In this document: positions 1-64,000 of the stretch, one piece after another
How positions within the stretch are numbered: position 1 is the first letter of the stretch
Layout of the letters: every line of letters starts with the position of its first letter
Virus record (IMG/VR): IMGVR_UViG_3300017747_002922
Span: 1-64,000 of that record
Direction: 5' to 3' (one strand)
Length of the DNA stretch: 64,000 nt
Origin: a virus
Lineage: Duplodnaviria > Caudoviricetes
The notes under the pieces: generated by a model
What the model was told of the DNA's origin: nothing
What the model saw: only the letters and a program-made list of their open reading frames with translations
Databases searched by the model: none
Position numbers and translations under genes: made by a program

Positions 1-40
1 AGGTCCGCACCGCGACCGGCGAAGTGCTCTGGAGGCGGGC

Positions 41-1357
41 GTGAGTCGGCCCCTCTCCTCCTTCACCGTCGCCGAGCTTGACGCGCTCCCCATCGGCTAC
101 CGGTTCGTGGACCCGAGCGACGGCGACGTGTTGACCAAGGAGGCGGACGGGTGGCGGCGGTCGCTTGGCTTGAAGGGCGAGATCGCTCACGACTCATGGA
201 CGATCCGCACCGCGTTGGGCACCGACTTCCAGACGATCGACGACGTCACCCCCGAACCGCCGCCGGTTGCGCTTGAGCCCTTCGCCGGCCGCCTGCACGT
301 CGCCATCCCGACAGACGCGCCGGTCCTGTCGTGGTCGCCGCCGGGGGATCCGGGCGTGTTCCCGTCGGAACCGAAGACCATCACCTTGGACGAGTGGCGC
401 GAGTTGTGCCGGAAGACGGACTACACCGAACCCGTCACCCGCCCCGACTACCCCGGCGTCACGTTCGCCGTCACCGACGTGAACCCCCGCGCCCCTGACT
501 GGACCCCGCCCAAGCGACGGGTCTACAGCACGGTCGACGGATGCACGAAGGTCGCCGACATCCCGCCGGATCTCGTTGGGCCGGTGAACCTGTCGGCGTT
601 GGACTGGCGTGACACCGACCCCGTGACCGGCCTCCTCGACTTCCCCGCCGTCGCGCCCCAAGGCGGACACACCGCCCGTGAGGCGAACGTCATCGCGGCG
701 TCGATCGGGTGGCCGACTGTACCCATGGCCGACCTCTCGAACGAGACGAACGGGGTCGTCGTCCGCTTCGACGGCGATCCCTACCACCGCACCAACTGCC
801 CAACCTGCAAGGCGCCGATCTTCATGCTCGCCGGCACCGGGATCCCCACGACGGGAGGACTCGACGCCCGGTCAGGGGTCATCGCGCGGGACACGGACTG
901 GAGCCCGCACACATGCGCGACCTGCCCACCGGTCCCGCCCTACGTGCCATTGCCCCCGATCACGATCGACACGACCGACCCAACCTGCGTGCGCCGTGTC
1001 ACGGGCGCGCCCATGGGCCTCCCCCCACGCACCCTCGCGTCAGGGGAGGCCAACCGGTACACGCGCGAGATGGCCGAGGCCCGCGCCGCTCGCTACCGGA
1101 TGGACGGCTACACGGACGTGACCGTCAGCGTCTACCGACCCGACCCGAAGGCGCCCGCGGAGAAGTGCCCGGCGTGCGGTGAACACGGGTGGCACGACAG
1201 CCGATGCGACCTCGACTCGTACCACTTGCGCACCTACCTCCGCACGAACGCCGACCCCACCAGCACCGCCGACCAGGTAGCCGCCGCGTTGGACCTGCTG
1301 ACGGAGGAGGATCGGGCGTTGGTCACCGCACCCGTTCCATGGAGTCGCCCGTGTTGA
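41..1357 (+). CDS. Hypothetical protein, Pro-rich, with several Cys/His clusters (CPTC, HTCATC, CPACGEHGWHDSRC)
   Basis: 438-aa ORF, GGAGG upstream of the GTG, codon usage like the rest of the window. Confidence 0.75.
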   Translation: MSRPLSSFTVAELDALPIGYRFVDPSDGDVLTKEADGWRRSLGLKGEIAHDSWTIRTALGTDFQTIDDVTPEPPPVALEPFAGRLHVAIPTDAPVLSWSPPGDPGVFPSEPKTITLDEWRELCRKTDYTEPVTRPDYPGVTFAVTDVNPRAPDWTPPKRRVYSTVDGCTKVADIPPDLVGPVNLSALDWRDTDPVTGLLDFPAVAPQGGHTAREANVIAASIGWPTVPMADLSNETNGVVVRFDGDPYHRTNCPTCKAPIFMLAGTGIPTTGGLDARSGVIARDTDWSPHTCATCPPVPPYVPLPPITIDTTDPTCVRRVTGAPMGLPPRTLASGEANRYTREMAEARAARYRMDGYTDVTVSVYRPDPKAPAEKCPACGEHGWHDSRCDLDSYHLRTYLRTNADPTSTADQVAAALDLLTEEDRALVTAPVPWSRPC

Positions 1358-1545
1358 CCCTCCCCGAAGCCCTCGCCGAGATCGAGCGACTGACCGGCGT
1401 GATCTCCCGCAACAACGCCAAGGCACGGGACCTGCGCGACGAGGTGATTCGCCTACGCGCCGAGAACGCCGTGCTCCGCGAACGGAAGGCCCCTCGCGAC
1501 CCCATGGACGAACTCATGGCGGCGTTCGGGAAGGGGCGCCGTTGA
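1351..1545 (+). CDS. Small coiled-coil hypothetical protein (MLTLPEALAEIERL...)
   Basis: 3' part of ORF 1189-1545; start overlaps the upstream stop. Confidence 0.65.
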   Translation: MLTLPEALAEIERLTGVISRNNAKARDLRDEVIRLRAENAVLRERKAPRDPMDELMAAFGKGRR

Positions 1546-1766
1546 TCACCCTCACCACCGACGCGAACGAGCGCTGGTCCCTCCCCGTTCACCGCATCAT
1601 CGACGTCCACGACCGCACGCCCGGGAGCAGCGTCACCGTGGTCAAGGTCGCTGGCCCGAAGGAGCGCGCGTCCGGATACAACTACCAACCTGTGCTCGAA
1701 ACCCCGGATGAAGTGTGGCACCGGATCAAGGTCGCCCTCGACACCCCCACCCCGAAGAAGGACTGA
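1542..1766 (+). CDS. Hypothetical protein
   Basis: 74-aa ORF, TTGA overlap with the upstream stop. Confidence 0.65.
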   Translation: MITLTTDANERWSLPVHRIIDVHDRTPGSSVTVVKVAGPKERASGYNYQPVLETPDEVWHRIKVALDTPTPKKD

Positions 1767-1769
1767 ACC

Positions 1770-2528
1770 ATGCCCCGCGCAAAGAAGACCCCGACCGAGA
1801 TCCCCGCCGTGACCACCCCCGCCGAAGTGGGGAATCCTCACGTCGCGCCCGAACCCGCGCGCAAGGTGTTGGAGGTCCCGCTCATCACCGAGATCGGCGA
1901 CGTCATCACGTCCCGTCGCTACATCCCCGACCCCGTGAACGTCGCGACCACGGAGCCCGACACGGCGTTGACCCCCGAACCGGTCACGCCCGGTGAAGCG
2001 CAGGTGCTCATCCCGGCCGTTGACCTCGACCACTACCGCACCACCATCGCCGAGCAGTCCGCCCGCATCGCCGAACTGGAAGCGCAGGTCGATCCCCCCG
2101 GCTGGCGCGAGTCCCGGGCCTACCGCGACGGCCTCGCCCTCGACGACATCCGATGCGCCATCCTCGACACCGGCCACCCCCTCGGCGACGACACCGACCC
2201 CGAGTTGACCCCGCTCCGGTTGGTCAAGGAGGTGCTGGCGAAGGTGGCCGCGCTCGAATCCGAACTTGCCGCGTACCGCAAGGCCCCCACCGAACCGCCT
2301 CCGCCTGCACGCCCCGTCGCAACGTGGATGGGCGACGTGCTCCTGACCCCCGGCGGCAAGGTGCTCGGGCGCGTCAACGTGTCCCGCGGCCCACTCGGTC
2401 ACCTTCAGGCGGCGCCGATCTACTACCCGGGCGAGGACCAGGAGCGCATGGGGCCGATGGGCACGCTCGAATCCGCGCGCGAGTGGGTGTCCGAGTTCGC
2501 GCGGAAGATCGGGTGGACGGTCGCGTGA
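1770..2528 (+). CDS. Hypothetical protein with coiled-coil segments
   Basis: 252-aa ORF, AGGA upstream of the ATG. Confidence 0.75.
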   Translation: MPRAKKTPTEIPAVTTPAEVGNPHVAPEPARKVLEVPLITEIGDVITSRRYIPDPVNVATTEPDTALTPEPVTPGEAQVLIPAVDLDHYRTTIAEQSARIAELEAQVDPPGWRESRAYRDGLALDDIRCAILDTGHPLGDDTDPELTPLRLVKEVLAKVAALESELAAYRKAPTEPPPPARPVATWMGDVLLTPGGKVLGRVNVSRGPLGHLQAAPIYYPGEDQERMGPMGTLESAREWVSEFARKIGWTVA

Positions 2529-2752
2529 CCCGCCCAACCTGGCGCCCCGCCCGGCCCTACCCCTTCGACCTCGACACCGAGGCTGACCGGGTATGCGCCG
2601 AGGCGTGGGCGTCGGACCCGCGCCCCGATCGGATCGTCGTCACCGTCGGGGACCTGTCGCGCGTCGTCGGGGTGCCACGGGTGGAGGCGCCGGAGATGTT
2701 CCGGGCCTCCGTTCGGGACGCGCTGCGGGAGATGGCCGAGCGGGGGGTTTAG
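2525..2752 (+). CDS. Small hypothetical protein (MTRPTWRPARPYPF...)
   Basis: GTGA overlap with the upstream stop; 3' part of ORF 2153-2752. Confidence 0.6.
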   Translation: MTRPTWRPARPYPFDLDTEADRVCAEAWASDPRPDRIVVTVGDLSRVVGVPRVEAPEMFRASVRDALREMAERGV

Positions 2753-3036
2753 GTCCGGTTCCGCCACATGTCGGCGGCGTTGTCTTTCGCGTTCCCGGCG
2801 TAGATGTGCGCCGGGTTCACGCACGCCCTCACGTCGCACCGGTGGCACGCCATCAACGCCCGATCGTGGAGGCCGATCGCGAGTCGGTGTGCGAGGAAGA
2901 GGCGCCCTGCGATGCTGAACACGCCATACCCCCGGCTGTTCTTCGCACCCGTCCACAACCAGCACTGGGTGTCAAGGCGCTTGTGAGTAGGCCCGTTGGG
3001 GTTCACGAATCGGGCGAACCGTTCGGGGTCGGTCAC
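2749..3036 (-). CDS. HNH endonuclease (HNH_3-like)
   Basis: CWLWTGAKNSRGYG...AHR...ACHRCDVRACVNPAHI...DN motif series; GTG start overlaps the upstream stop. Confidence 0.85.
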   Translation of the reverse strand: MTDPERFARFVNPNGPTHKRLDTQCWLWTGAKNSRGYGVFSIAGRLFLAHRLAIGLHDRALMACHRCDVRACVNPAHIYAGNAKDNAADMWRNRT

Positions 3037-3128
3037 GACCGCAACAGGACCGCGAGCGCGAGGATGAGGGTCGCGATCAGGGTCAGCGTCGCCCCGATGC
3101 AGGCCAGTGTGAGGAGCCACGAGATCAT
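3033..3128 (-). CDS. 31-aa hydrophobic membrane peptide (MISWLLTLACIGATLTLIATLILALAVLLRS)
   Basis: Translated by hand; ATGA and GTGA overlaps at both ends; below the ORF-track cutoff. Confidence 0.55.
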   Translation of the reverse strand: MISWLLTLACIGATLTLIATLILALAVLLRS

Positions 3129-3229
3129 ACCCGCCCCGCAATCACGCACGCCAACGCCGTGATTCCGGTCATGATGCAGAGGTAAAGCACGCCCGCGTAG
3201 TAGGCGACCGCGAGGAGGGCATCAAGCAT
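3125..3229 (-). CDS. 34-aa hydrophobic membrane peptide (MLDALLAVAYYAGVLYLCIMTGITALACVIAGRV)
   Basis: Translated by hand; GGAG upstream; overlaps both neighbours. Confidence 0.55.
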   Translation of the reverse strand: MLDALLAVAYYAGVLYLCIMTGITALACVIAGRV

Positions 3230-3602
3230 CCCCATACTCCTTCTCGTCCACGTCCACCCCGAACAGCGCACACCGTTCCGCGAACGTCATCGCGGCCAAC
3301 AGGTCCGCCGCGTGCTCGCAGTACGTGTGCTCCTCCCGAACCGCCCACGCCTTGCACCACGCGATCGAGTCGTCCCCGAGGTTGTGATCCTCAACGACGA
3401 CGTGAAGGCAACACCCGCCGGCACGTTGGGACAACTCGGTGGTCAACGCCCGCGGGTCGTTCAGGCAGTCAGGACAAAGCAGGATCTCGCCCGACTCTTT
3501 GCGGTGGGTTCGTTCCTTGGCCGGTCCCCACTTCGCAACGAGGTCGAATCCGCAGTCGGGCCACGTTGGGCACCCGCAAAGGGCACATACACACTCGCTC
3601 AT
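3222..3602 (-). CDS. Cys-rich hypothetical protein (CxCxxCxC, CPDC, GGCCLH)
   Basis: 3' part of ORF 3222-3737 starting MSECVC; ATGA overlap. Confidence 0.65.
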   Translation of the reverse strand: MSECVCALCGCPTWPDCGFDLVAKWGPAKERTHRKESGEILLCPDCLNDPRALTTELSQRAGGCCLHVVVEDHNLGDDSIAWCKAWAVREEHTYCEHAADLLAAMTFAERCALFGVDVDEKEYGDA

Positions 3603-3787
3603 CCCCGCCTCCCCGCAACCGCCAGCGCCATCGCATCCGGCCACGACTTCAACAACGCCGCCAACGCCAACTCTGGCGAATCCCCGAACCCCGACGGACC
3701 CGGATACGCCGTCGCGACCCACTGACCGGGCGCGCACTCGTGAAAGACGACGACCGCGCCGGGGCCTTCGACGGTGACGGGGTTCAC
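3599..3787 (-). CDS. Small hypothetical protein
   Basis: 3' part of ORF 3599-4186 (MNPVTVEGPG...); GTGA overlap. Confidence 0.55.
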   Translation of the reverse strand: MNPVTVEGPGAVVVFHECAPGQWVATAYPGPSGFGDSPELALAALLKSWPDAMALAVAGRRG

Positions 3788-4059
3788 GTCGTCACCCGCT
3801 TGTCCTCGGGTTGCTCGATCCGGTACGCCTCGTGTCCGCCGTCGCGCGTCACGGTGAGCCCGACGGCATCGCGCTCCCACTCGTCGGGCTCGTCGATGTC
3901 GAGGGGTTTGGCGCTTCCGCCGTCCGCGTGGATGCTTCGGGCGTGCGTCCACATCGCTTCGATCGCTCCGGCCTCGGTGGGGCGGATCGCGATGACGCGC
4001 GCGGTGTAGTGCGTGGAGTCCCACCAGCCGTTCACGTCGACGACAACGAACGGACTCAT
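3784..4059 (-). CDS. Hypothetical protein
   Basis: MSPFVVVDVNGWW...; ATGA overlap. Confidence 0.6.
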   Translation of the reverse strand: MSPFVVVDVNGWWDSTHYTARVIAIRPTEAGAIEAMWTHARSIHADGGSAKPLDIDEPDEWERDAVGLTVTRDGGHEAYRIEQPEDKRVTT

Positions 4060-4244
4060 CCGATCGCCCGTTGCAGGCGGACGACGTGGGCGTATGCACG
4101 GCCGGTGCGGATCCCGATCGTGCGCTGCCACCGCGCGAAGATCCGACCCTTGCGCCGTTTGCGTCGCTCGAAGAGGACCGGGACAACGGCGGGTGGGACG
4201 ATGCGCAGCCGGCGGTACGTGCCGAGGAAGGGGTGGCGCCTCAT
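4056..4244 (-). CDS. Small basic hypothetical protein
   Basis: 62-aa ORF coupled to both neighbours by 4-nt overlaps. Confidence 0.55.
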   Translation of the reverse strand: MRRHPFLGTYRRLRIVPPAVVPVLFERRKRRKGRIFARWQRTIGIRTGRAYAHVVRLQRAIG

Positions 4245-4711
4245 CCGGTCACCCGCTTGTCCGCCAGCCCCGATTCAAGCGCCGCGACCAACGCATCGGC
4301 CTCGGACGCTCCACTGGCGACGCGCAGCCGCTTGGGTTCGGCCCGCTCGCTCACCACGACCCACACCCGCTCCGTACACGCGAGGTCCCGGAAGAGGGGC
4401 AGGACGTGGAGGTCCGAATCATTGTACCGCTCCCGCACCGTCGCGAGCCACGTCCCGAGGGTGGCGGGGTCGCGGGGGTCGGGCACCTGATCATCCCACA
4501 CAACCCGCGCCCATCCCGGCCGTCCGTAGGCGGTCACCACGGACGGGCCACCGCTGTCGCGCGTGACCAGCCACTCCACCGGCACGCCCTCGTTGTCGAG
4601 GGCGATGACGCGCAGGGTGTTGCCGCCGACCGAGGGTGAGGCGGCGGCTACCTTCCACCCGCCACCCGCCTTGATCCACCGCTCGCCGAGTGCCCGGCCT
4701 TCATCGGTCAT
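4241..4711 (-). CDS. Hypothetical protein (Trp-rich)
   Basis: MTDEGRALGERWIK...; ATGA overlap. Confidence 0.65.
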   Translation of the reverse strand: MTDEGRALGERWIKAGGGWKVAAASPSVGGNTLRVIALDNEGVPVEWLVTRDSGGPSVVTAYGRPGWARVVWDDQVPDPRDPATLGTWLATVRERYNDSDLHVLPLFRDLACTERVWVVVSERAEPKRLRVASGASEADALVAALESGLADKRVTG

Positions 4712-4947
4712 CCGTTCCATGCCAACCTCCAGAGTGACGTCGGCGCCTCGGCATAGTCGGGGCACCCGTCCGCACCCGGCATGGGTGCGCCGTCGCCGTC
4801 CACGTTCGCCTCGACCCAGACGAACAGGTCGTCGGAGGGCGTGTCGGATGCGAACAGCCGGTCGACTACGACGCAACACCGCGCCCTAAACGCGTCGTGG
4901 TAGTCGTGTGCGCAGGTATCGCAGTTGCGGGGCTTTGCTTCGCTCAT
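4708..4947 (-). CDS. Small Cys-rich protein (NCDTCAHDY...GADGCP)
   Basis: Coupled ORF; motif shared with the gene at 46716-47393. Confidence 0.65.
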   Translation of the reverse strand: MSEAKPRNCDTCAHDYHDAFRARCCVVVDRLFASDTPSDDLFVWVEANVDGDGAPMPGADGCPDYAEAPTSLWRLAWNG

Positions 4948-5216
4948 TGGGGACTCCGCGGCGGTTGTTTCGCTTCCCACGCCGCGCACTTCGAGCACTT
5001 CGATCGGTCGGTGAAGTCGCGAGCGAACCAGCGTTCGCCGTCGATCCGGGTGGCACGGGCGCCACACACGGCGCGGGGTGAACCGAAGTGGACGATGTGG
5101 CACGGGTTGGCGGGTTTGCTCGGCCACACCGCGGAGGTCCAACGCCACACGGCGGCGTTGTCGGCAGTGGGCGTGAAGGCCGCGTCTCGCGTGTCGATGC
5201 CGGCGACGGCCTTCAC
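4944..5216 (-). CDS. Small putative zinc-binding protein (CHIVH, VCGA, KCSKC)
   Basis: 3' part of ORF 4944-5591; GTGA overlap. Confidence 0.6.
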   Translation of the reverse strand: MKAVAGIDTRDAAFTPTADNAAVWRWTSAVWPSKPANPCHIVHFGSPRAVCGARATRIDGERWFARDFTDRSKCSKCAAWEAKQPPRSPQ

Positions 5217-5380
5217 GCCCGCACCCGCTTCCCGCGCTTCTTCGCCGCCCGCTCCAACCCCTCGGCGATGAACCGGCGCACGACGCGGGACACGTTCGGG
5301 CATTGGGGGTCCTCCTCGTGCGCGATCTCTTGCAGCGGGGGGATGGTGTCGGGGTCGATGCTGAAGGTGCGGGTGATCAT
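5213..5380 (-). CDS. Ribbon-helix-helix (CopG/Arc-like) DNA-binding protein, 55 aa
   Basis: Translated by hand: MITRTFSIDPDTIPPLQEIAHEED...NVSRVVRRFIAEGLER; strand-helix-helix pattern; not in the ORF track. Confidence 0.65.
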   Translation of the reverse strand: MITRTFSIDPDTIPPLQEIAHEEDPQCPNVSRVVRRFIAEGLERAAKKRGKRVRA

Positions 5381-5619
5381 CCCCAACCCTTGAGCGCGTT
5401 GTTGATGAGGTTGGCGATCTCGGCGGGGGACTCGACGAAGCGGGCGTGGCAGACGATGCTTCCGGGTTCGACGCTACTCCCGACGGCGGCCACGACCGTC
5501 CCACGCTCGTCCGTGAGTACGTCGCCGATGCTGTTGATCGCGAACGCCTGCTCGGCGGTAGTGCCGTCGTCACACTTCTCGTGAAGCACAATGCGGAGGT
5601 AGGTCTGAACGGGGTGCAT
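5377..5619 (-). CDS. Hypothetical protein, first gene of the leftward operon
   Basis: MHPVQTYLR...; GGAG upstream. Confidence 0.65.
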   Translation of the reverse strand: MHPVQTYLRIVLHEKCDDGTTAEQAFAINSIGDVLTDERGTVVAAVGSSVEPGSIVCHARFVESPAEIANLINNALKGWG

Positions 5620-5636
5620 GGTCAATCTCCACCCCG

Positions 5637-5666
5637 TCCCTACCACGCCCTGTTAGCCCCCGTCAA
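5637..5666 (-). promoter_or_regulatory. Sigma70-like promoter TTGACG-N18-TAGGGA
   Basis: Same -35 as five other promoters in the window; points into the leftward operon. Confidence 0.5.
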
Positions 5667-5711
5667 GCGCGGACACGGGGGATCGGGTACTATGGGTGCG
5701 AGGAACCCGCC

Positions 5712-6176
5712 ATGACCCGCGCCACCGTCCGCCACCTTCCCCCGCTCGCCGAACGGCAACGGCGCCACAAGCGGGCCCTGCTCCTACAGCGGCGCATCGA
5801 ACGCATGAACGCCGCGCTCCGTGCGGACGCCGTCGCGAAGGGCGTCAACCCGGCATGGGTGAACCAGTATGCGAGCACGACCGGGATGATGCACGACTTC
5901 CGCGCGTTCACGGTCGCGATGCGCGGCGGCAACCGACTGGCCCGCAAGCGTGCGAAACGGGAGGGCCGGTCACCGTTCCCGCCGTACAAGCCGCCCGTGA
6001 TGCTGATGTCCGAGGCGTCGGTGTCGAACCTTCACCGGGCCATCCGTGAGCAGGGCGGGATCCGTGAGACGACCCCCGTTCACCAAGGGTTCGGTGGGTT
6101 CAACGATTGGCCGGTCGCGGGGGACACCGTCGCCCTGTCGTGGTCCGGTACGTGGACGTGGGGCGACGCGTCATGA
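5712..6176 (+). CDS. Basic hypothetical protein
   Basis: 154-aa ORF, AGGA upstream. Confidence 0.65.
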   Translation: MTRATVRHLPPLAERQRRHKRALLLQRRIERMNAALRADAVAKGVNPAWVNQYASTTGMMHDFRAFTVAMRGGNRLARKRAKREGRSPFPPYKPPVMLMSEASVSNLHRAIREQGGIRETTPVHQGFGGFNDWPVAGDTVALSWSGTWTWGDAS

Positions 6177-6532
6177 GCCACCGGTCCAAGAACGCCCGCA
6201 CCCGACGCCGACGCGAACGGTTCGCCGCCCTTGCCGCCGAACAGGGACTCACCCTCGAACAGTGGCAGGCGAATCGTGCGCAGGAGTGTGCCCGCGAGTA
6301 CGCCCAACGCCGCGAGCAAGAGGCACGCGCCCGAGCTCAACGCGCCGCGGACCTCGCCGTGGCCCGTGACCGTGTGCGTCGGGGGACCGCGACGCTCGCC
6401 GAGTTCATGGACGTCCACATGGCGAACACGATGGACTTCGTGTCGGCGGCGTGGGAGCGGCGGCTGATTCACGGCAGTCGCGCGGACGAGGTTGTGTTCG
6501 ACGCGTTCGGCCAGCCCGTCACGTTGGGATAG
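6173..6532 (+). CDS. Helical hypothetical protein in the terminase small-subunit position
   Basis: ATGA overlap; directly upstream of the large terminase; no TerS motif recognised. Confidence 0.55.
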   Translation: MSHRSKNARTRRRRERFAALAAEQGLTLEQWQANRAQECAREYAQRREQEARARAQRAADLAVARDRVRRGTATLAEFMDVHMANTMDFVSAAWERRLIHGSRADEVVFDAFGQPVTLG

Positions 6533-6540
6533 GGGTTCGC

Positions 6541-8889
6541 GTGGCTTTCTCGCTATCAGATGTTGACTCGTGGACGCCGGCTGACGTGGAGCAGGTCGCG
6601 TCTGCGCTAACAATGATGAGTTGGTACGAAAACTTCCGTGACTTCGCACGCGCGTTCTGGGATTTGGCAGATCCAACGCCGCTTGTCTGGTCCTGGCATA
6701 TGACTACGATCTGCCAAGAATCCCAAGCCATCTCCGAAGAAGCCGACCGCCGCCGCGCCATCTACGACGCGATCGTCCGCGAGTGCGGCGACGACCACGC
6801 CTTGCGCGACCAGCGGATCACCGATGAGGTCGACTCGACGCCGCTCCGGTTGGTCCTGCTCATCCCTCCCCGCGGGTCGAAGTCCACGCTGTTGTCCAAG
6901 CTGTTCGTGCTCTGGCGGTGGGCACGCCGGCCGGACACGTTCCTTGCGTTCTCGGCGATGGAGTCCAAGATCCCCGAGTTCGGCCTTGCGATCCGCGACG
7001 TGCTTCGGAGCGACCGGTATCAGGCGTTCATGGCGTTCCTCGGTCAAGCCAAGGTCGGCGCGAAGATGGTCCAAGGCCGCAAGGACAGCGACGCGACGAT
7101 CGCCCTGACCCTGTCGAACGGCGCGCGGTGGTCGGGTCACCCGATCGGCGGCCGGTTCACGGGTAAGAACGTGGACATCTCCATCATCGACGACCCGCAT
7201 GACGTGGACGAGGCCATGGGCGCGCTTCGGTCGACCGAGTCCAAGGCGGCGGCGGTCGCGAAGGTCGAGGGCATCTACAAGAGCAAGATCAACGACCGCT
7301 ACAACCTGCGCATGGTCGGCATCACGATCCTGATCATGCAGCGGGTCCACCTTCACGACCTTGCCGCGTTCATGACCGAGCAGGGCGCCCGTGTCGTGAC
7401 GATCCCCGCGGAGTACGACCCGACCGTGCCGCTGATCTCCGACCCGTTCGGAATCACGCAGACGGCATCGAAGGACCCGCGCACGATCCCGGGCCAGTCC
7501 TACAACGCGTCCCGCTTCCCGCCCGCGGAGTTGAAGCGCCTTCGGGAGATCGACCCGTTTGGGTACGCCACCAAGTTTTTGATGCGGCCTACGCTGCAAG
7601 AAGGCTCGAAGATCCAGCGTTCGTGGTTCAAGAACGAGTACAACGAGGACCCCCACGCCATCGCCGCCGAGTGCTCCGAGGTTGCGATCTCCGTCGACTC
7701 CGCGTCCACGACGAACAAGCGGTCGGACTACACCTCGATGGGTGTGTGGGGGCGCAAGGGCTCGGTTCGGATCCTGCTTGATCGCCGGTTCGGGAAGTGG
7801 GGCCTGTACGGGCTCATCGAGGAGTTCAAGTCGCTCGTGTCCGCCTGGCCCGAAGCGCAGTTCAAGTTCGTGGAGAACAAGTCGTCGGGTATTCAGTTGC
7901 TCGAAACGGCGGAACGGCTGGGCATCCCCGGCGTCGTCCCCGTGAACCCGACGCAGTCCAAGCGCGACCGGTTGGGGTACGCCATCGCCGCGCTCGAAGC
8001 GGGCAACGTCTGGATCCCGGCGTCGGCCCCGTGGAAACAGCAGTACGTGGACAACATGGTCGGCATCGACGCGGGCGGTGCGCACGACGATGATGGGGAC
8101 ATGACGTCGCAAGTGATGGAGCGATGGAACGCGGGGTTTTCCTCGTGGCTCACGTCCGACATTCGCGCCCTCATCAGCGATGCCCGGCCCGCCCATGCGA
8201 TCACCCCTTACGTGCGGCGATGGGAGCGCAAGGACGACGTCATCCGGCGGATCAACCGGTCGGAGCGGCGCCAGACTACGGACGCGGCGGTCGAGTTCTA
8301 CGCGGGCATCGTCCCCGGGTGGTGTACGGGTCGCGCCGGGTCCGCGTCGATCGGCGTCATCCTCGACATGCGGGGGACGCAGGTAGCGATGGTCGAGGTC
8401 AACGACGGGGGGATCGCCGAGTTCGTGTCCGTGTTCGCGGAAGAGGCCCTGTATTGGGGCGTGGAGCGCGTGCGGTACGCCGAGCTTCCGGGGATGCCGG
8501 CGTCGCAAATGGCTCGCGGGTTGTCGCAGCAGGGCGTCGGAATGTCCGCACACCGCGCCTTGCCCGGCCAGCGTCAGCGGTACGTCGGTGAGGCCAGGAG
8601 CGGGTACACGGGCGTGCGCGAGCAAGCGGCGGCGTTGTGGGCGTCGTTCATCGGGCAGGCCAACCGCGGACTCACGCAGGTCCGCGACATGGAGACGTTG
8701 ACCCGGCTGGAGACGATCATCGAGGACGACGGGATCCCGAAGATGCCCGACGGCGGGCCGGTGACGGGGCGAACGCTCGCCTACCTGCTCGCGGTGTCGT
8801 CGGTCGCGGATGCCCGGCCGGTCGCGCCTCCCCAAGCGGCGGACAACGCGCGCCTCGAAGGTGTCGCCGCCTCCCTGAACGCGCGATAG
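6541..8889 (+). CDS. terL: Terminase large subunit with a ~250-aa C-terminal extension
   Basis: Walker A-like PPRGSKST, Walker B IIDDP, IMQRVH, nuclease motifs ISVDSA..RSDYT, VENKSSG, AHDDDGD. Confidence 0.9.
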   Translation: MAFSLSDVDSWTPADVEQVASALTMMSWYENFRDFARAFWDLADPTPLVWSWHMTTICQESQAISEEADRRRAIYDAIVRECGDDHALRDQRITDEVDSTPLRLVLLIPPRGSKSTLLSKLFVLWRWARRPDTFLAFSAMESKIPEFGLAIRDVLRSDRYQAFMAFLGQAKVGAKMVQGRKDSDATIALTLSNGARWSGHPIGGRFTGKNVDISIIDDPHDVDEAMGALRSTESKAAAVAKVEGIYKSKINDRYNLRMVGITILIMQRVHLHDLAAFMTEQGARVVTIPAEYDPTVPLISDPFGITQTASKDPRTIPGQSYNASRFPPAELKRLREIDPFGYATKFLMRPTLQEGSKIQRSWFKNEYNEDPHAIAAECSEVAISVDSASTTNKRSDYTSMGVWGRKGSVRILLDRRFGKWGLYGLIEEFKSLVSAWPEAQFKFVENKSSGIQLLETAERLGIPGVVPVNPTQSKRDRLGYAIAALEAGNVWIPASAPWKQQYVDNMVGIDAGGAHDDDGDMTSQVMERWNAGFSSWLTSDIRALISDARPAHAITPYVRRWERKDDVIRRINRSERRQTTDAAVEFYAGIVPGWCTGRAGSASIGVILDMRGTQVAMVEVNDGGIAEFVSVFAEEALYWGVERVRYAELPGMPASQMARGLSQQGVGMSAHRALPGQRQRYVGEARSGYTGVREQAAALWASFIGQANRGLTQVRDMETLTRLETIIEDDGIPKMPDGGPVTGRTLAYLLAVSSVADARPVAPPQAADNARLEGVAASLNAR

Positions 8890-8907
8890 GCGAGCGGGGA
8901 GGAAACC

Positions 8908-9201
8908 ATGAGCGCACACCCCGAGTTCGACGCCTACGTCACCGCCACCAACGCCGTTGACGACCTGTTGCCCCGCGTGGCCCACCTGTACGTGCTCTGC
9001 GACTCTCGCCGCTGCGAGTCGCAGGAAGCATTGGACGAAGCGCGCAACCTCCTGCTCGCCAACGCCGACGCACTGGATGTCGCGATCGAGGCGTTGGGCA
9101 AGGCGGCGAACGCGTGGACGGCCAGGGTTCGCCGCAAGGTGATGACCGACCGCATGGCCGGACTCCCGGTCGTGACCGGAGAACCGCCCGTCGCCTCTTG
9201 A
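8908..9201 (+). CDS. Small helical hypothetical protein
   Basis: 97-aa ORF, GAGG upstream. Confidence 0.65.
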   Translation: MSAHPEFDAYVTATNAVDDLLPRVAHLYVLCDSRRCESQEALDEARNLLLANADALDVAIEALGKAANAWTARVRRKVMTDRMAGLPVVTGEPPVAS

Positions 9202-9203
9202 CG

Positions 9204-9232
9204 TTGCCCCGGGCGCGTGAATCGGGTAGCGT
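9204..9232 (+). promoter_or_regulatory. Sigma70-like promoter TTGCCC-N17-TAGCGT
   Basis: Canonical spacing, in the intergenic gap before the gene at 9251. Confidence 0.45.
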
Positions 9233-9250
9233 GCCAACGGAGGCAACCGC

Positions 9251-10150
9251 ATGTCTGAACTGCTCAAGGCCCTGTCCGCACAGGGCAACACCACGGCCCA
9301 CGTCCGCGTCGTGGACGCGCCCGAAGAGAAGGGCGAGACGTTCCCGTCGATCACGTCCATCGAAGACTGGAAGGCGTGGTTCGAGAAGGAACTCCGCGCC
9401 GACTACGCGCCCGTCCGCCTGCTCGACGAGGCCGAGTACAAGCGCCACATGGGTCGCGGGTGGGCCATCCCCGAAGGCGGGTGGGGCGGCTGGGATCCGG
9501 CGTCCGACCCGGGCCACTGTTCGCGCTGGTACATGGAGGAGCGCGCGCCCGTCCCGATCGAGCACGTCGTGAACCTCGTCCGCGAGATCCAGCACCGCAA
9601 CAACATCCACGTCAGCGTGTCCGCGAAGTCGCCCGGGTCGTTCCACAACGCCCTCGTCGCGAACCGGCACACGCAGGCGGGTCGGTGGCGCCCCGCGCTC
9701 GTCGAGTTCGAGACGGCCAACAAGCCCTTCCTCGATCGCGTCGTCCCGTCGCGGCAGGGGATGCCGGGCAAGGCCGAGAACTTCGACCTGCTCGACGAGG
9801 CGGGCAAAGGGCCCACGAACGGCTGGACCACGATGGCGAACATGAACCGCATGTGCGTCATCGTCCGCCTGTTGTGGGTGGACACCGCCCGGCAGCGCGA
9901 ACCCCGCGTGGTCGACGGCGTCGTCATCGCGGACCAGAACATCGTGGTCAAGGGCGCGGACAGCGGCAACGCGGCACTCGCCGAGGCCATGGGCAAGATC
10001 GCCGAGGGTCAGGCGGCCATCGCAAGCGCGCTCGCCGCGAAGCCGGTGGCCGAGGTCGCGAAGGTCGAACCCCCGAAGGTCGACCCGCCGGCCATGACCG
10101 AACGCGAGAAGATCCTCGCCGCCGGTCCCCGCAAGCCGGGCGACAAGTAG
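9251..10150 (+). CDS. Hypothetical protein upstream of the portal
   Basis: 299-aa ORF, GGAGG upstream. Confidence 0.75.
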   Translation: MSELLKALSAQGNTTAHVRVVDAPEEKGETFPSITSIEDWKAWFEKELRADYAPVRLLDEAEYKRHMGRGWAIPEGGWGGWDPASDPGHCSRWYMEERAPVPIEHVVNLVREIQHRNNIHVSVSAKSPGSFHNALVANRHTQAGRWRPALVEFETANKPFLDRVVPSRQGMPGKAENFDLLDEAGKGPTNGWTTMANMNRMCVIVRLLWVDTARQREPRVVDGVVIADQNIVVKGADSGNAALAEAMGKIAEGQAAIASALAAKPVAEVAKVEPPKVDPPAMTEREKILAAGPRKPGDK

Positions 10151-10153
10151 TCC

Positions 10154-12442
10154 ATGGACGCCGCCGCCACCCCGGAGAAAGCCGAAGCCCGCCGCCACGC
10201 GTTGCGGGTTCACGCCATTGTCGAGAATCATCGCCAGTGGGTACGCAATCGGTCGGATGACTTCGGGTTGGCGAACGCGCTCTTTCTGACGAAGTTCTGG
10301 GCGTGGTTCGACTCGTGGGGCGCACGTCGCCACGGGTCGAAGTGGAAGCTGAAGCGCACCGGGGAGGAGACGGAGGACAACCGGATCCAGAAGGAGGTCC
10401 AGACCTACAACGCCGCCCTGTTCCCCCGGTCGCTCAAGTGCAACGTGAAGCCCGACCCCCGGAAGCGCGGCGACCCGGCGGTCAAGTCGGCGATGCTCAA
10501 CGTGTGGATCGAGCACCCCGATCAGAAGATGGCGATCCGCGACGTGTCCGAGATGGCCGTGCTCTACCCGGGGTCCGCGTTCAAGTTGGGCATCGAGCAG
10601 GGCACGGGGATGCCGATCGACCGCACCTACATCGAGGGCGTTCCTCCGTGGGAGTTGGTGGTCGACCGGGACGCGCGGTCGTACCGGTCGGCGCGCTACA
10701 TCGGGCACCTGTTCCAAGAGCCCGAAGAGGACGTGCGGTCGCGGTACAAGGACGCGCTCGCCAAGCGGGGCATCACCCTCTGCGGCACGCGAAAGGTGGA
10801 CCCCCTCAACGGCGAACCGGGCGCCGAGGTCCCGCGCGCGCCGAGCGTCGCCACGGGGAGCAACCCCGACGACGGGATCGACGACCGCTACGTGACCGTG
10901 TTCGAGTTCTGCAACTTCCGCGACTCGATCACCGGTCCTGACGGGCGGACCTACCGCGGCCGGCTGGAGGTGTGGATCCTTGATCAAGGCGGCGCGTTGG
11001 AGTTCGAGCCCATCGCGCAGACCATGCTTCCGTTCGCGGGGTCCGACGGCGAGATGGTGGGGCACCTGTTCCCGCTCGCCTACATGCACGAGGCCCCGTA
11101 CCCGTACCGCGGGGAGGCGCCGATCGCGCGTCTGCTCCCGCTGAACGTCGCCCTGAACCGCATGAACTTTCAGATCATGCGCGACACCCAGCGGAACACG
11201 CGCAAGGCGATTGGCCTCAAGGGCGCGTTCGAGCAGGACGAAGTCGACAACATCTTCGACGGCAACGACAAGAACGTGGCGTGGACGAAGCGCGACGACG
11301 TGCCGCTGGACCGGATGATCTACAACATCCCGCATCAGCCGATCGCGCCCGACACCCTCACCTTCCGCAACACCATCGACGCGATGCTGACCCGCCAGCA
11401 AGGTCCGTCGGCGAACGCGCGCGGGGACATCACCGGGGCCACCGCGTACGAGGTCCAGACCACGCAGTTGTTCACGGAGGAAGGATTCAAATACCACGCG
11501 TCGCTCCTCGAAGTGACCCTGACCCGCCTGTTGGGCGCCGTCCTGCGCGCGTTCATCGTCGCGGGCGTGGACGCGTCCGACTCCGAGGGCGGCAAGTTGT
11601 CCGAGGGGCAGGCGCTGGCCCCCCTCGGCACCGTGGAACCGGACCCGACGCTCGCCACGGACGGCCCGACGATCAGTCAGGAGACGGCGGCGCGGGACCT
11701 ACCAGCGGAATGGGCCGACTACGACATCGAGTGCGACGGCGAGGTGTACCGCGTCACCCGCGACGCGCTCGACGGGGCGTGCGATGTGGTGTTCACGCAG
11801 TCCGAGCGTACGCCGGTCACCGACCAGGCCGTCACGCAGTTCCTGACCGGGCCCGGATTGCAGGTCTATAAGGAATACGTGGACGCGGCGTTGGGTGGGG
11901 ACATCTTCGCGGAGGAGGTTGCGACGCAGATGGCGGTGCGCGCCGGCCTCCCGAAGTCGCTCCACATCGGAGAGATCAAGCGCCGGATGCAGGAAGAAGG
12001 CGCCAAACCTCCCGCTCCACCCCCCGAGAACATGCCCGGAGGCCCCGCAGAGGCCCCCGGCGGACCTCCCGAAGCCCCTCCTGCACCCTCACCGGGCCCG
12101 CAAGGACCCGAAGGGGTGCTGTTGGACGCCTTGGTTCAGGCGTTTGAGGCCCTTCGCACCGTCGCAAATGCAGATCCAGCCGCCCGAGCAGCCCTTTTGG
12201 GGGCCGGACAGCACCTGAAAGCCGCATTGGACGCCGTTCAGGCGGGTGACCTCGAAGGCGCAAAACCGCATGTTTTGGGCGCTTCCGAGGCCCTTTCGGC
12301 GGTCGAAATCGAGGCGGAAGGGGTAGATGTGGCCCGTCGTGAGGTCGCCAAGGTCGTGCGCGCCATCGCTGCCGACACCTTGCCCCAATCCCGTGAGATG
12401 AATGTCGGCGTTGGTGCGCCGGAAGTCGTTGGAAAGGCATAA
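10154..12442 (+). CDS. Portal protein with a Pro-rich linker and helical C-terminal extension
   Basis: Size (762 aa), position after TerL, RGDITGATAYE motif in the stem region, P/G-rich tail typical of podovirus-like portals. Confidence 0.8.
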   Translation: MDAAATPEKAEARRHALRVHAIVENHRQWVRNRSDDFGLANALFLTKFWAWFDSWGARRHGSKWKLKRTGEETEDNRIQKEVQTYNAALFPRSLKCNVKPDPRKRGDPAVKSAMLNVWIEHPDQKMAIRDVSEMAVLYPGSAFKLGIEQGTGMPIDRTYIEGVPPWELVVDRDARSYRSARYIGHLFQEPEEDVRSRYKDALAKRGITLCGTRKVDPLNGEPGAEVPRAPSVATGSNPDDGIDDRYVTVFEFCNFRDSITGPDGRTYRGRLEVWILDQGGALEFEPIAQTMLPFAGSDGEMVGHLFPLAYMHEAPYPYRGEAPIARLLPLNVALNRMNFQIMRDTQRNTRKAIGLKGAFEQDEVDNIFDGNDKNVAWTKRDDVPLDRMIYNIPHQPIAPDTLTFRNTIDAMLTRQQGPSANARGDITGATAYEVQTTQLFTEEGFKYHASLLEVTLTRLLGAVLRAFIVAGVDASDSEGGKLSEGQALAPLGTVEPDPTLATDGPTISQETAARDLPAEWADYDIECDGEVYRVTRDALDGACDVVFTQSERTPVTDQAVTQFLTGPGLQVYKEYVDAALGGDIFAEEVATQMAVRAGLPKSLHIGEIKRRMQEEGAKPPAPPPENMPGGPAEAPGGPPEAPPAPSPGPQGPEGVLLDALVQAFEALRTVANADPAARAALLGAGQHLKAALDAVQAGDLEGAKPHVLGASEALSAVEIEAEGVDVARREVAKVVRAIAADTLPQSREMNVGVGAPEVVGKA

Positions 12443-12452
12443 GGAGGAAACC

Positions 12453-13094
12453 ATGCCGCTGTACGAGTACGATTGCGCGAATGGGCATCGAACGCCCATG
12501 TTCCGAAAGCGAATCTCCGAGACGCATGACCCGGTCCCGTGCGAGACGTGCGGCGGTGAGACGAAGATCGGCGTGTCCCTCCCCGGGCGCGGCATCGTCA
12601 CGGGTTCCGACACCCCCGGCCAGAAGACGGTCCTGAAGGATCTGGCCCGCGTTCAGCGGGAAGCGGCGCAGGACACCATGGTCGACTGGAAGTGCGAGGA
12701 CGGACACGTCACGGTCGAGGTGTACCGCGGCGAGGTCCCGACCGAGTGCCCGTGCGAGACGTGCGGCAAGCCGACGAAGCGCGTGGTGGGCGGGATGCCG
12801 ATGCTCGACACGTGGACGCGCGAGGGCCGGCACGCGGCCGGCGGCTACTACGACCGCCAGTTGGGCCGGTGGATCACGTCGCCCGGCCATCTGCGCGAGG
12901 TCATGGCCGAGATGCAGGTGCAAGAGGGCGGCGACGATCGGACGGTGCTCTTGCGTCAGGCCGAAGCGAAGGCCAAGGCGGACGCGCAGGACCGCATCGT
13001 GTTCGAGATGCTGGACCAGTTGAAGCCCGACGTGATCGACGAGAACGACCGGCACGCGATGACCGCCCTGAAAGCGGCGCATCCGGACTGGTGA
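12453..13094 (+). CDS. FmdB-family zinc-ribbon protein with two ribbons
   Basis: MPLYEYDCANGH...CETCG, then WKCEDGH...CETCG; AAGGAGG RBS. Confidence 0.8.
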   Translation: MPLYEYDCANGHRTPMFRKRISETHDPVPCETCGGETKIGVSLPGRGIVTGSDTPGQKTVLKDLARVQREAAQDTMVDWKCEDGHVTVEVYRGEVPTECPCETCGKPTKRVVGGMPMLDTWTREGRHAAGGYYDRQLGRWITSPGHLREVMAEMQVQEGGDDRTVLLRQAEAKAKADAQDRIVFEMLDQLKPDVIDENDRHAMTALKAAHPDW

Positions 13095-13115
13095 TACCCT
13101 ACCCCCGAGGTTCCC

Positions 13116-13667
13116 ATGGCTGACATGCCCCCGATGCCCGCGTCTCCCCCCAACGCTCCCCCGATGGACGGCGGCGCACCCGCGTTCAACCCCGACACGA
13201 TCGTGGCCGAGCTTCCCGAAGGCGACTTCAGCCTGAAGGCCATGCAGCGCCTCGCGGACTCGATCAACGACGCGATCCCCGTCCTCGCGCCCGAGGTGGG
13301 CGAGCAGAAGATCGAGATCCCGCCCGAGATGAAGCGCGGCCACCAAGGCAAGCTGCCCCCGCAACTCGCGGTCCCGGCGCTCGTGATCCTCACGGTCGCG
13401 GCCACCATCGAACCGAAGTACACGATGGCCGCGTCGGCGCTCGTGGACGACAAGGCCCTGGGCAAGTTGTCGGCCCTGATCGACACCGCCGCGAAGGACA
13501 AGGCCGTCATCGCCGCCGCGACGGGCGCGGAATCCCCACCTCCCAAGGGCAAGAGCAAGGGCGCACCGACGCCCAAGGACGACGACACCTCCGAGGAGGT
13601 CGAGATGGAGGAGAAGGTGGAGGTCACCGAGAAGGCACCTCCCCCGGGCGTCGCGAAGTACGCGTAG
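13116..13667 (+). CDS. Hypothetical head-region protein
   Basis: 183-aa ORF, GAGG upstream. Confidence 0.7.
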   Translation: MADMPPMPASPPNAPPMDGGAPAFNPDTIVAELPEGDFSLKAMQRLADSINDAIPVLAPEVGEQKIEIPPEMKRGHQGKLPPQLAVPALVILTVAATIEPKYTMAASALVDDKALGKLSALIDTAAKDKAVIAAATGAESPPPKGKSKGAPTPKDDDTSEEVEMEEKVEVTEKAPPPGVAKYA

Positions 13668-13670
13668 GGG

Positions 13671-13862
13671 TCACCCCTCGGTCAGTCGCCCGTCCTGTAG
13701 GTGGCCCTGCGCATGTAGCTCGGTCACCACGAGGGAGGCGATCCACGTCGCCATCGGCAAGCCGGCGCGTGTCGCAGCGCGTCCGGCGGCCTTGCGTGCG
13801 TCCTTCCCGAGCGAGATGGGGATCCGGGTTGCGGCGCGGAGATCGTCGTCAGGGGTGTTCAT
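13671..13862 (-). CDS. Ribbon-helix-helix/HicB-C-like DNA-binding protein, antisense inside the head module
   Basis: RIPISLGKDARKAAGRAATRAGLPMATWIASLV pattern; has its own leaderless promoter. Confidence 0.65.
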   Translation of the reverse strand: MNTPDDDLRAATRIPISLGKDARKAAGRAATRAGLPMATWIASLVVTELHAQGHLQDGRLTEG

Positions 13863-13868
13863 GCCCGG

Positions 13869-13897
13869 AGCGTACCCCGCACCCGCGACCGTAGCAA
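13869..13897 (-). promoter_or_regulatory. Leaderless promoter TTGCTA-N17-TACGCT-N6-ATG
   Basis: The -10 T lies exactly 12 nt before the ATG at 13862; no SD. Confidence 0.6.
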
Positions 13898-13995
13898 ACA
13901 GACCGCACGCACACTGTACGCACGTTGCGACAAACACATAGGTGAAACCGGCCGACTTCTACGATCGAGAAAGTGCGCGGGGTAGTCTCTCCCCC

Positions 13996-14955
13996 ATGCC
14001 GATCGAGGAAACCGTCATCCCCCCCACTTCCGAGGCCCCCGCCTCCGAAGTCGCGCAACCCGAGGCCCCGGCTACCGCCGTGGTCGACGCCGCACCGGCC
14101 GACGCCGCCCCCAAGGGCTTCGACGCGTTCGATGCGTGGTACGCCGAACGAACGGCAAGCGCCGAGGGTGTGGACAAGACGCTGGACGAGTTCGCGTCCG
14201 GGTTCACGGTCGACGCGTTCAACGCGTTGGACCCCGCCGCGCAGACGACGGCCCTTGCCGTGCGCGCGCAGTACGAGCGCCGGATGGCCGCCGCCGAGAA
14301 GGCCGCGGAGGAGAAGGTCGCCAAGGCCAAGGCCGAGGCGGACAAGATCCTTGCGACCGCCAAGGCCAAGGAGAAGCAGTTGGCCCAGCGTGAGCGCGCG
14401 ATGTTCGCCGCTGCCGCTGCCGCGCCGGATCCTGGTGCCGCCCCCGAAGTGGACGTCTTCACCAAGGAGGGGATGACCGCGAACGCGGAGTACCTCGCCA
14501 AGAAGGCGGCATGGGAAGCGGCGGCCCCGATGCGCGAGCGTGAGCGCGCCGAGGCGACCCGGCTGGCGTGGGAGTCCACGCAGGAGACGTACCCCGACCT
14601 CGCAGACCCCAAGGTCTACAGCGAGTTCGAGGCGTTCATGGACGAGAAGAACAAGGGATGGGACCCCAAGAGCGGCACCCCTCCCCGCGTCAGCCTGAAG
14701 GTCGGCGCCGAGTTGTTCTTCAACGCCCGCGAGCTTGCCCAAGCGCGTGCCGATCGTGCCGCCCGCGTTCAGGCCGAGGACCGTGCCCGCGCGACGGCCG
14801 CAACGCAGATCGGACGCCGTGCTGGTGGTTCGCCCGCTGGCGACCCGCTGTCCATCTTCAACGCCAAGATCAAGGCCGACGAGAACGAGGCGTGGCGGTA
14901 CTTCGCCGGCCTGCCCGAGGGCGACAAAGCCCGCATCCAAGCATCCTTCACCTGA
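13996..14955 (+). CDS. Capsid scaffolding protein
   Basis: Ala/Glu/Lys-rich coiled coil directly upstream of the major capsid gene. Confidence 0.75.
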   Translation: MPIEETVIPPTSEAPASEVAQPEAPATAVVDAAPADAAPKGFDAFDAWYAERTASAEGVDKTLDEFASGFTVDAFNALDPAAQTTALAVRAQYERRMAAAEKAAEEKVAKAKAEADKILATAKAKEKQLAQRERAMFAAAAAAPDPGAAPEVDVFTKEGMTANAEYLAKKAAWEAAAPMRERERAEATRLAWESTQETYPDLADPKVYSEFEAFMDEKNKGWDPKSGTPPRVSLKVGAELFFNARELAQARADRAARVQAEDRARATAATQIGRRAGGSPAGDPLSIFNAKIKADENEAWRYFAGLPEGDKARIQASFT

Positions 14956-14972
14956 CCTGACGGAGAATCCTC

Positions 14973-16052
14973 ATGCCCGCTGTCAATCTGAACTTCGAGA
15001 TCAGCGTACTGGCCGCCGCCGGTCAGCGCGCCGCCAGCACGTCCCGTGACGGCCTCCGTCGCGCCTGTTCCCTGCTCCACGCGCAGGAGATGGTCAACGG
15101 CAAGGGCAAGCCGAAGTGGGAGGGTGGGCAGTACATGACCACCGAGATCACGGTGCAGAACCACACCGGGATCACGCAGTTCGTGGACGGCTACGAACTC
15201 TACGACGCGTCCGCCTACGAGACGCAGCAGGTCCCCCGCTACCCGCTCGCGATCTCCGGCCTGATGATGAAGATCGGCGAGGCCGAACGTCGCCTGCTCG
15301 GCGCGACCGAGGGCGCGCTCCGGCACAAGGTCGAGACGCTGACCGAGGCCACCATGGGCTTCCTCCAGCGCCAGTGGCAGTCCCGCGTGCTCACCGGCAC
15401 CGGAACCGGGTTCACGAACTTCGTCACCCTCAACGGCATCGACTCGACCGCGGGCGTGTTCGAGCAGGACGCCGTCGGGTCGCAGTCCAACGTCATCGGC
15501 GGCGTGTCCAAGGCCACGTACTCCGGCGTCATCGGCTGGCAGAACCAGGTTGCCAATCTGAACAATGCGTTCGGGACGAACCAGATCGGGCTGTTCGGCC
15601 TGATCGCGAACACCGAGGTCCACAAGCCGCTGAACAAGAAGAAGAAGGTGTGGCTGATGACCGTCAACGGCGTCACCTTCCTCAAGCGCGTCACCCAGGG
15701 CGTGCAGCGGTTCGTCTCGACCGACCCGAAGGACACCGACTTCGGCGTGCCCATCGAGTACTACGACGGCGTGAAGATCTACCAGGAGTCGTTCCTGCCG
15801 ACCTCCGGCGTGAACACGACCACCTACCCGATCACCGCCATGCTCCTCGACCTCGAAGACATCTTCTTCGCGTGGGGCGGCGAGATGTCCGACGTCGGCG
15901 GCAAACTCCCGTCCGGGTACTTCGGCATGGGCGACTGGCGCCTCATCGGCGGCCTCCAGAGCGTGCTCGGGTGCCCGATGTCGGTGGTCGGTCAGACCAT
16001 CGTCGCGGACATGGGCTCGTCCGGCATCGCGTACGCTGGCGAAATCTTCTGA
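14973..16052 (+). CDS. Major capsid protein (HK97 fold expected)
   Basis: 359 aa; EGGQY...DGYE...TGTG...LNGI pattern; position after the scaffold; GGAG RBS. Confidence 0.85.
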   Translation: MPAVNLNFEISVLAAAGQRAASTSRDGLRRACSLLHAQEMVNGKGKPKWEGGQYMTTEITVQNHTGITQFVDGYELYDASAYETQQVPRYPLAISGLMMKIGEAERRLLGATEGALRHKVETLTEATMGFLQRQWQSRVLTGTGTGFTNFVTLNGIDSTAGVFEQDAVGSQSNVIGGVSKATYSGVIGWQNQVANLNNAFGTNQIGLFGLIANTEVHKPLNKKKKVWLMTVNGVTFLKRVTQGVQRFVSTDPKDTDFGVPIEYYDGVKIYQESFLPTSGVNTTTYPITAMLLDLEDIFFAWGGEMSDVGGKLPSGYFGMGDWRLIGGLQSVLGCPMSVVGQTIVADMGSSGIAYAGEIF

Positions 16053-16067
16053 TCCTACGGAGTCTCC

Positions 16068-16523
16068 ATGAACGCAGTCAATCTCTCTGGTTTCGCTCTC
16101 GACGGAACCAACGTCGCGTCCGACGCGGCGCAGGTCACGACCTACTGGTGTACGGAGGCGGTCACCCTCGGTGACTGGATCTCCTTCTACGACTCGGACA
16201 CCACGAATCCCGCCGGGATGAAGGGCTACTCCGTGCGCAAGGCGATCAACTCCAACGCGGACGCGCTCTACGGCACGTTCGGCGTCGCCACGCAGACCAC
16301 GACCGCCGCGGGTCCGCTCGGGGTCCAGGTCAAGGGCTACTGCGCCGTCGCCAACGTCACCACGGCCGCGGACGGGCAGTTGTCCATCGGTGGCACCGGT
16401 GGGCGCGCGATCGACTACGCCGGCACCAACCCCGAGCTTCGGGTCATCGGGGTCACGCAGGCCGCCGCATCGGGCAACCTCGCCGCGGTGTTCATCTTCG
16501 AGCACCCGCGCCTGTCGGCCTGA
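16068..16523 (+). CDS. Capsid cement/decoration protein
   Basis: 151 aa, A/G/T-rich (EAVTLGD, GVATQT, VQVKGYC), directly after the capsid gene. Confidence 0.7.
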   Translation: MNAVNLSGFALDGTNVASDAAQVTTYWCTEAVTLGDWISFYDSDTTNPAGMKGYSVRKAINSNADALYGTFGVATQTTTAAGPLGVQVKGYCAVANVTTAADGQLSIGGTGGRAIDYAGTNPELRVIGVTQAAASGNLAAVFIFEHPRLSA

Positions 16524-16531
16524 TCGGTACG

Positions 16532-16624
16532 CGTCAGGGGGTGGCCTCTGTTGCGGTTTCCTCCCTTCCGGCCACCACCTGACGTTTCCTGTAGGGGGTG
16601 CTTCGGCGCCCCCTACGCTGTTTT
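16532..16624 (+). terminator. Tandem hairpins; the second is an intrinsic terminator with a cUUCGg loop
   Basis: CGTCAGGGGGTGGCC/GGCCACCACCTGACG (16532-16584), then GTAGGGGGTG-CTTCGG-CGCCCCCTAC (16591-16616) followed by GCTGTTTT. Confidence 0.7.
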
Positions 16625-16633
16625 GGAGTCCCC

Positions 16634-17971
16634 ATGCCGTACGACGTCCGCCAGTACCGCACCCGGTTGGGCCAGATGCTCCAACACTCGCCGCCGACGA
16701 TCGACGAACGCGAGTTCCGGGTCAACGCGTTGAACGCCGCGTACATGGCGATCAACGACATGGCCGACCTCCTGTTCGCGGAGGTCGAAACGGACTGGAA
16801 GGTGTGGACCGAGCGCGACGGGCAGAACCTCGGGATCACGGTGGCCGTGACGAGCGGGTCGTACGCGTTCACGTTCAGCGGGTCGCTCGGCGCGTCGTTC
16901 ACGTCGGACGCGGGCGGGCAGGACTTCGAGGACGACCAGGGCAACGTCTACACGATCAACCGGTTCACCTCAACGACCGCCGGCTACTTCGCGTCGCCCT
17001 ACGCCGGGCCCACCAACGCCGCGATGACGGTGTGGAAGATCAAGCCCTACCGCTTCTACATGCCGGTGGACTGCGCGCGCCCCCTCGCGTTCCTCAACCG
17101 CGACGTGAAGCAGCAGTGGGCGGGGTGGATCCCAATCATCGACCGGCGCACGGAGGAACGCAACTTCTCGCCGTGGTCGACCTACAGCAGCAACGTCGTG
17201 TACGTCGCAGACAACACGGCCGAGTATGACCGCGCGCCCGACATCGGCATGACGCTCTCCGAGAGCACCGCCGCCGGTTCGCTCGCCGCCTCGTCCGACT
17301 ACGAGGTTTGCTACACGACGACGCAGGAGGGCCGCGAGTCGCCGCCGTCCAAGCCGGTGCGGATCACGATGTCGAGTTCGGTCGGCTTTCACGAGATCGT
17401 CGTGGCCGACTTGGAGGACACGCGCGATGGCCTGCTCCCGACCGGCATCTACAAGAACGTGTACATCCGGCGCCTCACGTCCTCGCAGGACTTGCCGGCG
17501 GGTGACTTCTACAGCCGGTGGTTGCTCGCGTCCGCTGACGTGGCCGAGGCGACGACCACGGTGACGATCTCGTCCTTCCCGCGGTCCAGCAACAAGTCGC
17601 TGACGTACCAGAACGGCCGCAAGTTCATGCGCACGATCTGGCGCCCCGGTCAGGACATGACGTTGCGCCTCCGCTACCTCGTGCGCCCCGACCCGCTCGT
17701 GGCCGACTCGGACGTGCCGCGCAACTGGCCCCCGGCGTACCAGGATCTCGTTGTCCTCGGCGCCGCGATCGACATCGGCACGTCGCAAGGTCAGTCGACC
17801 GCGAAGATCGCCGAGTGGCGAAACCGGTACAAGACGCTGCTTGACGACATGCTCGCCAACTGCACGCAGGTCGCGAACGCACCATCGCAACGTCAGATGC
17901 GCACGGACGGCAGCGGCGCGGCGGGCGTCCTCTACACCAACGGCCCGGTCTACGGGAACTACGGGACCTGA
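16634..17971 (+). CDS. Head-tail adaptor protein with a beta-rich insertion
   Basis: Helical N-terminus (VNALNAAY), C-terminal PLVADSDVP..PPAYQDLVVLGA typical of adaptors; position. Confidence 0.65.
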   Translation: MPYDVRQYRTRLGQMLQHSPPTIDEREFRVNALNAAYMAINDMADLLFAEVETDWKVWTERDGQNLGITVAVTSGSYAFTFSGSLGASFTSDAGGQDFEDDQGNVYTINRFTSTTAGYFASPYAGPTNAAMTVWKIKPYRFYMPVDCARPLAFLNRDVKQQWAGWIPIIDRRTEERNFSPWSTYSSNVVYVADNTAEYDRAPDIGMTLSESTAAGSLAASSDYEVCYTTTQEGRESPPSKPVRITMSSSVGFHEIVVADLEDTRDGLLPTGIYKNVYIRRLTSSQDLPAGDFYSRWLLASADVAEATTTVTISSFPRSSNKSLTYQNGRKFMRTIWRPGQDMTLRLRYLVRPDPLVADSDVPRNWPPAYQDLVVLGAAIDIGTSQGQSTAKIAEWRNRYKTLLDDMLANCTQVANAPSQRQMRTDGSGAAGVLYTNGPVYGNYGT

Positions 17972-20128
17972 ATGGCGACCAGCAAGCCAGCGGCGATCGT
18001 CACCGACTTCCGAGGACTCGACGAGCGATGGGATCCTGCTGCGGGCGCAGGCATCACCGCGGGCGTTGCCGAGGATCTATGGTGGGAACCGCGTGGGGCG
18101 TGGCAGTCGTCTGGCGGCTACCAGCGGATCGTCCGTGGGCCCCCGACGTTCCCAGCCCCCACGCCGCCGACGTACATCAACCCGTTCGCGTCGTCGGGCG
18201 CGATCGAGTCGATCCACTGGTTCAGCCAGCACACGGGCGCGCGCCGGTGGCTCCTCTACATCGACAGCACCGGCGCCCTGTATGCGTTCAACCCGGCGAC
18301 GGCGGCCCGGTCAGCGTCCCCCGGCAACCGCGCGCACGACCGCAACGGCGACCCGATCACGCGGTCAGTGGTTGAAGGCCCGTGGATCCGCTCGCAGTCG
18401 GCTTCGTGGGGCGACCGCCTCTACCTGGTCAACGGCATCGACGCGCCGCTGGTGTTCGACGGCTACGTGTGGGACATCGCCGGGTGGCAGGGTCCGGCCG
18501 GCGTCGCGACCGCGTCCCCGATGTCGAAGCCGCAGGCGACCGACAACGGCGGAACGGCGTCGATCAAGATCCCGAACGTCGGCCTTGGACCAACCAGCGA
18601 CACGGGGGGCACCGACTACAAGTACGCGCGTCGGTACCGGGTGTCGTACATCAACGACCGTGGGGCCGAGTCTCCGCTTTCCGAGCCCTCCGAGTTGGTC
18701 TACTTCGTCAACACGGGCGGGACGGGGTTCGCGGACGGCGCACACTTCGCGCAGGTGTCGATCCCTGTCGGCCCGGTGTCGTGTGTGGCCCGCCGGGTGT
18801 ACGCGACGCAGAACGTGTACGACTCGACCGGAACGCTGATTCAAGGCCGGGATGAGCAATACTTCTTCTGGGGCGACATCCCCGACAACGTGACCGCGAC
18901 CATTCAGGACTCGTTGGATGACGGATACCTCGGCGCGCTCGTGGATCCGCTCCAGTTCGGCGCATGGCCCGCGTCCGCCGGCATCATCTCCGCGTTCAAG
19001 GAGCGCATGTACGCGGCGGTCGGCGGCGACGTGTACTTCTCGCGCCGGGGCAACCCCGAGGTGTGGCCCGCACTGAACGTCCTGTCGGTCGGCGACGCGC
19101 ACCTGGGGCCGATCACCGGCATGTACGCGACCCGGAACGCGCTTGTGGTCACGAAGGCGCGTGGCATCTACCTCGTGAAAGACGACGGCGTGAACGACCC
19201 GGTGGCCGAGACGTTGACGCGTCAGACCGGGTGCATCTCGCAGAACACGATCCGGGAGATCCCCGGGATCGGCATCATGTTCCTGTCCGACGACGGCGTC
19301 ACGGTGCTCAAGGGCACCTTGCAGAACGAGGGCGTGGAGACGCAGACGTTCAACGCGGGCGTCGGCTTGTGCGAGACGTTCAAGCGGATCAACCGGTCGG
19401 CCCTGACCAACGCGTGCGCCGCCGTCTACCACCGCGACAAGGAGTATTGGCTCGCGGTCCCGATGCTGGGGGCGCCGAACAACACGCTCGTGCTCGTGTT
19501 CCACTACGAGATCCGCGAGTGGACGACCCGGTCGTTCTTCCCGATCGCGTCTATCCTCGAAACGCCCGACGCCACGGGGTCGCTCCTGTTCGCGTCCTAC
19601 GCGGCGACCACGGGCACATCCCCCGACGGCATCGCGCACCCCGGCATCTTCGTCTACTCGCGCGGGTGCGCCGACAAGGATGGGACGCCGATCACGCCCG
19701 CGTACCAGACCAACCAGATCAGCGTCGCCGCGTCGTTCCGGACGTTCAAACCGCTGCATGTGATTCCGCGCGTCGTGATGCACGGTGAGAACAAGCTCCG
19801 GTGTTCCGTGTTCGCCAACTACTCCCCGGCGCCGATTGCGCCCGTCCAAGGCGTGTTGCAGAAGTACCCGCAACAGTACGCGCCCGTGTACGGTGCCGCA
19901 GGGTCGAACGCAGCCACCTACGACGCCGGCCTGTTGTGGGCGTCGTGGTTCCCGGGCACGGTGCGGTTCGACCTTCCCGGCGAGAACGGTCAACCCGTGT
20001 TCACCGCCGCGATCCGGTTTGAACCCGAAGCTGGCAAGCGGTACATGACGCTTGAAGGGACCTCGTTGGAGATCCAGCCCGCCGACCCGACCGAGACGAA
20101 ACCCCTGAAGCCCGACGGGACGAACTGA
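17972..20128 (+). CDS. Tail nozzle/tubular protein B-like (beta-propeller)
   Basis: 718 aa, DFRGLDE start, propeller-like blades (FKERMY, VYFSRRGNPEVWP, GPITGM), position after the adaptor. Confidence 0.7.
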   Translation: MATSKPAAIVTDFRGLDERWDPAAGAGITAGVAEDLWWEPRGAWQSSGGYQRIVRGPPTFPAPTPPTYINPFASSGAIESIHWFSQHTGARRWLLYIDSTGALYAFNPATAARSASPGNRAHDRNGDPITRSVVEGPWIRSQSASWGDRLYLVNGIDAPLVFDGYVWDIAGWQGPAGVATASPMSKPQATDNGGTASIKIPNVGLGPTSDTGGTDYKYARRYRVSYINDRGAESPLSEPSELVYFVNTGGTGFADGAHFAQVSIPVGPVSCVARRVYATQNVYDSTGTLIQGRDEQYFFWGDIPDNVTATIQDSLDDGYLGALVDPLQFGAWPASAGIISAFKERMYAAVGGDVYFSRRGNPEVWPALNVLSVGDAHLGPITGMYATRNALVVTKARGIYLVKDDGVNDPVAETLTRQTGCISQNTIREIPGIGIMFLSDDGVTVLKGTLQNEGVETQTFNAGVGLCETFKRINRSALTNACAAVYHRDKEYWLAVPMLGAPNNTLVLVFHYEIREWTTRSFFPIASILETPDATGSLLFASYAATTGTSPDGIAHPGIFVYSRGCADKDGTPITPAYQTNQISVAASFRTFKPLHVIPRVVMHGENKLRCSVFANYSPAPIAPVQGVLQKYPQQYAPVYGAAGSNAATYDAGLLWASWFPGTVRFDLPGENGQPVFTAAIRFEPEAGKRYMTLEGTSLEIQPADPTETKPLKPDGTN

Positions 20129-20766
20129 TGGCACTCCGGTACGCCCCCACCTACGACGAGAACGGCGACGTCATCAACCCGGCGTTCTTCGTCGAGGGCA
20201 TGGCCGTATTCGCGGGCGAGTTCAACAGCGGACTCGACCGCGACAACCTCCCGCCGTCCAGCATCGTCGCCGGCAACGTCGACTCCGAGGCGTTCACGTC
20301 CGTGTTCGGCGGCAACACCGACGACGACTTCGCGTTGGACAACACGACGACAGCATGGCAGGGCGGCGAAGGCAACGACACGGCGGGGATCGGAAACTTC
20401 CCCTTCACCCTCGAACAAGACGCACACGTCATGGTGTTCTGGTCGGGGTCGTGGTCGTGGGATGGGACCTACTCGTGGGTTCCGGATGGCGCACGTCCCG
20501 ACCACACCGACACGTTCGACACGATCCGGATCCGCGGCACGATCGACGGTCGCGAAATCTTCATGCTCGGACCCTTCGAGGACGGCGCGGTGGAGTGTTC
20601 GGCGTTCGGGACGGGTTCGATCCAGTTGCAAGCCGGGTCGTACACGCTCCGGATTCAGGCCGAGTCCGTGCGCCGGATCGCGCAGACGGACCAGACCGAC
20701 GGGCAGACTACGAACGTCTGTACGTTCGATGAGCGTTCGACCACGATCGTTGTGAGGATCCGATGA
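20128..20766 (+). CDS. Putative tail appendage protein
   Basis: Coupled to the nozzle gene; N-terminal anchor-like segment (GDVIN...NSGLDRDN) then beta-rich domain. Confidence 0.6.
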   Translation: MALRYAPTYDENGDVINPAFFVEGMAVFAGEFNSGLDRDNLPPSSIVAGNVDSEAFTSVFGGNTDDDFALDNTTTAWQGGEGNDTAGIGNFPFTLEQDAHVMVFWSGSWSWDGTYSWVPDGARPDHTDTFDTIRIRGTIDGREIFMLGPFEDGAVECSAFGTGSIQLQAGSYTLRIQAESVRRIAQTDQTDGQTTNVCTFDERSTTIVVRIR

Positions 20767-21416
20767 GCACCGTTGAAGTCACGGATCTGGTCCCCGGGAC
20801 GCCGGCAACGTCAACGTCGGTGAACGACACACTTACGTCGTGGAACACCGAAACCGCCGCCGGCCAGGTCGACGGCACGAACGTCCGCGTGGAGGGCGTC
20901 GACCGTTGGGTGATGAACCCGGCCGGGAACGTCGTGGAGATGGACACGGAGGCGGCCGAGTACGAGGAAGCTTCGCCGTCGCTCGCCACCGCCGCATCTA
21001 CTGCCCTGTCGGTTGTCTCGCTCGCGGGCGGCACCTCGGACATGGTGACCCCCGCGGCCCTAAACCTCTCCGCGAACTCCGACGTCATCGTCCACGCGTC
21101 AGTACGGGTGTACAGCGAGGCGATTGCTCCCGCGGCGTTGCCGGAAGTGGTGCTCTACCTTCAGTATTCGACCAACGCGGGGGCCACGTGGACGTCGTTC
21201 CCGGGTTCGCGGCGGCGCTATCAGATGCGCGAAACGGATGAACTCTGCTCGCTCGACTTGACCACTACGATCCCTGGCGTCGACCAGACCGCAACGTGGG
21301 CGCACTGGTTCGTCTCTCTCGCAGATGACTACCTGTTCCGCGTCGCCTTTGAGAACACGGACGGCATCTTCACGTTCAGCGACGGCGTGATCTCGCCGCA
21401 GGTGTTCCTGAAGTAG
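20763..21416 (+). CDS. Putative tail appendage protein
   Basis: ATGA overlap; similar size and architecture to its neighbours. Confidence 0.6.
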   Translation: MSTVEVTDLVPGTPATSTSVNDTLTSWNTETAAGQVDGTNVRVEGVDRWVMNPAGNVVEMDTEAAEYEEASPSLATAASTALSVVSLAGGTSDMVTPAALNLSANSDVIVHASVRVYSEAIAPAALPEVVLYLQYSTNAGATWTSFPGSRRRYQMRETDELCSLDLTTTIPGVDQTATWAHWFVSLADDYLFRVAFENTDGIFTFSDGVISPQVFLK

Positions 21417-21463
21417 TTGACGTGACCCTGACGGCGGGTAAGGCCGATCACGAGGAACCCGCC

Positions 21464-21787
21464 ATGATCACCCTGCTTCTCGCCTGCGCCGCCCCCGACA
21501 GCGATACCACCACGCCCATCATCGGCGCGGACACCGACACCAAGGCCACCGAAGGCCCGCAGGTCGTCACGGTCGTCGAAGACCTCGGCGCGTGCGGGGC
21601 AGAGGAAGAGCTTGACGTGCGCGTCCCCGACGGTCAGTTGGTCGGGTTGCAGTCGTCGATCGTGTACGAGGATGGCCGCACGCTGTACCGATCGGACGCC
21701 ACCGCCTACGTCGATGACGGGTGGGTCGTCGTTCGGTGTGCCGAGGGTCAACCCGTCACCGTCATCATGTGGGTGCTGACCGAATGA
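21464..21787 (+). CDS. Putative lipoprotein (MITLLLA-C)
   Basis: GAGGA RBS; very short hydrophobic stretch ending LLAC, then a D/T-rich linker. Confidence 0.6.
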   Translation: MITLLLACAAPDSDTTTPIIGADTDTKATEGPQVVTVVEDLGACGAEEELDVRVPDGQLVGLQSSIVYEDGRTLYRSDATAYVDDGWVVVRCAEGQPVTVIMWVLTE

Positions 21788-22488
21788 GCACGAGCCTGAC
21801 GCTGATCACCGCGAACTCCAACATCAACGCGACCGTACTCCGGACGCTGGTTGACGAGGTGCGCCTCTACGTGAACGAGCAGGTGGCGGCGGCGGACCTC
21901 GGCGCGTTCTTCATCAAGCCGAACCACATCTACCGCCCGGACTTCTTCGGCGGCACGAACCCGCACACGACGCTGACGAGCGGTGAGGTGTACTTCCGCA
22001 ATCGCGACGACGACGTGGCGCGGGCGGCGTACTACTCGCACTACCTCGGCGAAGGGTACTTCCCGATCCCCGGCATGAACGCGACGATCCAGATTCCCGA
22101 GGACATCAACACGAACGGCGGCCATCGCGTACGGTTGCACGCGTCGCTGTACGCGTACGAGTACGGAGGGAATGACGGCCTCCTGAACGCAGGGATGCCC
22201 GAGGACGTGATCCCCGGCCAGCCGAACGCAGCCTTGTTCAAGGTGATGGTCAACGGGGTCGCGGTTGGTGGCGGCAAACCGCTGTACAAGGGTTCCATCG
22301 ACGGAACCGAGCAATACCGCGCGTACTACCCGCGAAAGCAGGTCAGCGCATTGTGGAGCGTCGCCTTGAACGAGGGTGTCCACACCCTCGGGATCGGCAT
22401 CAACCCGCAGGCCCCCACGACGGACGGGATCACGAAGCACTGCATCGTGCTCCAAGGCGGGCTAAACGTCCCTTACTGGTGTAGGTGA
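21784..22488 (+). CDS. Putative tail appendage protein
   Basis: ATGA overlap; INAT..L...V..YVN anchor-like N-terminus. Confidence 0.6.
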   Translation: MSTSLTLITANSNINATVLRTLVDEVRLYVNEQVAAADLGAFFIKPNHIYRPDFFGGTNPHTTLTSGEVYFRNRDDDVARAAYYSHYLGEGYFPIPGMNATIQIPEDINTNGGHRVRLHASLYAYEYGGNDGLLNAGMPEDVIPGQPNAALFKVMVNGVAVGGGKPLYKGSIDGTEQYRAYYPRKQVSALWSVALNEGVHTLGIGINPQAPTTDGITKHCIVLQGGLNVPYWCR

Positions 22489-22492
22489 GATC

Positions 22493-22918
22493 ATGGCGAT
22501 CGGACTGGATCTGACGAACAAGCCGAAAGAAGGCACCAAAGAGCGATACGTCTCGGACAACAGCGTCGGCAACGCGGGCGCCGTGCTGACCGGGGCGGCG
22601 CAAGGCGCATCCGTCGGTTCGGTCGGCGGCCCGATCGGTGCCGTCATCGGTGCCGTCATGGGTGCCGCCCGTGCCGGCATCACCCAGCCGATCGAGGAGA
22701 AGAAGGCACTCGGCGAGGAGTACGACGCGATCAAGGCGGCCGAGGAGGAGCAGAAGAAGATGGAGCGCGACGCCGCCGCCGACGCCCGCGCTTCGGCCCG
22801 CGCCGCACCCCGCCTGACACTCCCCAAGGCGTCCGTGTACGCGTCCAGCGACAGCTACGGGTCCACACTCCCCGACCCCATGGTGACGCGCTGGGATGCG
22901 TACAAGGGCGGTGCGTGA
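22493..22918 (+). CDS. Small internal virion/ejection protein (glycine zipper)
   Basis: GAAQGASVGSVGGPIGAVIGAVMG glycine zipper followed by a coiled coil. Confidence 0.65.
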   Translation: MAIGLDLTNKPKEGTKERYVSDNSVGNAGAVLTGAAQGASVGSVGGPIGAVIGAVMGAARAGITQPIEEKKALGEEYDAIKAAEEEQKKMERDAAADARASARAAPRLTLPKASVYASSDSYGSTLPDPMVTRWDAYKGGA

Positions 22919-23721
22919 TGGCCGGCTACAACTACAAACTCGGCACCTACGACCTCGGCGAACCCCCCAAGGCGGCGACACTGTACGCCGACCCGTTCGA
23001 CCAGGGCCCCGACTACTCGGCGATGTCGTACGAGGACATGAAGCGGTTGGAGGCGGGCGGCAACAAGCGGGCCACCATCGCCGCGGGCATCGGCGGACTC
23101 GGTTCGGCCGCGCAGATCGCCGCCGCAGCACTCCCGACCGCGACCGACATCGAGAACGATCGTCGGCTTGCGGAGTTGAAGAAGCACAAGGGTCTGACTG
23201 AAGGCCAACGTGCGGACATCGACGAGCAGGCCATGCGGAAGGTCAACGCGTTCGCGGGCGAGTCGCAGGCCCGCACGGACAACGCGCTCGCGGCGTCGGG
23301 CCAGACCTCGGCGGCGGCCCTGAACCGGGCCCGCATCGCCGAGAAGACCGCACTGAACAACGCGGCGATTGACGCGGCCGACATCGGGATCCGCGAGAAC
23401 CGGGCGCAGGTCCAGCGAGACACGATCGAGGAGCAGGAGCGGATCGGCGAGAAGGGCAAGCGTGAGGCCGAGATCAAGGGGTTGGTCGCGCGGACGATCT
23501 CGGAGGCGGTGCTCTCCGTCGCCAAGCCGATGGCCGCCGGCATCGTCGCGGACGAGCCCACGGACGCTCAACTGCTCTGGATGCAGAGCGCGAAGGACGC
23601 GAACGGGAACCCCCTCTATCCGGGGCTCCAAGGCGCTTCGGGTGCCGACTCGATCCGTCGGATGTACCGGGCGATGGGCAAGCAGCAGAACCGACCGGAC
23701 GGTGCCGTTCAGATGGCGTAG
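22915..23721 (+). CDS. Internal virion/ejection protein
   Basis: Helical Ala-rich ORF with a hydrophobic GG segment; position in the ejection cluster. Confidence 0.6.
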   Translation: MMAGYNYKLGTYDLGEPPKAATLYADPFDQGPDYSAMSYEDMKRLEAGGNKRATIAAGIGGLGSAAQIAAAALPTATDIENDRRLAELKKHKGLTEGQRADIDEQAMRKVNAFAGESQARTDNALAASGQTSAAALNRARIAEKTALNNAAIDAADIGIRENRAQVQRDTIEEQERIGEKGKREAEIKGLVARTISEAVLSVAKPMAAGIVADEPTDAQLLWMQSAKDANGNPLYPGLQGASGADSIRRMYRAMGKQQNRPDGAVQMA

Positions 23722-23741
23722 GGCGCACGCACGGGGGAACG

Positions 23742-23750
23742 TGCTAAAGT
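23742..23750 (+). promoter_or_regulatory. Extended -10 promoter TG-C-TAAAGT
   Basis: In the 50-nt gap before the gene at 23772. Confidence 0.35.
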
Positions 23751-23771
23751 CCCCACGACTCCGGGTGAACC

Positions 23772-25958
23772 ATGGCCGTCGGTCGATTCTACAGCGACAA
23801 CACCGAAGTGAACGTCGGCGCCCCCACGCTCGGACGCTTCATGGCCGACTACTTCGGCACCATCAAGGCGATGAACGACGACGCGTTGGCCTACGAACAG
23901 GCTGGCGAGGGAACGGACGCCGCGGACCTCGACAAGATGGAGATCGCGGCACGCGAGCGGTTCGCCAAGATGGCCGAGGCGTTGCAGGAAGCGAAGTCTG
24001 GCGACTTCCGCAGCACGAACGACCTCATGCGCACGGTCATCGAGGGCGGCGTGTCGGAGCGCAACAAGCAGCGGGACGTGTCCGCCGAGATGGCTGGCAA
24101 CCGCTTGCAGTTGCGTTCGGACTACCGGAAGATCAGCGCCGACGAGCAGGACGAGTTCCGACGCAAGACCGCGACGAAGCCGGAGACAGACGCCGCGATC
24201 GACGGGTTCGCGGCGATCGTGCGCAACGACCGGAACGAACCCGCGTCCACCGTGACCGAGAAGATCGTCCAGCAACTTCGCCAGTTCGCGACTGCGGAGA
24301 AGGCGGGCGGCGAGTCCGACCCGAAGTTCGTCGCGATGGTCGTCCGCGCCCTGAACGCGGTCAAGGACGAGCCCCGCGGCGCCGAGATTGCGGCGCAGGT
24401 TCAGCAGCAGGTGCTCCCCGACAGCGTACGGCGCGGACAGACCGCAGGCGACTACCTCATGCAGATCATGCCGCCGACCCGCTCGCAGGTCGACGAGGAG
24501 GCCGAACGCGTCATCCGTGAAACCGGCGGGGCCGGTGCTCGTGGTTCGATGATCGAGGACATCCGGTCGGTGGGCGGCGACCCGAACGAGATCGGCAAGA
24601 TGGCCGGCGTGAGCGCGTCCACGTCCACGAAGACCAAGGGCCCGAGCGGTGGCGGTTCCGCCGCCCCCGTTCGTGAGGGCGGGTCGGTGAGCATGGAGGG
24701 GATGTCGCCCGATGCGATCCGTGCGTACCAGAGCGCGAGTGCGAGCGGGTCCGACCCGTACGCCGCCATGCTCGCCGCGATGGAGGCGCAACAGGCGTAC
24801 ATCGCGGACGTGGCCGCACGTCGGAAGGAAGCCGCCGCGAAGGGCCGCCCGTCGCTCTACCCGCGCCCGAACGCCTACACCGTGAGCCCGAACCGCGCCG
24901 TGCCCGAGGCGGTCCAGCGGTCGATCCGCAAGGTCGGCAACATGGACCCCGGGCAGTTCGAGGCATGGGACACCGCGTTGGCCCGCAACGGCGGCAACAT
25001 CGACCGCGCGTACAAGGAGATGGGCGGCACCCCCGAACGCCGCTACTCCGTGAAGGATTACGCCGCGTCCGAGTTCGAGGCCGGCGGTGGATTGGGTGCG
25101 CTGATCGCCGACAACCTGACCGTGTCCGCGGCCCCTCATTCGACCACGAGCAAGGGCGCGGAATCCCCACTTTCCGGCACCATGAAGATGATCGCGGCGC
25201 TCCCCAAGGAGGTCCGCGACCTGTTCGGTGAGTCGGTCATCTACGCGGAGAACGGCAAGTACGACGAGGCCATCGCCGCCGCTCGCGCCGTTGCCGACGA
25301 TGACGTGCGCGCCGCGTTCGGGACCTCCCTGCGCCGCGCGTCGGATGACCCGAAGGCATTGGCCGAGGTGCTGAACGGACTCGCGGCCCTTCCCGAGAGC
25401 GTGACGGGCGAGTGGGGCGGGGCCGTACGCAACGCCATCGACGAGCACGCGCGTTCGTTGCCGAAGGTGGGCGCGAGGGCGGACGAGGTGCTGCGCGGGA
25501 ACCTGGACCGCTTGGGGGGCGCGTTGGAGGGGTCCGGCGTGTCGAAGGCGAAGCGGGCGCGCAAGGAGGAGGCGGAACAGATCGAGGTCAAGGACCAGGC
25601 GGCGTACGATGCCGGCGCGAAGTCCGTCCGCGACGCGCTCGATCAGGGCATGGCGATGGAGGACATCCGGTCGGCGTGGAGCAAGGCGGCCGACTCCGAA
25701 ACCAAGCGCGGGGCCCTCGAAGCGGCCCGCAGCGCGTACGAGAACGACTACCGGCGCACCGCCAAGGAGATGCCGATGGTTGAGCGTGGGGTCGACACCG
25801 TGTCTCCCGCGCGCCCTGGCACCGTGAAGGCCCCCGTCGTCGAGTCCGAGGTCAAGATCGAGGAAGACGATCCATTCGCCTCGTTCGCCGCCGAGTTCAA
25901 GACCGAATCCGCACCCGAGGAGGACCTGTTCGCGTCCTTCGCAAAGGAGTTCAAGTGA
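23772..25958 (+). CDS. Large helical internal virion/ejection protein
   Basis: 728 aa, A/E/D/R-rich; position. Confidence 0.7.
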   Translation: MAVGRFYSDNTEVNVGAPTLGRFMADYFGTIKAMNDDALAYEQAGEGTDAADLDKMEIAARERFAKMAEALQEAKSGDFRSTNDLMRTVIEGGVSERNKQRDVSAEMAGNRLQLRSDYRKISADEQDEFRRKTATKPETDAAIDGFAAIVRNDRNEPASTVTEKIVQQLRQFATAEKAGGESDPKFVAMVVRALNAVKDEPRGAEIAAQVQQQVLPDSVRRGQTAGDYLMQIMPPTRSQVDEEAERVIRETGGAGARGSMIEDIRSVGGDPNEIGKMAGVSASTSTKTKGPSGGGSAAPVREGGSVSMEGMSPDAIRAYQSASASGSDPYAAMLAAMEAQQAYIADVAARRKEAAAKGRPSLYPRPNAYTVSPNRAVPEAVQRSIRKVGNMDPGQFEAWDTALARNGGNIDRAYKEMGGTPERRYSVKDYAASEFEAGGGLGALIADNLTVSAAPHSTTSKGAESPLSGTMKMIAALPKEVRDLFGESVIYAENGKYDEAIAAARAVADDDVRAAFGTSLRRASDDPKALAEVLNGLAALPESVTGEWGGAVRNAIDEHARSLPKVGARADEVLRGNLDRLGGALEGSGVSKAKRARKEEAEQIEVKDQAAYDAGAKSVRDALDQGMAMEDIRSAWSKAADSETKRGALEAARSAYENDYRRTAKEMPMVERGVDTVSPARPGTVKAPVVESEVKIEEDDPFASFAAEFKTESAPEEDLFASFAKEFK

Positions 25959-26590
25959 ACCGTGAAGAACTGATCCAGAAGGCCATCGCCCTCGGACGCA
26001 CCCCCGAAGATGCCGCGAAGATCGCCGACGCGTGGATTGCGCGACAGGACGAGTCCAAGGGCGAGAAGAAGACCGCCCCCAAGGCCGCACCCGCAACCAA
26101 GGCGCCCCCGAAACCCCCCGCCGCGAAGACCCCGGAACCGCCGAAGCCGTCGCCCGTAGTTGCGGCGCAGGTGCCGAAGGTGGGCACGAAGACGTACGGG
26201 GCAGAACCGCCGCCAACCCCGATGTACGAAAGCGCGTTGCCCGACAGTCCGCTCCGGCTGCCGACCCGGCGCGACGAACCGGAGATCGACATCATGGGTC
26301 GTGGTGGCCTCTGGCTTGACCGCGAGGCCGCCGCCAAGGCGCAGGCCAAAGACCGCGCGCGCGAGGCGGCGAGCGCGCCCACGGCCCCCTCCGTGATGAG
26401 GTACGCCGCCGAAGAGGACGTGCGCGACTACTCGAACGGCGGCGGGTGGCAGTTCACCGCGCCCCGCGAGGTCCAGGCCATGCGCGAGGCGTTGCGCAAG
26501 GTGCCTCGGCTGGCCGAAGGGCTCGACGACGCCTCCGACGAGGATGTTAGGGCCGTCTACGAAGAAGAGATCGTCAAGGCACGGAGGTAG
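25955..26590 (+). CDS. Hypothetical virion-region protein, Pro/Lys-rich linker
   Basis: GTGA overlap; 211 aa. Confidence 0.65.
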   Translation: MNREELIQKAIALGRTPEDAAKIADAWIARQDESKGEKKTAPKAAPATKAPPKPPAAKTPEPPKPSPVVAAQVPKVGTKTYGAEPPPTPMYESALPDSPLRLPTRRDEPEIDIMGRGGLWLDREAAAKAQAKDRAREAASAPTAPSVMRYAAEEDVRDYSNGGGWQFTAPREVQAMREALRKVPRLAEGLDDASDEDVRAVYEEEIVKARR

Positions 26591-26593
26591 ACG

Positions 26594-29500
26594 GTGGGCA
26601 AGTACCTCGACGCTGTTCGGGCCAGTCGCGAGGCCGTCAATGCTGTTCCGGTTGCCGAGGTGCCGCCCCCTGCCGAACCGGTGCGGGTGGACGATTCGGC
26701 GCCAGCCCCGTCGTACCTTGAGCGGGTTCGGGCCAGTCGCGAAAATGTCGGCGACCGCGCCCCGACCGTCCGTGTGGATGCGTTGAAGGAAGACCTGGCC
26801 CGCGGTGGTGCCTTGCTCGCGACCGCGACCCGCGCCGAACGCAAACGCGAGGGCGCATCCGACGAAGAAGCCGACGCCGCCGCGAAGGCGATCACCGACA
26901 CCGCACTCGTCCTCGGCGACAACGCGGATTCGGGCCGGGTGCGTGAGGCGTTGGCGGCCCGCGTGGGCGTCGACACGCTCGACAAGGCGATGACGCGCGC
27001 GTTCGGTCAGCGGATCATGGAGGTCCCGTTGGCGGCCCCCACGACGATCGAGCGTCAGGCCCGGTTGCGCGAGCAGGAGCGCGAGAACCGTTCCGTCGAG
27101 AAGGGGTTGGCCGCCGCATGGAACGGCGAGGGCACCGGAGAGCGTCAGGCCGAGGAGGGGGAGATCCGCCCGTGGGTTGAGGCGGTCGATCGTCTCGGAT
27201 GGAACTCGGGCGAAGACGTGCTCACGTCGGTGTTCAGCGGCGGACTCGTCCCTGCCTACAAGTTGATCACGAACGCCCCCGAGATCGTGAAGGGGTACGC
27301 GACCGACAAGGATGTCCAGAAACTCACGGGCATGGCCGGGTCCGCGATGTCGGCTGGCGTCGCCCCCTTGCTTTCTGGCGGCGAAGACCCGTTCAGCCGG
27401 ACGATCCGCGCCATGGCCGTGTCGTCCGGACTGCCCGACGTCACCGCCGAGGGCATGGACGCGTTGGGGTTTGACTCGTACTCCGTGAGCGAGTTCGCCG
27501 ACAACGTCCACGCCAAGCCCGAGTTTGACGCCGCCGCGTACGACCTCGTGACCAAGGGCGACCGTGCCGCGTTCGAGGCGGTCCCGTTCAACAAGCTCCC
27601 CGAGATGGCGAAGGGCGAGCTTGTGGACGCCGAACGCGTGCGCGAGGCCATCCGCAACGGCACGCCCGGGTTCGAGGGGTTGGCCGGCATGGAAGGACTG
27701 CGCGACGACGTGCTGTCCACGCAGGCGTCGTTCCTGCCCGTCAGCGTCATCCGGTCGATCCAGCCAGACGCGGTCCCCGACGACCTCCGAATCAAGGACG
27801 TGTTCGCCAAGCGCGAGGCCGCAAAGCCGTGGCGCGGCGACGACATGGGGATGAGCGCGGCCCGGTTGATGAACAGCGCCCTGTTGCGCCCGGCCGGCGA
27901 TGGCAAGACGCTGATGGTGGCCCCCGGTCGCTTTCAGGAGTTGTTGCGGTTCGCCAACGCTGTGCCCGCCGCGTTGATGAACGTGGACGCGGGCACCGAC
28001 ACGCCCGTCCTGAACCTCCCGCTGGCCCTCCCGCGCGCCGCCCTGTACGCCGCCGAGGCCATGGGCGTCCCGGGTGCCGAGAACGTGCGCGGCAAGGTAG
28101 AGGCGTTCAAGGTTCCCACCACGGCCGGCGTCGAGTCCATGATCCAGTCGGGCGAGTACGACGACCTGTTGGAGTCCATGGGGTTCTTCACGTCCGACAC
28201 GTACGCGAACCGCTACGACCCCGAATCGACGTGGCTGTCCCGCACCCTGACCGAGATCGCGAACCCCGACGCCGCCGGCCAGTACCTCGGCGACACCTAC
28301 GAACGATTGGGCGGCGACCCCGAATCCACGACGGCGCGCGTGTTGGGTACCGCCGACCTTGCGGTGAACGTGCTGATGCCGGCCGAGGAACTGGCGTTGC
28401 TCCCGATCGCGAAGGCGACGGCGGCCACGAACCGGGCCCGTCGTGCCGCAAACGCCGCCCGCGAACTCGGCTTGAACGGAAAGGCCGCGCGAAAGGCTGC
28501 AAAGGAAGCGGTGTTCGTCGGTTCGGACCCTCGGCAAGCGGTCGCCGATTCGCTCACCCGCGCGTCGATCGAGGGGATCCGCGACGGCACCCTGAACCCC
28601 GCCAAGGTCCCGCTCGCCACCAAGAAGGCGATCGAGTCCGTGCTCCGCGCCGCCGGGATGCCCGAGGATCTGCTCACCGTCGAGAAGGGCCGTCCGCACG
28701 CCAAGATTTGGGATGACCTCGCCGACCGCCGCGCCCGCATCCTCGAAACGGCGGCGGACTTCGAGACGATCGGTGGCCCGGCCACGCAGAAGTTGCGCGC
28801 GTCGCCCGAGTATCGCGCGGTTGCAGATCAGTTGGACGTCTTCACGCGCACCCGTTCGATGACGCCCGACGAAGAGGCAGCGGTTGCGGCGGACGTGGCG
28901 GCGGGACGTGTGCCGAAGATGACGGGCAACCTGTCGATGCGTGATCGTGACCTCGTGTTGCGGTTCCTCGAAGCGGCGGCGTTTCGGGCAGCAGACGACG
29001 GGGTGGTCAAGTCCCCCGAAGAATACTTCGCCCGCCACTCGTGGGAGGTCGGCAAGGAGGGGGAGGCGTTGCCGGCGGGCACTCTGAACCAGACGACCAC
29101 CGTGCGTTCTGGCGAAGAGTCCATGAAGAAGTACGGGTTGGAGCCCGGCAAGAAGTACACGAATCGGCAGGTCGCGGAAGCGTTGGAGAAGCGCCAACGC
29201 GCAAAGTACGGTTCGATCGCCGCCGAGGATCGCAGTCCGGAGGCGAGGGCAAAGATCGCGAAGTGGATCCGCGACGAGGTGCTGTTCTCCATCAACAACC
29301 CCAAGAAGTCCGGGGTTGGGTGGTACTCAACCGAGTTCCAGAAGGCCCTTGACACCGTGGGTGAGCGGTTCCCCGAACTGCTGGACGATCAAGACGCGCG
29401 GGATCTGATGACCGTGCTGTTCGCCATCACCAGCGACGGGAAGTCGGTACCCGACAACCTCAAGCAAGCACTGGACTTGTACGAGGCCCGAAAGGTGACC

Positions 29501-32500
29501 GGATCGTTCACGGAGATGGGCCATTCTTCGTACAGGGACGCACTATCCGACAATCTGGCAACGCTTCAAGACCTCTACGAGTCGCGCACGCCGGCAGAAG
29601 TCCGTCAGTACCTCATGGAGGAGATTACCGTTGCGGACTACAACAAGGCGATGCGGGCAGCGGGAAAGCCTGACGAGGTCATCGACACGTATCAGGGCCA
29701 CGTACGCATCCCCCGTGCCGCCGCGGTGCTTGGCGCGAAGTTGGGCGCGTTCTACGCGAACCTCATGGGTGCTGAAGGGTACCTGACCATGGATCGGTGG
29801 TGGTCGCGGTCGTTCAACCGCTACCGCGGAACGCTCCTGTCGCATGCCACCGAAACCGGGAAGGCGCGGGTCAAGGAGATGCTTGGCAACCCCGACATGT
29901 CCGACGCGGACCTGATGACGGCAATCAAGCCGATCGTCAAGGCGTACGACAAGAGCGGGTTCAAGGACAAGACTCCCCTCAACGTGGCCGCAAACACGGT
30001 GTGGAAGAACGCGAACGAACTGGAAGATTCGCCGTTCGGTGCCCCTGACCGCACGTTCATGATCGACACCGTGAGGGAGGCACAACGCCTTCTTCGGCAG
30101 AAGGGCCACGCCATCAGTGCCGCTGACATTCAGGCCATCCTGTGGTACTACGAGAAACGCCTCTATGGAGAACTTGGTGCCCGAAACTCCCTCGACGCCG
30201 CCTACTCCGACATCGCCCGAAACGTCATCGACGCCTACAAGCGCGGAGTTCGACCCGGAACACCCGATGTGGGTGCCCCTGTCGCGCGCCAAGGCGTCGA
30301 TGTCGCCGAAGGCATGGAACGCCTTGATCGCGTCGATCCCGGCGGCCCCACCCCGGACGTAGGCGCCGAGGCATTCGACGGCGACGCCGCAAACGCTCTC
30401 GCCGCCTTGGACGATCCCGACCGCCTCCTCTCCCAAGAATCCGGCGTCACCCGCGGGTCGATCGAACGCGTGTCCCCCGAACGCGCCGCCGGCACCGACT
30501 ACGCCAAGGCCGAGATCGCCCGCCTTGTCGCCGAAGGGTCGTCCGAGGTCGCCGCCGCGATGAAGGTCCGCGACGCCCTCCCGCGTCGGATCGCAGACAT
30601 GACCGAGCGCGACCTTGGGATCCGCGACTACTTCACCGGCGGCCCCACGAAGGCGCGTACGGCACCCCGTCGTCCCGCTCGTCCTGATCCGCTTGCAGAT
30701 CCCGCCGTTGTCGCGGCACAACGCGAACTTGACGCGGCGACTGCTGCACGTCAGGCCATTGCCGCCGAGGCGTTGGCGCGCGGCGAGAAACCGTGGTCGT
30801 TCCCGCCGTCGCCCGAGATGCGCGCGGCGGACGATGTGGTGGAGCGTGCCTACACGCGCCACATGCTCGCGTTGGACCGAGCCAAGTCCGTGCTTCGGTC
30901 GGAAGAGGGCGGCGTCGTTCGCGGGACGATTGAGAGGGTGCCGAGCGATGCCCCCGCCCGTGTCCTGCCCTCGCAGTACGGCGTCACCCCCGAGGATCTG
31001 AACCAGACGTCGAAGGGGATCCCCTACCTCTCCATCACGGTTCAGGACGTGGACACGGACGGAATCAGCATGGAACTGATGTCCGCAGATGGCAGGGCCA
31101 CGCCCATGCGCGTTCGGCCCGATGCCGTGGATGCCGAGTTTGGGGAGCGTGTCGGCACGCACATCCGCGACGCGGTGCGCCGGTTTGAGCGCACTGGCGA
31201 CAACGTCGAAATCCACCCAGAAGGCGAACTGATCTCCCGGCTGTTCACCAACCCAGACGGCGCACCGGACCATGTCGACGTCCGCACGATGCTGAAAGCC
31301 GTTGTGGACATCGCCGACGAGACGGACGACATTCTGGCCGCAGAACTCGCGCGCAACCTGCTCGACAACGCTGATTCCGACCTGTTCGCGCGCACATCCG
31401 TCGAACTCGTCCCGTACGACGGCGAGAACGTGGGGGCGTACTACGACGGGATGGTCACTCTCACGAGGGACGTGGGGCCCCGCGTCGCGCTCCATGAGGC
31501 CGCCCACGCCGCGACCTACCGCATCCTTCATGCCGACCCTGCGACCCTCTCGGAAGCAGGGCGCACCGCCGTTCGCCGGCTGAACGAGTTGTACGACGAG
31601 GTCAAGGCATCGGGTCGTATTCCGAAGGCCGAATACGGGTTTACCAACATCGATGAGTTCGTGGCCGAGGCATACAGTAACGACGAATTTCAGTCGTGGT
31701 TGCGATCGGTTCCGGTCGCGGGTAGCTCTCGGTCGTTGTGGGACGCGTTCGTTGAGACGATCTCGGAATGGCTTGGGTTGTCCAGTTCCGACGCGTTCGC
31801 GCACGTTATGGCGAACACGCAGATCGTGATCCGGGAACGACCGAGCGGTGCGACTGCGACACCGTCGGCCCCGCTGTTCTCGCGCAAGGGCGACACGATC
31901 CGCGGCGCAATCTCGCCCGACGCCCGCACCGTCACCGTGGACAACCCCGAGTACGCCGCGTGGGTCGCGAGGGAGGCCGCGCTTTCGGCCGAGGTTGACG
32001 CGCTTCGGGACGCGCCCGCCGCCGTGGGTGCCGAGGTCCCAAACCCCGCCTACCCCGATGCGGTCAAGCAAGTTCAGGCCACCGACGCCGAGATCCGCGA
32101 CATCAAGCAGCAGGCATCGCGCGCGTTCGGCGTCAACCCGGCGTGGACGGCGTGGGAAGCCGAGATCCCCCGGCTGGCGAACGACCCCGAGGCGTTGGGT
32201 CGGCACATGGCCGCGCAACCCCCGAAGTCCGCGCAGCACGTCAACAACGCCCTGATTGCGCAGAAAGAGGCGGACCTTGCGGCGTTGCGGGCGAACATCC
32301 CGCCGAAGACGCTGACGCAACCCGCGCCTGTTGACCCCGCCATCGCCGCGCGCGAGGCCGACCTTGCCGCGACCCGTGCCGCCGAACCGCCACGGACGGT
32401 CACGAAGCCCGACGACGTGTCTCGCTGGCTGCTCAAGTTGTTCCGCACGGGCGACGTCAAGACCGCGCTTCACGAGGGCACGCACCTCCTCGACCTGATG

Positions 32501-35500
32501 ATGGGCGAGGAGTGGACGCGCAAAGCGATGGAGGCCCTTGGCTACGACCCGACGGGGCCGATCACGACGGAGGTTCGGGAGCGCATCGCCGAAGCGGGAA
32601 CGCGTGCGCTTCGGGGCACGTTGCGGCCCGGAACCGTGCTCGGGAACGTCATGGAGGACTTGCGCGACACCGTGGGCGACGTGTGGCGGCGGGTCAAGCG
32701 TGAACCCGCGGTGACGACGCCCGCGTTCCGGAAGTTGTGGGACAAGACCTTTGCGCCCGACGACGCCGAGATGATGGTGGCCGCGCACCTTGTCGACCAG
32801 CACGGCACGGGTCCGTTGGGGCGCGTGGTGACGACGAGCGGCAACGTGGCCGAGGAGATCCGCGAGGGTGCCCAACGCGCCGCGGGCCAGGCCGAGAACG
32901 CCGCCAACGTGATGCGCGCCAATCAGGAGGTGCGGCAGGCGTTGGGCCTCACCAACGACATGGACACGATCGCGGTCGGCGACCTGTTGGGGCGCGCGCT
33001 TGCCTACACCGCCACGACGCACGCCCTTCGCGGGTGGGGGTTTGGTGACCTTGAAGGACTGACGGCGCGGACGGCGGTTCCGGCGGTACGTGCGAAGCGG
33101 ATCCGCAACGAGGTAGCCGCGTACCGAAAGGCGGTCCTCGGAGGCAAAGATGCCCCGGTCCCGACGCTGGTGGACGGGCGCGAAGTGTTCATGCTCAACC
33201 GCGACCAGCAGGCCGGCGTGCGTCGGATGCTCGCGGACCTCGCCAACGAACCCGTGAGTGTCGACCTTCCCGAGCGGTTGCAGGACCCCCGCGCCGACCT
33301 TTCGCAGATCACCCGCGAAGAGTGGGCGAACATCGCGGATCGTCAGTTGGAGGTCCGGGCGGGTGCGGGTGCATGGCGCGACCGTCTCGCCGAACGGGCC
33401 GCCGTGTCCGCCGGGGTGCGCTTCGGGCAGATGGCGATGGACGCCGCCCGCAACCAGCAAAGCGCCGTGTCCGCGGAGGCCAACGCGCTTCGGGACGCGT
33501 TCGTCACCACGATCGCCGCCGACGAGTACCTGAACCCGGCGACGCGCGAAGTGCTGAAGTCGGTGGCGCGCGAGATTGGCGAGTCGGGTTCGCGCGTGAA
33601 GAACGCCGTGATCAAAGCCATGAACGGCGGCGAGAAGGCGTGGGCGGAAGCGTTCAAGGACGTGGCCGCCGCGCTTCCCCCCGAAGTGGTGCCGGTCGAA
33701 GAACTCCGCACGCTTCGGCGCGTGGAACCCCTCGCGACCGCGGACACGTTTGAGCAGGTGGCGACGGGTGCGCCCGAGATTCAACGCCTGTTCACGAACG
33801 CGCCGCTGGGCGACACCGAGCAGACCGTACAGGAGTGGGCGGGGTTGACCGTCATCGACCGCGTGAACTGGCGTGTGCGCGAGGACGGGATGGACTTCAC
33901 CGCCGCGATCTCGGACGCCGGCTACACGCTGGATGAGGTCAACGACGCGATGGCCCGCGTACAGGAGGGCATCAAGCGCCGTGTCGCCGTGTTCGACAAC
34001 CGCGCGAGCGAGATCATGCACGCGTTCGCCGGAAGTGACGACGCGCAGGTGTTCGCCGGAATGGATCCCGCACGGTTGGCGGCGGCCAAGTACCGTGCGT
34101 ACGAGTCGTGGTACACGGGCGATTGGGCGGACAACCTGTTGCTCAACACCGAACTTGGGCAGGCTGCACGCGGCCCCGTCTACGATCAGGGCATGGCGGT
34201 CCTCAACGTCCTGACCCGCCTCGAAGCGGCGAAGGTGCGGGCATCGCTCGCGCGCAGGCTTGCGGACGTGGGCGTGGTCGCGGATCCGACGTCGTTCCTT
34301 CGCGGCGGGGTGCGCCTTGACCGGCCCTACGTGTTCGGGTCGGCGGCGAACGACGTGGAGGCAATCACGGGCGAGGCGTACAAGCAGGACGTGATGCACT
34401 ACCTCGCGGCGTTTACGGGTTGGAAGGTGACGTCCACGAACCGCCTGCCGACCATGGAGACGGAGGGGGTGTTTGTCCCGGGCACAGGGATGCGCGCGGC
34501 GTCAGGGTCGGTCAACAAGGCCGCCGCTTCCGACGCGCTCCGCATGATCCAGTCGTGGGGCATGAAGATGGGCAAGGGGTCGGAGTGGGAGACGATCACC
34601 CTTCCCGACGGCGGGCAGATCGTGATGCCGACCATGTTCCGCGAACCGATCGAGAAGGCGTTGGCGGACTCGGCGCCGCTTGGGGGTGCATTCACGAGCG
34701 GGCCGCCGAAGCTCGGCAACATCGTGCCCGGCACCGACGAACCGATCGCCGCCCACTACCGCGCCGTCAACGCCGCCCTGACCATGCTCGGGACCGCCTA
34801 CCAGTATTCGTTCGGGATGCTGAAGACCGGACTGACGACGGGCATGGGTCCGTTGATCCGGCCGGCGTTCTTCATGGGGCAGTTCATCGGCGGCATGGGG
34901 CAGTTGTACCAGGGCGTCGGGGCGATCAAGGCGTTGGAGATCATGGCCCGTCCGCTGTTGCCGACCGCCGAGGGCCGCATGACGCGCGCTGTCATCGCCA
35001 GGATGTGGAACAACGGCGCGGGGTTGACCGGGACCGGGGCGATGATGCCGGCCGAACTCGGGCGCTTCGATGTGGTCGGGCGGTGGCACTCGGATCAGTC
35101 GCTCGCGTCGGGTGCGTCGCGAGCGGGGCTCAACTCGTCCTTGGTAAAGACCGAGTTCGCGCAGAGCATCGCCGAGGATATCAAGGCGGCCGAACCGACG
35201 TTGTGGAACCGCCTCATGGACTCGCCGAAGCTGAAGGCCGCCGCGGGTGCCGTCATCGGTGGCGCAGTCGCGGGGCTCGGGGGTGCCGTTGTCGGTGCGG
35301 GGGCGTTCGCGTCCTTGTCGCGGACGTGGCAGGACTTCTTCCGCGAGGCCGCGACCGGGATCGACAACTACTACCGGGTGTCGACCTACATCGGTGAGGT
35401 GCTCCGCGGCGTCCCCGAGGAGCAGGCGGCCGAACTCGCGCGCCGTGTCGCGTTCGACTACAACAACGTCACCGAGTTTGAGAAGAACTACCTGCGCAAG

Positions 35501-36445
35501 GGCGTGTTGTTCTACTCGTTCCAGCGCAACAATCAAAACCTGTTCTGGTGGACGCTCCTGAACCACCCGTCGCGCATCATGGTCCAACTGCGCGCGCTTC
35601 GGGGGGCGCAACAGGAGAACTTCGGCGAGGACGCGGAGTTGTTCGCGCCGACGTGGGGGGAGGGCCGGGTGCCGTTCCGGTTCCGCCCGGCGTTCGAGGC
35701 AGGGCACGCCGACCGCGCCACGCAAGGCGCCGTCACGCTGACGCCCCGGTTGTCGATCGCGGACGCCGTCGGGTTGTGGCAGTCGCTCCTTGGGGTGACG
35801 ACCGAGCTTGACCCGTCCGCCGCCGGGGACCTCGCGTCGAAGCTGAACCCGTGGATCCAGTTGTCGTTCGTGATGTCGACGGGGCAGGACATTCACTGGC
35901 AGCGGTCGATCGAGGGGTTCAACACGATCCCCAACTGGTTCGTCGAGATGGACGAGAACCTGACCGGCGGGATGGTCGTCAACGACCTCTTCGGCAAGAT
36001 CCCCGCGCAGTACCGCAACCCGTCGCAGGAGGGTTACCCGGGCGCCCCGCAGTGGATCGTCAAGCCCGACGGCCCGCACTCCCGCGCGTGGTGGGTGTTC
36101 CGGCAGATGACGATGGGCGGGGCCATGCTCGACACGATCACCGCCATGCAGCGCGCGGACTTCGGCGACACGCTGATTGAGGGCGGCATCGTGCAGAAGG
36201 GCGTCGACCTGTCGCGGGAGGTCGCACGGGCAGACGGGCGCGAACCCCTGCGCAACGAGCCCGACACCGAGATGGCGCGGTCAGGGTTGACCGAAGCGGA
36301 GGAACTCGGGTCGTGGCTCGGGTTCAAACCGGTTCAGGTGCTCGACCGGGACCAGGCCCTCGCGCCCCTCATTCAGCGTCGCGAGTCCGAGCAGAACGCG
36401 AAGATGCGCACCCTCAAGAAAGAGGGCGAGCGGACCTACCACTAA
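26594..36445 (+). CDS. Giant (3283-aa) polyvalent internal virion/ejection protein
   Basis: One uninterrupted ORF with GGAGG RBS; two HExxH motifs; HhH-like domain; C-terminal AELARRVAFDYNNVTEFEKNYLRKGVLFYSF segment typical of large ejection proteins. Confidence 0.9.
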   Translation: MGKYLDAVRASREAVNAVPVAEVPPPAEPVRVDDSAPAPSYLERVRASRENVGDRAPTVRVDALKEDLARGGALLATATRAERKREGASDEEADAAAKAITDTALVLGDNADSGRVREALAARVGVDTLDKAMTRAFGQRIMEVPLAAPTTIERQARLREQERENRSVEKGLAAAWNGEGTGERQAEEGEIRPWVEAVDRLGWNSGEDVLTSVFSGGLVPAYKLITNAPEIVKGYATDKDVQKLTGMAGSAMSAGVAPLLSGGEDPFSRTIRAMAVSSGLPDVTAEGMDALGFDSYSVSEFADNVHAKPEFDAAAYDLVTKGDRAAFEAVPFNKLPEMAKGELVDAERVREAIRNGTPGFEGLAGMEGLRDDVLSTQASFLPVSVIRSIQPDAVPDDLRIKDVFAKREAAKPWRGDDMGMSAARLMNSALLRPAGDGKTLMVAPGRFQELLRFANAVPAALMNVDAGTDTPVLNLPLALPRAALYAAEAMGVPGAENVRGKVEAFKVPTTAGVESMIQSGEYDDLLESMGFFTSDTYANRYDPESTWLSRTLTEIANPDAAGQYLGDTYERLGGDPESTTARVLGTADLAVNVLMPAEELALLPIAKATAATNRARRAANAARELGLNGKAARKAAKEAVFVGSDPRQAVADSLTRASIEGIRDGTLNPAKVPLATKKAIESVLRAAGMPEDLLTVEKGRPHAKIWDDLADRRARILETAADFETIGGPATQKLRASPEYRAVADQLDVFTRTRSMTPDEEAAVAADVAAGRVPKMTGNLSMRDRDLVLRFLEAAAFRAADDGVVKSPEEYFARHSWEVGKEGEALPAGTLNQTTTVRSGEESMKKYGLEPGKKYTNRQVAEALEKRQRAKYGSIAAEDRSPEARAKIAKWIRDEVLFSINNPKKSGVGWYSTEFQKALDTVGERFPELLDDQDARDLMTVLFAITSDGKSVPDNLKQALDLYEARKVTGSFTEMGHSSYRDALSDNLATLQDLYESRTPAEVRQYLMEEITVADYNKAMRAAGKPDEVIDTYQGHVRIPRAAAVLGAKLGAFYANLMGAEGYLTMDRWWSRSFNRYRGTLLSHATETGKARVKEMLGNPDMSDADLMTAIKPIVKAYDKSGFKDKTPLNVAANTVWKNANELEDSPFGAPDRTFMIDTVREAQRLLRQKGHAISAADIQAILWYYEKRLYGELGARNSLDAAYSDIARNVIDAYKRGVRPGTPDVGAPVARQGVDVAEGMERLDRVDPGGPTPDVGAEAFDGDAANALAALDDPDRLLSQESGVTRGSIERVSPERAAGTDYAKAEIARLVAEGSSEVAAAMKVRDALPRRIADMTERDLGIRDYFTGGPTKARTAPRRPARPDPLADPAVVAAQRELDAATAARQAIAAEALARGEKPWSFPPSPEMRAADDVVERAYTRHMLALDRAKSVLRSEEGGVVRGTIERVPSDAPARVLPSQYGVTPEDLNQTSKGIPYLSITVQDVDTDGISMELMSADGRATPMRVRPDAVDAEFGERVGTHIRDAVRRFERTGDNVEIHPEGELISRLFTNPDGAPDHVDVRTMLKAVVDIADETDDILAAELARNLLDNADSDLFARTSVELVPYDGENVGAYYDGMVTLTRDVGPRVALHEAAHAATYRILHADPATLSEAGRTAVRRLNELYDEVKASGRIPKAEYGFTNIDEFVAEAYSNDEFQSWLRSVPVAGSSRSLWDAFVETISEWLGLSSSDAFAHVMANTQIVIRERPSGATATPSAPLFSRKGDTIRGAISPDARTVTVDNPEYAAWVAREAALSAEVDALRDAPAAVGAEVPNPAYPDAVKQVQATDAEIRDIKQQASRAFGVNPAWTAWEAEIPRLANDPEALGRHMAAQPPKSAQHVNNALIAQKEADLAALRANIPPKTLTQPAPVDPAIAAREADLAATRAAEPPRTVTKPDDVSRWLLKLFRTGDVKTALHEGTHLLDLMMGEEWTRKAMEALGYDPTGPITTEVRERIAEAGTRALRGTLRPGTVLGNVMEDLRDTVGDVWRRVKREPAVTTPAFRKLWDKTFAPDDAEMMVAAHLVDQHGTGPLGRVVTTSGNVAEEIREGAQRAAGQAENAANVMRANQEVRQALGLTNDMDTIAVGDLLGRALAYTATTHALRGWGFGDLEGLTARTAVPAVRAKRIRNEVAAYRKAVLGGKDAPVPTLVDGREVFMLNRDQQAGVRRMLADLANEPVSVDLPERLQDPRADLSQITREEWANIADRQLEVRAGAGAWRDRLAERAAVSAGVRFGQMAMDAARNQQSAVSAEANALRDAFVTTIAADEYLNPATREVLKSVAREIGESGSRVKNAVIKAMNGGEKAWAEAFKDVAAALPPEVVPVEELRTLRRVEPLATADTFEQVATGAPEIQRLFTNAPLGDTEQTVQEWAGLTVIDRVNWRVREDGMDFTAAISDAGYTLDEVNDAMARVQEGIKRRVAVFDNRASEIMHAFAGSDDAQVFAGMDPARLAAAKYRAYESWYTGDWADNLLLNTELGQAARGPVYDQGMAVLNVLTRLEAAKVRASLARRLADVGVVADPTSFLRGGVRLDRPYVFGSAANDVEAITGEAYKQDVMHYLAAFTGWKVTSTNRLPTMETEGVFVPGTGMRAASGSVNKAAASDALRMIQSWGMKMGKGSEWETITLPDGGQIVMPTMFREPIEKALADSAPLGGAFTSGPPKLGNIVPGTDEPIAAHYRAVNAALTMLGTAYQYSFGMLKTGLTTGMGPLIRPAFFMGQFIGGMGQLYQGVGAIKALEIMARPLLPTAEGRMTRAVIARMWNNGAGLTGTGAMMPAELGRFDVVGRWHSDQSLASGASRAGLNSSLVKTEFAQSIAEDIKAAEPTLWNRLMDSPKLKAAAGAVIGGAVAGLGGAVVGAGAFASLSRTWQDFFREAATGIDNYYRVSTYIGEVLRGVPEEQAAELARRVAFDYNNVTEFEKNYLRKGVLFYSFQRNNQNLFWWTLLNHPSRIMVQLRALRGAQQENFGEDAELFAPTWGEGRVPFRFRPAFEAGHADRATQGAVTLTPRLSIADAVGLWQSLLGVTTELDPSAAGDLASKLNPWIQLSFVMSTGQDIHWQRSIEGFNTIPNWFVEMDENLTGGMVVNDLFGKIPAQYRNPSQEGYPGAPQWIVKPDGPHSRAWWVFRQMTMGGAMLDTITAMQRADFGDTLIEGGIVQKGVDLSREVARADGREPLRNEPDTEMARSGLTEAEELGSWLGFKPVQVLDRDQALAPLIQRRESEQNAKMRTLKKEGERTYH
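29111..30240 (+). other. HhH-GPD/EndoIII-OGG-like DNA glycosylase-type domain within the giant protein (aa ~840-1215)
   Basis: Ordered motifs GWY, FAITSDG, GAKLGAFYANL, LTMDRWWSR, ADIQAILW. Confidence 0.6.
31300..31790 (+). other. Zincin metallopeptidase domain (polyvalent-protein MPTase type) within the giant protein
   Basis: GAYYDG...VALHEAAHAA (31493-31507), then YGFTNIDEFVAEAYSN and LWDAFVETI. Confidence 0.8.
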
Positions 36446-36684
36446 GGCCCGCGGTCCAGTGGGTCGGGCCGGTCGCCGAAGACGATCCAGTCCGGGGCGA
36501 AGGCGTAGACGCGCGACAAACGCACGAGCCATTCCGCCGTAAGCCGCTTGTCGGTCGTCTCCAGTTGCCCGATCCAACGCCGGCTAACCCCGAAGCGCGC
36601 GGCGACCTGCGATTGCGTCAGGCCCGACCGTTCGCGTGCTTGGCGTAGGCGGGTGGCGATCGTGACGGGTTGGTCAGGAACCAT
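36442..36684 (-). CDS. XRE-family helix-turn-helix regulator, convergent with the giant gene
   Basis: IATRLRQARERSGLTQSQVAARFGVSRRWIGQLE. Confidence 0.85.
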   Translation of the reverse strand: MVPDQPVTIATRLRQARERSGLTQSQVAARFGVSRRWIGQLETTDKRLTAEWLVRLSRVYAFAPDWIVFGDRPDPLDRGP

Positions 36685-36761
36685 AGTCGGTTCCCTAACC
36701 CCAGCGGGCCCGGTCGCGCCAACGGGCCAACGGGTACAACTGCCGAGTCAGGAGATTTCAC

Positions 36762-37670
36762 ATGTCGTTCGGCCAAGGTCAGATCACCGACTGGACCATT
36801 CGCTTCGAGTCCAATGCCGCCGCCGCCCCGTACGGGGTCGGGCCGCAGGGCATCGCCAACCGCGATGACAGTGTCTCCGTCAAGTTCACGTCCACAGGCA
36901 TGACCTTCACCGGCGCCGTGACGTTTGCGGCGGCCGGGGCCATCGCGGGCGCTGCGGGCGCGGCGGGTTCCGGCACCACCAACGGCAGCGCAGGGTCCGC
37001 CCTCACCTTCACGGGCGGCGCGGGTGGGGCCAAGACTGGCACCGGCACGGCGAACGGCGGTGCGGGTGCCTCGTCCACGAACATCGGCGGCGCGGGTGGG
37101 GCCACGGCCGCAACCGCAGGCACAGCGGTCGGCGGGGCGGGCGGCAACGCGGGCCTCACGGGCGGTGTCGGTGGCGCGGCCACGGCGGGCACCGCAAACG
37201 GCGGGGCGGGCGGGTCGATCCCCCTCCAGCCCGGCCCGGGTGGGGCCTCGGCCGGCGGCATCGCGGGGCAGGCGGGTGTCGTCTACGTCGCCGGCACCGC
37301 ACCGATGCCGTTCCTCCAGAACCAGGCCATCGCCGCCCTCGCGGACACCGACGCGACCGTCACGGCGGCCGATGTCCGAAGCGGCATCTGGACCGTGGCG
37401 ACTGGCGCGACGAACCGAACCAAGACCACCCCGGCGGCGTCGGCCCTGATCTCGACGTTCCCCGGCATTCAGGTCGGCAGCGTGATCGAACTCACGATCT
37501 GCAACCTGAAGGCCGCCAACACCGTCACCCTCGGCCTCGGCGCGGGCGTCACGGCGGCCGGCGGCACGAACCTCGTGGTCGCGGCGGCGGCGGCGGTCAT
37601 CTTCAAACTCGTCGCTACGAACGTCGGGACCGGCACCGAAGCGTTCACGGTCGTTCGCGCCGCGGGGTAG
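36762..37670 (+). CDS. Gly/Ala/Thr-rich virion fibre or spike protein
   Basis: Repeated GGAGG segments and a beta-rich C-terminal domain; AGGAG RBS. Confidence 0.7.
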   Translation: MSFGQGQITDWTIRFESNAAAAPYGVGPQGIANRDDSVSVKFTSTGMTFTGAVTFAAAGAIAGAAGAAGSGTTNGSAGSALTFTGGAGGAKTGTGTANGGAGASSTNIGGAGGATAATAGTAVGGAGGNAGLTGGVGGAATAGTANGGAGGSIPLQPGPGGASAGGIAGQAGVVYVAGTAPMPFLQNQAIAALADTDATVTAADVRSGIWTVATGATNRTKTTPAASALISTFPGIQVGSVIELTICNLKAANTVTLGLGAGVTAAGGTNLVVAAAAAVIFKLVATNVGTGTEAFTVVRAAG

Positions 37671-37701
37671 TCGGTTAGCCTCGGTTCAGGAGGAATCCGC
37701 C

Positions 37702-37893
37702 ATGCCCGTCAAGTTCACCGTAGCCGCCGAGATTCACGAGGACGGGTCGTACCGTTGGAGTGCCGAAAGCCCCGACGGTTCGCCCGTCAATCTCCTCGAC
37801 GTCGTGTCGTTCTTCAACCGCGCGCAGGGCGACGCGATCGGGCAGATGGTGGCGCCGCCTGCCGTCGAACCCGAACCGCCCAAGGAAGGGTAG
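37702..37893 (+). CDS. Small hypothetical protein
   Basis: 63-aa ORF, AGGAGG RBS. Confidence 0.65.
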   Translation: MPVKFTVAAEIHEDGSYRWSAESPDGSPVNLLDVVSFFNRAQGDAIGQMVAPPAVEPEPPKEG

Positions 37894-38340
37894 ATGGCGA
37901 CTTCATACGTCACCAACGCAGTCGAGAAAACCGGCGTCACGACAACGTTCGTGGTGGTCCCGTTGCTCGTCCTCGCGACCGAAGGGGCTACGGTCCCCGC
38001 GGTCCCGCAGGCCGGATGGATGGACAACCTCGAACTGAACTACACGGTCACGGCGGGTGGGCCCCCGACTGTCGTGAGCGCGTACCTGACGTGGGACGTG
38101 ACGGGCGACATCCCCCTCACCACCGTCGGTACCATGACCCCCGTGGCGGGTCAGACGGTGAACAAGTACGGGGGGGCGATCACGATCGGCAAGTGGTACC
38201 GGCGCCCGCAGTTGCTCGCGACCGACCTCACGTCGACCTGTACGATCTACCTCTGGGTCAAGGTCGACGCCGGGACGGTCACCTTCCCGGTTGACGGCGC
38301 GCGCCTCGTCTGCACCACCGACTACTCCAACCAGTCGTAG
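37894..38340 (+). CDS. Beta-rich putative virion protein
   Basis: 148 aa, T/V-rich, abuts the upstream stop. Confidence 0.65.
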   Translation: MATSYVTNAVEKTGVTTTFVVVPLLVLATEGATVPAVPQAGWMDNLELNYTVTAGGPPTVVSAYLTWDVTGDIPLTTVGTMTPVAGQTVNKYGGAITIGKWYRRPQLLATDLTSTCTIYLWVKVDAGTVTFPVDGARLVCTTDYSNQS

Positions 38341-38348
38341 GAGGTTTC

Positions 38349-38921
38349 GTGCCGGACATGATGGGCCGACTGACCGCCAACGCCGTAAGCGCAACGGCGC
38401 GTGCGGTGTCGTCGTACAACCAGCGCGTGCTCCGGTCCCCGGCGACGCCCGGGATCGGGAACATCCTCACGACGAGCGGCACAGCCTACTGGCTGTACGT
38501 GGGCACGCTCACGCAGGACACGACGTACGCGCGGATCCGCTACTTCGTCGCGACGGCGGCGGGCGGCACGCAGACGGCCGAGTTCGCCATCGCATCATCC
38601 CCTCTCCCGCCGTGTGGTGCGGCACAGGTGTTGACGAAGCTCGGAGCGACCGGAAGCGTCACGGACCTCACCGGGACCAACAACCAGAACACGCCGCTCG
38701 CGATCACGATCCCCGCCGGGACGAACGTGTGGATCGGGTTCCGCTCGGCGATGGGCACCACGCAGCCGACGTTCCGGGGGTTGAGCTACGACCTTGCGGA
38801 CGGGTCCGTGTTGCGGACGGCGGCCTCTGGCGCGCTCACGGGTTCGGGACCCTGGACGGGATCCGTTGTCGCCGGATCTACCGGGACGACCACCCCCGAC
38901 TTCGCCTTGTGCATGGACTGA
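38349..38921 (+). CDS. Beta-rich putative virion protein
   Basis: 190 aa, T/G/A-rich; AGGAGG RBS. Confidence 0.65.
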   Translation: MPDMMGRLTANAVSATARAVSSYNQRVLRSPATPGIGNILTTSGTAYWLYVGTLTQDTTYARIRYFVATAAGGTQTAEFAIASSPLPPCGAAQVLTKLGATGSVTDLTGTNNQNTPLAITIPAGTNVWIGFRSAMGTTQPTFRGLSYDLADGSVLRTAASGALTGSGPWTGSVVAGSTGTTTPDFALCMD

Positions 38922-38922
38922 C

Positions 38923-39582
38923 ATGGTCACTCCCTCCCCATCGCGCACCATCCTGAAAGCGGGCGACTCCCTCACGGATGGCTTCGGGTCTACGGACGGC
39001 AACGGCTGGCGTGCGGCCGTCATGGCTTCGATCCCCCGGTGGTTGGAGGTCGGCCTCGTCCCCCTCGGAAGCTCGGCAACAAGCGGCGGCGGCGCGACGG
39101 GGTGGCAGGACTACATGTCGGGCGTGTCGGGTGCCGAGACGCCCGTGATCCTCGCCGCCCTGACCATAGACGTGCCCCTGTTCAAGCCGGACGTAGTGAC
39201 GATCTACGCCGGGACCAACGACTCCAACCACCGGGTATCCGGGTTCGGGACGCCGCCCACGCTCGCGGAAACGGTCGCCAACATCGGCGCGATGATCACG
39301 CTCTGCCAAAACAACTTCGCAGAGGTCGTGCTCATCTGCCCGTTGTCGCCGAACGTTGACCCAACGTACGACGCTGCGATTCAGGTGCAGGACGCCGCCG
39401 TACTCGCGATGGTCGCGACGCACCCGTGGGCCGCACACGTTCAACTTGTCGACGGTCGCACGCCGATCACGAACATCGCGTCGTGGCAGGTCGCCGCGAT
39501 GGCCGACAACACCCACATGAACGACACGGGGTATGCGGCCATCGCAGTCCCGATCTCGGCCGGTATTGCCGCCGCCCTCTGA
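38923..39582 (+). CDS. SGNH/GDSL hydrolase (acetylesterase-like)
   Basis: Block I GDSLTDG, block II GVSG, block III AGTND, block V DNTH. Confidence 0.85.
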   Translation: MVTPSPSRTILKAGDSLTDGFGSTDGNGWRAAVMASIPRWLEVGLVPLGSSATSGGGATGWQDYMSGVSGAETPVILAALTIDVPLFKPDVVTIYAGTNDSNHRVSGFGTPPTLAETVANIGAMITLCQNNFAEVVLICPLSPNVDPTYDAAIQVQDAAVLAMVATHPWAAHVQLVDGRTPITNIASWQVAAMADNTHMNDTGYAAIAVPISAGIAAAL

Positions 39583-39592
39583 CGGAGTTCCG

Positions 39593-40027
39593 ATGCCTGC
39601 TGTTGAGACGCACATGCCCCCCACCAAGACCGAACGCCCACGCGTGAACCGCGCGACGCTGGACCCCACCGTCGCCGCACTCCTCGAAGCGCAGGACGAC
39701 ACGCGCGACATGATCCGGCAGGAGATCGTGGCCGTCCGCGTCGAGATCGGCGGATTCAAGAAGATCGGGTGGGCGCTGCTCGGCGGGTTCTTCGTCCTCC
39801 AGGTCGTCCAGATCGTCATCTTCGCCCAACTCCTCGGCGTGGACGTGCGCGAGACGGCGGCAGCGACCCGCGAGATCGTGAGCGCGACCACGAGCACCAC
39901 CGTCGGCACGGACGCGGCTGGCGAGCCCACCACGACCGTGACGACCACGACCCCCGCCGCACCCCCACCCGCCGCGACGGACGCGCCAGAAGCGCAACCA
40001 GCGGCCCCCACGGACACGGAGCACTGA
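39593..40027 (+). CDS. Single-TM membrane protein (holin-like candidate)
   Basis: KKIGWALLGGFFVLQVVQIVIFAQLLGV transmembrane segment; at the end of the virion operon. Confidence 0.55.
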   Translation: MPAVETHMPPTKTERPRVNRATLDPTVAALLEAQDDTRDMIRQEIVAVRVEIGGFKKIGWALLGGFFVLQVVQIVIFAQLLGVDVRETAAATREIVSATTSTTVGTDAAGEPTTTVTTTTPAAPPPAATDAPEAQPAAPTDTEH

Positions 40028-40028
40028 C

Positions 40029-40364
40029 ATGGGCAACGGCGTACCTGACGCGGGCCACGAACTCGACTTCGAGCCAACCACGGGCGAACTTCGCGTGTCG
40101 CTCACCCTCCGCTCGCACATCACCCTGACCCGCGCGCAGCACAACGACGTGCGTGCCGCTGGGTTGAACGCGGGCGGGATGTCCGACGTGTCCGCCGCCT
40201 ACACCGCCATCAAGGCCGAGATCAACGACATCGAGGCGGGCCGTGGCGCGTGGCTCGACCACTACACGACCGGCATGAACGGCACGGAGACGGACAACAT
40301 CCGGCGCGGCGTGGTGTGGCACTACGTGGCCCGGGGCGACATCCCGAGCCCTCCGCAGCCTTAG
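40029..40364 (+). CDS. Hypothetical protein
   Basis: 111-aa ORF, GGAG upstream. Confidence 0.65.
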   Translation: MGNGVPDAGHELDFEPTTGELRVSLTLRSHITLTRAQHNDVRAAGLNAGGMSDVSAAYTAIKAEINDIEAGRGAWLDHYTTGMNGTETDNIRRGVVWHYVARGDIPSPPQP

Positions 40365-40669
40365 CCGACGACGCGGCGTAGCAGCCGCCGAACCCACGTC
40401 ACCCGACCGACGACCACCGGCGCGGGTGGCGGCGCGGGCGCCGATGCGACGACGCCCGGCAGGAGCGTCAGCCAGAGCACGTGCGCCTGACCGACGCGGC
40501 GCAACATCTCGCGCTGAACGTCGATCGAGTGCCGGCACTCTTGCGGCGACATCGGGCGCGTCTCGGTGGCGGCGTGGACCCTGTCGAGCGCCTGCGCCTG
40601 GCCCTCGCACCACTGCGCGAGGTCCGTCGTGTTGGCGACGATAGCGGCAACGGCGGTATGCAAGTCCAT
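40361..40669 (-). CDS. Hypothetical protein, probably leaderless
   Basis: MDLHTAVAA...; TACCGT begins 12 nt before the ATG. Confidence 0.6.
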   Translation of the reverse strand: MDLHTAVAAIVANTTDLAQWCEGQAQALDRVHAATETRPMSPQECRHSIDVQREMLRRVGQAHVLWLTLLPGVVASAPAPPPAPVVVGRVTWVRRLLRRVVG

Positions 40670-40761
40670 GCGTTCACGGTAGCACGGGGGCGGACACGAC
40701 GCGAACCGAGGCGAGGACAAGCGCGATACAGCGCCGTTGCGTTACGACTCGGACCCCAACG

Positions 40762-40893
40762 TCAGCACCGCCAACCGCACGCGTAGGTCGTCAGGCCGAG
40801 TTGATCGCGCGTGTACCGGGGCCGCCGCTTGCGTTCGTCGAGGTCGTAGGCAGACCACTGCTTGCTCATCTTGCGGGCTTGGCGGCGGTTCAC
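40762..40893 (-). CDS. 43-aa basic peptide (MNRRQARKMSKQWSAY...)
   Basis: Translated by hand; GTGA overlap with the upstream stop. Confidence 0.4.
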   Translation of the reverse strand: MNRRQARKMSKQWSAYDLDERKRRPRYTRDQLGLTTYACGWRC

Positions 40894-41216
40894 GGACGTA
40901 CCGGCAACGGCGCACCCGGCCGGAAGATGCGACCCGCCGCGTAACTGCTCATGTGCCCTTCCAGCCAGACCCGCGGTTCCTTCGACCCGCGACGGTCGCG
41001 CTTGTTCGGCGAGATCGCCCGCACGGTCGTCGCAAACGCGTTGCCGTAGTCGTCGACCACGACCACGTCGGTGCCCTCAACCAACGAGCGGATCCACACC
41101 TGACGGCGGTAGGGGACGTCACGCCAGAGGGCCGACCGGTGCGGTTCACACGCGACGTCGAGGCGCACGGCGGGGGCCTCGAACTCGGCGTGTTCGCGGG
41201 CTTGGGCGGGGGTCAC
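40890..41216 (-). CDS. Hypothetical protein
   Basis: GTGA overlap, GGAGG upstream. Confidence 0.6.
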   Translation of the reverse strand: MTPAQAREHAEFEAPAVRLDVACEPHRSALWRDVPYRRQVWIRSLVEGTDVVVVDDYGNAFATTVRAISPNKRDRRGSKEPRVWLEGHMSSYAAGRIFRPGAPLPVRP

Positions 41217-41371
41217 GGGGTCACCTCCCACGACACCCACACAGACGGCAAGTCGTACCGGTCGCCCAGCCACCACCCGACGGCAAAGAGCGCGAGCATC
41301 GAGAAGACGATGATCGTACCAACGAACCCGAAGATGCGGGCGAGTTCGCCCCCGATGTCGGAACCGTTCAC
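41213..41371 (-). CDS. Small single-TM protein
   Basis: IFGFVGTIIVFSMLALFAVGWWLG segment; GTGA overlap. Confidence 0.55.
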   Translation of the reverse strand: MNGSDIGGELARIFGFVGTIIVFSMLALFAVGWWLGDRYDLPSVWVSWEVTP

Positions 41372-41781
41372 GGGGTCACCTCCCGCCCGTCCGCCGAGAG
41401 CGCGACGACCTTGGATCCGGGGTGCCTGTCGGCGTAGGCGCGAGCGAATCGCAGGGCGGCCTCGTTCGTGTAGGTCGGCGAGATCCAATCCCGGAAGGAG
41501 TGGTCGACCCGTAGCAGCCGATCACACCCCATCGCCACCGGGGCGCCGCCGGACACGAGGAGCAACCCGGTCGCCTCACGCCACCGCTTGCGCGCCGAGC
41601 AGGCGTTGCACACGGGGGCGCCGACCGGTTCGCGGTCGCCTACGGTCCACCACAACCCGTGTGCGATGTCGTTGCACGCGAACCCCTCGGCTTGCGGCAC
41701 CCGTCCCCCGCCCGCTTCGTCCGCGAGTAGGGTGGCGTCGCCATTCGGGGGAATCAGGATGAGGGTGTGGAGGTCAGACAT
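41368..41781 (-). CDS. Hypothetical protein
   Basis: 137-aa ORF in the leftward cascade. Confidence 0.6.
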   Translation of the reverse strand: MSDLHTLILIPPNGDATLLADEAGGGRVPQAEGFACNDIAHGLWWTVGDREPVGAPVCNACSARKRWREATGLLLVSGGAPVAMGCDRLLRVDHSFRDWISPTYTNEAALRFARAYADRHPGSKVVALSADGREVTP

Positions 41782-42040
41782 CGGACACCTCGAACGTCGG
41801 CGCCGCGGACCAGAGGTTGCTCGTCCCCGGCGGCAGCGCGAGGGCCATCCCGTCGGGCAGGTACTCCTCCCGGATCACGGTGGTCGCCATGGATGTCGGC
41901 GCGCCAAAGTGGACGATCAGCGCGTCGGCGGCGTCGGCGGCCAGCGCGATCGTCGGGTAGCCGTGGTGTGCGGCCTCGGCGACGAACGCGAGGATGGTCG
42001 GGACATCGGTGCCGACGTTGCGGCGGACGGGGGGTTTCAT
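41774..42040 (-). CDS. Hypothetical protein
   Basis: 88-aa ORF in the leftward cascade. Confidence 0.6.
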   Translation of the reverse strand: MKPPVRRNVGTDVPTILAFVAEAAHHGYPTIALAADAADALIVHFGAPTSMATTVIREEYLPDGMALALPPGTSNLWSAAPTFEVSDV

Positions 42041-42315
42041 TGGGGGTCATCTCCAGAGGTTGAGGCGCCCGCCTTGGACACTTCCCGCCGCAACGCCCGC
42101 AACGTGCGGATCACGCGCTCGGTGCCGACGGGGTGGCGCAAGAGGTGGTCGTACGCGCCGACGATCTCGCGGAGGGCGAAGAAGTCGGCGCTGGTGATGG
42201 TGAACGGGCCTTTGTCGTCGAGACTCATGGGGCCGCCGATGCGCTCGATCGCCTCGTGCCCGGTGTTGGGGTGCGGCCACGAGCAGCCGGGGGTTGGGTG
42301 TAGGCGGGGGATCAT
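42037..42315 (-). CDS. Hypothetical protein
   Basis: 3' part of ORF 42037-42534; ATGA overlap. Confidence 0.5.
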   Translation of the reverse strand: MIPRLHPTPGCSWPHPNTGHEAIERIGGPMSLDDKGPFTITSADFFALREIVGAYDHLLRHPVGTERVIRTLRALRREVSKAGASTSGDDPQ

Positions 42316-42608
42316 GGCTTTACCGCCGGAATCGTGACCGCCCGGATCGCCTCGACCCCGACGCCAGACCAGCGATCGGCGGCGAGGATGGCGGCGCGCA
42401 TCTCCTCCGCGCCTTCGCGGCGGCCTTGCTCGCGCGCGGTCGCGATCTCGGCGAGCATCCCGGCACGCACACCTTGCTCGCGGGCGTCGGCGAGGGCGCG
42501 GGCGATGGTGTCGATCAGCGGGTAGCCTTGCCACATGCCGAGTCGATCCGCGAAGTCCTCTACGATGTCGCGCGCGGTAGCCTTGTCGGCGTCGGTGGGG
42601 TCACTCAT
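42312..42608 (-). CDS. Hypothetical helical protein
   Basis: 98-aa ORF. Confidence 0.6.
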   Translation of the reverse strand: MSDPTDADKATARDIVEDFADRLGMWQGYPLIDTIARALADAREQGVRAGMLAEIATAREQGRREGAEEMRAAILAADRWSGVGVEAIRAVTIPAVKP

Positions 42609-42837
42609 GGCCGGGATCCTTCCGCGGGCGAGCGTGCATGTTGTCGGCGCACTGACCGTGACCGGGCAACTGGAGGTCCGGCACCCAAAGCGCGCACCGA
42701 CATCCGATGCACGGGAGCGACATCTCCGCGAGTTCGTTCCGGTTGTACGCCTGAACGCCGGCCGACACCACCGCCCGACCCGTGATCATGGCGGCGGTGA
42801 AGCGGTGGCAGATGGGGGGCTTGTCGGGTTCGCTCAT
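42601..42837 (-). CDS. Small Cys-containing protein (CIGCRCALW)
   Basis: GAGGT RBS, downstream of the promoter at 42855-42883. Confidence 0.6.
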   Translation of the reverse strand: MSEPDKPPICHRFTAAMITGRAVVSAGVQAYNRNELAEMSLPCIGCRCALWVPDLQLPGHGQCADNMHARPRKDPGHE

Positions 42838-42854
42838 CTCTACCTCACGCCCCA

Positions 42855-42883
42855 CCATTACTACACCGTCCCCACCACGTCAA
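42855..42883 (-). promoter_or_regulatory. Promoter TTGACG-N17-TAATGG with TGTAGTAA core
   Basis: Member of the repeated motif family. Confidence 0.6.
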
Positions 42884-43233
42884 GGGAACTTGCAACGCTC
42901 GCAGTCCATGCCGCCCGTACACCCGCACGGGAGCGGCTTCGGGTCCTTCTTCACCGACGCGAGGATCAACCGCGCGATGGCGTAGGCGATCGGCCCGTCC
43001 AGCACCTCGGCGACCATGCCGACGGGGCCGAAGACTCCAAGCGGCAACAGGTCGTCTACCCACACCGCGACCGTGCGCGCGATCTCGTCGTCGTCCACGC
43101 CGTCGGCGCGAAGGATTGCAACATCCTGCCGTATGGCCGTGAGGGCGTCCGGCCGCTTGTTCCGCGCGTGCTCCAGTGCCACCCGTGCGCGCTTGCGGAC
43201 CTGGCGAGCGTGGCGGCGGTCGGTGGGGGTCAT
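42880..43233 (-). CDS. Hypothetical protein with an amphipathic segment, downstream of the amidase
   Basis: ATGA overlap with the amidase stop. Confidence 0.6.
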   Translation of the reverse strand: MTPTDRRHARQVRKRARVALEHARNKRPDALTAIRQDVAILRADGVDDDEIARTVAVWVDDLLPLGVFGPVGMVAEVLDGPIAYAIARLILASVKKDPKPLPCGCTGGMDCERCKFP

Positions 43234-43733
43234 GCGTTCACCCGGGCCATGAATGCCTCCCACGGGAACGCCGGCCCCGGATCGGTGTGCGTTGCGCCGG
43301 GGACCTCGGAGTGCCCAACGATGTGCGTGCGGTCGACCGGGATCCCGAACTTCGCGCAGAGGATTGCCGTCACCTCGGCGCCCGCGTCAACCATCGCGGC
43401 GGGCCAGTCGTTCAGCGGGAAGTGCGTGCGGCCCTTCCACGGGTTGATCCGTACCTCGAACTCCAACCCAATCGATCGGTCGTTCCAGCCGGCTTGCGTT
43501 GGACTCCCGGCGTGGATCGCCTTGCAGTCGTCGGGCACCATCTGGACCACGGCGCCGTCGCGACCGATCAGGTAGTGGGCGGCGGTCGGGGGCGAGCGTC
43601 CGACCTTGCGGAACCACGACATGGTCCCGGCTTGCGTGCCGTCTTGAGCGTGGATCACGATGCGGTTGATGGGGTACCGCAGCGACCGAGCCTTGATGCA
43701 GTCGGGGGCGGCGGGGATGTATCGGCCGTTCAT
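43230..43733 (-). CDS. N-acetylmuramoyl-L-alanine amidase (Amidase_2/AmpD-like), probable endolysin
   Basis: IVIH, AAHYLIGRDG, AIHAG, NDRSIGLE, IVGHSEV, TDPG motifs. Confidence 0.9.
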   Translation of the reverse strand: MNGRYIPAAPDCIKARSLRYPINRIVIHAQDGTQAGTMSWFRKVGRSPPTAAHYLIGRDGAVVQMVPDDCKAIHAGSPTQAGWNDRSIGLEFEVRINPWKGRTHFPLNDWPAAMVDAGAEVTAILCAKFGIPVDRTHIVGHSEVPGATHTDPGPAFPWEAFMARVNA

Positions 43734-44110
43734 CGCTTCTCCATGTTCTTGAGGTTCCGCGCTTTGATGCGATCCCGCCGCGCTTCGGCCTTCGCCATGA
43801 TCGCGGCCTGAATGTCGTCGGGCGGCTTCGGGGCCTTCGTCGGCACGCGGAACAGGTCGCGCTCACCGGGCATCGGGGGGACGCCGGAAGCGAGGGCGGA
43901 CATCATGGCGAGGGCGGTGAAGGGGGACATGTTGCTCCGGGTGCCACGTCGGCGTGGCGGGTCGGTGGTTCCGTCGGCGTCGTCGAAGACATCGGCCGCG
44001 CCGGGGTAGTAGACCGTTCCGTCGTGTGTGGGGCAGGGCCCGATCGCGCCTACGTGCGTCGTCATGCCCATGTTGCAAGTACAGATCGGCGGGTCACCGT
44101 AGGGGCTCAC
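43730..44110 (-). CDS. Hypothetical protein
   Basis: 126-aa ORF with 4-nt overlaps. Confidence 0.6.
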   Translation of the reverse strand: MSPYGDPPICTCNMGMTTHVGAIGPCPTHDGTVYYPGAADVFDDADGTTDPPRRRGTRSNMSPFTALAMMSALASGVPPMPGERDLFRVPTKAPKPPDDIQAAIMAKAEARRDRIKARNLKNMEKR

Positions 44111-44871
44111 TCGCGCACGCGGAGGTCGCCGGCCACGGTGGCGGGGTCGAGGCGGCGCACGTCAGAGGCGGCGTCAACGAGCACGGCGTCAAGAATGGCG
44201 TCGAGGCCCATTACGCGGTGCTCCTCCCACGCCGCGAGATTCGTCGTACGCTTGACGGCGGGCCACGGGTCGAATCCGCCGTCGTTGAGGATGGCTGCGA
44301 TGCTGTCCCGCATCGCCCGTGCCCCGTCGACGCGGGCGGCTTGGAGTGCAGCGCGGGCTTCGTCGCGCTCGGCCTCCGCAAACCCCAACCGCGCATCCCG
44401 ATCGCGCAGGGCCTCGATCAGCGCGTGGACGGCGCGGACGGCGGTGACCTCGCCCTGAAGCCGTCGAACCTCGGGGATGTCCAGTGACAGCACCACGGAT
44501 GCGGCGGCGGACTCGCGGTTGCGGGCTTCGTCACGCTCGCGGCGCAACCTGTCCACGGCCGACACGATGGCGTGTGCGGGCGGGTCGGCCAACGACTCGC
44601 CGGGTGCGAGGGACGCGGCCACGAGGGCGGCACCGACGTTGTGCGCGAGCCTTTCGAGACCCGCCGCGTTGGCGTTCTCGTCCGCGGCGGCGCGTTCGGC
44701 CCACTCGCGCATCGTGTCGGCCTCCGTGGTCAGGCGGCGGACCTCGGCCAACAGGTCCCGAAGATACCCGATGTCGACCACCGTGATCGGGGTGCAACCC
44801 GCATCGCGAACGGAATCGGCCACGTCGATCGCACGCTGGGCGGCGTCAACCACGTTCAGAGCATCACTCAC
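44107..44871 (-). CDS. Coiled-coil hypothetical protein
   Basis: Starts MSDALNVV (GTG); GGAGG upstream. Confidence 0.65.
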   Translation of the reverse strand: MSDALNVVDAAQRAIDVADSVRDAGCTPITVVDIGYLRDLLAEVRRLTTEADTMREWAERAAADENANAAGLERLAHNVGAALVAASLAPGESLADPPAHAIVSAVDRLRRERDEARNRESAAASVVLSLDIPEVRRLQGEVTAVRAVHALIEALRDRDARLGFAEAERDEARAALQAARVDGARAMRDSIAAILNDGGFDPWPAVKRTTNLAAWEEHRVMGLDAILDAVLVDAASDVRRLDPATVAGDLRVRE

Positions 44872-45277
44872 GATCCACCTCCACAACCTCAACCTCGCCA
44901 CCCTCAACCATCAACGGCCCCCCATCATCGAGGATCCGCCGGCCGTCCGCATCCGTGCCCACAACCCGCGCCACGACGAGCCCCACGACACCGGCACGGC
45001 GCACCCTCACGCGGCGTTCGGCCTCGGCGACGATCGCGGGCAGGTAGCCGGCGCAGTCGCAGTCGCAGTTGACGGGCAGGCGGAAGCTCACCCGCCGCCA
45101 CGGAGCGACGACGGGCACGCGTTCGGGGTGATGGAGCGGCGTCGGCAGAAGGACTGCCGTGCGCATGAACTCGCCGACCGTCTCACCGTCCATCAGCAGG
45201 CCGCGGATCCGGGCATACAGCGCGTCCGGGACGGCTACGGAGGTCACGCGGGATGGGGCGTCGGGGGCGGGGTTCAT
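44864..45277 (-). CDS. Hypothetical protein with an RHH-like N-terminus
   Basis: VTSVAVPDALYARIRGLL...TVGEFMRTAV. Confidence 0.5.
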   Translation of the reverse strand: MNPAPDAPSRVTSVAVPDALYARIRGLLMDGETVGEFMRTAVLLPTPLHHPERVPVVAPWRRVSFRLPVNCDCDCAGYLPAIVAEAERRVRVRRAGVVGLVVARVVGTDADGRRILDDGGPLMVEGGEVEVVEVDRE

Positions 45278-45675
45278 TCGCCCTCCACGGCTTTGGCGTT
45301 CTCACGGTCAACCATGCACGACATGTAGAAGTCCATGTACGAGTACGGGGTGCCGTCTTCGGTCGTGTAGATGCACGCGAGGGCGTCCCCCCATGCGCGA
45401 TACGAGAACGTCGCGATCGTGCCGTCGCTGAACACGGGCGCACCGTCATCGGCCTCTTGGTGCCAGTCGCCGCCCTCCCGAAGTCCGCGCGCGAGGACCG
45501 CGACCCGGAACGCTTCGGCGTACGGTGCCACCTCTGGCCCGGTCTCTGCGATGTAGTCGGCCCATGTGTTTCCGTGGGCCCACCCGCCCATTCCGCCCAG
45601 CGGCGACTCGGGAAGGGTGGCGTGTTCGCCGTAGTCACCCCATCGGGCAACGGTCAGGGGGTTTGTGGGGTTCAT
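45274..45675 (-). CDS. Hypothetical protein
   Basis: 133-aa ORF, 4-nt overlaps. Confidence 0.65.
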   Translation of the reverse strand: MNPTNPLTVARWGDYGEHATLPESPLGGMGGWAHGNTWADYIAETGPEVAPYAEAFRVAVLARGLREGGDWHQEADDGAPVFSDGTIATFSYRAWGDALACIYTTEDGTPYSYMDFYMSCMVDRENAKAVEGE

Positions 45676-45908
45676 TCGCGCTCCTCGGCGATCCGTCGCC
45701 CGAGTTCTTCGTGAAGGGCCACCGCCTGCTCACGCGTCAGGAACAGGTCCACGAACACGTCGCGGCCGTCGGTGTTGTGGTAGCCCGTGATCATGACGTG
45801 CCGGTCGGTTTGGCGACACTCTACGCAGTTAGGGCCCATCGCGCGGGTCCACTCGACAACGTGGCCGTTCGGGTGGTTGGTCGAGGACGACGGGAGGTTC
45901 GGGTTCAT
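45672..45908 (-). CDS. Small hypothetical protein
   Basis: MNPNLPSS...; ATGA overlap. Confidence 0.6.
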   Translation of the reverse strand: MNPNLPSSSTNHPNGHVVEWTRAMGPNCVECRQTDRHVMITGYHNTDGRDVFVDLFLTREQAVALHEELGRRIAEERE

Positions 45909-46264
45909 TCGGGGCGCTCCTCTGGCAATCCGCACAACTTGCGGCCCGTCGCGGAAAGGCCCATCCAGATCACGGCGTCGGCGGTCGCACCGAAGAAGAT
46001 GTCGGCGGTTCCCCCGTATGCGTCGGCGTTGAACCCGTCGCCGGTCGGGCCCCAATCGGTGTCCCACGCGACGAATCGGCCGTCGGCCAACCGCGCGACT
46101 CCGGCGGATTCGCCATCCCAGCCGAACCCGGAATGGCCTGCGTGCAGAACTTCCTCTGGTTCGGTGTCCGGGTTGAAGTCGGTCGCGTCGGTGCCGTCGA
46201 CCGAGATCAGACGGCCGAACCACTGACTGCGCGAGAAGGGATGAGCGGTGGGGAGGGAGATCAT
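45905..46264 (-). CDS. Acidic hypothetical protein, probably leaderless
   Basis: 119-aa ORF directly after the promoter at 46271-46299. Confidence 0.65.
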   Translation of the reverse strand: MISLPTAHPFSRSQWFGRLISVDGTDATDFNPDTEPEEVLHAGHSGFGWDGESAGVARLADGRFVAWDTDWGPTGDGFNADAYGGTADIFFGATADAVIWMGLSATGRKLCGLPEERPE

Positions 46265-46719
46265 ACATTACCCTTACTACACCCGTCGCCAGCCGTCAAG
46301 CCGACCGTGTACGGGTAGTCGTCCAACGCCTCGACCTCGTTGACGCCCAACCGCCGACCGTCCACGTACCACCACCCGTCCGCGCGATGTTCGACGGCAG
46401 GGCGGCCGTTCAAGTGGAGCACGGTGCCGACGGGGCAACGTCCGGTCCCGACGATCCGCCACTCGTCATCCCGCCACGGCCGATCGTCGCGGTCGAACGG
46501 TCGCGCGGCCACACGGATCGGCCCGACCTGTTCCGCGAGCACGACGAACCGATGCGCGTCGTGGTCGTCCGGGTGTTGGCGGAACCAGAGGAACGGCCCT
46601 GTGTGTGCGTTCCCGTGGTTCATCACGATCCGGACAAGCGCCTGTTGCCGGTTGGTCCACGGCGCACCGACGGGCCGGACTTCGACCCACCAATCGCGGG
46701 CGGGAGGGGTGAAGATCAT
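46261..46719 (-). CDS. Hypothetical protein (Trp-rich)
   Basis: MIFTPPARDWW...; ATGA overlap. Confidence 0.6.
   Translation of the reverse strand: MIFTPPARDWWVEVRPVGAPWTNRQQALVRIVMNHGNAHTGPFLWFRQHPDDHDAHRFVVLAEQVGPIRVAARPFDRDDRPWRDDEWRIVGTGRCPVGTVLHLNGRPAVEHRADGWWYVDGRRLGVNEVEALDDYPYTVGLTAGDGCSKGNV
46271..46299 (-). promoter_or_regulatory. Leaderless promoter TTGACG-N17-TAAGGG-N6-ATG
   Basis: Member of the repeated motif family; -10 T at -12. Confidence 0.6.
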
Positions 46720-47393
46720 GCAACCCCCTTCGCGCGAGCGTAGGCGCGGAGGGCGGCGTCTTCGGTGGGGAACTCGGTGCCGGGGCCCCACTTGCAGGTC
46801 AGGTCGGCGTACCAACAAGATGACCCCTCCCACACCCAGAGTTGACCATCGGCCGCGCGCCACTCGGCCGTTTCGTCGTCCTCGTCGATCAACCGGACCA
46901 ACCCCAACCGCTCCACCAGTTCGGCGATCGGCACCTCGGCGGGCATCTCGCGCGCCTTCCAGCCGGGGCAGCCGGTGGCGCCGGTGATGACGCTGCCGTT
47001 GCGGGTAAGGTTGTCGTTCCCCCACGCAACGACCTCCTCATGCTCCTCCGTGTCGATGAGGTTGCACCCCGGATTCCCGTCGCGCGTCCGGTAGTCGTGC
47101 GCGCACGAATCGCAGTTGGTCGGCGGCGCACCCACCCGTGTCGGCGGATCCGTCGAGGTGTCCCACACGGTCACGACGGACGCATCGGGCCCGTTCCCGT
47201 GGTCCACGCCGATCACGTAGGGGGTCGTCTCCCGCTCCCCGTTGAGCGCCGTCGTCAGCACCCGGATCGCGTTGGGCACGCCGGACAGGTGCTCGATCGC
47301 GGTGTCGGGGTCGTAGGCGTACTCGACCCGTGTGAGAAGGTCGCGGATCGCCTCAATCGCGGCGAGTCGGGCGGGGGGACAGGGCGGGGTCAT
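46716..47393 (-). CDS. Mosaic hypothetical protein containing the NCDSCAHDY...GATGCP module
   Basis: ATGA overlap; motif shared with 4708-4947. Confidence 0.6.
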   Translation of the reverse strand: MTPPCPPARLAAIEAIRDLLTRVEYAYDPDTAIEHLSGVPNAIRVLTTALNGERETTPYVIGVDHGNGPDASVVTVWDTSTDPPTRVGAPPTNCDSCAHDYRTRDGNPGCNLIDTEEHEEVVAWGNDNLTRNGSVITGATGCPGWKAREMPAEVPIAELVERLGLVRLIDEDDETAEWRAADGQLWVWEGSSCWYADLTCKWGPGTEFPTEDAALRAYARAKGVA

Positions 47394-47692
47394 GCGGGCT
47401 CCTTCAATGTGCTGTAGTCGGCCGGATTCGCGGGCGTCCACTCGCCGTACCATGCGAGGATGTCGGCCAATGTCTGCGGGGCACCGCCGTTGTTGGCGTA
47501 AATCCACGGCCCCACGAGTCGGTACGTTGACCCGCTCACCGTCGTGACGATGCCGGCGTTCGCGTCAACCGAGACGAGGGCCGACGTCACCTTGCGGTCG
47601 CCGTCGGGGGTGTCGCCCCGAACGGTCATGCGGTACTTGCCCGAACGCTCGGACCTGAACCGGTTGAACACCCAATGCGTGAGGTCGGTCAT
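47390..47692 (-). CDS. Hypothetical protein
   Basis: GGAGG RBS; ATGA overlap. Confidence 0.6.
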   Translation of the reverse strand: MTDLTHWVFNRFRSERSGKYRMTVRGDTPDGDRKVTSALVSVDANAGIVTTVSGSTYRLVGPWIYANNGGAPQTLADILAWYGEWTPANPADYSTLKEPA

Positions 47693-48132
47693 GTCGCCTC
47701 CGTGGTAGGCGCGTCCCAACGCTTGACGACGCGGCAGTAGTGGCGGATGTCGCCGACGGTGCCGTCAACGAGCACTTGCCCGTTGCGAAACTCGACGGTG
47801 TAGATGTGGTCGGGCGCGTCGCAGGTGCGCGTCCACTCCCGCCCATCGAACGCGAGCGTGTCGCCGACGTGGACTGGGTTTCCGTTGCGGTCGTTGACGC
47901 CGAGGGGGAGCCCGATGCCGGTGACGAGTCGGGCGCGGAGGTTGGCGATCGTGGTGAGGGCGACGCGTAGATGCGCCTCGGCGCCGGGCATGTGGCGGTT
48001 CATTGGCGCGGACGTGCGTTCACCCGTCAACCGGCGCGCCACGATGTCGCGTCCGGTTGCGTCGAATGCGGCCAACGACTCCCACGCCCTTCGCTCCTCC
48101 GGCGTCAGGATGGCGATCTGTTCGGGGGTCAC
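47689..48132 (-). CDS. Hypothetical protein with a YopX-like C-terminal motif
   Basis: GVNDRNGNPVHVGD motif. Confidence 0.55.
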   Translation of the reverse strand: MTPEQIAILTPEERRAWESLAAFDATGRDIVARRLTGERTSAPMNRHMPGAEAHLRVALTTIANLRARLVTGIGLPLGVNDRNGNPVHVGDTLAFDGREWTRTCDAPDHIYTVEFRNGQVLVDGTVGDIRHYCRVVKRWDAPTTEAT

Positions 48133-48365
48133 GAGATCACCTCGATGTGCGCGGAACCCACCCACTCGGACGCGGTGTGGCCGTTCGTGCGAAGGTCGGC
48201 GTTGTCGTGGGTGCCGTCGTCGCAGCGGGCCATGAAGTCGCCGCGGATGCACTTGCGCATGATGGCGTTCGTCTTCTTGACCGTGCGCACGGTGCCGACG
48301 GTGCGATCGTCGCCGAACACGCAGCGGGCGCCGACGGTGACGGTGTTGCCCTTGGCGTCTTTCAC
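48129..48365 (-). CDS. Small hypothetical protein
   Basis: MKDAKGNTVTVGARCVF; GTGA overlaps. Confidence 0.55.
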   Translation of the reverse strand: MKDAKGNTVTVGARCVFGDDRTVGTVRTVKKTNAIMRKCIRGDFMARCDDGTHDNADLRTNGHTASEWVGSAHIEVIS

Positions 48366-49030
48366 GACGCACCCCCGAACGGCGAGGAGCGGAACGCCGA
48401 CATCCCCGCCGGACTCTCGATCTTGCCGTACGCCGTCGCCATCACGTCGCGGCTGGTCGCGGTGCGGAGGTTGATCGCGTAGGTAGCCTCGTACCAGTCT
48501 GCTACTGCCTCGGGGTCCACGTTGAGGTACTTGCGCACGTCGACCGCCCAGCCAGTGAAGAGGGACGCGGGGGCGTCGTTGGGCGGTCGCTGGTTGCCCG
48601 TCGGTGCGGTCGTCGGCCCCGGCGTCGCGAGCGGCCGGATCGTGTACGTCGTGTACTCGTTGCGCCGCGTCGGCAGCGTCACGTCGAACGGTTCGGACAG
48701 GTTGCTCATGTGCGAGACACGCACACCGCCCGTCTTGTTCTTCCCGTACGTCACGGCGGGGTCGTTGTAGATCGTGACCGACCGACCGACCCACTTGGCG
48801 GGGTTCCCCCACTTGCCGATCATCATGTGGCGCATCGTCAGGCACGGGAACCACGGCTTGAACCCGCCGTCGATCAGTACCTTGATCGGCTGCTTCCCGT
48901 CGGCGCTGTTGTTGTTCTTCACGCCGAGGATGCGAACCGTTGCGGGTCCACCTACGAGGTCCACGGCATTCAACTGCGCGGAGTTCGCCTTGGTCAACTC
49001 AACCACATCGAACGTCTCTTCGTCACTCAT
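48362..49030 (-). CDS. Conserved phage protein in the recombinase (annealase) position
   Basis: SAQLNAVDL, KPWFPCLTMR, KWVGRSVTIYNDPAVTYG, GGVRVSHMS; directly after the exonuclease. Confidence 0.6.
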   Translation of the reverse strand: MSDEETFDVVELTKANSAQLNAVDLVGGPATVRILGVKNNNSADGKQPIKVLIDGGFKPWFPCLTMRHMMIGKWGNPAKWVGRSVTIYNDPAVTYGKNKTGGVRVSHMSNLSEPFDVTLPTRRNEYTTYTIRPLATPGPTTAPTGNQRPPNDAPASLFTGWAVDVRKYLNVDPEAVADWYEATYAINLRTATSRDVMATAYGKIESPAGMSAFRSSPFGGAS

Positions 49031-49928
49031 CTTCGATCTCCGTGTCTTCAAAGGGTTCGTCGAGGTCGCCGAGGGCCCACGTCGGGACCTCGATGACGCG
49101 CAGGTCGGGTGCCACGCCCGGCCACTTGCCGCTCTCCGTGTGCATCTTGATCTTGCCGAGAAGTTCGGCCATCTTCGCCTTCCCGGCGTCCATGCTCTGC
49201 GTTCCGAGTTCGTACACCGCCACATCGAACGGCGGCTTGCTCTCGACGGCGATGATGATGAACTTCGGTTCGACTGCGAACAAGCCGGCCGCCATCGCGC
49301 CGTTGACGTAATGGGCCGCCTGAACGTAGTAGCCGCGCGTTGCGACTTCCCGCGCGAACCGGTCGGGCACGATCGACCGCGCCGTCTTCAGGTCCACGAT
49401 CGCGCCGCGCCGGGTGACCGCGTCGATCCTCGCCTTGCAGGGGAGGTTTGTGGCCGCGTCCGTCCACGTCACGTTGCGCTCGTTCTCGGACCCATCGAGG
49501 TACCACGCGGCGACAGGATGCGCGAATACCGCGCGCGCCATCGCTTCGACGTTGCTCCATGCTTCCTCGGTCAGCGTTGTACAGTCGTGCCACGTCTCCT
49601 TGTGCGACTCCCACGCCTTGCCCGAACGCCGGCCTTGGTAGAACGTGAACCGCTCGCCGCTCCACACGCCGCCGGGATGCGCGCCCCACTTCGAGGGCTC
49701 CAGCACACGCGTGTGGACGGCCCGCCCAACGCGCATGGGGTCGGTGTCATCGCGGCCCTTGTCGGTCGTGACCAGGTGCCAGTACGCGAGCGGGGACACG
49801 TCGATCGCCTTCGCGCGGGACACGTTGACGGCGTCCCAGCGGCAGTACGCATCGAACCCGGCGTCCGGCGACAGCCGCGGCCCCGTCTCCTGTTCGGCCC
49901 AAAGGCGCTCGATCTCGGGGTCAATCAC
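49023..49928 (-). CDS. PD-(D/E)XK exonuclease VIII-like protein (DUF3799 type)
   Basis: MRVGRAVHTRVLEP, SENE, CKARIDAV, IVDLKT, GYYVQAAHY, FIIIAVESKPPF. Confidence 0.85.
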   Translation of the reverse strand: MIDPEIERLWAEQETGPRLSPDAGFDAYCRWDAVNVSRAKAIDVSPLAYWHLVTTDKGRDDTDPMRVGRAVHTRVLEPSKWGAHPGGVWSGERFTFYQGRRSGKAWESHKETWHDCTTLTEEAWSNVEAMARAVFAHPVAAWYLDGSENERNVTWTDAATNLPCKARIDAVTRRGAIVDLKTARSIVPDRFAREVATRGYYVQAAHYVNGAMAAGLFAVEPKFIIIAVESKPPFDVAVYELGTQSMDAGKAKMAELLGKIKMHTESGKWPGVAPDLRVIEVPTWALGDLDEPFEDTEIEDE

Positions 49929-50193
49929 GGGTCACCATCCACGCGGCGCCTTTGTTGGTGCCTTTGTCGCGCTTCCACCATTCGGCGGCGTTGACTACGA
50001 ACAACTTGCGCAGGACTCGATACGCCACCGGAACCGGCACGCCCGCCGCTTTGGCGATCTCGCTTGTCGTCTGGAGATTCTCCGTCAACGCCTCGGAGAC
50101 GAGCAGGAACGGCCGCACGCGTCGCCCCTCGATCCGTCCCAACGCATCGGCGGCGATGGTGTTGCGCACGTAGTCGAACTCGTTGGGTTTCAT
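49921..50193 (-). CDS. Small winged-HTH-like protein
   Basis: TTSEIAKAAGVPVPVAYRVLRKL. Confidence 0.65.
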   Translation of the reverse strand: MKPNEFDYVRNTIAADALGRIEGRRVRPFLLVSEALTENLQTTSEIAKAAGVPVPVAYRVLRKLFVVNAAEWWKRDKGTNKGAAWMVTRD

Positions 50194-50603
50194 CGCCCAC
50201 CCCGCCGCGCAACCTGCGCCCGACGCTTGCACAACGCCTTGCGCGACCGATCCGTGGGCATCTCGTTGTGGACGCGCTCGATCTCGGCCAACGTCATGTC
50301 CACCCACGCGATCCGCTTCGGGGCGGCGGCCTTGGTGGCGGTATCGATCTCGTTGAAGCTGAAGTCCAACGCGTCGGCGAAGTCATCGACCGTGACCGAC
50401 ACCGACGGGCGGATCGGCGTGGTCAGGCGCCGTTCCTCGCGCGCGTTGTGGATGTGGACCGCGACGGGAGCGGGGGTGCGGGAAAGGTCGCCGTGCATGG
50501 CGGACTCCTTGGGGACGACCGACTTCGCCGCGAACCGCACGACACCCGCGAGGATGAAGACGAACGCTGCGAAGGCGGCGAGGTTGAGGGGGTCGGTGGT
50601 CAT
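50190..50603 (-). CDS. Hypothetical protein with an N-terminal TM segment, leaderless
   Basis: LAAFAAFVFILAGVV; first gene after the leftward promoter. Confidence 0.65.
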   Translation of the reverse strand: MTTDPLNLAAFAAFVFILAGVVRFAAKSVVPKESAMHGDLSRTPAPVAVHIHNAREERRLTTPIRPSVSVTVDDFADALDFSFNEIDTATKAAAPKRIAWVDMTLAEIERVHNEMPTDRSRKALCKRRAQVARRGGR

Positions 50604-50697
50604 ATGAACGTCTTACTACACCCCGTGGTGCGGCGTCAAGGTCATTCTGCAATCATTTCTTCTTGCACCGTGGGCCGCGGTCGGGTAGACGTTCCCC
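50604..50697. promoter_or_regulatory. Divergent switch region: leftward TTGACG-N18-TAAGAC (50639-50610) and rightward TTGCAC-N17-TAGACG (50663-50691)
   Basis: Both -10 boxes begin 12 nt before their ATG; AT-rich spacer between them. Confidence 0.65.
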
Positions 50698-51114
50698 ATG
50701 TTCGACGAACTCGCCCTATCCCGCCTGCTGCGCTCGACCGGCAAGACCGCCGTGCAGATCGCCGCCGCCATGAACGAGACGAAGCCGGAGCACGCCCGCT
50801 CGATCTCCTCGCAGAAGGTAGACGCGTGGGTCCGCGCCAAGAGTCGGCCGCGGGACGACGTGCGGGTCTGGCTGGCGTCCGCGCTCGGGCTCGACCTCAA
50901 CACGTTGCTGCGGGCGTGCGCCGGCACAACCCCCGACCCGTCCCCGCTCCACGCCGTCACCGGCAGCGGGCTCCCGGTCGAACTCTGCTACCACCCCGAC
51001 GCCGACCCCGGCAACGGGCGCGGGTGGTCGGTCCTGATCGGCGACCGCACCACGTACGGCGACCTCGACACGATGCTGGCGCGGGTGGCGGTTGAGGTGC
51101 CCCGTGCCTCGTGA
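50698..51114 (+). CDS. Cro-like HTH regulator with a C-terminal extension
   Basis: SSQKVDAWVRAKSRPR..VRVWLASALGLDLNTL; position at the divergent switch. Confidence 0.6.
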   Translation: MFDELALSRLLRSTGKTAVQIAAAMNETKPEHARSISSQKVDAWVRAKSRPRDDVRVWLASALGLDLNTLLRACAGTTPDPSPLHAVTGSGLPVELCYHPDADPGNGRGWSVLIGDRTTYGDLDTMLARVAVEVPRAS

Positions 51115-51325
51115 CCCCCGCACGAACCCCCAACGCGGCGACCGGCTGTACATCCACGCCGGAAACGCCGTCCGCTACGTCGTCGCGAATGACGGCGTGA
51201 CCGTGCGCTACACCGTCGGCGTCCACGCGTACGAGATGACGCTCCCTGACTGGCGCGTGCGGATGGTCGGCGCCGTCGTTGTCCCGCCCGCGCGGATCGA
51301 GATGCCGGCGGGGGTGACCTCGTGA
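51104..51325 (+). CDS. Small hypothetical protein
   Basis: GAGG upstream of the GTG; DPRTNPQRGD. Confidence 0.55.
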   Translation: MPRDPRTNPQRGDRLYIHAGNAVRYVVANDGVTVRYTVGVHAYEMTLPDWRVRMVGAVVVPPARIEMPAGVTS

Positions 51326-51504
51326 TCGCCCTCCCCGTCCGCACCCCGTTCGACTTCCTGCGCTACCTGCTCGCGCAACAGGTGGCCGCAACCGCCGACC
51401 GTGACCGCGCGCTACGGCGTGGGGATGCGGCGACGGCGGCGGATTCGATCGTGCGGGCGAACGACACGGCGGATCTGTTGCGGTTGTTCGGGGTGCCGTC
51501 CTAA
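51322..51504 (+). CDS. Small helical hypothetical protein
   Basis: GTGA overlap. Confidence 0.55.
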   Translation: MIALPVRTPFDFLRYLLAQQVAATADRDRALRRGDAATAADSIVRANDTADLLRLFGVPS

Positions 51505-51525
51505 TGGCCTCACACGCCTACTTCG

Positions 51526-51727
51526 CGGACCCCGACGCTACGGGCGTTCCGTGTTCAACCTTTCGGCCAGGGCAACATGCACTCCATGCAGAAGAAAGCC
51601 CCGCCGCGAACGCGCATGTTGCCTTGGATCGGGGTCCGATCGTGGCGCGCGCCGCGGGCTTGCCGCCTGACCCGTCGGTAGACCGCACCTGCCAGAAGGT
51701 GCGGAACGGGTCCCTTTCAACGTCAGG
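51526..51727 (+). ncRNA. Candidate structured RNA or DNA hairpin element upstream of ssb
   Basis: Stems 51526-35/51629-38 (10 bp), 51567-80/51614-27 (14 bp, one G-U), 51669-75/51706-12 and 51683-90/51697-704. Confidence 0.45.
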
Positions 51728-51739
51728 AGTCAAGTAGCC

Positions 51740-52333
51740 ATGGTCAACAAGGTCATCCTCATCGGGTCGCTCGGGCAAGATCCCGAACTTCGCAGCACGT
51801 CCGGCGGTCAGTCTGTCGCGTCCCTGCGCCTCGCGACGAACGAGAAGTACAAAGACAAAGAGGGCAATCTCCAAGAGTCGACCGAGTGGCACTCTGTCGT
51901 CGCGTGGGGTCGGGACGCCGAGAACGTCAACAAGCACTGCAAGAAGGGGAAGCAGTTGTACATCGAAGGCCGCCTCCAAACCCGCAAGTGGCAGGACAAA
52001 GAGGGCAAGGACCGCTACACCACCGAGGTCGTCGCGACCACGATCCGCTTCCTCGGCGGTGCTTCGGGCGAGGCCGAAAGTGGGGGTTCCTCGCGTGGCG
52101 GTTCCGGCGGCGGCTACGGTCGTGGTCGCGACGGCGGCGGTTCGTCCGGCGGCGGGTACGGGGGCGGTTCCTCCAGCGGTGGCGGCTACGGCGGTGGTTC
52201 GGGTGGCTACGGGGGCGGCGGCGGGTACGGTGGGGGAGGTGGATACGGCGGCGGTGGGGGCGGCAGTGGCGCGACCCCTCCCCCGAATCCGACCGATGGT
52301 GACCCAGAGATCCCCTTCAAACCGGTGCTTTGA
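51740..52333 (+). CDS. ssb: Single-stranded DNA-binding protein
   Basis: [35 protein letters not shown]; Gly-rich linker; EIPF near the C-terminus. Confidence 0.95.
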
Positions 52334-52542
52334 TGTGGTCCCGCTCGCCCCCAACCATCCCCTTCGCCCCCCGTATGCTGCGACAGGGCGACGTCTCGCT
52401 CTGGTTCGATCAGTGGGAAGGTCGGTGGTGCGCCGTCGTCGGGACCGTCGTGGACGTGGACGACCTGGCCGCGTTCTGCGCCGAGATCGGGATCGACGCG
52501 CCGACGGACGAGGAACAGGCGTGGGCCAAGGAGGAAGGATGA
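52333..52542 (+). CDS. Small hypothetical protein
   Basis: TGATG overlap with the ssb stop. Confidence 0.5.
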   Translation: MWSRSPPTIPFAPRMLRQGDVSLWFDQWEGRWCAVVGTVVDVDDLAAFCAEIGIDAPTDEEQAWAKEEG

Positions 52543-53042
52543 CCGCCCTCCCCCGCTGGCTCCCCGAAGACCATCGCCACCGCGGCGACACGGTCAACCG
52601 CGTTCGCGCCGACATCACCGCGCACGCCGGATCGACCTCCCGCGAAGTCGCCGACCGGTGTGAGGTCACGCCGCTACAGGCATCGCGCGCCCTCTGCTAC
52701 CTGCGCGACACCATGCGCGAGGTTCACGCCGTCGCGGTGTCGGGCGGCGGCTACCGGTGGGCCCTCGTCGGCGTCCACATCGATCCCGCGTCCCGGCCCC
52801 CGTTGTCGCGCGAGACGGCGGCACGGGCGCGAGCACTGGAGGCGAAACGGGCCAAGCGCGCCGACCGGATGGCGACACTCCTCGAACGCCTCGCCAGTGG
52901 CCCCCACACGCGCCGTGAACTTGCCGACGCGTTGCGGTGGCCCCCGCGTCGGGTTGAGCATCTGTTGCTACTGCTCGCGCGGGAAGGGCGTGCGGCGAAT
53001 CGCGAGGTGTGGGGACTCGCAGGGAAGTGGGTGGCGTTGTGA
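52539..53042 (+). CDS. Protein with two winged-HTH-like segments
   Basis: STSREVADRCEVT and HTRRELADALRW; GGAGG RBS. Confidence 0.6.
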   Translation: MTALPRWLPEDHRHRGDTVNRVRADITAHAGSTSREVADRCEVTPLQASRALCYLRDTMREVHAVAVSGGGYRWALVGVHIDPASRPPLSRETAARARALEAKRAKRADRMATLLERLASGPHTRRELADALRWPPRRVEHLLLLLAREGRAANREVWGLAGKWVAL

Positions 53043-53386
53043 TCCTGACCATCCCCTACAACCTCCCGTCCGCCGCGAACCTGCGCGAGGTGTGGCAGGT
53101 CAAGGCCCGCCGCGTCCGGCAACAACGCGACCTCGTCCGCATGTTCATCGGCGGCAAGCCCCGCCCGACGTTGCCCGTGGTCGTGACGCTCACCCGGATC
53201 GCGCCAAGGGCACTGGACGACGACAACCTCTCGGGCGCGTTCAAGGCGATACGCGACGAGATCGCGGACTGGCTTGGGGTCAAGGACAACCACCCGGGCA
53301 TCGTGTGGGCGTACACCCAAGAGCGCGGGGTGCCGAAGGAGTACGCGATCCGGGTGCGGGTCATGCCGTCGTTGGGCGCGTTGTGA
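53039..53386 (+). CDS. RusA-like Holliday junction resolvase
   Basis: LPSAAN, VVTLTRI, LDDDNLSGAFKAIRDEIA. Confidence 0.75.
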   Translation: MILTIPYNLPSAANLREVWQVKARRVRQQRDLVRMFIGGKPRPTLPVVVTLTRIAPRALDDDNLSGAFKAIRDEIADWLGVKDNHPGIVWAYTQERGVPKEYAIRVRVMPSLGAL

Positions 53387-53395
53387 TTGTTCGCC

Positions 53396-53424
53396 TTGAC
53401 GCCGCCCCGCGACTGTAGTAATGG
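53396..53424 (+). promoter_or_regulatory. Promoter TTGACG-N17-TAATGG with TGTAGTAA core
   Basis: Member of the repeated motif family; upstream of the clamp operon. Confidence 0.6.
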
Positions 53425-53441
53425 TGTCGGGCGAGGTGAGA

Positions 53442-53780
53442 ATGTTTCAACGAGCCCCCGGTGAACTTGACCCGTTCGCAAACGGGAACATGTCGGACGA
53501 GTACAAGATCCAGACCATCAAGGACAACCTGCGCGCCCGTCAGCAGGCCCCCAACTACACCGGCTTTCTGACCGAGGAAGAGGCTGACTTCCTGTTCGGC
53601 GCCGTCGACCGCGCGAAGGAAGAGGCCGAAGAGGCGCGACAGGAACTCGAATCCACGCGCTCCGACCTGACCACGCAGATCGAAGAACTCGACGAGAAGG
53701 TCAGTGCCGCCGACGACAAGATCAAGGACCTCGAAGACGAGATCGAAGAACTCCGCAACAACAAGGACGCAACCCCGTGA
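53442..53780 (+). CDS. Acidic coiled-coil protein
   Basis: GAGGT RBS; heptad-rich C-terminus. Confidence 0.65.
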   Translation: MFQRAPGELDPFANGNMSDEYKIQTIKDNLRARQQAPNYTGFLTEEEADFLFGAVDRAKEEAEEARQELESTRSDLTTQIEELDEKVSAADDKIKDLEDEIEELRNNKDATP

Positions 53781-54892
53781 ACCTCATCATCTCCCGCAAA
53801 GAACTCGACGAACTCGCCGCCCGCGCACGGGGCATCGTCGAATCGAAGCCAAGCAACCCCGTCCTCGGGTGCGTCATCATCGACGCGACGCCTGACGGGG
53901 TCACCGCCACGTCCTACCGCTCGTCCATGGGCTACGTCGGCACCTACACGGCGAACGTGAGCGACCGCGGCCGGATCGCCGTCGACGTCGACGCGCTCCA
54001 GAAGGCGATCAAGACGCTCCCGCCCGGCCCGATCGCGATGGACGTGTCGACCACGAACCTGCGCCTCAAGATGTCCGTCGGCAAGTCGACGACGACGATC
54101 GGCACACTGGACCCCGCCGACCATCCCGGCGTCGTCGACGTCAAGGCCACCCACACGCTCACCGTCGACGCGCCCGCACTCCGGACGATCATCGACCAGA
54201 CCGTCAAGTGCATCGCCGAGGACGACAACAAGTATGGCCTGTCGGTGCTCCTGTTGGAGTTCGTCGGCGGCAAGGTCCGCGCCGTGTCGACCGATGGGAA
54301 CCGGCTGGCGTGGTCCGAGTGCGACGCCACGGGGGACGCGCCGTCCGGTACGCTCGTGCCCCGCGCGTGCGTGCTGGAGATGCGCGCGATGATCGACAAG
54401 ATCGCCGGCCCGGTTGAGATCGCCATCGAGCCCGGCCCGCGCGCTGGCTCCAAGCCGCGCGCACTCGCCGTCAAGTTGCCGGGCGAGACGCTGACGATCC
54501 GGTGCGCCGAGGTCGACTTTCCCGACTACCGGCAGGTGTTGCCGACGAACTACAAGCGGACGTGGACGGTCGACCGCGTCAACCTGCACGACACGTTGCG
54601 TCGCTTCCCGGTCGCGACGGGGTCCAACGCCGTCACCGTCACGCTCACCAACGGCACGGTCCACATGCGCCGGACGTGGGACACCAGCGAGACGAGCGCC
54701 GAGATCGACGCGAACTACACCGGCGACCGCACGGTGATGGGGTTCAACGTCGTCTATCTGGCGAACGCGCTGGGCGTCTGCACCGGCACCGACGTCGCGA
54801 TCAAGATGGGTGACACGCTGTCGCCGGTCGTGATCGAGGACCCTACCAACTCGGCGGCGCAGTTCGTCGTCATGCCCGTGCGGCTGGATTGA
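53777..54892 (+). CDS. dnaN: DNA polymerase III beta sliding clamp
   Basis: 371 aa; NPVLGCVII, VSTDGNRLA, DFPDYRQVLP, GFNVVYL, FVVMPVRL. Confidence 0.9.
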   Translation: MNLIISRKELDELAARARGIVESKPSNPVLGCVIIDATPDGVTATSYRSSMGYVGTYTANVSDRGRIAVDVDALQKAIKTLPPGPIAMDVSTTNLRLKMSVGKSTTTIGTLDPADHPGVVDVKATHTLTVDAPALRTIIDQTVKCIAEDDNKYGLSVLLLEFVGGKVRAVSTDGNRLAWSECDATGDAPSGTLVPRACVLEMRAMIDKIAGPVEIAIEPGPRAGSKPRALAVKLPGETLTIRCAEVDFPDYRQVLPTNYKRTWTVDRVNLHDTLRRFPVATGSNAVTVTLTNGTVHMRRTWDTSETSAEIDANYTGDRTVMGFNVVYLANALGVCTGTDVAIKMGDTLSPVVIEDPTNSAAQFVVMPVRLD

Positions 54893-54895
54893 GCG

Positions 54896-56278
54896 ATGGA
54901 CTACCTCGACTTCATCGACAAGAAGACGCAGGCCGGGAGCGACGAGGGGTTCGCGCCCATCGACCTCCCGCCCGCGCTCTTCGACTTCCAACGGTCGGTC
55001 GTTGAGTGGGCGGTTCGCAAGGGCCGCGCCGCCATCTTCGCCGATACCGGGCTCGGTAAGACGCTCATGCAGTTGGTGTGGGCGCACAACGTCGTGCTCC
55101 ACACGAACCGCCCCGTGCTCCTCCTGACCCCGTTGGCGGTAGGCGGTCAGACGGTGTTGGAGGCGGCCAAGTTCGGCATCGATGCGCGTCGCTCGCTCGA
55201 CGGAAAGACGGGCGCGGTGTGCGTGTGGGTGACGAACTACGAGAAGCTTCACCACTTCGACCCGCTCGACTTCGCGGGCGTCGTGTGTGACGAGTCGTCC
55301 ATCCTCAAGTCCTTCGACGGTTCAACACGTTCGGCCATCACCGAGTTCATGCGGAAGACGCCCTATCGCCTACTCTGCACGGCGACGGCGGCACCCAACG
55401 ACTACATCGAGTTGGGCACATCGTCGGAAGCCCTCGGCTACCTCGGTCACATGGACATGCTGTCGCGGTTCTTCAAGAACGACGCCGGCAACTCAATCCG
55501 CCCCGTCGCGTTCGGTCACGACAAGCGGTATGCGGGGTCCATGTGGCGGTTCAAGGGGCACGCCGAGGCGCCGTTCTGGCAGTGGGTGTGCTCGTGGGCG
55601 CGGGCCTTGCGCAAGCCGTCGGACGTGGGCGGCGATGACACGCCGTTCATCCTGCCGGCACTCACCCAAGCGGAGCACGTCATCAAGACAGCGACGCCGC
55701 GCGAAGGGTTCCTGTTCACGCTGCCGGCCCGCGGGTTGGACGAGCAGCGCGACGAGCGCCGCCGGACCATCACCGAGCGGTGCGAACGGACGGCGGATCT
55801 CGTGAACGGAACCGGTCAACCCGCGCTTTCGTGGTGCCACCTGAACGCGGAGGGGGACCTGCTGACGAAGTTGATCCCCGACGCCGTTCAGGTCAGCGGT
55901 GCCGACTCCGACGAAGCCAAGGAAGAGGCGTTCATGGGGTTCGTGCGCGGGGACATCCGCGTCCTCGTGACCAAGCCGTCCATTGGAGCGTGGGGGCTCA
56001 ATTTTCAGCATTGTGCCCACGTCACCATGTTCCCGTCGCACTCGTACGAGCAGACGTACCAGGGAATCCGGCGGTGCTGGCGCTTCGGGCAGACGCGCCC
56101 CGTTCACGTCGACATGGTCACGTCCGAAGGGGAGCGCGGTGTCCTCGACAACTATCTGCGGAAGGCCGTCGCCGCTGACAAGATGTTTTCTCAACTCGTC
56201 GCGGAGATGAACCGCGCCAACTCCATCGACCGTTCCCGAACCTTCAACAACGCAACCAAGGTGCCAACGTGGCTGTAA
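54896..56278 (+). CDS. SNF2-like SF2 helicase
   Basis: ADTGLGKT, VCDESS, CTATAAPND, GLNFQHC, RRCWRFGQ. Confidence 0.9.
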   Translation: MDYLDFIDKKTQAGSDEGFAPIDLPPALFDFQRSVVEWAVRKGRAAIFADTGLGKTLMQLVWAHNVVLHTNRPVLLLTPLAVGGQTVLEAAKFGIDARRSLDGKTGAVCVWVTNYEKLHHFDPLDFAGVVCDESSILKSFDGSTRSAITEFMRKTPYRLLCTATAAPNDYIELGTSSEALGYLGHMDMLSRFFKNDAGNSIRPVAFGHDKRYAGSMWRFKGHAEAPFWQWVCSWARALRKPSDVGGDDTPFILPALTQAEHVIKTATPREGFLFTLPARGLDEQRDERRRTITERCERTADLVNGTGQPALSWCHLNAEGDLLTKLIPDAVQVSGADSDEAKEEAFMGFVRGDIRVLVTKPSIGAWGLNFQHCAHVTMFPSHSYEQTYQGIRRCWRFGQTRPVHVDMVTSEGERGVLDNYLRKAVAADKMFSQLVAEMNRANSIDRSRTFNNATKVPTWL

Positions 56279-57234
56279 CCGACCAGATCATCACCGACCG
56301 ATACGCCATCTACAACGGGGACTCTGTCGAGGTAATGCGCGACTTGCCTTCGGGCGTCGTCGGCCTCTCCGTCTACTCGCCCCCGTTCGGCGGGCTCTAC
56401 TGCTACTCGTCCAACGAGCGCGATCTCTCCAACTGCAAGGACTACGAACAATTCTTCGATCAGTACGGGTACTTCATCCGCGAGATCCTGCGCCTCACCA
56501 TGCCGGGCCGGATGTCGGTCGTCCACGTCACCGACGTCCCGTCGGGCAACTCCGGCGGCGACCACCTGATCGACTTCTCCGGCGATGTGATCCGCGCCCA
56601 CCAGAAGGAAGGGTGGAAGTACGTTGCGCGCTACTCCGTGTGGAAGGAGCCCCTCGGCGTGCGGAACCGGACCATGCGCAAGGACCTGGCCCACAAGTCC
56701 ATCGTTGACGACTCGTCGCGGTGCTCGTGCGCGCAGGCCGACTACATGCTCGTGTTCCGCAAGCCCGGCGAGAACGCCGTACCCATCGAGCACCCGACCG
56801 GACTGACCGACTACTACGGCGAGCGCGAGATCCCGGCGGAACTCCTGCCCTTCAAGAACTGGAAGGGCAACCAGATCGAGAACCGGTACTCTCACTGGAT
56901 CTGGCGTCAGTACGCGTCCTCGTTCTGGGATGACGTGCGCGGCGAGCGCGTGTTGCCCTTCCACGAAGCGCGCGAGGATGAGGACGAGAAGCACGTTCAC
57001 CCGCTGCAACTCGACGTGATCGACCGCTCTATCATCCTCTGGTCCAACCCCGGCGAGGTCGTGTTCACGCCGTTCATGGGCGTGGGGTCCGAGGTCCACG
57101 AAGCGGTCAAGTTGGGCCGCAAGGGCATCGGCTGCGAACTGAAGCCGTCGTACTTCGCGCAGGCCGTGAAGAACCTCGCGGCGGTCGACGTCGGCCCCGA
57201 CGACTCGCAACTCTCGTTGTTCGGGAAGCCCTGA
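56269..57234 (+). CDS. DNA N4-cytosine/N6-adenine methyltransferase, beta class
   Basis: Motif IV YSPPF before motif I PFMGVGS; GCELKPSYF. Confidence 0.9.
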   Translation: MAVTDQIITDRYAIYNGDSVEVMRDLPSGVVGLSVYSPPFGGLYCYSSNERDLSNCKDYEQFFDQYGYFIREILRLTMPGRMSVVHVTDVPSGNSGGDHLIDFSGDVIRAHQKEGWKYVARYSVWKEPLGVRNRTMRKDLAHKSIVDDSSRCSCAQADYMLVFRKPGENAVPIEHPTGLTDYYGEREIPAELLPFKNWKGNQIENRYSHWIWRQYASSFWDDVRGERVLPFHEAREDEDEKHVHPLQLDVIDRSIILWSNPGEVVFTPFMGVGSEVHEAVKLGRKGIGCELKPSYFAQAVKNLAAVDVGPDDSQLSLFGKP

Positions 57235-57236
57235 CC

Positions 57237-57461
57237 ATGTGGACCATCTTCGCGACCGGCTACCCGGACTGCCCTCTGATCGTGGACTACCCCGCGGCCG
57301 ACCTGTCGTCAGCGGTGTCGGCGATCGTCGGCGAATGGGTGCCGGTCGCGTCGGATGGTCCCCACATCCTCCCGCTCACCGTCTACGGGCCGGGCGGGCA
57401 AACCATCGTCACCGCCCGCGTCGTCGTGATTGACGACGCAGTATCGGAGGTGTCGCTTTGA
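57237..57461 (+). CDS. Small hypothetical protein
   Basis: 74-aa ORF. Confidence 0.55.
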   Translation: MWTIFATGYPDCPLIVDYPAADLSSAVSAIVGEWVPVASDGPHILPLTVYGPGGQTIVTARVVVIDDAVSEVSL

Positions 57462-58072
57462 TTGGCCGACCCAAAAAGAACACCCCCACCGGCCGCATCC
57501 TCGTCCTGATCTGCGCGACCCCGGGCGAGGAGACGATCGAATCGTTGGCCGCCCACGTTTATCCAACCCCCCGCCGCGTCAAGGCGTTCACCAACCACGC
57601 CGAGGTCCGCGAGTGGGCGAAGTCGCAAGCAGAGGCGAGACAGCAGGCCCGCGCCCGAACCGCGCGCGTGGTCCAGCACCTCGCCGAAGCCGGCTACCTC
57701 CAGTCCAACGGCCGCCCCGTGATCGCGGACTGGTTCGCGGCCAAGGTCGCCGCCGTCGGTCTGCCCGAAGCGTTGCGGCGTGCGGGCCCGCGGTGGAACC
57801 GGTCGCTGGCGAACACCGCGCCCACCGGCCCGCTCGCGTTCAGCGGCTACCACGAGGGGCCGGGCGTGCTCCATGCCGCGATGGTCAACCGGGTTGCGGC
57901 TTCGGTGGGGAATCCGCGCTGCACCGTCGCGGACATCATCGGGAGCAAGCCGACGACGCGCGAACAACAGGTGTGGGGCAACCTGATCGAGTGGGGAATA
58001 ATCGTACCCCCACGCGCCCGCTTCCCGACGGCGAAGGCGTTGGACCTGGTCGCGTCGTGGGGAGCGCCGTGA
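57458..58072 (+). CDS. Hypothetical protein, possibly DNA-binding
   Basis: TTGA overlap, GGAGG RBS; GRPKK start. Confidence 0.65.
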   Translation: MIGRPKKNTPTGRILVLICATPGEETIESLAAHVYPTPRRVKAFTNHAEVREWAKSQAEARQQARARTARVVQHLAEAGYLQSNGRPVIADWFAAKVAAVGLPEALRRAGPRWNRSLANTAPTGPLAFSGYHEGPGVLHAAMVNRVAASVGNPRCTVADIIGSKPTTREQQVWGNLIEWGIIVPPRARFPTAKALDLVASWGAP

Positions 58073-58413
58073 CCCTCTTCAACCAGCCCGCGCCGCCCAT
58101 GCCCCGCGTCGGGGTGTGGGCGGACATCGGGCGATGGATCACCGGAGACGCCGAATGGCCCGCCGACATCCCCCGCGCCTGTACCGCGTCCTCGTCATCG
58201 CCCGTCGCCGTCGTCGCGAGCGAATCGCCGACCTCAAACTGCAAGCCGAGTTCGGGTGGTGGGACGACTACCGACGCGCCCACAACCTGCCCGCCGACGC
58301 CGACCCCTACGCGGGCGGCTACTTCTGACCCCAACGTCGTCCGCGTCGCGCTCGATCACTGGGCGCGCGTGTGGGCGACCTACCCGAACCACCGCCCACG
58401 AGGTGACGAATGA
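58069..58413 (+). CDS. Hypothetical ORF that fully overlaps a nested gene
   Basis: GTGA and ATGA overlaps at its ends; middle third low-complexity. Confidence 0.35.
   Translation: MTLFNQPAPPMPRVGVWADIGRWITGDAEWPADIPRACTASSSSPVAVVASESPTSNCKPSSGGGTTTDAPTTCPPTPTPTRAATSDPNVVRVALDHWARVWATYPNHRPRGDE
58155..58328 (+). CDS. 57-aa basic protein (MARRHPPRLYRVLVIARRRRRERIADLKLQAEFGWW...)
   Basis: GGAG RBS; protein-like composition. Confidence 0.55.
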   Translation: MARRHPPRLYRVLVIARRRRRERIADLKLQAEFGWWDDYRRAHNLPADADPYAGGYF

Positions 58414-58643
58414 GACTCTCCTACCGACTCCGATGGCCCCCCTACCTGTTCTGGTGGGCGTGGGTCGTCACCCCATGGCGCCGACTCGTTGTGTGGACCG
58501 ATCGCCTTCGCGGCCTGTCGTGGTCGCGCTGTCCGGGTTGCGGTGCCTTCGAGGAGGAGATGCAGGACCCGTGCGACGCCTGCCCTTCCCGGTGCCATCA
58601 CCCGATCACCGTCAACCGCTACGGGAGTGTGACCACACCATGA
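58410..58643 (+). CDS. Small Trp-rich protein with a C-terminal zinc ribbon (CPGC, CDAC)
   Basis: ATGA overlap. Confidence 0.6.
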   Translation: MRLSYRLRWPPYLFWWAWVVTPWRRLVVWTDRLRGLSWSRCPGCGAFEEEMQDPCDACPSRCHHPITVNRYGSVTTP

Positions 58644-59002
58644 ACCCCGCCGACCTGACCGCTATCCGCACCTCGATCCTGACGGCCGACACGTCCACGA
58701 TGTCCGGTGCCGAGCGTGACTGGTACCGTGCCTGCGTCGCCCTGCTCGCCGAGGTCGACCGCCTCACGCCCGCGCCGAAGCCCGAACTGCCGCCGATCGA
58801 CGAGTTGCCCATGGTGGTCGGCAGGACGTGGGGCCGCTTCTACGGCACGGCCCTGTTTCACTCGCTCGCCAAGTACAACGACGAGCACTTCCCAGCGTGT
58901 GGTCGGGTCATGCCCCGGCGCTACATGACGCACGCCGTCACTACGCAGTCTCGCCCCTGCGCCGCCTGCCTCGCGTTGGCGAAATCTTCGGAGCAACCAT
59001 GA
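58640..59002 (+). CDS. Hypothetical protein (ACG...CAAC)
   Basis: ATGA overlap. Confidence 0.6.
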   Translation: MNPADLTAIRTSILTADTSTMSGAERDWYRACVALLAEVDRLTPAPKPELPPIDELPMVVGRTWGRFYGTALFHSLAKYNDEHFPACGRVMPRRYMTHAVTTQSRPCAACLALAKSSEQP

Positions 59003-59358
59003 ACCCCACCTGCGCTCACACCGTCATCGTCCCGTCGCCGTCCAACGGCCACCACTGTCGCGACTGCGGCACCCCGTTCGTCCTCGCCCGGTTCGCACCC
59101 CTGACCCCGTGGAGCACCTTGGCCGCCGTGGTTGAGGAGCGCAACCGCTACTATGCCGAGGTCGCCGCGCTTCGGTCGCAGGTCGAGGAGTTGATGCGGT
59201 GCGGGGTGTCGATCCACAAAGCGGCATCGGCGGCCGTGGACTTCGAGCGCGAACGGGTCAACGGGATCCTCACGCGCATGGCCTCGGACGCGCACGACCG
59301 GGGCGACTCGGCGGCGGCGGACGCGTTGGCGGCGGCGGCGATTGCGGTGCGGCCGTGA
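58999..59358 (+). CDS. Zinc-ribbon/coiled-coil hypothetical protein
   Basis: CAH...CRDCG; ATGA overlap. Confidence 0.6.
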   Translation: MNPTCAHTVIVPSPSNGHHCRDCGTPFVLARFAPLTPWSTLAAVVEERNRYYAEVAALRSQVEELMRCGVSIHKAASAAVDFERERVNGILTRMASDAHDRGDSAAADALAAAAIAVRP

Positions 59359-59383
59359 CCCCGCGCCACTTGCGGCGGGGGCG

Positions 59384-59412
59384 TTGACGGGGGCGGCGTG
59401 ATCTGGTAAGAA
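59384..59412 (+). promoter_or_regulatory. Promoter TTGACG-N17-TAAGAA for the dpdA-like/queC operon
   Basis: Canonical spacing; predicted +1 near 59419. Confidence 0.55.
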
Positions 59413-59430
59413 GACTTCGATTCGCTGATG

Positions 59431-59532
59431 TTCGATGGCAGTCGAACGGAAGCTCCGATTCTTAGCGGCGATGGCCGCGCCCTGCGCCACCCGGTTCCGC
59501 TGCCACGGCGCCGGGTGGCCTTCGGAGTTTCG
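59431..59532 (+). ncRNA. Candidate cis-regulatory structured leader (three-way junction masking the SD)
   Basis: P1 59449-58/59522-31, P2 59465-69/59474-78, P3 59486-94/59511-19, plus 5' hairpin 59431-35/59442-46. Confidence 0.5.
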
Positions 59533-60153
59533 GTGATCTCGTACGCCTCTCGCACCGGCACCAAACGCAACCTCGCGGCCCTCCGTGGCGCGGGGTGGCG
59601 GATCCTTGTGTCGGCGAAGGGCGTCCACCGCACCGAGGGATTCCCCTACGCGATCGACAACGGGGCGTGGACGGCGCATCAGCAGGGCATCCCGTTCGAC
59701 GATGCGGCGTTCATCAAGTGCGTGAACTACCTCGGCGCCGACGCTGACTTCGTGGTGGCCCCTGATGTCGTCATGGGCGGCATGGGGTCGCTCGCGTTGT
59801 CGCTGACGTGGCTCCCGTGGTTGCGCGATCGGTGCCGCCGGATCCTTGTCCCCGTTCAGGACGGGATGACCGACGAGGACATCGCGCCGCTCCTGTCTCC
59901 CGAGCTCGGGATCTTCGTGGGCGGATCGACCGAGTGGAAGGAGGCGACCACCCTCCGATGGTCGCGCCTTGCTCACGCTCACGGGGCGTGGTGCCACGTC
60001 GGGCGCGTCAACACGGTTCGTCGGATCCGCATCTGTCAGTTCGCCGCCGTCGATTCGATCGATGGTTCGTCCGCCTCTCGCTACGCCGTGACCCTGCCGA
60101 AACTTGACGGGGCCGTTCGTCAACCTTCTCTCTTCGGGTGCCTGAATGCCTGA
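59533..60153 (+). CDS. Minimal TGT/DpdA-like deazaguanine transglycosylase (206 aa)
   Basis: TGT-type motifs IDNGAW, APDVV, VPVQDG, IFVGG, HVGRVN, DSIDGS; adjacent to queC; GGAG 5 nt before the GTG. Confidence 0.7.
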   Translation: MISYASRTGTKRNLAALRGAGWRILVSAKGVHRTEGFPYAIDNGAWTAHQQGIPFDDAAFIKCVNYLGADADFVVAPDVVMGGMGSLALSLTWLPWLRDRCRRILVPVQDGMTDEDIAPLLSPELGIFVGGSTEWKEATTLRWSRLAHAHGAWCHVGRVNTVRRIRICQFAAVDSIDGSSASRYAVTLPKLDGAVRQPSLFGCLNA

Positions 60154-60742
60154 CCTTGTCGTCCTTCTCTCCGGTGGCCTTGACTCGACGGTGTGCGCCG
60201 AGATTGCCCGTCGATCGGGACACCTTCACTCCGTCGTCTCGTTCGCGTACGGACAAGCGAATACCGTGCAGGAGATGGGTGCGGCCGAACGGTGGGCGGC
60301 GCGTCACAGGGTTCCCCGCAAGGTGTTCGCGGTCGACGTGCCCGGCGTGTCCGCCCTCGACATCGGGGCGGGCGCCCACGGCCCCCGCGTGGTCGCCGGC
60401 CGCAATCTGCTTCTCCTGTCGCACGCCACCGCCTACGCGTTGTCGGTCGGTGCCTGTCGCGTGTGGATCGGTTGCAACGCGGACGACGCCGAGGACTACC
60501 CCGACTGTCGGCGCGAGTTCATCGAGGCCGCCGGGATGATGACGTGGCTCGCCTACGGGTCGCGGGTGTGGGCCCCCCTGATCGACATGAACAAGCGGCA
60601 AGTCGTGGCGAAGGCGCGCGAACTCGGGGTCGACATCGCTGATACGTGGTCCTGCTACCAGCCGTCGATCGCTCGCCCGCTGGAACCGTGCGGGACCTGC
60701 AACGCGTGCCGACTTCGGGCGTCCGCGATGGGTGACGAATGA
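60146..60742 (+). CDS. queC: 7-cyano-7-deazaguanine synthase QueC
   Basis: LSGGLDST, SFAYGQ, GRNLLLL, YPDCR, TWSCY...CGTCNAC. Confidence 0.9.
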   Translation: MPDLVVLLSGGLDSTVCAEIARRSGHLHSVVSFAYGQANTVQEMGAAERWAARHRVPRKVFAVDVPGVSALDIGAGAHGPRVVAGRNLLLLSHATAYALSVGACRVWIGCNADDAEDYPDCRREFIEAAGMMTWLAYGSRVWAPLIDMNKRQVVAKARELGVDIADTWSCYQPSIARPLEPCGTCNACRLRASAMGDE

Positions 60743-61026
60743 CCGCCCCCGCCAACTTCGGCCTCTACATCAAATCCCTCCGCACCGCCGCCAACCTGTC
60801 GCAGCACGAGCTTGCCCGCGACCTCGGCGTGTCTCACGTCACCCTCGGCGAAGTGGAGCGCGGCAAGCGGACCACGCTCGCGCCGCGCCACTGGCCCGAA
60901 CTCGTGCGCCGGATCGGTGCTGACTTCGGGGTGCTTCAGGCCCTCGCCACGACGGAGCGCGTAGCCACCCTACAGCGCCGGATCGACGCGCTACAGGTTG
61001 GCAATCTGCCTACTGACGGGGTATGA
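60739..61026 (+). CDS. XRE-family HTH protein (paralog 1)
   Basis: FGLYIKSLRTAANLSQHELARDLGVSHVTLGEVERG. Confidence 0.85.
   Translation: MTAPANFGLYIKSLRTAANLSQHELARDLGVSHVTLGEVERGKRTTLAPRHWPELVRRIGADFGVLQALATTERVATLQRRIDALQVGNLPTDGV
60766..60805 (+). repeat. 40-bp direct repeat, copy 1 (39/40 identical to 61769-61808)
   Basis: TACATCAAATCCCT(C/T)CGCACCGCCGCCAACCTGTCGCAGC. Confidence 0.9.
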
Positions 61027-61027
61027 T
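60998..61027 (+). promoter_or_regulatory. Leaderless promoter TTGGCA-N18-TATGAT for the mom-like gene
   Basis: The -10 box contains the HTH stop codon; the ATG is 5 nt after it. Confidence 0.55.
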
Positions 61028-61032
61028 GCGTC

Positions 61033-61737
61033 ATGGTTCACGCGTTGTCTCCTGAATGGCCGCACCCGTGGCCCCGACCGGTTCGCGTGCCGCTTGACGT
61101 GGTGACGCCGCTCCTCCGTGAGTACCACCACTACAAGGGCGGCGGGGACGTGGGCGACGCGTGGGCGTGCATCGAGCGCGGGCGTGTGGTCGCCGGTTGG
61201 GTGTGGACCCCGCCGGCACCGGGGGCGGCGTCGAAGTACGCGCCATCGTGTCCTGCGGCCGTGCTCGCCCTGTCGCGCATGGTCGCGATCCCGAAGGCGG
61301 ATCGGGCGTGGCAGATCAGCAAACCCCTCCTCTGGATCATGCGCCACGGGCTCGACCGGGGCCGATGGCCGGTCCTCCTCACGTACTCCGACAAGGGCGC
61401 CGGCCACGAGGGGATCGCCTACATGGCGTCCCGGTGGAAGCGCGGCGAGACGACGGTATCGGACACGTATGAGGACAGCGACGGGCGCCGCCGCTGTCGG
61501 TGCGTGAGGGGGGGGCAACGCGTCCCCGGCCTGACGCGCACGGGGTCCACCGAGATCACGGCGTGGACGCACCGCGTGTGCCCCATGGGTGAGGAGCAGG
61601 CGTGGATGGAGGCCCACGGGTGGCAGCGGGTCAGGGTGCCCGGCAAGACGTGGCGGTCGGGCGCGGACGCTCACACATGGCAGTGGGTCGACCCGCGGCA
61701 GTTGAACCTCTTTGAAGGAGTGCGTCATGCACTGTAA
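61033..61737 (+). CDS. Mom-family (GNAT-fold) adenine-modification enzyme
   Basis: LLREYHHY, LALSRMV, VLLTYSDKGAGHEGIAYMASRW, matching the Mom-type SYSD..GH.G..YQA.NW motif. Confidence 0.75.
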   Translation: MVHALSPEWPHPWPRPVRVPLDVVTPLLREYHHYKGGGDVGDAWACIERGRVVAGWVWTPPAPGAASKYAPSCPAAVLALSRMVAIPKADRAWQISKPLLWIMRHGLDRGRWPVLLTYSDKGAGHEGIAYMASRWKRGETTVSDTYEDSDGRRRCRCVRGGQRVPGLTRTGSTEITAWTHRVCPMGEEQAWMEAHGWQRVRVPGKTWRSGADAHTWQWVDPRQLNLFEGVRHAL

Positions 61738-62035
61738 AACCGAGGACCGAGCGACTTCGTTCGGGTCTTACATCAAATCCCTTCGCACCGCCGCCAACCT
61801 GTCGCAGCGGGCGTTGGCCGAGCGGTTGGGCGTCACCCCTGCCCACATCGCGCACATCGAGCAGGGGGAGCGCCGCGCCCTCGCCGAACGCCACTGGCCC
61901 GCGCTGGTCGCGATCGGGGCGGACCTCAACACCTTGCGCCGGCTGGCGGCCCGCCCCGAGGTTGCCGCCCTTCACGACGAGATCGACCGACTGCGTGCGC
62001 AGTTGGCTGGTAGTGCGCTTATCGGCGTGGTATAG
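61727..62035 (+). CDS. XRE-family HTH protein (paralog 2)
   Basis: FGSYIKSLRTAANLSQRALAERLGVTPAHIAHIEQG. Confidence 0.85.
   Translation: MHCKTEDRATSFGSYIKSLRTAANLSQRALAERLGVTPAHIAHIEQGERRALAERHWPALVAIGADLNTLRRLAARPEVAALHDEIDRLRAQLAGSALIGVV
61769..61808 (+). repeat. 40-bp direct repeat, copy 2
   Basis: Lies 1003 bp from copy 1. Confidence 0.9.
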
Positions 62036-62036
62036 T
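62028..62036 (+). promoter_or_regulatory. Extended -10 leaderless promoter TG-G-TATAGT for the replication initiator
   Basis: The -10 box contains the HTH stop codon; the ATG is 5 nt after it. Confidence 0.55.
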
Positions 62037-62041
62037 GCTGC

Positions 62042-62980
62042 ATGGCGTGGTTCAGCACTGACGAGAGCGTATGGGAGGCGGCGTGCTCCGACCTCCCCCA
62101 ACCGTGGCCAGAGGCGTTCGCGCGCATGGATCTGCGCTACCACGAGAACCGGCACCGGATGAAGGTTGCGCCGTTTCCGGGGCGCGTCGCCCTGTCGAAC
62201 CGGTGGGGGTGGACTGACCGCAAGGTGCGGAATCTCCTCGACGCCGACGACTGGCACGACCCCCAACGGCCGGTCGCCCGTGAGGACCTGCGCGGCAAGT
62301 GGGACGGAAAAGTCCAACAGCCCGCCAACACGCCGCCAACACCGCGTCCAACAGACCGCCAACAGGACAACGAACCAACGCCGGTAGTTGAGAAGAATCC
62401 GCCAACAGCCTGCCAACAGGATGTCCAACAGCCTGCCAACTCGGTGTCCATCGCGCGCGTCTCTTCTCTAACCACGGGAACCACTGAACCACGGGAACCA
62501 CTGGAGACACATACAGCGCCCGCAAGCGGGCCCGTGTGTGTCGAACCTGAACCGCAACTGACCCTGCTCACCCTACCTGCTCCGAAGCCCGTCGACCTCG
62601 AAGCGGCATGGACGGCACTCACGGCATGGACCCCGAAGCCGGCAGCGTGGAAGCTAACGGCCGAGCGTCGCAAGCACCTGACCGCGAGGATCGCCGACCA
62701 CGGGGAAGCGACCGTGTACCGGGTGGCCGAATGGGTGCGGACCTCGGAGCACGATCGGGCGGCGTTCCTTAGGGGTCACGGAGACGTCGACACTCTGTTG
62801 AGGCCGGGGAAGTTCGCCACCTACGCCGCGATGAGTGCGGGGCCGGCACCGGCAGCGAAGGTCAACGGGCGCCCGGTCGCCCCGTCCTACGCCGACACCC
62901 GCCGCGAGATCGAAGAGATGGAGCGGGGCGCAACGCTACGAACCGGCGCATTCGACGCCGACTATGAGGTACTCCAGTGA
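62042..62980 (+). CDS. Replication initiator (lambda O-like position)
   Basis: N-terminal wHTH-like part (GRVALSNRWGWTDRKVRNLL), low-complexity linker with repeats, C-terminal KLTAERRKHL...DTLLRP domain; upstream of loader and DnaB. Confidence 0.75.
   Translation: MAWFSTDESVWEAACSDLPQPWPEAFARMDLRYHENRHRMKVAPFPGRVALSNRWGWTDRKVRNLLDADDWHDPQRPVAREDLRGKWDGKVQQPANTPPTPRPTDRQQDNEPTPVVEKNPPTACQQDVQQPANSVSIARVSSLTTGTTEPREPLETHTAPASGPVCVEPEPQLTLLTLPAPKPVDLEAAWTALTAWTPKPAAWKLTAERRKHLTARIADHGEATVYRVAEWVRTSEHDRAAFLRGHGDVDTLLRPGKFATYAAMSAGPAPAAKVNGRPVAPSYADTRREIEEMERGATLRTGAFDADYEVLQ
62312..62441 (+). repeat. Iteron-like CCAACA repeats, probable replication origin
   Basis: Copies at 62314, 62325, 62336, 62348, 62359, 62402, 62413, 62425, 62436 (last CCAACT); 11-12-bp period. 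Confidence 0.7.
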
Positions 62981-63594
62981 TCACGATCAACCAGATCCTC
63001 GACATGTTCGAGGTGCTCGAATCGACGGGACTCCGGCCCCCCGACGTCTACGGCCGCCCGGCGGATCGGGCGACGGGCACCCCGAGCGGTCGGGCGTTCG
63101 CGGCACGGGTGTACGTGGTGGCGTTCGACCAAGGCGGGTACACATGGCCCGAGGTCGAAGCGGCGGCGATGGCGTACGCGCTCGAACCGCAGGAAGGGCA
63201 GTACCCGAAGCCGTGGCCGAGCCCGGGGCACATCGCGGCCCGTACGGCGATGGGTCGACTCGCGTTGACCCTCGGCACCCCCGCCGACGCGGATCGGGCA
63301 TGGGTCGACTTCGTGGCCCGCGGGCAGTCGCTCGTCAGCAAGGGCCGCCCCCCGACGATGGAGTACGGCCGCGATGCCCTCGACCCGGACCCGCACCGAC
63401 ACAAGGCGATGTGGGCGGGGCTCTGCGCACTCGGCGGGTGGGACCTGTACCGCATGGCCGACCCGTCCGACCGGGGCCTGTCGATGCGCTTCCGTGCCGC
63501 CTTCACGGCGTTCCGTGAGCAGCAGCGGACCTCACCCGGCGTGGTGCGTGAGATCCTGGCCGCGTCCCCCCGCCTGCTTTCGGTGGCGTCGTGA
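62977..63594 (+). CDS. Putative helicase loader/inhibitor-like protein
   Basis: Between initiator and DnaB; helical; YPKPWPSPGHI. Confidence 0.5.
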   Translation: MITINQILDMFEVLESTGLRPPDVYGRPADRATGTPSGRAFAARVYVVAFDQGGYTWPEVEAAAMAYALEPQEGQYPKPWPSPGHIAARTAMGRLALTLGTPADADRAWVDFVARGQSLVSKGRPPTMEYGRDALDPDPHRHKAMWAGLCALGGWDLYRMADPSDRGLSMRFRAAFTAFREQQRTSPGVVREILAASPRLLSVAS

Positions 63595-64000
63595 GCAACC
63601 GCGGCCTCCCTCACGACTGGCACATCGAGCAGGTGTTGTTGGGGACCATTCTCGCGTGCGGCGACGTGTCCGCCGTGGTCGACGTGGTCAAGCCCGACGA
63701 CTTCCACAAGCCGACGCACGCGCTGTTGTTCGGCCACATCCTCGCGTGCGCCGCCGAGGGCGACCCCCCGACCCCGGCCCGCTTGCTCCGCCGGATCGAG
63801 GCGGCGGGTGCGCTGGAGTCGTTGGCGGCCGTCTCGCACATGGGCCCGACGCACTACGTGCTGTCACTGTCGTCGCATGGCGACATCCCCGAGAACATCG
63901 GCGGCCTGGTCCGGGACCTCCTCCGCGACTCACGCCGACGGGCGGCCGTCCTCGAACTGCGCGCCCTCGAAGAACGGCTGTTGTCGGATGTGAGCGTGGA
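63591..64000 (+). CDS. dnaB: Replicative helicase DnaB, N-terminal part (truncated by the window end)
   Basis: Translated by hand from the GTG at 63591: LPHDWHIEQVLLGTIL...KPDDFHKPTHALLF...ENI; no stop before the end. Confidence 0.75.
   Translation, partial: MSNRGLPHDWHIEQVLLGTILACGDVSAVVDVVKPDDFHKPTHALLFGHILACAAEGDPPTPARLLRRIEAAGALESLAAVSHMGPTHYVLSLSSHGDIPENIGGLVRDLLRDSRRRAAVLELRALEERLLSDVSV

Follow-up and report, generated by a model that had tools for sequence, protein, structure and literature searches.

A glycosylase-like cassette common to giant phage proteins is a candidate virion-delivered base-excision enzyme

The giant late-operon protein of this phage, P0001, carries a cassette whose predicted structure resembles the HhH-GPD DNA glycosylases. 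We think it somewhat likelier than otherwise that this cassette, one unit of a modular protein, is a very divergent member of that fold and acts as a DNA glycosylase/AP-lyase, probably bifunctional, that the virion delivers. It is the only part of P0001 common to thousands of giant phage proteins, and its modelled fold is glycosylase-like with the key Lys and Asp in place, which suggests that a base-cutting enzyme is probably delivered together with the phage DNA.

The cassette in P0001 and among giant phage proteins

P0001 (26594..36445; 3283 aa, from the ORF list and its translation) is the last large gene of a + strand late operon in the window, by which we mean the whole stretch of 64,000 nucleotides that was analysed. 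All features described below lie on this strand. The operon also includes TerL (6451-8889; phrog_38, E 1.2e-53), a weakly portal-like gene, an SU10-type adaptor (16598-17971; PF24175, E 4.7e-07, 30.9 bits against a cut-off of 27 bits) and a nozzle-like or internal virion protein ORF (17972-20128), which matches phrog_511 'internal virion protein' (E 1.5e-13) as well as records labelled 'phage stabilization protein'. P0001 lies downstream of TerL, the adaptor and the nozzle-like gene, which is the arrangement by which we recognised a giant multidomain late gene. Searches with the whole protein and with four sub-segments gave no Pfam or PHROG match to P0001, and its C-terminal 683 aa had no match in phage records.

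The protein is made up of at least four cassettes with a repeated junction motif between them; a regex scan placed V/T-R-G/S-x-I/E motifs at aa 837, 1286, 1442 and 1769. The junction-type motif LNQTTTVRSGEES (29078..29116) opens the glycosylase-like cassette, at the point where the conserved block of the relatives starts. The next one, LLSQESGVTRGSIE (30425..30463, aa 1278-1290), closes it and is preceded by an acidic linker (aa 1233-1295, with 14 D+E versus 5 K+R). A similar junction motif follows the domain in one relative, L084.

The core of the cassette is a conserved module of about 404 aa (29078..30289, aa 829-1232). The initial annotation had placed a glycosylase-like domain at 29111-30240 (aa ~840-1215). 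That location was right but the borders were slightly tight, since the conserved block covers aa ~829-1232; the part that matches glycosylases is ~aa 874-1204. The five motifs on which the proposal was based (GWY, AITS, GAKLGAFYANL, LTMDRWWSR and ADIQAILW) do occur in the claimed order between aa 909 and 1184, all within 29111-30240, and no other blocks of the module are as strongly conserved. In an alignment of 242 sequences, 37-80% identical, the residues conserved at 100% across these motifs are W, Y, S (of AITS), K, G, F, N, T, D, W, R, D, Q, A and W, and approximately 65 positions are at least 95% identical. Taken from the alignment, this pattern of conservation looks enzyme-like. The GWY motif (29318..29326, aa 909-911) has G in 99% and both W and Y in 100% of the 242 relatives, and the core motifs, GWY included, survive in the 26%-identical homologue of Limnohabitans phage DC33. 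The AITSDG turn (29423..29440, aa 944-949; AITS itself is aa 944-947, nt 29423-29434) is flanked in the model by helices 105-118 and 124-141. The S of AITS and N955 (N127 in segment numbering), which lies nine residues past the turn, are both 100% conserved.

The module is found at 46-80% identity in hundreds of giant phage polyvalent proteins of 1.8-5.7 k aa. There were 119 giant proteins among the matches listed, with E values from 1e-112 to 1e-213, and 693 matches at E<=1e-3. A profile search found the module in 2402 clusters at 50% identity, nearly all of them giant proteins from uncultured, largely aquatic phages. Judged by these matches, the cassette is not rare and defines more than 2000 protein clusters. 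When P0001 was compared with 231 giant relatives by BLASTP, coverage was ~1.0 at aa 851-1200 and <=0.02 nearly everywhere else, so that the module is the sole part of P0001 common to these otherwise unalignable proteins. Because the five motifs mark the conservation peaks of a module so widespread among giant proteins, their likeness across relatives indicates that they are not chance occurrences.

Relatives with the cassette also bear LPD22, ART-PolyVal, PBECR5, LPD23/37, GNAT and Zeta domains, and the matches in BFVD were fragments of polyvalent proteins. Stand-alone forms were limited to 14 short proteins, mainly fragments off short contigs. INPHARED yielded three distant matches only, labelled hypothetical or 'crystallin'; phage DC33 is the one cultured distant carrier. 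A prokaryote genome scan with a strict pattern found 8 loci, mainly on MAG contigs, one of which lies within a 1.7-Mb Polynucleobacter contig.

Fold and putative catalytic residues

Kinship of the module to the HhH-GPD family is visible by structure and motif only, and by no sequence statistic. The AF2 model of the module had a pLDDT of 91.1 and a pTM of 0.86. A structural search with VIA-align over 48,161 chains ranked the HhH-GPD glycosylase fold group, and no other, highest for both independent AF2 models. The HhH-GPD fold had been put forward beforehand as a refutable claim, and these two predicted structures uphold it: the two-lobed all-alpha core (29213..30205; model residues ~46-376, aa 874-1204) can be superposed on solved HhH-GPD members. 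The Foldseek check suggested at the same time did not come out in its favor, giving no PDB match at E<=0.001 for either model.

The three features named in advance were all found, and all are invariant: a G-x-K on the second helix, an Asp that follows a Gly-rich loop and begins the next helix, and a C-terminal Q..LW helix. The modelled order is HhH, Gly-rich loop and then the helix started by the Asp. The helix-turn-helix spans 29714..29764 (aa 1041-1057), with GAKLGAFYANL at aa 1047-1057 (nt 29732-29764). Lys1049 (codon nt 29738-29740) is predicted to belong to the opening turn of the second helix; DSSP assigned helices 213-218 and 220-229 in the AF2 model, with a one-residue break at G219. 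The stretch that follows (29765..29830) comprises the Gly-rich loop MGAEGYLTM, Asp1067 and the Arg-rich helix DRWWSRSFNRYRG (aa 1067-1079), with LTMDRWWSR at aa 1064-1072 (nt 29783-29809) and the Asp1067 codon at nt 29792-29794. In the model, the loop (230-239) contains G231 and G234, and D239 (Asp1067) directly precedes helix 240-250; R1068, R1072, R1076 and R1078 of the Arg-rich helix are invariant. The C-terminal helix ADIQAILWYYEKRLY (30122..30166, aa 1177-1191; ADIQAILW at aa 1177-1184, nt 30122-30145) corresponds to model helix 348-365, and its D, Q, A, W, E, K and L are all 100% conserved.

Both K1049 and D1067 are invariant (242 of 242 sequences) at a constant spacing of 18 residues, and K120 and D138 of E. 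coli EndoIII (Nth) are equally far apart. Bifunctional glycosylase/AP-lyases of the EndoIII and Ogg types carry their catalytic Lys on the second HhH helix, some 18-19 residues ahead of the Asp. On secondary structure and spacing, we suggest that K1049 and D1067 are equivalent to the catalytic pair. According to Hung et al. 2023 (PMC9881137), the HhH glycosylase families and Qng1 have just two invariant residues in common, this Asp and this Lys.

Some features of the model count against the DNA-glycosylase reading. A single residue joins the two helices where the canonical hairpin has five, and the domain has a 60-residue insertion and an N-terminal extension of about 50 residues. The insertion consists of three helices (29843..30022, aa 1084-1143) for which small glycosylases have no space, and the model spans ~310 residues versus the ~200 of their chains.

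Sequence-level searches gave no significant link. PF00730 (HhH-GPD; Endonuclease III/NTHL1) had no match at E<=10 across the 77.9-kb genome, while 14 of 14 control genomes matched. Searches of PDB sequences by phmmer and profile hmmsearch returned chance rows only, among them annexin and polysaccharide deacetylase rows; a Snf2 helicase match (E 0.42), which falls on the DRWW motif, was likewise dismissed as chance. An hhalign comparison of the family profile with E. coli Nth was not significant (E 0.5-0.7). Its sole local alignment, itself non-significant, pairs D1067 with D138, and a gapped alignment sets K1049 in the hairpin. A relaxed alignment, also non-significant, is collinear from the AITSDG turn through the Asp and places that turn at about Nth residues 30-48, in line with the LLSAQ..N turn of EndoIII.

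Among the closest known systems are the Ogg2-type 8-oxoguanine DNA glycosylase/AP-lyases, including M. jannaschii MjOgg (3knt) and T. maritima Tm1821 (3n0u). Identity to these is 8-13%, with no sequence-level signal, and the phage domain is ~120 residues longer (the insertion plus the N-terminal extension) and lies inside a protein of 3283 aa. Relative to Endonuclease III/NTHL1, its hairpin is shorter in the model and it has no Fe-S cluster loop, since it has no Cys cluster. DUF7178 (PF23802), a family of viral proteins of unknown function, is the sole Pfam family with any match to the domain. In this phage and in 20 of 29 relatives the match invariably falls on the K...D motif (profile positions ~108-142). 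These matches stay below the 27-bit cut-off, at 13.6-13.8 bits here and 10.3-15.5 bits across 21 of 30 carrier genomes, and never exceed it. In ESM-Atlas, the nearest named clusters consist of DUF7178 proteins ~385-390 aa long (score 0.97; 25 of the 30 matches listed), and our literature search found no paper mentioning DUF7178.

Lysozyme and lytic-transglycosylase domains are common in ejection proteins. We discarded a reading of this kind for the cassette, as such chains were absent from every structural list.

Proposed role and alternative readings

Polyvalent proteins, as described by Iyer, Burroughs, Anand, de Souza and Aravind (2017, PMC5512222), are giant modular products of late genes that the virion is predicted to carry and inject. 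By analogy with these, and from its position behind the adaptor and nozzle genes, P0001 would be packed in the capsid and would exit with the DNA, after which the cassette may flip a nucleotide out of DNA. Relatives with the cassette carry domains typical of injected polyvalent proteins, whereas P0001 itself has no named polyvalent domain in a Pfam search (LPDs, ART-PolyVal, MPTase and others). None of the Pfam LPD families of that study (PMC5512222) matches the cassette; its list contains no glycosylase domain, and the word 'glycosylase' is absent from the paper.

We would expect the substrate to be universal and not specific to a host (candidates are an ordinary base, an abasic site or a lesion that arises commonly), because ~50% identity is kept across phages that share nothing else and because there is no tie to any DNA-modification pathway. 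A role in stripping or handling 7-deazaguanine-type modifications, which had been among the initial suggestions, found no support. The Qng1 matches and a QueC gene in this phage had pointed that way, and we dropped the idea because QueC is present in just 1 of 30 carrier genomes, namely this one; it was absent from the other 29, of which 23 are at least 90% complete. There was also no match to Pfam TGT, including in this genome.

The same fold and chemistry could instead act on something other than DNA, hydrolysing the N-glycosidic bond in free nucleotides or in a nucleotide-derived host signal, such as an immune messenger or an NAD-derived molecule. Qng1 (DUF2419), a queuosine-5'-monophosphate glycosylase, is the precedent: its insertions block the DNA cleft and its substrate is a nucleotide (PMC9881137). 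We regard this as unlikely for the cassette, although it is the strongest of the rivals. The Lys and Asp of the cassette are 18 residues apart, like those of EndoIII, whereas the StQng1 pair (K199/D231; PMC9881137) has a spacing of 32. The invariant Arg-rich helix suits a polyanionic substrate, though it is compatible with a nucleotide. Qng1 has no phage or virion context. Relatives showed no co-occurring queuosine or deazaguanine genes, and the scarcity of QueC noted above makes a link to that chemistry unlikely.

A second rival, to which we give a low probability, is that the module binds without catalysis and that its fold is kept only for holding on to the phage DNA, or to the end of it, while the DNA is packaged or ejected. 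HhH elements anchor DNA independently of its sequence (PMC9881137), and a domain that is near-universal and slow-evolving in its family looks more like a structural part than an arms-race effector. Against this, the two residues that define catalysis are invariant at a fixed spacing, and dozens of polar residues around the pair are fixed too; these would be expected to be lost under pure binding.

It is very improbable that the cassette is a DNA base-modifying transferase, which would decorate bases on this fold instead of excising them, as does gp46 of phage PaMx11 (a 5-PmdU glycinyltransferase). PaMx11 gp46 ranked under ~15 true glycosylases in the structural list, hypermodification enzymes act in replication and would not be expected within a virion structural polyprotein, and the other carriers have no QueC. 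Least probable of all is a convergent likeness, in which an unrelated helical domain mimics the glycosylase fold and functions apart from N-glycosidic bonds.

The proteins that phages are known to inject include RNA polymerases, ADP-ribosyltransferases, methylases and anti-restriction proteins. To our knowledge, no injected phage base-excision enzyme has been described, and the literature we searched held no report of one. These searches likewise agreed with the first impression that no glycosylase domain in a giant ejection-type protein had been characterised. If the predicted DNA glycosylase is active, it would be a new arm of phage-host conflict or a form of virion-borne genome maintenance. 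A function would also be assigned to the related DUF7178 and to the block of these polyvalent proteins that is best conserved among those lacking annotation, and a large and diverse supply of new glycosylase scaffolds would become available. That it is the sole module common to otherwise unalignable giant proteins argues for an important early step that involves DNA base chemistry.

A candidate ORF in the +1 frame

A more specific scenario is, in our view, doubtful. In a very large class of injected giant proteins, the base-excision enzyme would be the single functional unit that is conserved, and it would serve attack or counter-defence, not repair, cutting bases from host or defence-marked DNA in the first seconds of infection, with a small +1-frame partner restraining it in the producing cell. 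The candidate for this partner is a nested ORF of 65 codons plus stop (30165..30362), which begins within the domain's final helix.

Several observations count against the nested ORF. GC3 follows the main frame, 16% of the +1 positions in the giant gene are open for at least 65 codons, and the closest relative has ACG in place of the ATG. Mean pairwise identity over the ORF is 0.16 in the +1 frame versus 0.20 in the main frame. In its favour, the ATG is formed by TAT (Tyr1191) plus the following G, and TAT accounts for only 4 of the 72 Tyr codons of the giant gene. Of 68 related loci, 31 also have an open stretch of 55-90 codons in the homologous +1 frame.

Fold and putative active site of the cassette

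The giant ORF (26594–36445, + strand) translates into P0001, a protein of 3283 aa. The five strings that the initial annotation had read as glycosylase-like were all located in this translation, in the order it had given: GWY (aa 909–911), AITS (aa 944–947), GAKLGAFYANL (aa 1047–1057), LTMDRWWSR (aa 1064–1072) and ADIQAILW (aa 1177–1184). They lie in a cassette spanning aa 829–1232 (window 29078–30289, + strand). Pfam matched the cassette to DUF7178 alone, at 13.8 bits against a cut-off of 27 and over the stretch running from the Lys to the Asp discussed below. The HhH-GPD family PF00730 had no match at E ≤ 10 anywhere in the genome, and sequence and profile searches of the cassette against the PDB returned chance rows only.

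AlphaFold2, run on aa 829–1232 with a 50-row alignment, predicted an all-alpha structure (pLDDT 91.1, pTM 0.86). Foldseek comparison of this model with the PDB gave nothing significant, with the queuosine-5'-monophosphate glycosylase Qng1 and AGOG appearing at E 0.3–1.4. When VIA-align was used against 48,161 representative chains, ranks 1–23 were 23 chains of a single fold group, among them ROS1, MIG, Mag1, MutY, AGOG and AlkA. This supports the HhH-GPD-type fold proposed in the initial annotation, and on the predicted structure we consider it very probable that the cassette belongs to this fold group. Ogg2-type enzymes are nominally the closest, with many families tied within 1–2 Z units.

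In the model, numbered along the cassette, a short helix (residues 213–218) joins a second helix (220–229) at G219; a Gly-containing loop (230–239) follows, and the next helix begins directly past D239. This loop-end Asp is D1067 of P0001, and K1049 stands at the start of the second helix, in its first turn. Both residues are conserved in 242/242 sequences, as is the 18-residue spacing between them. The spacing is likewise 18 in the sequence of E. coli endonuclease III (Nth), between K120 and D138, the established catalytic residues of that enzyme. According to Hung et al. (2023; PMC9881137), no residues other than this Asp and Lys are shared without exception by Qng1 and the families of HhH DNA glycosylases. 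The sole hhalign local alignment of the family profile with Nth placed D1067 on D138 at a non-significant E of 0.68, and a relaxed run was collinear from the AITSDG turn, which fell on the LLSAQ turn of Nth, to the Asp (E 0.51). K1049 falls in the hairpin, not on Nth K120, in the gapped version, and the helix-connecting turn of the model is shorter than a canonical hairpin. K1049 and D1067 are a putative catalytic pair, matched by modelled helices and spacing. The Arg-rich helix after the Asp, DRWWSR.FNRYRG, is invariant in the 242-sequence alignment.

By sequence, the cassette falls in no curated family. The nearest is the functionally unannotated DUF7178, which matches the same motif, below threshold, in 21 of 30 carrier genomes (those encoding the cassette); the ESM-Atlas neighbours of the cassette are also DUF7178 clusters (score 0.97). 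Literature searches turned up nothing on DUF7178 and no account of phage virions or polyvalent proteins that contain a glycosylase-fold domain, and the BFVD entries with the cassette fold are uncharacterised pieces of polyvalent proteins only. The cassette would be a sequence-orphan form of an enzyme fold that is itself well known, here in a new context.

Spread of the cassette among giant phage proteins

With aa 820–1240 of P0001 as query, 693 proteins were retrieved at an E-value of 1e-3 or lower; the top 119 had E values of 1e-112 to 1e-213, 46–80% identity and lengths of 1.8–4.4 thousand aa. When 1.84 billion cluster representatives were searched with a profile, 2402 clusters matched (1215 with E below 1e-30), giant proteins almost throughout. 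The cassette occurred in only 14 proteins of 220–700 aa, the majority of them fragments from short contigs. Pfam placed LPD22 at the N-terminus of the relatives and ART-PolyVal, PBECR5, LPD23/37, GNAT, Zeta and others elsewhere, with no family in the cassette block of about 400 aa. These relatives belong to the class that Iyer et al. 2017 (PMC5512222) call "polyvalent proteins"; a glycosylase is nowhere mentioned in that paper.

When the whole of P0001 was compared with 231 giant relatives by BLASTP, aa ~851–1200 were covered in essentially all of them, and nearly all sequence beyond in at most 2%. Because coverage is confined in this way, the cassette is a conserved island in an otherwise unrelated protein; the remainder of P0001 is common to two or three very close relatives only. 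About 65 positions are at least 95% identical in the 242-sequence alignment (37–80% identity to the query), including all of the key motif residues picked out in the initial annotation, and the motifs are kept in Limnohabitans phage DC33, in a protein of 3125 aa with 26% identity.

The sole copy found in a long bacterial contig (1.7 Mb) is in Polynucleobacter sp. UB-Piko-W3 (NZ_JACVPY010000002.1, 820714–834006), presumably in a prophage; the remaining seven matches in the prokaryote collection are short MAG contigs.

Late operon, possible module borders and a candidate nested frame

The source record is a complete 77.9-kb virus with direct terminal repeats, and the giant ORF ends a late operon whose genes are all on one strand. 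Also in this operon are the large terminase (6451–8889; phrog_38, E 1.2e-53), an SU10-type adaptor (16598–17971; PF24175, 30.9 bits against a 27-bit cut-off) and an internal-virion-type protein (17972–20128), the matches of which are annotated as "internal virion protein" or "phage stabilization protein". P22-like podophages encode their ejection proteins at the equivalent operon position, and P0001 is presumably located in the virion. Its C-terminal third (aa 2601–3283; window 34394–36442, + strand) had no match among 50,697 phage records and contains hydrophobic stretches, rich in Gly and Ala, that resemble membrane segments.

A short repeated motif, L-x-S/N-Q/R...V/T-R-G/S-x-I/E, flanks the cassette at its start (aa 829–841, window 29078–29116) and end (aa 1278–1290, window 30425–30463) and recurs at aa ~1442 (window ~30914–30931) and aa ~1761–1769 (window ~31874–31912), setting off the cassettes of the giant protein. 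It likewise follows the domain copy in relative L084. These motifs may be module borders or protease cutting sites.

A candidate nested ORF of 65 codons (30165–30362, + strand) lies in the +1 frame of the giant ORF and starts in the last helix of the domain. Its ATG is formed by TAT (Tyr1191) plus G, and TAT is rare in the giant gene, at only 4 of its 72 Tyr codons. Among 68 related loci, 31 keep the homologous frame open over 55–90 codons; 20 of these 31 have ATG at the equivalent Tyr, in some others a Met follows some 13 codons further on in the frame, and the products have a short motif in common. Against this, ACG replaces the ATG in the closest relative, GC3 tracks the main frame, and in this gene, which is GC-rich, 16% of +1 positions have an open frame of that length. 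A crude test did not show better conservation in the +1 frame than in the main frame. The nested ORF stays a candidate only, to which codon usage and the conservation test here give no support.

Proposed function and alternatives

We infer, with moderate confidence, that the cassette is a virion-delivered DNA glycosylase/AP-lyase. The fold, the putative catalytic pair and the enzyme-like conservation together indicate that it would cleave an N-glycosidic bond, and the Lys (K1049) suggests a lyase step via a Schiff base. The invariant Arg-rich helix fits a phosphate-rich substrate. Gene position and kinship with polyvalent proteins suggest that the protein would travel into the cell together with the DNA. 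Since about 50% identity is kept among phages that otherwise share nothing, the substrate may well be universal; repair of the incoming genome and attack on host DNA are both candidate roles.

A serious rival is that the substrate is a nucleotide. The cassette is enlarged as Qng1 is, by an insertion (aa 1084–1143) and some 50 N-terminal residues, and in Qng1 insertions close the DNA cleft (PMC9881137).

A role in deazaguanine DNA is unlikely because QueC, which this phage encodes (60146–60742, + strand; PF06508, E 3.8e-44), is absent from all 29 other carrier genomes, 23 of them at least 90% complete. The 241-aa ORF upstream of QueC (59428–60153, + strand), described in the initial annotation as DpdA-like, had no Pfam match, and Pfam TGT found nothing in the whole phage genome. 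The phage also encodes an N6/N4 methylase. A DNA polymerase III beta sliding clamp is encoded at 53777–54892 (+ strand), where all three clamp domains match (E 1e-11 to 1e-17).

Follow-up and report, generated by a model that had tools for sequence, protein, structure and literature searches.

Leaders that sequester the ribosome-binding site (RBS) are well described in phages: long-range pairings occlude ribosome sites in MS2 and Qbeta RNA, and the lambda N leader is a further case. The leader described here, which precedes a dpdA-like gene and queC in a phage genome, shares with these systems, as they are generally known, a Shine-Dalgarno (SD) sequence held in a long-range helix that closes after local hairpins, stability without a ligand, and a dedicated candidate promoter. 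It differs in that it belongs to a single lineage and has no homologs, and in that we identified no activating event, be it upstream translation, RNase III or a protein. Its position also recalls the moron and cassette junctions of phages that carry their own promoter: the dpdA-queC cassette has sharp homology boundaries, its neighbors differ from relative to relative, and in this phage promoter-like and hairpin elements sit at the joint. Here, however, neither the candidate promoter nor the leader is part of the conserved cassette, and both occur in this phage alone.

The fold invites comparison with riboswitches as well. The purine riboswitch (RF00167) and its 2'-dG variants are likewise three-way junctions with a closing P1 and a short, pyrimidine-containing J3/1, but in this family each of two 7-bp stems ends in a 7-nt kissing loop, whereas our leader has a P2 of 5 bp with a 4-nt loop and a P3 of 10+3 bp. 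The junction sequences are unrelated, P1 of the leader is 10 bp long and ligand-independent, and the covariance model gave no match at E <= 10. The preQ1-I, preQ1-II and preQ1-III classes (RF00522, RF01054, RF02680) resemble the leader in preceding 7-deazaguanine genes and in having the SD in structure. They differ in that their covariance models do not match and in that the leader, about three times larger than preQ1-I, has neither a small pseudoknot hairpin with an A-rich tail nor an A-run.

The reading that we favor, at a probability of about one half, is that a lineage-specific 5' leader at a mosaic joint limits or delays translation of DpdA and probably stabilizes the mRNA.

The dpdA-queC module and its start codon

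The stretch of DNA that we analyzed (the window, 64 kb) is the first part of a 77,917-bp phage record. This record is a complete genome with direct terminal repeats and 67.8% G+C (IMG/VR), and the phage is distant from every isolated phage, its best terminase match having ~26% identity. The features of the leader region are collected in Table 1.

Table 1. Features in and around the leader, in window coordinates
Feature	Position	Strand	Description
Setting of the leader		+	replication/DNA-modification block: sliding clamp, helicase, N6/N4 methyltransferase, small ORFs, TGT-like gene, QueC, Xre-type HTH gene
Upstream gene, 119 aa	58999..59358	+	function unassigned; start is ATG 58999, not GTG 58828
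GC-rich hairpin straight after upstream stop codon	59359..59382	+	from the fold of 59345-59575; no U tract
Sigma-70-like promoter candidate	59384..59412	+	TTGACG 59384-89, 17-nt spacer, TAAGAA 59407-12, TG two bases upstream (extended -10)
P0 hairpin	59430..59447	+	7 bp, GGCA loop; near predicted 5' end
Three-way junction core, 83 nt	59449..59531	+	-50.9 kcal/mol, z -4.68
P1	59449-58 / 59522-31	+	GAAGCTCCGA / TCGGAGTTTC; 10 bp, one G-U; holds GGAG 59524-27
P2	59465-78	+	5 bp, 4-nt loop GAUG
P3	59485-59520	+	arms 59486-94/59511-19; 10 bp, internal loop, inner 3-bp stem, 6-nt loop CUGCCA
J3/1			CU
DpdA-like (TGT-fold) gene, 206 aa	59533..60153	+	GTG start; PHROG 15826
QueC	60146..60742	+	8-nt overlap with dpdA stop; Pfam PF06508, E 3.8e-44
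Xre-type HTH gene	60739-61026		just downstream of queC

Sequence-only searches of Pfam and the PDB returned no match for the 206-aa protein encoded directly after the leader. Its AlphaFold model (pLDDT 89.4) was informative: the best 50 PDB folds were all tRNA-guanine transglycosylases (TGTs; E ~6e-6, TM 0.6), and the protein is 35% identical to phage proteins annotated as DpdA-like. The TGT-type fold and the adjacency to QueC place it in the DpdA/TGT superfamily, with DpdA activity itself putative. The initial annotation had proposed a TGT/DpdA-like gene followed by queC, and both assignments held, the first through the modeled fold and the second through the Pfam match. The complete 77,917-bp genome contains no FolE, QueD (PTPS) or radical-SAM QueE, so that 7-deazaguanine chemistry, if there is any, has to draw on CDG or related precursors from the host. 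Given the fold, the neighboring QueC and these pathway gaps, "deazaguanine module" is a fair description of the locus.

The family to which the protein belongs, PHROG 15826, comprises proteins of ~205 aa and is widespread (2,848 database proteins at E <= 1e-20) without having a Pfam model; it is listed as "unknown function" in PHROGs, yet is confidently modeled as a minimal TGT barrel. One homolog from an Erythrobacter phage is annotated as a "DarB-like antirestriction protein", which looks like a mis-annotation. A clade of 22 homolog loci (L097-L109, L024-L030 and others), drawn from prophages of Paraburkholderia and from soil metagenomes, shares conserved sequence in the 200 nt that precede the dpdA-like start, and the proteins are 280-298 aa long in the NCBI annotation. 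These proteins may genuinely be extended at the N terminus, or an element upstream of the gene may be conserved.

Whether the leader is a leader at all depends on where dpdA begins. No stop codon separates the in-frame ATG 59428 from 59533, and this ATG lies ~9 nt from the predicted 5' end; translation from this codon would give DpdA 35 extra N-terminal residues and turn the "leader" into coding sequence. However, position 1 of the PHROG 15826 profile aligns at residue 36 of the ATG-59428 frame, which is GTG 59533. This position also holds a start codon in over 100 homologs, gathered from viral, metagenome and genome collections, whose products begin M-I-x-Y-A-S-R-T-G. The 35 additional codons have a GC3 of 0.66, as against 0.83 in dpdA and queC, no SD lies ahead of ATG 59428, and nucleotide homology to relatives ends at 59533 without taking in the extension. 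Initiation at ATG 59428 is thus exceedingly improbable. Translation starts at GTG 59533, as the initial annotation had assumed, and 59359-59532 (174 nt) is therefore non-coding. This spacer is the biggest gap in a tightly packed + strand run of genes from 53.0 to 64.9 kb.

The start of the upstream gene was also revised. GC3 is 0.91 from 58999 onward but 0.56 for 58828-58998, homologs of the encoded protein are 115-119 aa long, and an ATGA overlap couples the gene to the one before it (58640-59002, 120 aa). The mechanically delimited ORF, 58828-59358, over-extends the gene at its 5' side. With those limits it had no relatives in IMG/VR; the corrected gene has relatives, and the DNA downstream of them is either that of the same phage (L131) or unrelated (L132-L134). 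The protein contains a CxxC-type motif (HHCRDCG), and its relatives are found in metagenomes only. The GC-rich hairpin that follows its stop codon was not called as a terminator by our scan; it may belong to the upstream unit, as a hairpin that marks its 3' end or adds stability.

A stable fold over the dpdA ribosome-binding site

ViennaRNA returned an identical P1/P2/P3 minimum free energy fold in four flank contexts, with P0 giving way in some sequence contexts to an extension of P1 across the start codon. None of 200 dinucleotide shuffles was as stable as the 83-nt core, and the 100-nt segment containing the leader ranks ~17th among 3891 overlapping segments of the genome for stability, despite having lower G+C than most of the others. 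The SD lies inside the 3' arm of P1, 5 nt ahead of GTG 59533. Among 5000 dinucleotide shuffles, 0.6% produced an SD-covering helix of 10 bp or more with no more than one G-U pair, a figure that rises to 7% if G-U pairs are unrestricted. The leader fold is real and non-random, and it buries the SD.

The initial annotation had described these helices, the junction, the GGAG and the GTG, and we recovered each of them at the positions that it gave, including the burial of the SD in a long-range helix. It had also proposed a kissing contact between UGG at the tip of P2 and CCA in the P3 loop. The 3-nt complementarity is present, but it is no better than chance and one of its bases is in the P2 stem; the P2 loop has only 4 nt, which makes a loop-loop contact of the purine type impossible.

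To gauge occlusion, we calculated the cost of opening the ribosome footprint (-18 to +13). For dpdA this cost is 27.0 kcal/mol, which ranks first among 82 phage genes (mean 14.9, sd 5.1), a rank that is approximate because several other high opening energies stem from crude start-codon calls. Compared with 90 dpdA homologs and corrected for G+C, the value is +2.6 sd. The relatives L118, L121 and L123 have opening costs of 11.6-14.8 kcal/mol, and among the compared relatives only L120, whose dpdA is translationally coupled, matches the high cost in the window. Strong occlusion thus characterizes this phage and not dpdA genes generally. Judged on mean pairing probability alone, the SD region comes only 11th of 82 (genome mean 0.60), high-GC genes being generally well paired.

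P1 forms without a ligand, with pair probabilities of 0.87-1.0 and a helix probability of 0.99 at 37 C. With mean pair probabilities of 0.992 (20 C) and 0.978 (45 C), P1 pairing is unchanged over this range, and on these grounds we rejected an RNA thermometer. The P1 duplex alone amounts to -14.4 kcal/mol and freeing the SD arm costs 9.5 kcal/mol, leaving little thermodynamic room for a ligand that would stabilize P1.

A fold this stable raises the question of how DpdA gets made at all, and leaves room for an activator such as RNase III, a protein or a ligand. RNase III processing is known from the lambda N leader and T7 early mRNAs. By analogy, the leader could be off by default and be opened by RNase III cleavage of a ~20-bp stack of P1 and P3, or a protein of the phage or the host could bind it as an operator, at the level of RNA or DNA. 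The 27 kcal/mol needed to open the RBS does seem to call for some route to expression, and P1 (10 bp) and P3 (10+3 bp), if stacked, could span roughly two turns of a helix. P3 is also a perfect 9-bp inverted repeat that could be recognized in the DNA itself, and the Xre-type HTH gene lies just downstream. Yet the arms of P3 and P1 are not repeated elsewhere in the genome as an operator set would be, the half-sites are spaced 25 bp center to center, which is no helical repeat, and no conservation speaks for such a role. To our knowledge, RNase III sites cannot be predicted from sequence. Operation by such a factor is, on balance, rather improbable.

Absence of the leader from related cassettes

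The closest relatives of the DpdA-like protein came from the protein database, at 96% (P0002), 90% (P0003) and 69-76% identity, and are closer than those from contig collections. Their upstream regions differ from that of the window and from one another. At 96% amino acid identity (L118 and L119), a DUF5131 gene is followed by an unrelated spacer of ~69 nt. At 90% (L120), the GTG of dpdA overlaps the preceding stop codon (GTGA), and the preceding gene is a homolog of window 57458-58072; compared with this relative, the window has ~1.46 kb extra (58073-59532) between the two genes. At 71% (L121 and L122), dpdA has a 4-nt overlap with a DUF3310 gene, and at 72% (L123) at least 166 nt without a called gene lie upstream of dpdA and are non-homologous to the window leader. 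This last region (L123:1-166) has GC-rich hairpins of its own, also non-homologous, including CCGGCCCTCC/GGAGGAGGCCGG, and may be a structured dpdA leader in its own right, independent of the one in the window.

Alignment and blastn both place the start of nucleotide similarity exactly at 59533 for L118/L119, L120 and L123, and at 59530 for L121. At the other side, homology of the cassette (window 59533-60711) ends in or at the end of queC, at 60409 for L118 and 60711 for L120. These boundaries and the differing neighbors indicate that dpdA-queC is a cassette that has landed in different contexts, and that the leader belongs to one joint.

The only other copy of the leader that we found is in L131, a JGI sample of the same phage with 99.2% identity over 58510-59601. 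All nine differences fall within the upstream gene and the leader is identical, so this copy carries no covariation information. We derived a covariance model (R1) from the sequence and fold of the leader and searched it against 423 kb from 98 homolog loci; it found nothing below E 0.5, only chance matches at E >= 0.59, none of them upstream of dpdA. Rfam gave no match at the gathering score across the whole window or at E <= 10 in 58900-60100 and 58000-59600; this negative, which extends to the purine and preQ1 models, had been anticipated in the initial annotation. A blastn search of the leader against 50,697 phage records produced one chance match of 28 nt, and when the 200-nt regions ahead of the dpdA homologs were compared all against all by blastn, the window had no neighbor. 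Pattern scans of IMG/VR gave seven matches for the P1 arms, all unrelated inside, and none for P3 plus the SD. ARAGORN reported no tRNA or tmRNA-like element. The leader, which is constitutively formed, is an orphan that has no counterpart in the closest cassettes and falls into no known family.

These results bear most directly on the suggestion that the leader is a ligand-sensing switch. On this reading, the three-way junction would serve as an aptamer that binds a 7-deazapurine (preQ0, CDG) or a guanine compound, and binding would control access to the SD. The stable junction with the SD in P1 is compatible with it, as is the position next to a TGT-fold/QueC pair in a phage that has no FolE, QueD or QueE and hence depends on host precursors. 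However, cassettes at 96%, 90%, 72% and 71% DpdA identity lack the leader, the Rfam and R1 searches were negative, and the IMG/VR scans gave chance matches only. With P1 99% formed in the absence of ligand, an OFF switch that stabilizes P1 would have nothing to add and an ON switch would have to overcome 9.5 kcal/mol. The initial annotation had itself named a lack of conserved structure in homologous leaders as counting against its reading, and no such conservation was observed. We consider an orphan riboswitch very improbable. A variant in which a singleton riboswitch or RNA sensor would act kinetically during transcription, tying DpdA-QueC translation to the host pool of CDG/preQ0 or guanine, is an equally long shot.

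Other candidates were rejected on simpler grounds. No hairpin of the leader has the UGU loop expected of a TGT-substrate mimic. The arms are single-copy in the genome, which argues against a MITE- or REP-like element. An intrinsic terminator or attenuator was dismissed after a scan found none in 59359-59532; the tail of P3, CUUCGGAGUUUCGG, has no U tract.

A broader possibility is that the structure has no translational meaning, with the hairpins serving as 3'-end, terminator, insulator or stability elements of the upstream unit, or being neutral GC-rich palindromes at a recombination joint, and with the pairing of the SD incidental. The related phage L132-L134 offers a parallel. There, the order of the genes for proteins of 198 aa, 56 aa and 116 aa is kept, the last of them being homologous to the 119-aa upstream protein; these genes are followed by an unrelated gap, also long at 232 nt and with a GC-rich hairpin after the 116-aa gene, and then by a different gene. 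Hairpins without U tracts are common in high-GC genomes. In addition, ~16 other 100-nt segments of the genome are equally stable, and with unrestricted G-U pairs the chance of an SD-covering helix reaches 7%. Against these points, P3 has no U tract and was not called as a terminator, and its place downstream of the promoter-like site means that it would terminate the transcripts of that very promoter. The chance of a helix like P1 falls to 0.6% when at most one G-U pair is allowed, and no other RBS of the phage costs as much to open. We therefore regard a structure without a role in translation as unlikely, if worth keeping in view.

A candidate promoter and a model for the joint

The initial annotation had named a TTGACG-N17-TAAGAA promoter ahead of the leader. 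The sequence is present where it was described, but a strict consensus promoter scan did not call it, and its -10 hexamer, TAAGAA, is without the conserved final T. No second match of this type occurs on the + strand of the genome. A near-twin exists on the other strand at 5666(-) (window 5637-5666), where TTGACGGGGGC is followed by ~10 variable nt, TGGTAGGGA, and then GGAG and ATG. At both sites the extended -35 is the same 11-nt sequence (TTGACGGGGGC) and the extended -10 has the form TGGTArGrA; the spacer is 18 nt in the twin and 17 nt at the leader. The twin sits in a divergent intergenic region, ~20 nt ahead of its GGAG-ATG. This shared architecture suggests that both sites are probably promoters, and they may represent a class of promoters in the phage or sites for a shared regulator.

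We propose the following model for the favored reading, in which a lineage-specific leader damps translation of DpdA. A mobile dpdA-queC cassette would have been joined to a different upstream neighbor, making 59359-59532 a lineage-specific boundary between transcription units. Transcription from the sigma-70-like promoter in this spacer would yield a leader with a predicted length of ~113 nt. This leader is expected to fold stably and constitutively into a hairpin and a three-way junction, with P1 holding the SD, and simple RBS occlusion would then keep initiation at dpdA low or delayed without any need for a ligand. The 5' hairpins probably also stabilize the mRNA. In this way, a promoter and a folded 5' UTR would take the place of the translational coupling or short spacers seen in relatives. 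The activity of the promoter, the 5' end of the transcript and the effect on translation are the parts of this model that we infer.

The analysis corrects the start codon of dpdA to GTG 59533 and, on the favored reading, removes a false riboswitch lead. Should an orphan riboswitch, improbable as it is, prove to be the explanation, the leader would be of wider importance, as a new class of ligand-sensing RNA linked to phage DNA hypermodification. If instead the leader acts as we favor, the mechanism would be ordinary RBS occlusion, and the locus would provide a clean case of a dpdA-queC cassette being re-wired in a new context: translationally coupled in relatives, and under its own promoter and a damping leader in the phage studied here.

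Follow-up and report, generated by a model that had tools for sequence, protein, structure and literature searches.

A predicted Mom-family gene in the replication module of an uncultured phage lies between two genes for XRE-type regulators, each of which ends in a promoter-like sequence just before the next start codon. We favour the reading, at a probability of roughly 55%, that the two HTH genes are old paralogues with promoter-like ends, that mom is a mosaic element and that a short core of the two HTH genes was later homogenised by conversion, with no designed switch. The window denotes the whole 64,000-nt stretch analysed, i.e. positions 1 to 64,000 of the IMG/VR record IMGVR_UViG_3300017747_002922. 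Coordinates refer to it, and all features are on the + strand except for two palindromes given without strand.

A predicted Mom gene in a replication module

The source genome is complete (77.9 kb, 68% GC), with direct terminal repeats in the virus record. No similarity to this phage was found among cultured phages, and IMG/VR scans with the Mom protein, the initiator, the initiator alignment A5 and the HTH family returned no close relative. The locus belongs to an operon for replication and DNA modification. Genes are tightly packed along 59.4-65 kb, with overlaps of 4-11 nt or gaps of 6 nt and no terminator between them. A QueC homologue (60146-60742; Pfam QueC PF06508, E = 3.8e-44) comes first, its stop codon overlapping the start of the first HTH gene (ATGA). 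A TGT/DpdA reading of 59428-60153 was unconfirmed by Pfam, NCBIfam and PDB sequence searches; the sole match of that stretch is phrog_15826, of unknown function. At the other end of the locus, a 205-aa protein with no family assigned (62977-63594; start and stop overlapping the neighbouring genes) precedes the gene for a DnaB-like replicative helicase (63591-64000, continuing to 64961 of the genome), which has the Pfam DnaB N-terminal domain and matches phrog_19 (E = 1.2e-88).

The gene at 61033-61737 codes for a 234-aa protein that profile, PDB and fold matches point to as a Mom-family GNAT, with a predicted role in adenine hypermodification of DNA. The protein itself scores 15.7 bits with PF25680, under the gathering threshold of 27.1 bits, and its homologues of 45-68% identity reach 29-43 bits, above that cut-off. 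With an alignment of 54 sequences (A3), hhalign aligned 135 columns to Mu Mom at a probability of 97.1% (E = 4.8e-11), and an hmmsearch of PDB sequences gave 8bv8 as sole match (E = 5.6e-12). The AlphaFold2 model (pLDDT 92.6) has a GNAT fold whose two top Foldseek matches are chains B and A of 8bv8 (E = 1.5e-8, TM 0.53-0.61), followed by generic GNATs. These profile and model matches support the Mom-like assignment made in the first-pass annotation. Mu residues R111, S124, D149 and Y159, numbered as in PMC13219725 (GenBank numbering plus 10), correspond to R82, S96, D120 and Y130, and H58/Y59 to H32/Y34; all the residues mapped here are invariant or nearly so in alignments A1 and A3. The essential Mu R151 is not retained and aligns to G122, with the subfamily-invariant H125 three residues on.

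Thus, the protein resembles Mu Mom (PDB 8bv8; PF25680; com-mom operon) in its GNAT-derived fold, its family and the conserved R111, S124, D149, Y159 and H-Y motif, although identity is only ~12-16% and Gly replaces R151. The C-terminal parts may also differ. Mu has an essential HTH-like insertion (~175-209), whereas our alignments end at ~150-153 and the model of that part is predicted to be beta-rich, with beta hairpins and one short helix. In both phages, a small regulatory gene is directly upstream of mom. It codes for an XRE DNA-binding protein here, in contrast with the zinc-finger translational activator Com of Mu. In Mu, moreover, mom is placed at the genome end and controlled late by C, Dam and OxyR, whereas the gene described here is in a replication module. 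Mu Mom belongs to the GNATs and uses charged tRNA (PMC13219725), and its overproduction is lethal to Escherichia coli (PMC7261163). If the protein described here acts in the same way, it would form N6-carbamoylmethyl-adenine in DNA from Gly-tRNA.

We also looked at the genetic environments of other Mom genes. Homologues 85%, 69% and 75% identical are on contigs of 2.2, 61.6 and 42.1 kb, respectively. The nearest relatives with visible flanks, 85% and 63% identical, are preceded by unrelated sequence that is not HTH-like, and our metagenome and genome scans yielded only Mom relatives of at most 63% identity with different neighbours. Methyltransferases, helicases, polymerases and primases are found upstream of Mom in 81 loci, no member of the HTH family is among the 25 commonest upstream neighbours in those loci, and no HTH-A- or HTH-B-like neighbour was detected in 104 Mom loci. 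Conversely, an HTH-B-like gene and an initiator gene appear to share contigs of 3017 and 4840 nt, a co-occurrence judged from equal contig sizes rather than from their DNA, and none of the Mom homologues listed comes from contigs of those sizes. HTH-B-plus-initiator relatives without Mom therefore probably exist. Because no HTH-like sequence precedes the nearest Mom relatives with visible flanks and the HTH-B-initiator contigs appear to be Mom-less, mom seems to have been inserted, as a mosaic element, where an HTH gene met an initiator gene.

The gene after the second HTH gene (62042-62980) codes for a 312-aa protein with an N-terminal domain, an iteron-encoded linker and a helical C-terminal domain. 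The first-pass annotation had proposed a replication initiator, which is plausible: iterons lie inside the gene, a DnaB gene follows, and the protein is weakly similar to O- and DnaD-like proteins. No match was found in Pfam (Phage_rep_O included), PHROG or NCBIfam. Its homologues show swapped domains, one of them carrying HTH_36, and its Atlas neighbours carry Phg_2220_C, Phage_rep_O or HTH_36 at a score of 0.95, which is a weak lead. In the model, the N-terminal 180 residues are poorly folded (pLDDT below 50), and the C-terminal domain weakly resembles G39P and DnaD in fold (Z 3.7-4.5). An origin-like array of (G/T)CCAACAG/C iterons, partly in 11-bp phase (repeat family D1), spans 62311-62440; 6 of the 14 genomic copies of CCAACAG lie within 62314-62431. 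Beside it are two copies of a perfect 17-bp tandem repeat, AACCACGGGAACCACTG (62470-62503). With phased iterons in its own sequence and a helicase gene further downstream, the probable initiator gene has a lambda-O-like arrangement. As in the cII-O-P module of lambda and the c1-18-12 module of P22, a small HTH gene is directly upstream of the probable initiator, phased iterons occupy its linker region, and helicase or loader genes follow. Unlike in those phages, there are two copies of the HTH gene, and the initiator, which is of no common sequence family with theirs, has no Shine-Dalgarno site and would depend for its start on a -10 element that overlaps the stop codon of the HTH gene.

Two old HTH paralogues with a homogenised core

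HTH-A (60739-61026, 95 aa) and HTH-B (61727-62035, 102 aa) belong to the XRE type, with Pfam HTH_3 and HTH_31 scores above cut-off (39.4 and 36.1 bits for HTH-A, 41.3 and 40.1 bits for HTH-B). Over 81 aa, the two proteins share 54% identity (E = 1e-25). Their genes contain a direct repeat, 60757-60816 and 61760-61819, of 83% identity over 60 nt at a spacing of 1003 nt, with a core of 40 nt (60766-60805 and 61769-61808) that encodes YIKSLRTAANLSQ and is identical at 39 positions. The single mismatch is CTC/CTT, and the longest exact match between the copies is 25 nt. The two XRE paralogues and their 39/40 repeat, 1003 nt apart, are thus as the first-pass annotation had reported. Misassembly via the repeat is unlikely given the 25-nt limit on exact identity, and because repeat collapse would produce a hybrid gene, not a tandem arrangement. 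A pairing of the core with the 3' end of each HTH unit in minimum-energy RNA folds was unsupported, with z-scores of -0.05 and -0.5.

That annotation had also proposed a recent duplication of an HTH-promoter unit that captured mom, which our analyses do not support. HTH-A and HTH-B are anciently diverged, with synonymous sites saturated outside the core: codon identity there is 13 of 30, versus 13.6 expected. Within the core, identical codons are used at 12 of 13 identical residues when phage codon usage predicts 7.0 (P = 0.0016), including a shared rare Lys codon, AAA. As codon identity exceeds expectation in the core only, the repeat is more than chance. Orthologues of HTH-B from other samples are 72-90% identical to it and lack its first ~10 residues, and in a family alignment with per-segment identities the helix-3 region of HTH-A (SHVTLGEVERG) matches another clade than HTH-B. 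Closer kin than the local partner is thus found in other metagenomes, clearly for HTH-B and less clearly for HTH-A. The two local proteins match at 15 of 16 positions in the core segment and 31 of 69 elsewhere. HTH-B and its own orthologue P0285 show the reverse pattern, with 12/16 and 71/75, respectively. Only the 40-nt core is homogenised, which points to a gene-conversion tract between the copies. The C-terminal tails of the HTH family vary, yet 10 of 13 members end in GV or VV.

Candidate start signals at the ends of the HTH genes

The ends of the two HTH genes form similar junctions. Junction A (GGTATGATGCGTCATGG, 61020-61036) comprises the rare Val codon GTA, the stop codon TGA and, after a spacer of 6 nt, the mom start codon ATG, and junction B (GGTATAGTGCTGCATGG, 62029-62045) is identical to it at 13 of 17 positions. 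Direct reading bore out the observation of the first-pass annotation that in both units the stop codon sits in a -10-like box 5 nt before the next ATG: TGA (61024-61026) is within TATGAT (61022-61027) ahead of the ATG at 61033, and TAG (62033-62035) is within TATAGT (62031-62036) ahead of that at 62042. GTA, the last sense codon of both HTH genes, represents 3.5% of Val codons. Junctions A and B are homologous, so they are not two independent observations. No similar 17-mer is found elsewhere in the 78-kb genome, every other match requiring three mismatches; we rejected it as a genome-wide motif, and only its GGTAnnnT part recurs.

Genome-wide, 6 of 41 occurrences of this part lie 4-9 nt ahead of a start codon, versus 0.67 expected (P = 5e-5). 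At other true gene starts, GGTAnnnT precedes ATG by 5-7 nt with no Shine-Dalgarno site, and two of these sites belong to the divergent genes that flank the intergenic region 13863-13995. Junction A additionally completes a predicted sigma-70-like promoter, TTGGCA-18 nt-TATGAT (60998-61027), in the 3' end of HTH-A, with the TGA stop in its -10. It matches at 10 of 12 positions in a scan with a threshold of 9/12, under promoter rules that the host may not share; it is the sole match in 56-64 kb and one of two 10/12 sites on both strands of the 78-kb genome (156 kb). In unit B, an extended -10-like element (TGGTATAGT, 62028-62036) holds the TAG stop of HTH-B; its -35 is poor, and it falls short of the 9/12 threshold. 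A good -35 hexamer is absent from that unit. The recurrence of GGTAnnnT at gene starts and the 10/12 match of unit A make it credible that the stop-overlapping hexamers are -10 elements, as had been proposed.

When genes are called roughly, between a third and two fifths of them are preceded by a Shine-Dalgarno-like site, and none was found at the mom and initiator starts, where TAnnnT is located 5 nt before the start codon, within the 5-8 nt expected of a leaderless-type start. This pattern suggests leaderless-type starts, with promoter activity and leaderless translation at the junctions as the putative outcome. The proximity of stop and start codons alone could account for the missing Shine-Dalgarno site. 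Leaderless mRNAs from promoters 5-7 nt before the start codon are known for lambda cI transcribed from PRM and for many genes of Actinomycetota and Deinococcota. The phage junctions resemble them in having TAnnnT 5-7 nt before ATG, no Shine-Dalgarno site and recurrence at other transcription-unit starts. They differ in that the -10, predicted from sequence, is formed by the final sense codon and the stop codon of an upstream regulator gene.

The HTH proteins may bind palindromes near the junctions. One weak candidate operator is the imperfect palindrome CAGGTTGgCAATCTG (60994-61008) over the -35 hexamer, with a 14/15 copy at 15546; it contains a 9-mer, GCCAACCTG, whose two other genomic copies are those in the cores. 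Another is CCGACTGCG-TG-CGCAGTTGG (61987-62006), which has no other genomic copy and precedes the second -10. For both, arm-match statistics are estimated to be near chance. The start of HTH-B itself is of a different kind: a GAAGGAG Shine-Dalgarno site, a TGCGTC spacer and the ATG (61714-61729) lie in the 3' end of mom. A 9-mer at that start, TGCGTCATG, also occurs at the start of mom (61027-61035) and has three genomic copies.

Proposed assembly of the locus

We propose that the ancestral order was an HTH gene followed by the initiator gene, and that recombination between phage lineages added mom and a second HTH allele to it, mom behaving as a moron or a mosaic cassette and the 39/40-nt identity being the mark of a later gene conversion. 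The start signal GGTAnnnT would consist of the rare GTA codon, the stop codon and a T, and would serve as a -10 element before ATG. Transcripts starting at the junctions would be leaderless, and ribosomes on read-through transcripts may also reinitiate across the 6-nt gap. Junction A would serve the divergent Mom-family GNAT, predicted to hypermodify adenine from aminoacyl-tRNA as does Mu Mom, and junction B would serve the initiator with its internal iterons, and then the DnaB helicase. Through recombination at the repeats, mom could be lost in frame, and a 97-aa hybrid HTH like the single-copy orthologues would remain; we would view this as an occasional cassette loss rather than a designed switch.

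Both junctions might instead lack promoters and reflect translational coupling by termination-reinitiation in one operon transcript, with TAnnnT as a by-product of a Val codon and a stop. The tight gene packing along 59.4-65 kb without intervening terminators fits this possibility, as does the occurrence of the TGCGTC spacer before the ATG of HTH-B, where a Shine-Dalgarno site is present. Nevertheless, coupling requires neither the rare GTA codon nor a T after the stop, GGTAnnnT-N5-7-ATG is also found at divergent genes with no upstream ORF to couple to, and in unit A a good -35 hexamer is spaced 18 nt from the -10; we thus consider it unlikely, while giving it some weight. A toxin-antitoxin-like pair, in which HTH-A as an XRE antitoxin would neutralise and auto-repress a GNAT acting on aminoacyl-tRNA, with HTH-B as a second antitoxin-like regulator, seems very improbable. 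Both HTH proteins have weak HipB/Y4mF-type antitoxin matches (E about 1e-8, far below cut-off), and Mom is a GNAT using charged tRNA (PMC13219725) and is toxic when overproduced (PMC7261163). However, the pairing is not conserved in the 81 and 104 Mom loci surveyed above, and the same HTH family precedes the initiator, which is not a toxin.

The first-pass annotation further proposed that recombination between the 40-nt repeats deletes or amplifies the 1003-bp mom segment and so gives a switchable anti-restriction state tied to replication control. If frequent, such events would create subpopulations with and without Mom, as bet-hedging against its toxicity. In favour of a switch, the two repeats share their codon phase, so that deletion would keep the frame and the hybrid would resemble orthologues; the homogenised core implies that the copies recombined at least once. 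The phage encodes a RecE-like PDDEXK exonuclease, Mom-less relatives probably exist, and E. coli is killed by overproduction of Mu Mom (PMC7261163). Against a switch, exact identity between the copies extends over only 25 nt, no annealing protein was identified in the phage, and deletion is irreversible within a single genome. Moreover, homologues of the Mom subfamily are normally unflanked in replication modules, so that special control is seemingly unneeded, and repeats of such size are common by-products of paralogy. The evidence appears to amount to one past conversion and probable Mom-less relatives, nothing in it showing a programmed or reversible switch, and we regard this proposal as improbable. 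A broader idea, slightly less doubtful to us, is that the HTH gene end, comprising the stop-overlapping -10 element and a leaderless ATG 5 nt further on, is a portable 'expression socket' conserved across the phage HTH family, with genes such as mom or initiators exchanged exactly at its ATG, and that paralogous sockets recombine so that the anti-restriction cassette is gained or lost at appreciable frequency.

Under our preferred reading of old paralogues and a mosaic mom, the locus has parallels in phage morons and in the conserved boundary sequences that the modular theory proposed to guide module exchange in lambdoid phages. Here too, an accessory gene of many contexts is set between two core genes, and the flanking homology can recombine. 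That homology is a whole paralogous regulator gene with its junction, not a short linker, and in contrast with morons the mom cassette has no terminator of its own. Overall, apart from its unusual start signal, the arrangement resembles the gene shuffling that is common among phages.

Adenine hypermodification of the Mom type strongly counters restriction; its chemistry was solved only recently, and metagenomic Mom homologues number in the thousands. To our knowledge, nothing is known of Mom control outside Mu. This locus offers a testable alternative, in which the last codons of an XRE regulator gene would act as the predicted promoter of a leaderless mom. In addition, the way in which a mom cassette may have entered a replication module, and could be lost from it, can be followed here to the nucleotide. 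Lastly, the recurring GGTAnnnT-ATG start motif aids the annotation of this phage and hints at its host.

The mom locus and its middle gene

The record (77,917 bp, direct terminal repeats, rated complete) has a GC content of ~68% along the whole window, and no resemblance of this genome to cultured phages was found. The genes around the mom locus are closely packed and all on the + strand. They code for a sliding clamp (53777-54892), a helicase (54896-56278) and a DNA methyltransferase (56269-57234), followed by an ORF at 59428-60153 that matches only phrog_15826, of function not known, and nothing in Pfam, NCBIfam or PDB sequences. Then come QueC (60146-60742), the XRE-type gene HTH-A (60739-61026), mom (61033-61737), its second flanking XRE-type gene HTH-B (61727-62035), a 312-aa gene that is probably the replication initiator (62042-62980), a 205-aa gene (62977-63594) and a DnaB-like helicase (63591-64961, extending past the window). 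Just past the window, at 66081-66947 (-), the opposite strand carries a further DNA methyltransferase gene (phrog_363, E = 1e-82). Since QueC, Mom and the methyltransferase encoded at 56269-57234 are also present, this phage has several DNA-modification genes.

The 234-aa product of mom scores 15.7 bits against Pfam Mom, under the threshold of 27.1. It has 289 homologues, most of them with PF25680. A profile of 54 homologue sequences aligns with bacteriophage Mu Mom at an hhalign probability of 97%, and the Mom crystal structure was its sole match among all PDB sequences. The top fold match of the confident AF2 model (pLDDT 92.6) is likewise Mu Mom (PDB 8bv8), ahead of ordinary GNATs. Among the residues identified as important in Mu Mom by Silva et al. 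2026 (PMC13219725), who number them 10 higher than in GenBank, R111, S124, D149, Y159 and the H-Y motif have conserved equivalents here (R82, S96, D120, Y130 and H32/Y34). R151 has no conserved counterpart, the aligned residue being G122, and the C-terminal part of the protein is unlike the HTH-like insertion of Mu Mom. Thus, based on profile, fold and residue matches, the protein fits Mom in its fold and in most of its active site. We assign the gene to the Mom family, as the first-pass annotation had proposed, with a reaction product that is predicted only. The closest relative (P0002, 85% identity) is called as a 313-aa protein whose N-terminus resembles the beginning of an amino-methyltransferase, with an SPPY motif, and continues into Mom; this extended form may reflect a fusion, a remnant or an error in gene calling.

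The repeat core and the origin of the cassette

All features described in the first-pass annotation were found, namely the repeat, the XRE paralogues, the stop codons within hexamers and the 5 nt to the next ATG. Its interpretation, which includes a duplication with capture of mom and a switch by repeat recombination, is supported in part only. The direct repeat (60757-60816 versus 61760-61819, offset 1003 nt) is 83% identical over 60 nt, with 39 of 40 nt identical in its core (60766-60805 in HTH-A, 61769-61808 in HTH-B). Both proteins have HTH_31 and HTH_3 domains over Pfam cut-offs, and they share 54% identity. Outside the core, the same codon is used at 13 of 30 identical-residue positions versus 13.6 expected from random draws from the codon usage of the phage; inside, this is the case at 12 of 13 positions versus 7.0 expected (P = 0.0016), and both copies use the rare AAA codon. 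HTH-A and HTH-B match at 31/69 positions outside the core segment and 15/16 inside, and HTH-B and its 90% identical orthologue (P0285) at 71/75 outside and 12/16 inside. At the sequence level, the mosaic pattern across these comparisons is clear. HTH-B has orthologues in other samples (72-90% identity), and the recognition-helix region of HTH-A (SHVTLGEVERG) is common to a different protein set from that of HTH-B. In the HTH tree, the HTH-B clade is moderately supported and the position of HTH-A is not settled. Rather than recent duplicates, HTH-A and HTH-B thus appear to be old paralogues carrying a young core, the simplest reading of which is a gene-conversion tract of ~40 nt between both copies within the genome.

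No HTH-A- or HTH-B-like neighbours of Mom were present at 104 other Mom loci, in 81 of which the upstream neighbours are methyltransferases, helicases, polymerases or primases. The 85% identical Mom relative has a methyltransferase-like SPPY segment in frame ahead of Mom, and a 63% identical one an unrelated ORF. For an HTH-B-like gene and an initiator with 78-82% identity, the contigs of origin match in size and source (3,017 nt, JGI; 4,840 nt, NCBI), and none of the Mom homologues listed comes from contigs of 3,017, 4,840, 12,409 or 3,569 nt. This contig matching is indirect evidence that the HTH-then-initiator arrangement without mom exists elsewhere. The N-terminus of HTH-B has ~10 additional residues, absent from its orthologues; their ATG lies within the mom 3' end and is served by a separate Shine-Dalgarno site. 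The 9-mer TGCGTCATG is found at the start of the mom ORF and again at its end, and both this and the extended N-terminus would fit a splice scar. We therefore regard mom as a putative mosaic insertion.

The conversion tract implies that the repeats have recombined at least once. A crossover between the cores would delete 1003 nt in frame. QueC would then be followed by a hybrid HTH of 97 aa, the second junction and the initiator, a layout that resembles the single-copy relatives. The phage also codes for a RecE-like PDDEXK exonuclease at 49023-49928 (-) (phrog_412 ‘exonuclease VIII’, E = 5e-56; Pfam DUF3799), among whose neighbours no partner annealing protein was recognised. With the in-frame product and this exonuclease, loss of the mom cassette would be mechanistically easy. 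A frequent, reversible and regulated mom switch is a hypothesis that goes further: one conversion between the repeats has taken place, but this one genome sequence gives no indication of high frequency, reversibility or regulation.

Stop-overlapping hexamers and putative leaderless starts

The junctions at the 3' ends of HTH-A (before mom) and HTH-B (before the initiator) both read G-GTA-stop-TGC-nnC-ATG-G. The stop codons lie inside TATGAT and TATAGT, respectively, with the next ATG 5 nt beyond, and nothing similar to this 17-mer junction occurs elsewhere in the whole genome. Unit A, the HTH-A end with its hexamer, matches TTGACA-N18-TATAAT at 10/12 positions. No other match of this kind lies within 56-64 kb, and the genome has only two in all, counting both strands. 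Unit B, its HTH-B equivalent, has a TGn extended -10 and a poor -35. The final codon of both HTH genes is GTA, which makes up 3.5% of the phage valine codons. The C-terminal tails of the HTH family are variable, but the last two residues are GV or VV in 10 of 13 members, and together with the rare GTA this suggests that the DNA is constrained rather than the protein.

By rough gene calls, between a third and two fifths of genes are preceded by a Shine-Dalgarno-like site; mom and the 312-aa gene have none at their starts. GGTAnnnT followed by 5-7 nt and ATG without Shine-Dalgarno is also found at other real gene starts, and 6 of 41 GGTANNNT sites are located 4-9 nt ahead of such a start (0.67 expected; P = 5e-5). 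The divergent genes at 13671-13862 (-) and 13996-14955 (+) have the same start architecture as mom and the initiator, beginning 6-7 nt beyond GCGGGGTAnnnT without Shine-Dalgarno (region 13852-13998). The intergenic region between them (13863-13995) is AT-richer and must contain promoters, and no upstream ORF there could give translational coupling. These starts suggest that the host commonly uses leaderless mRNAs. Termination-reinitiation on read-through transcripts is an additional or alternative route to expression of mom and the initiator. Based on five observations, the unit A match, the GTA ends, the lack of Shine-Dalgarno sites, the recurrence of the architecture and its enrichment, we favour leaderless-type promoters at both junctions, and the earlier reading of the hexamers as -10 elements is credible.

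An imperfect palindrome spans the -35 hexamer of unit A and holds the 9-mer GCCAACCTG, which is present in both cores and has no further genomic copy. The palindrome of unit B differs from it and is unique. As their statistics are near chance, both are operator leads only. The 15-mer CAGGTTGCCAATCTG at 15546-15560, within a 359-aa gene (14973-16052), matches the unit A palindrome at 14/15 positions, with an estimated ~0.003-0.01 such matches by chance. RNA folding of the HTH units gave no signal.

The initiator candidate and the nature of the locus

Family-level evidence for the initiator is weak. The Atlas neighbours of the 312-aa protein carry Phg_2220_C, Phage_rep_O or HTH_36, and its fold matches to G39P and DnaD score Z < 5, from a model that is poor in parts. 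Within the gene, an origin-like region (62311-62503) is composed of phased (G/T)CCAACAG/C iterons and an adjoining perfect 17-bp tandem repeat. Six of the 14 genomic copies of CCAACAG lie inside 62314-62431, partly with 11-bp phasing, and the iterons encode a QQP/AN-rich linker. In homologues, the N-terminal and C-terminal domains are swapped independently about this linker: among the relatives P0275, P0276 and P0279, some combine the C-terminal domain with another N-terminal domain, and one retains the N-terminal domain and linker with another C-terminal domain. From the internal iterons, this domain exchange and the DnaB gene downstream, the gene following the second unit is probably a replication initiator, in line with the first annotation.

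The locus has a known enzyme family at its centre and appears to represent a new variant in regulation and mosaic structure. Its main points of interest are the conversion tract, which is unusually clear, and the putative -10 element over a stop codon with a leaderless start.
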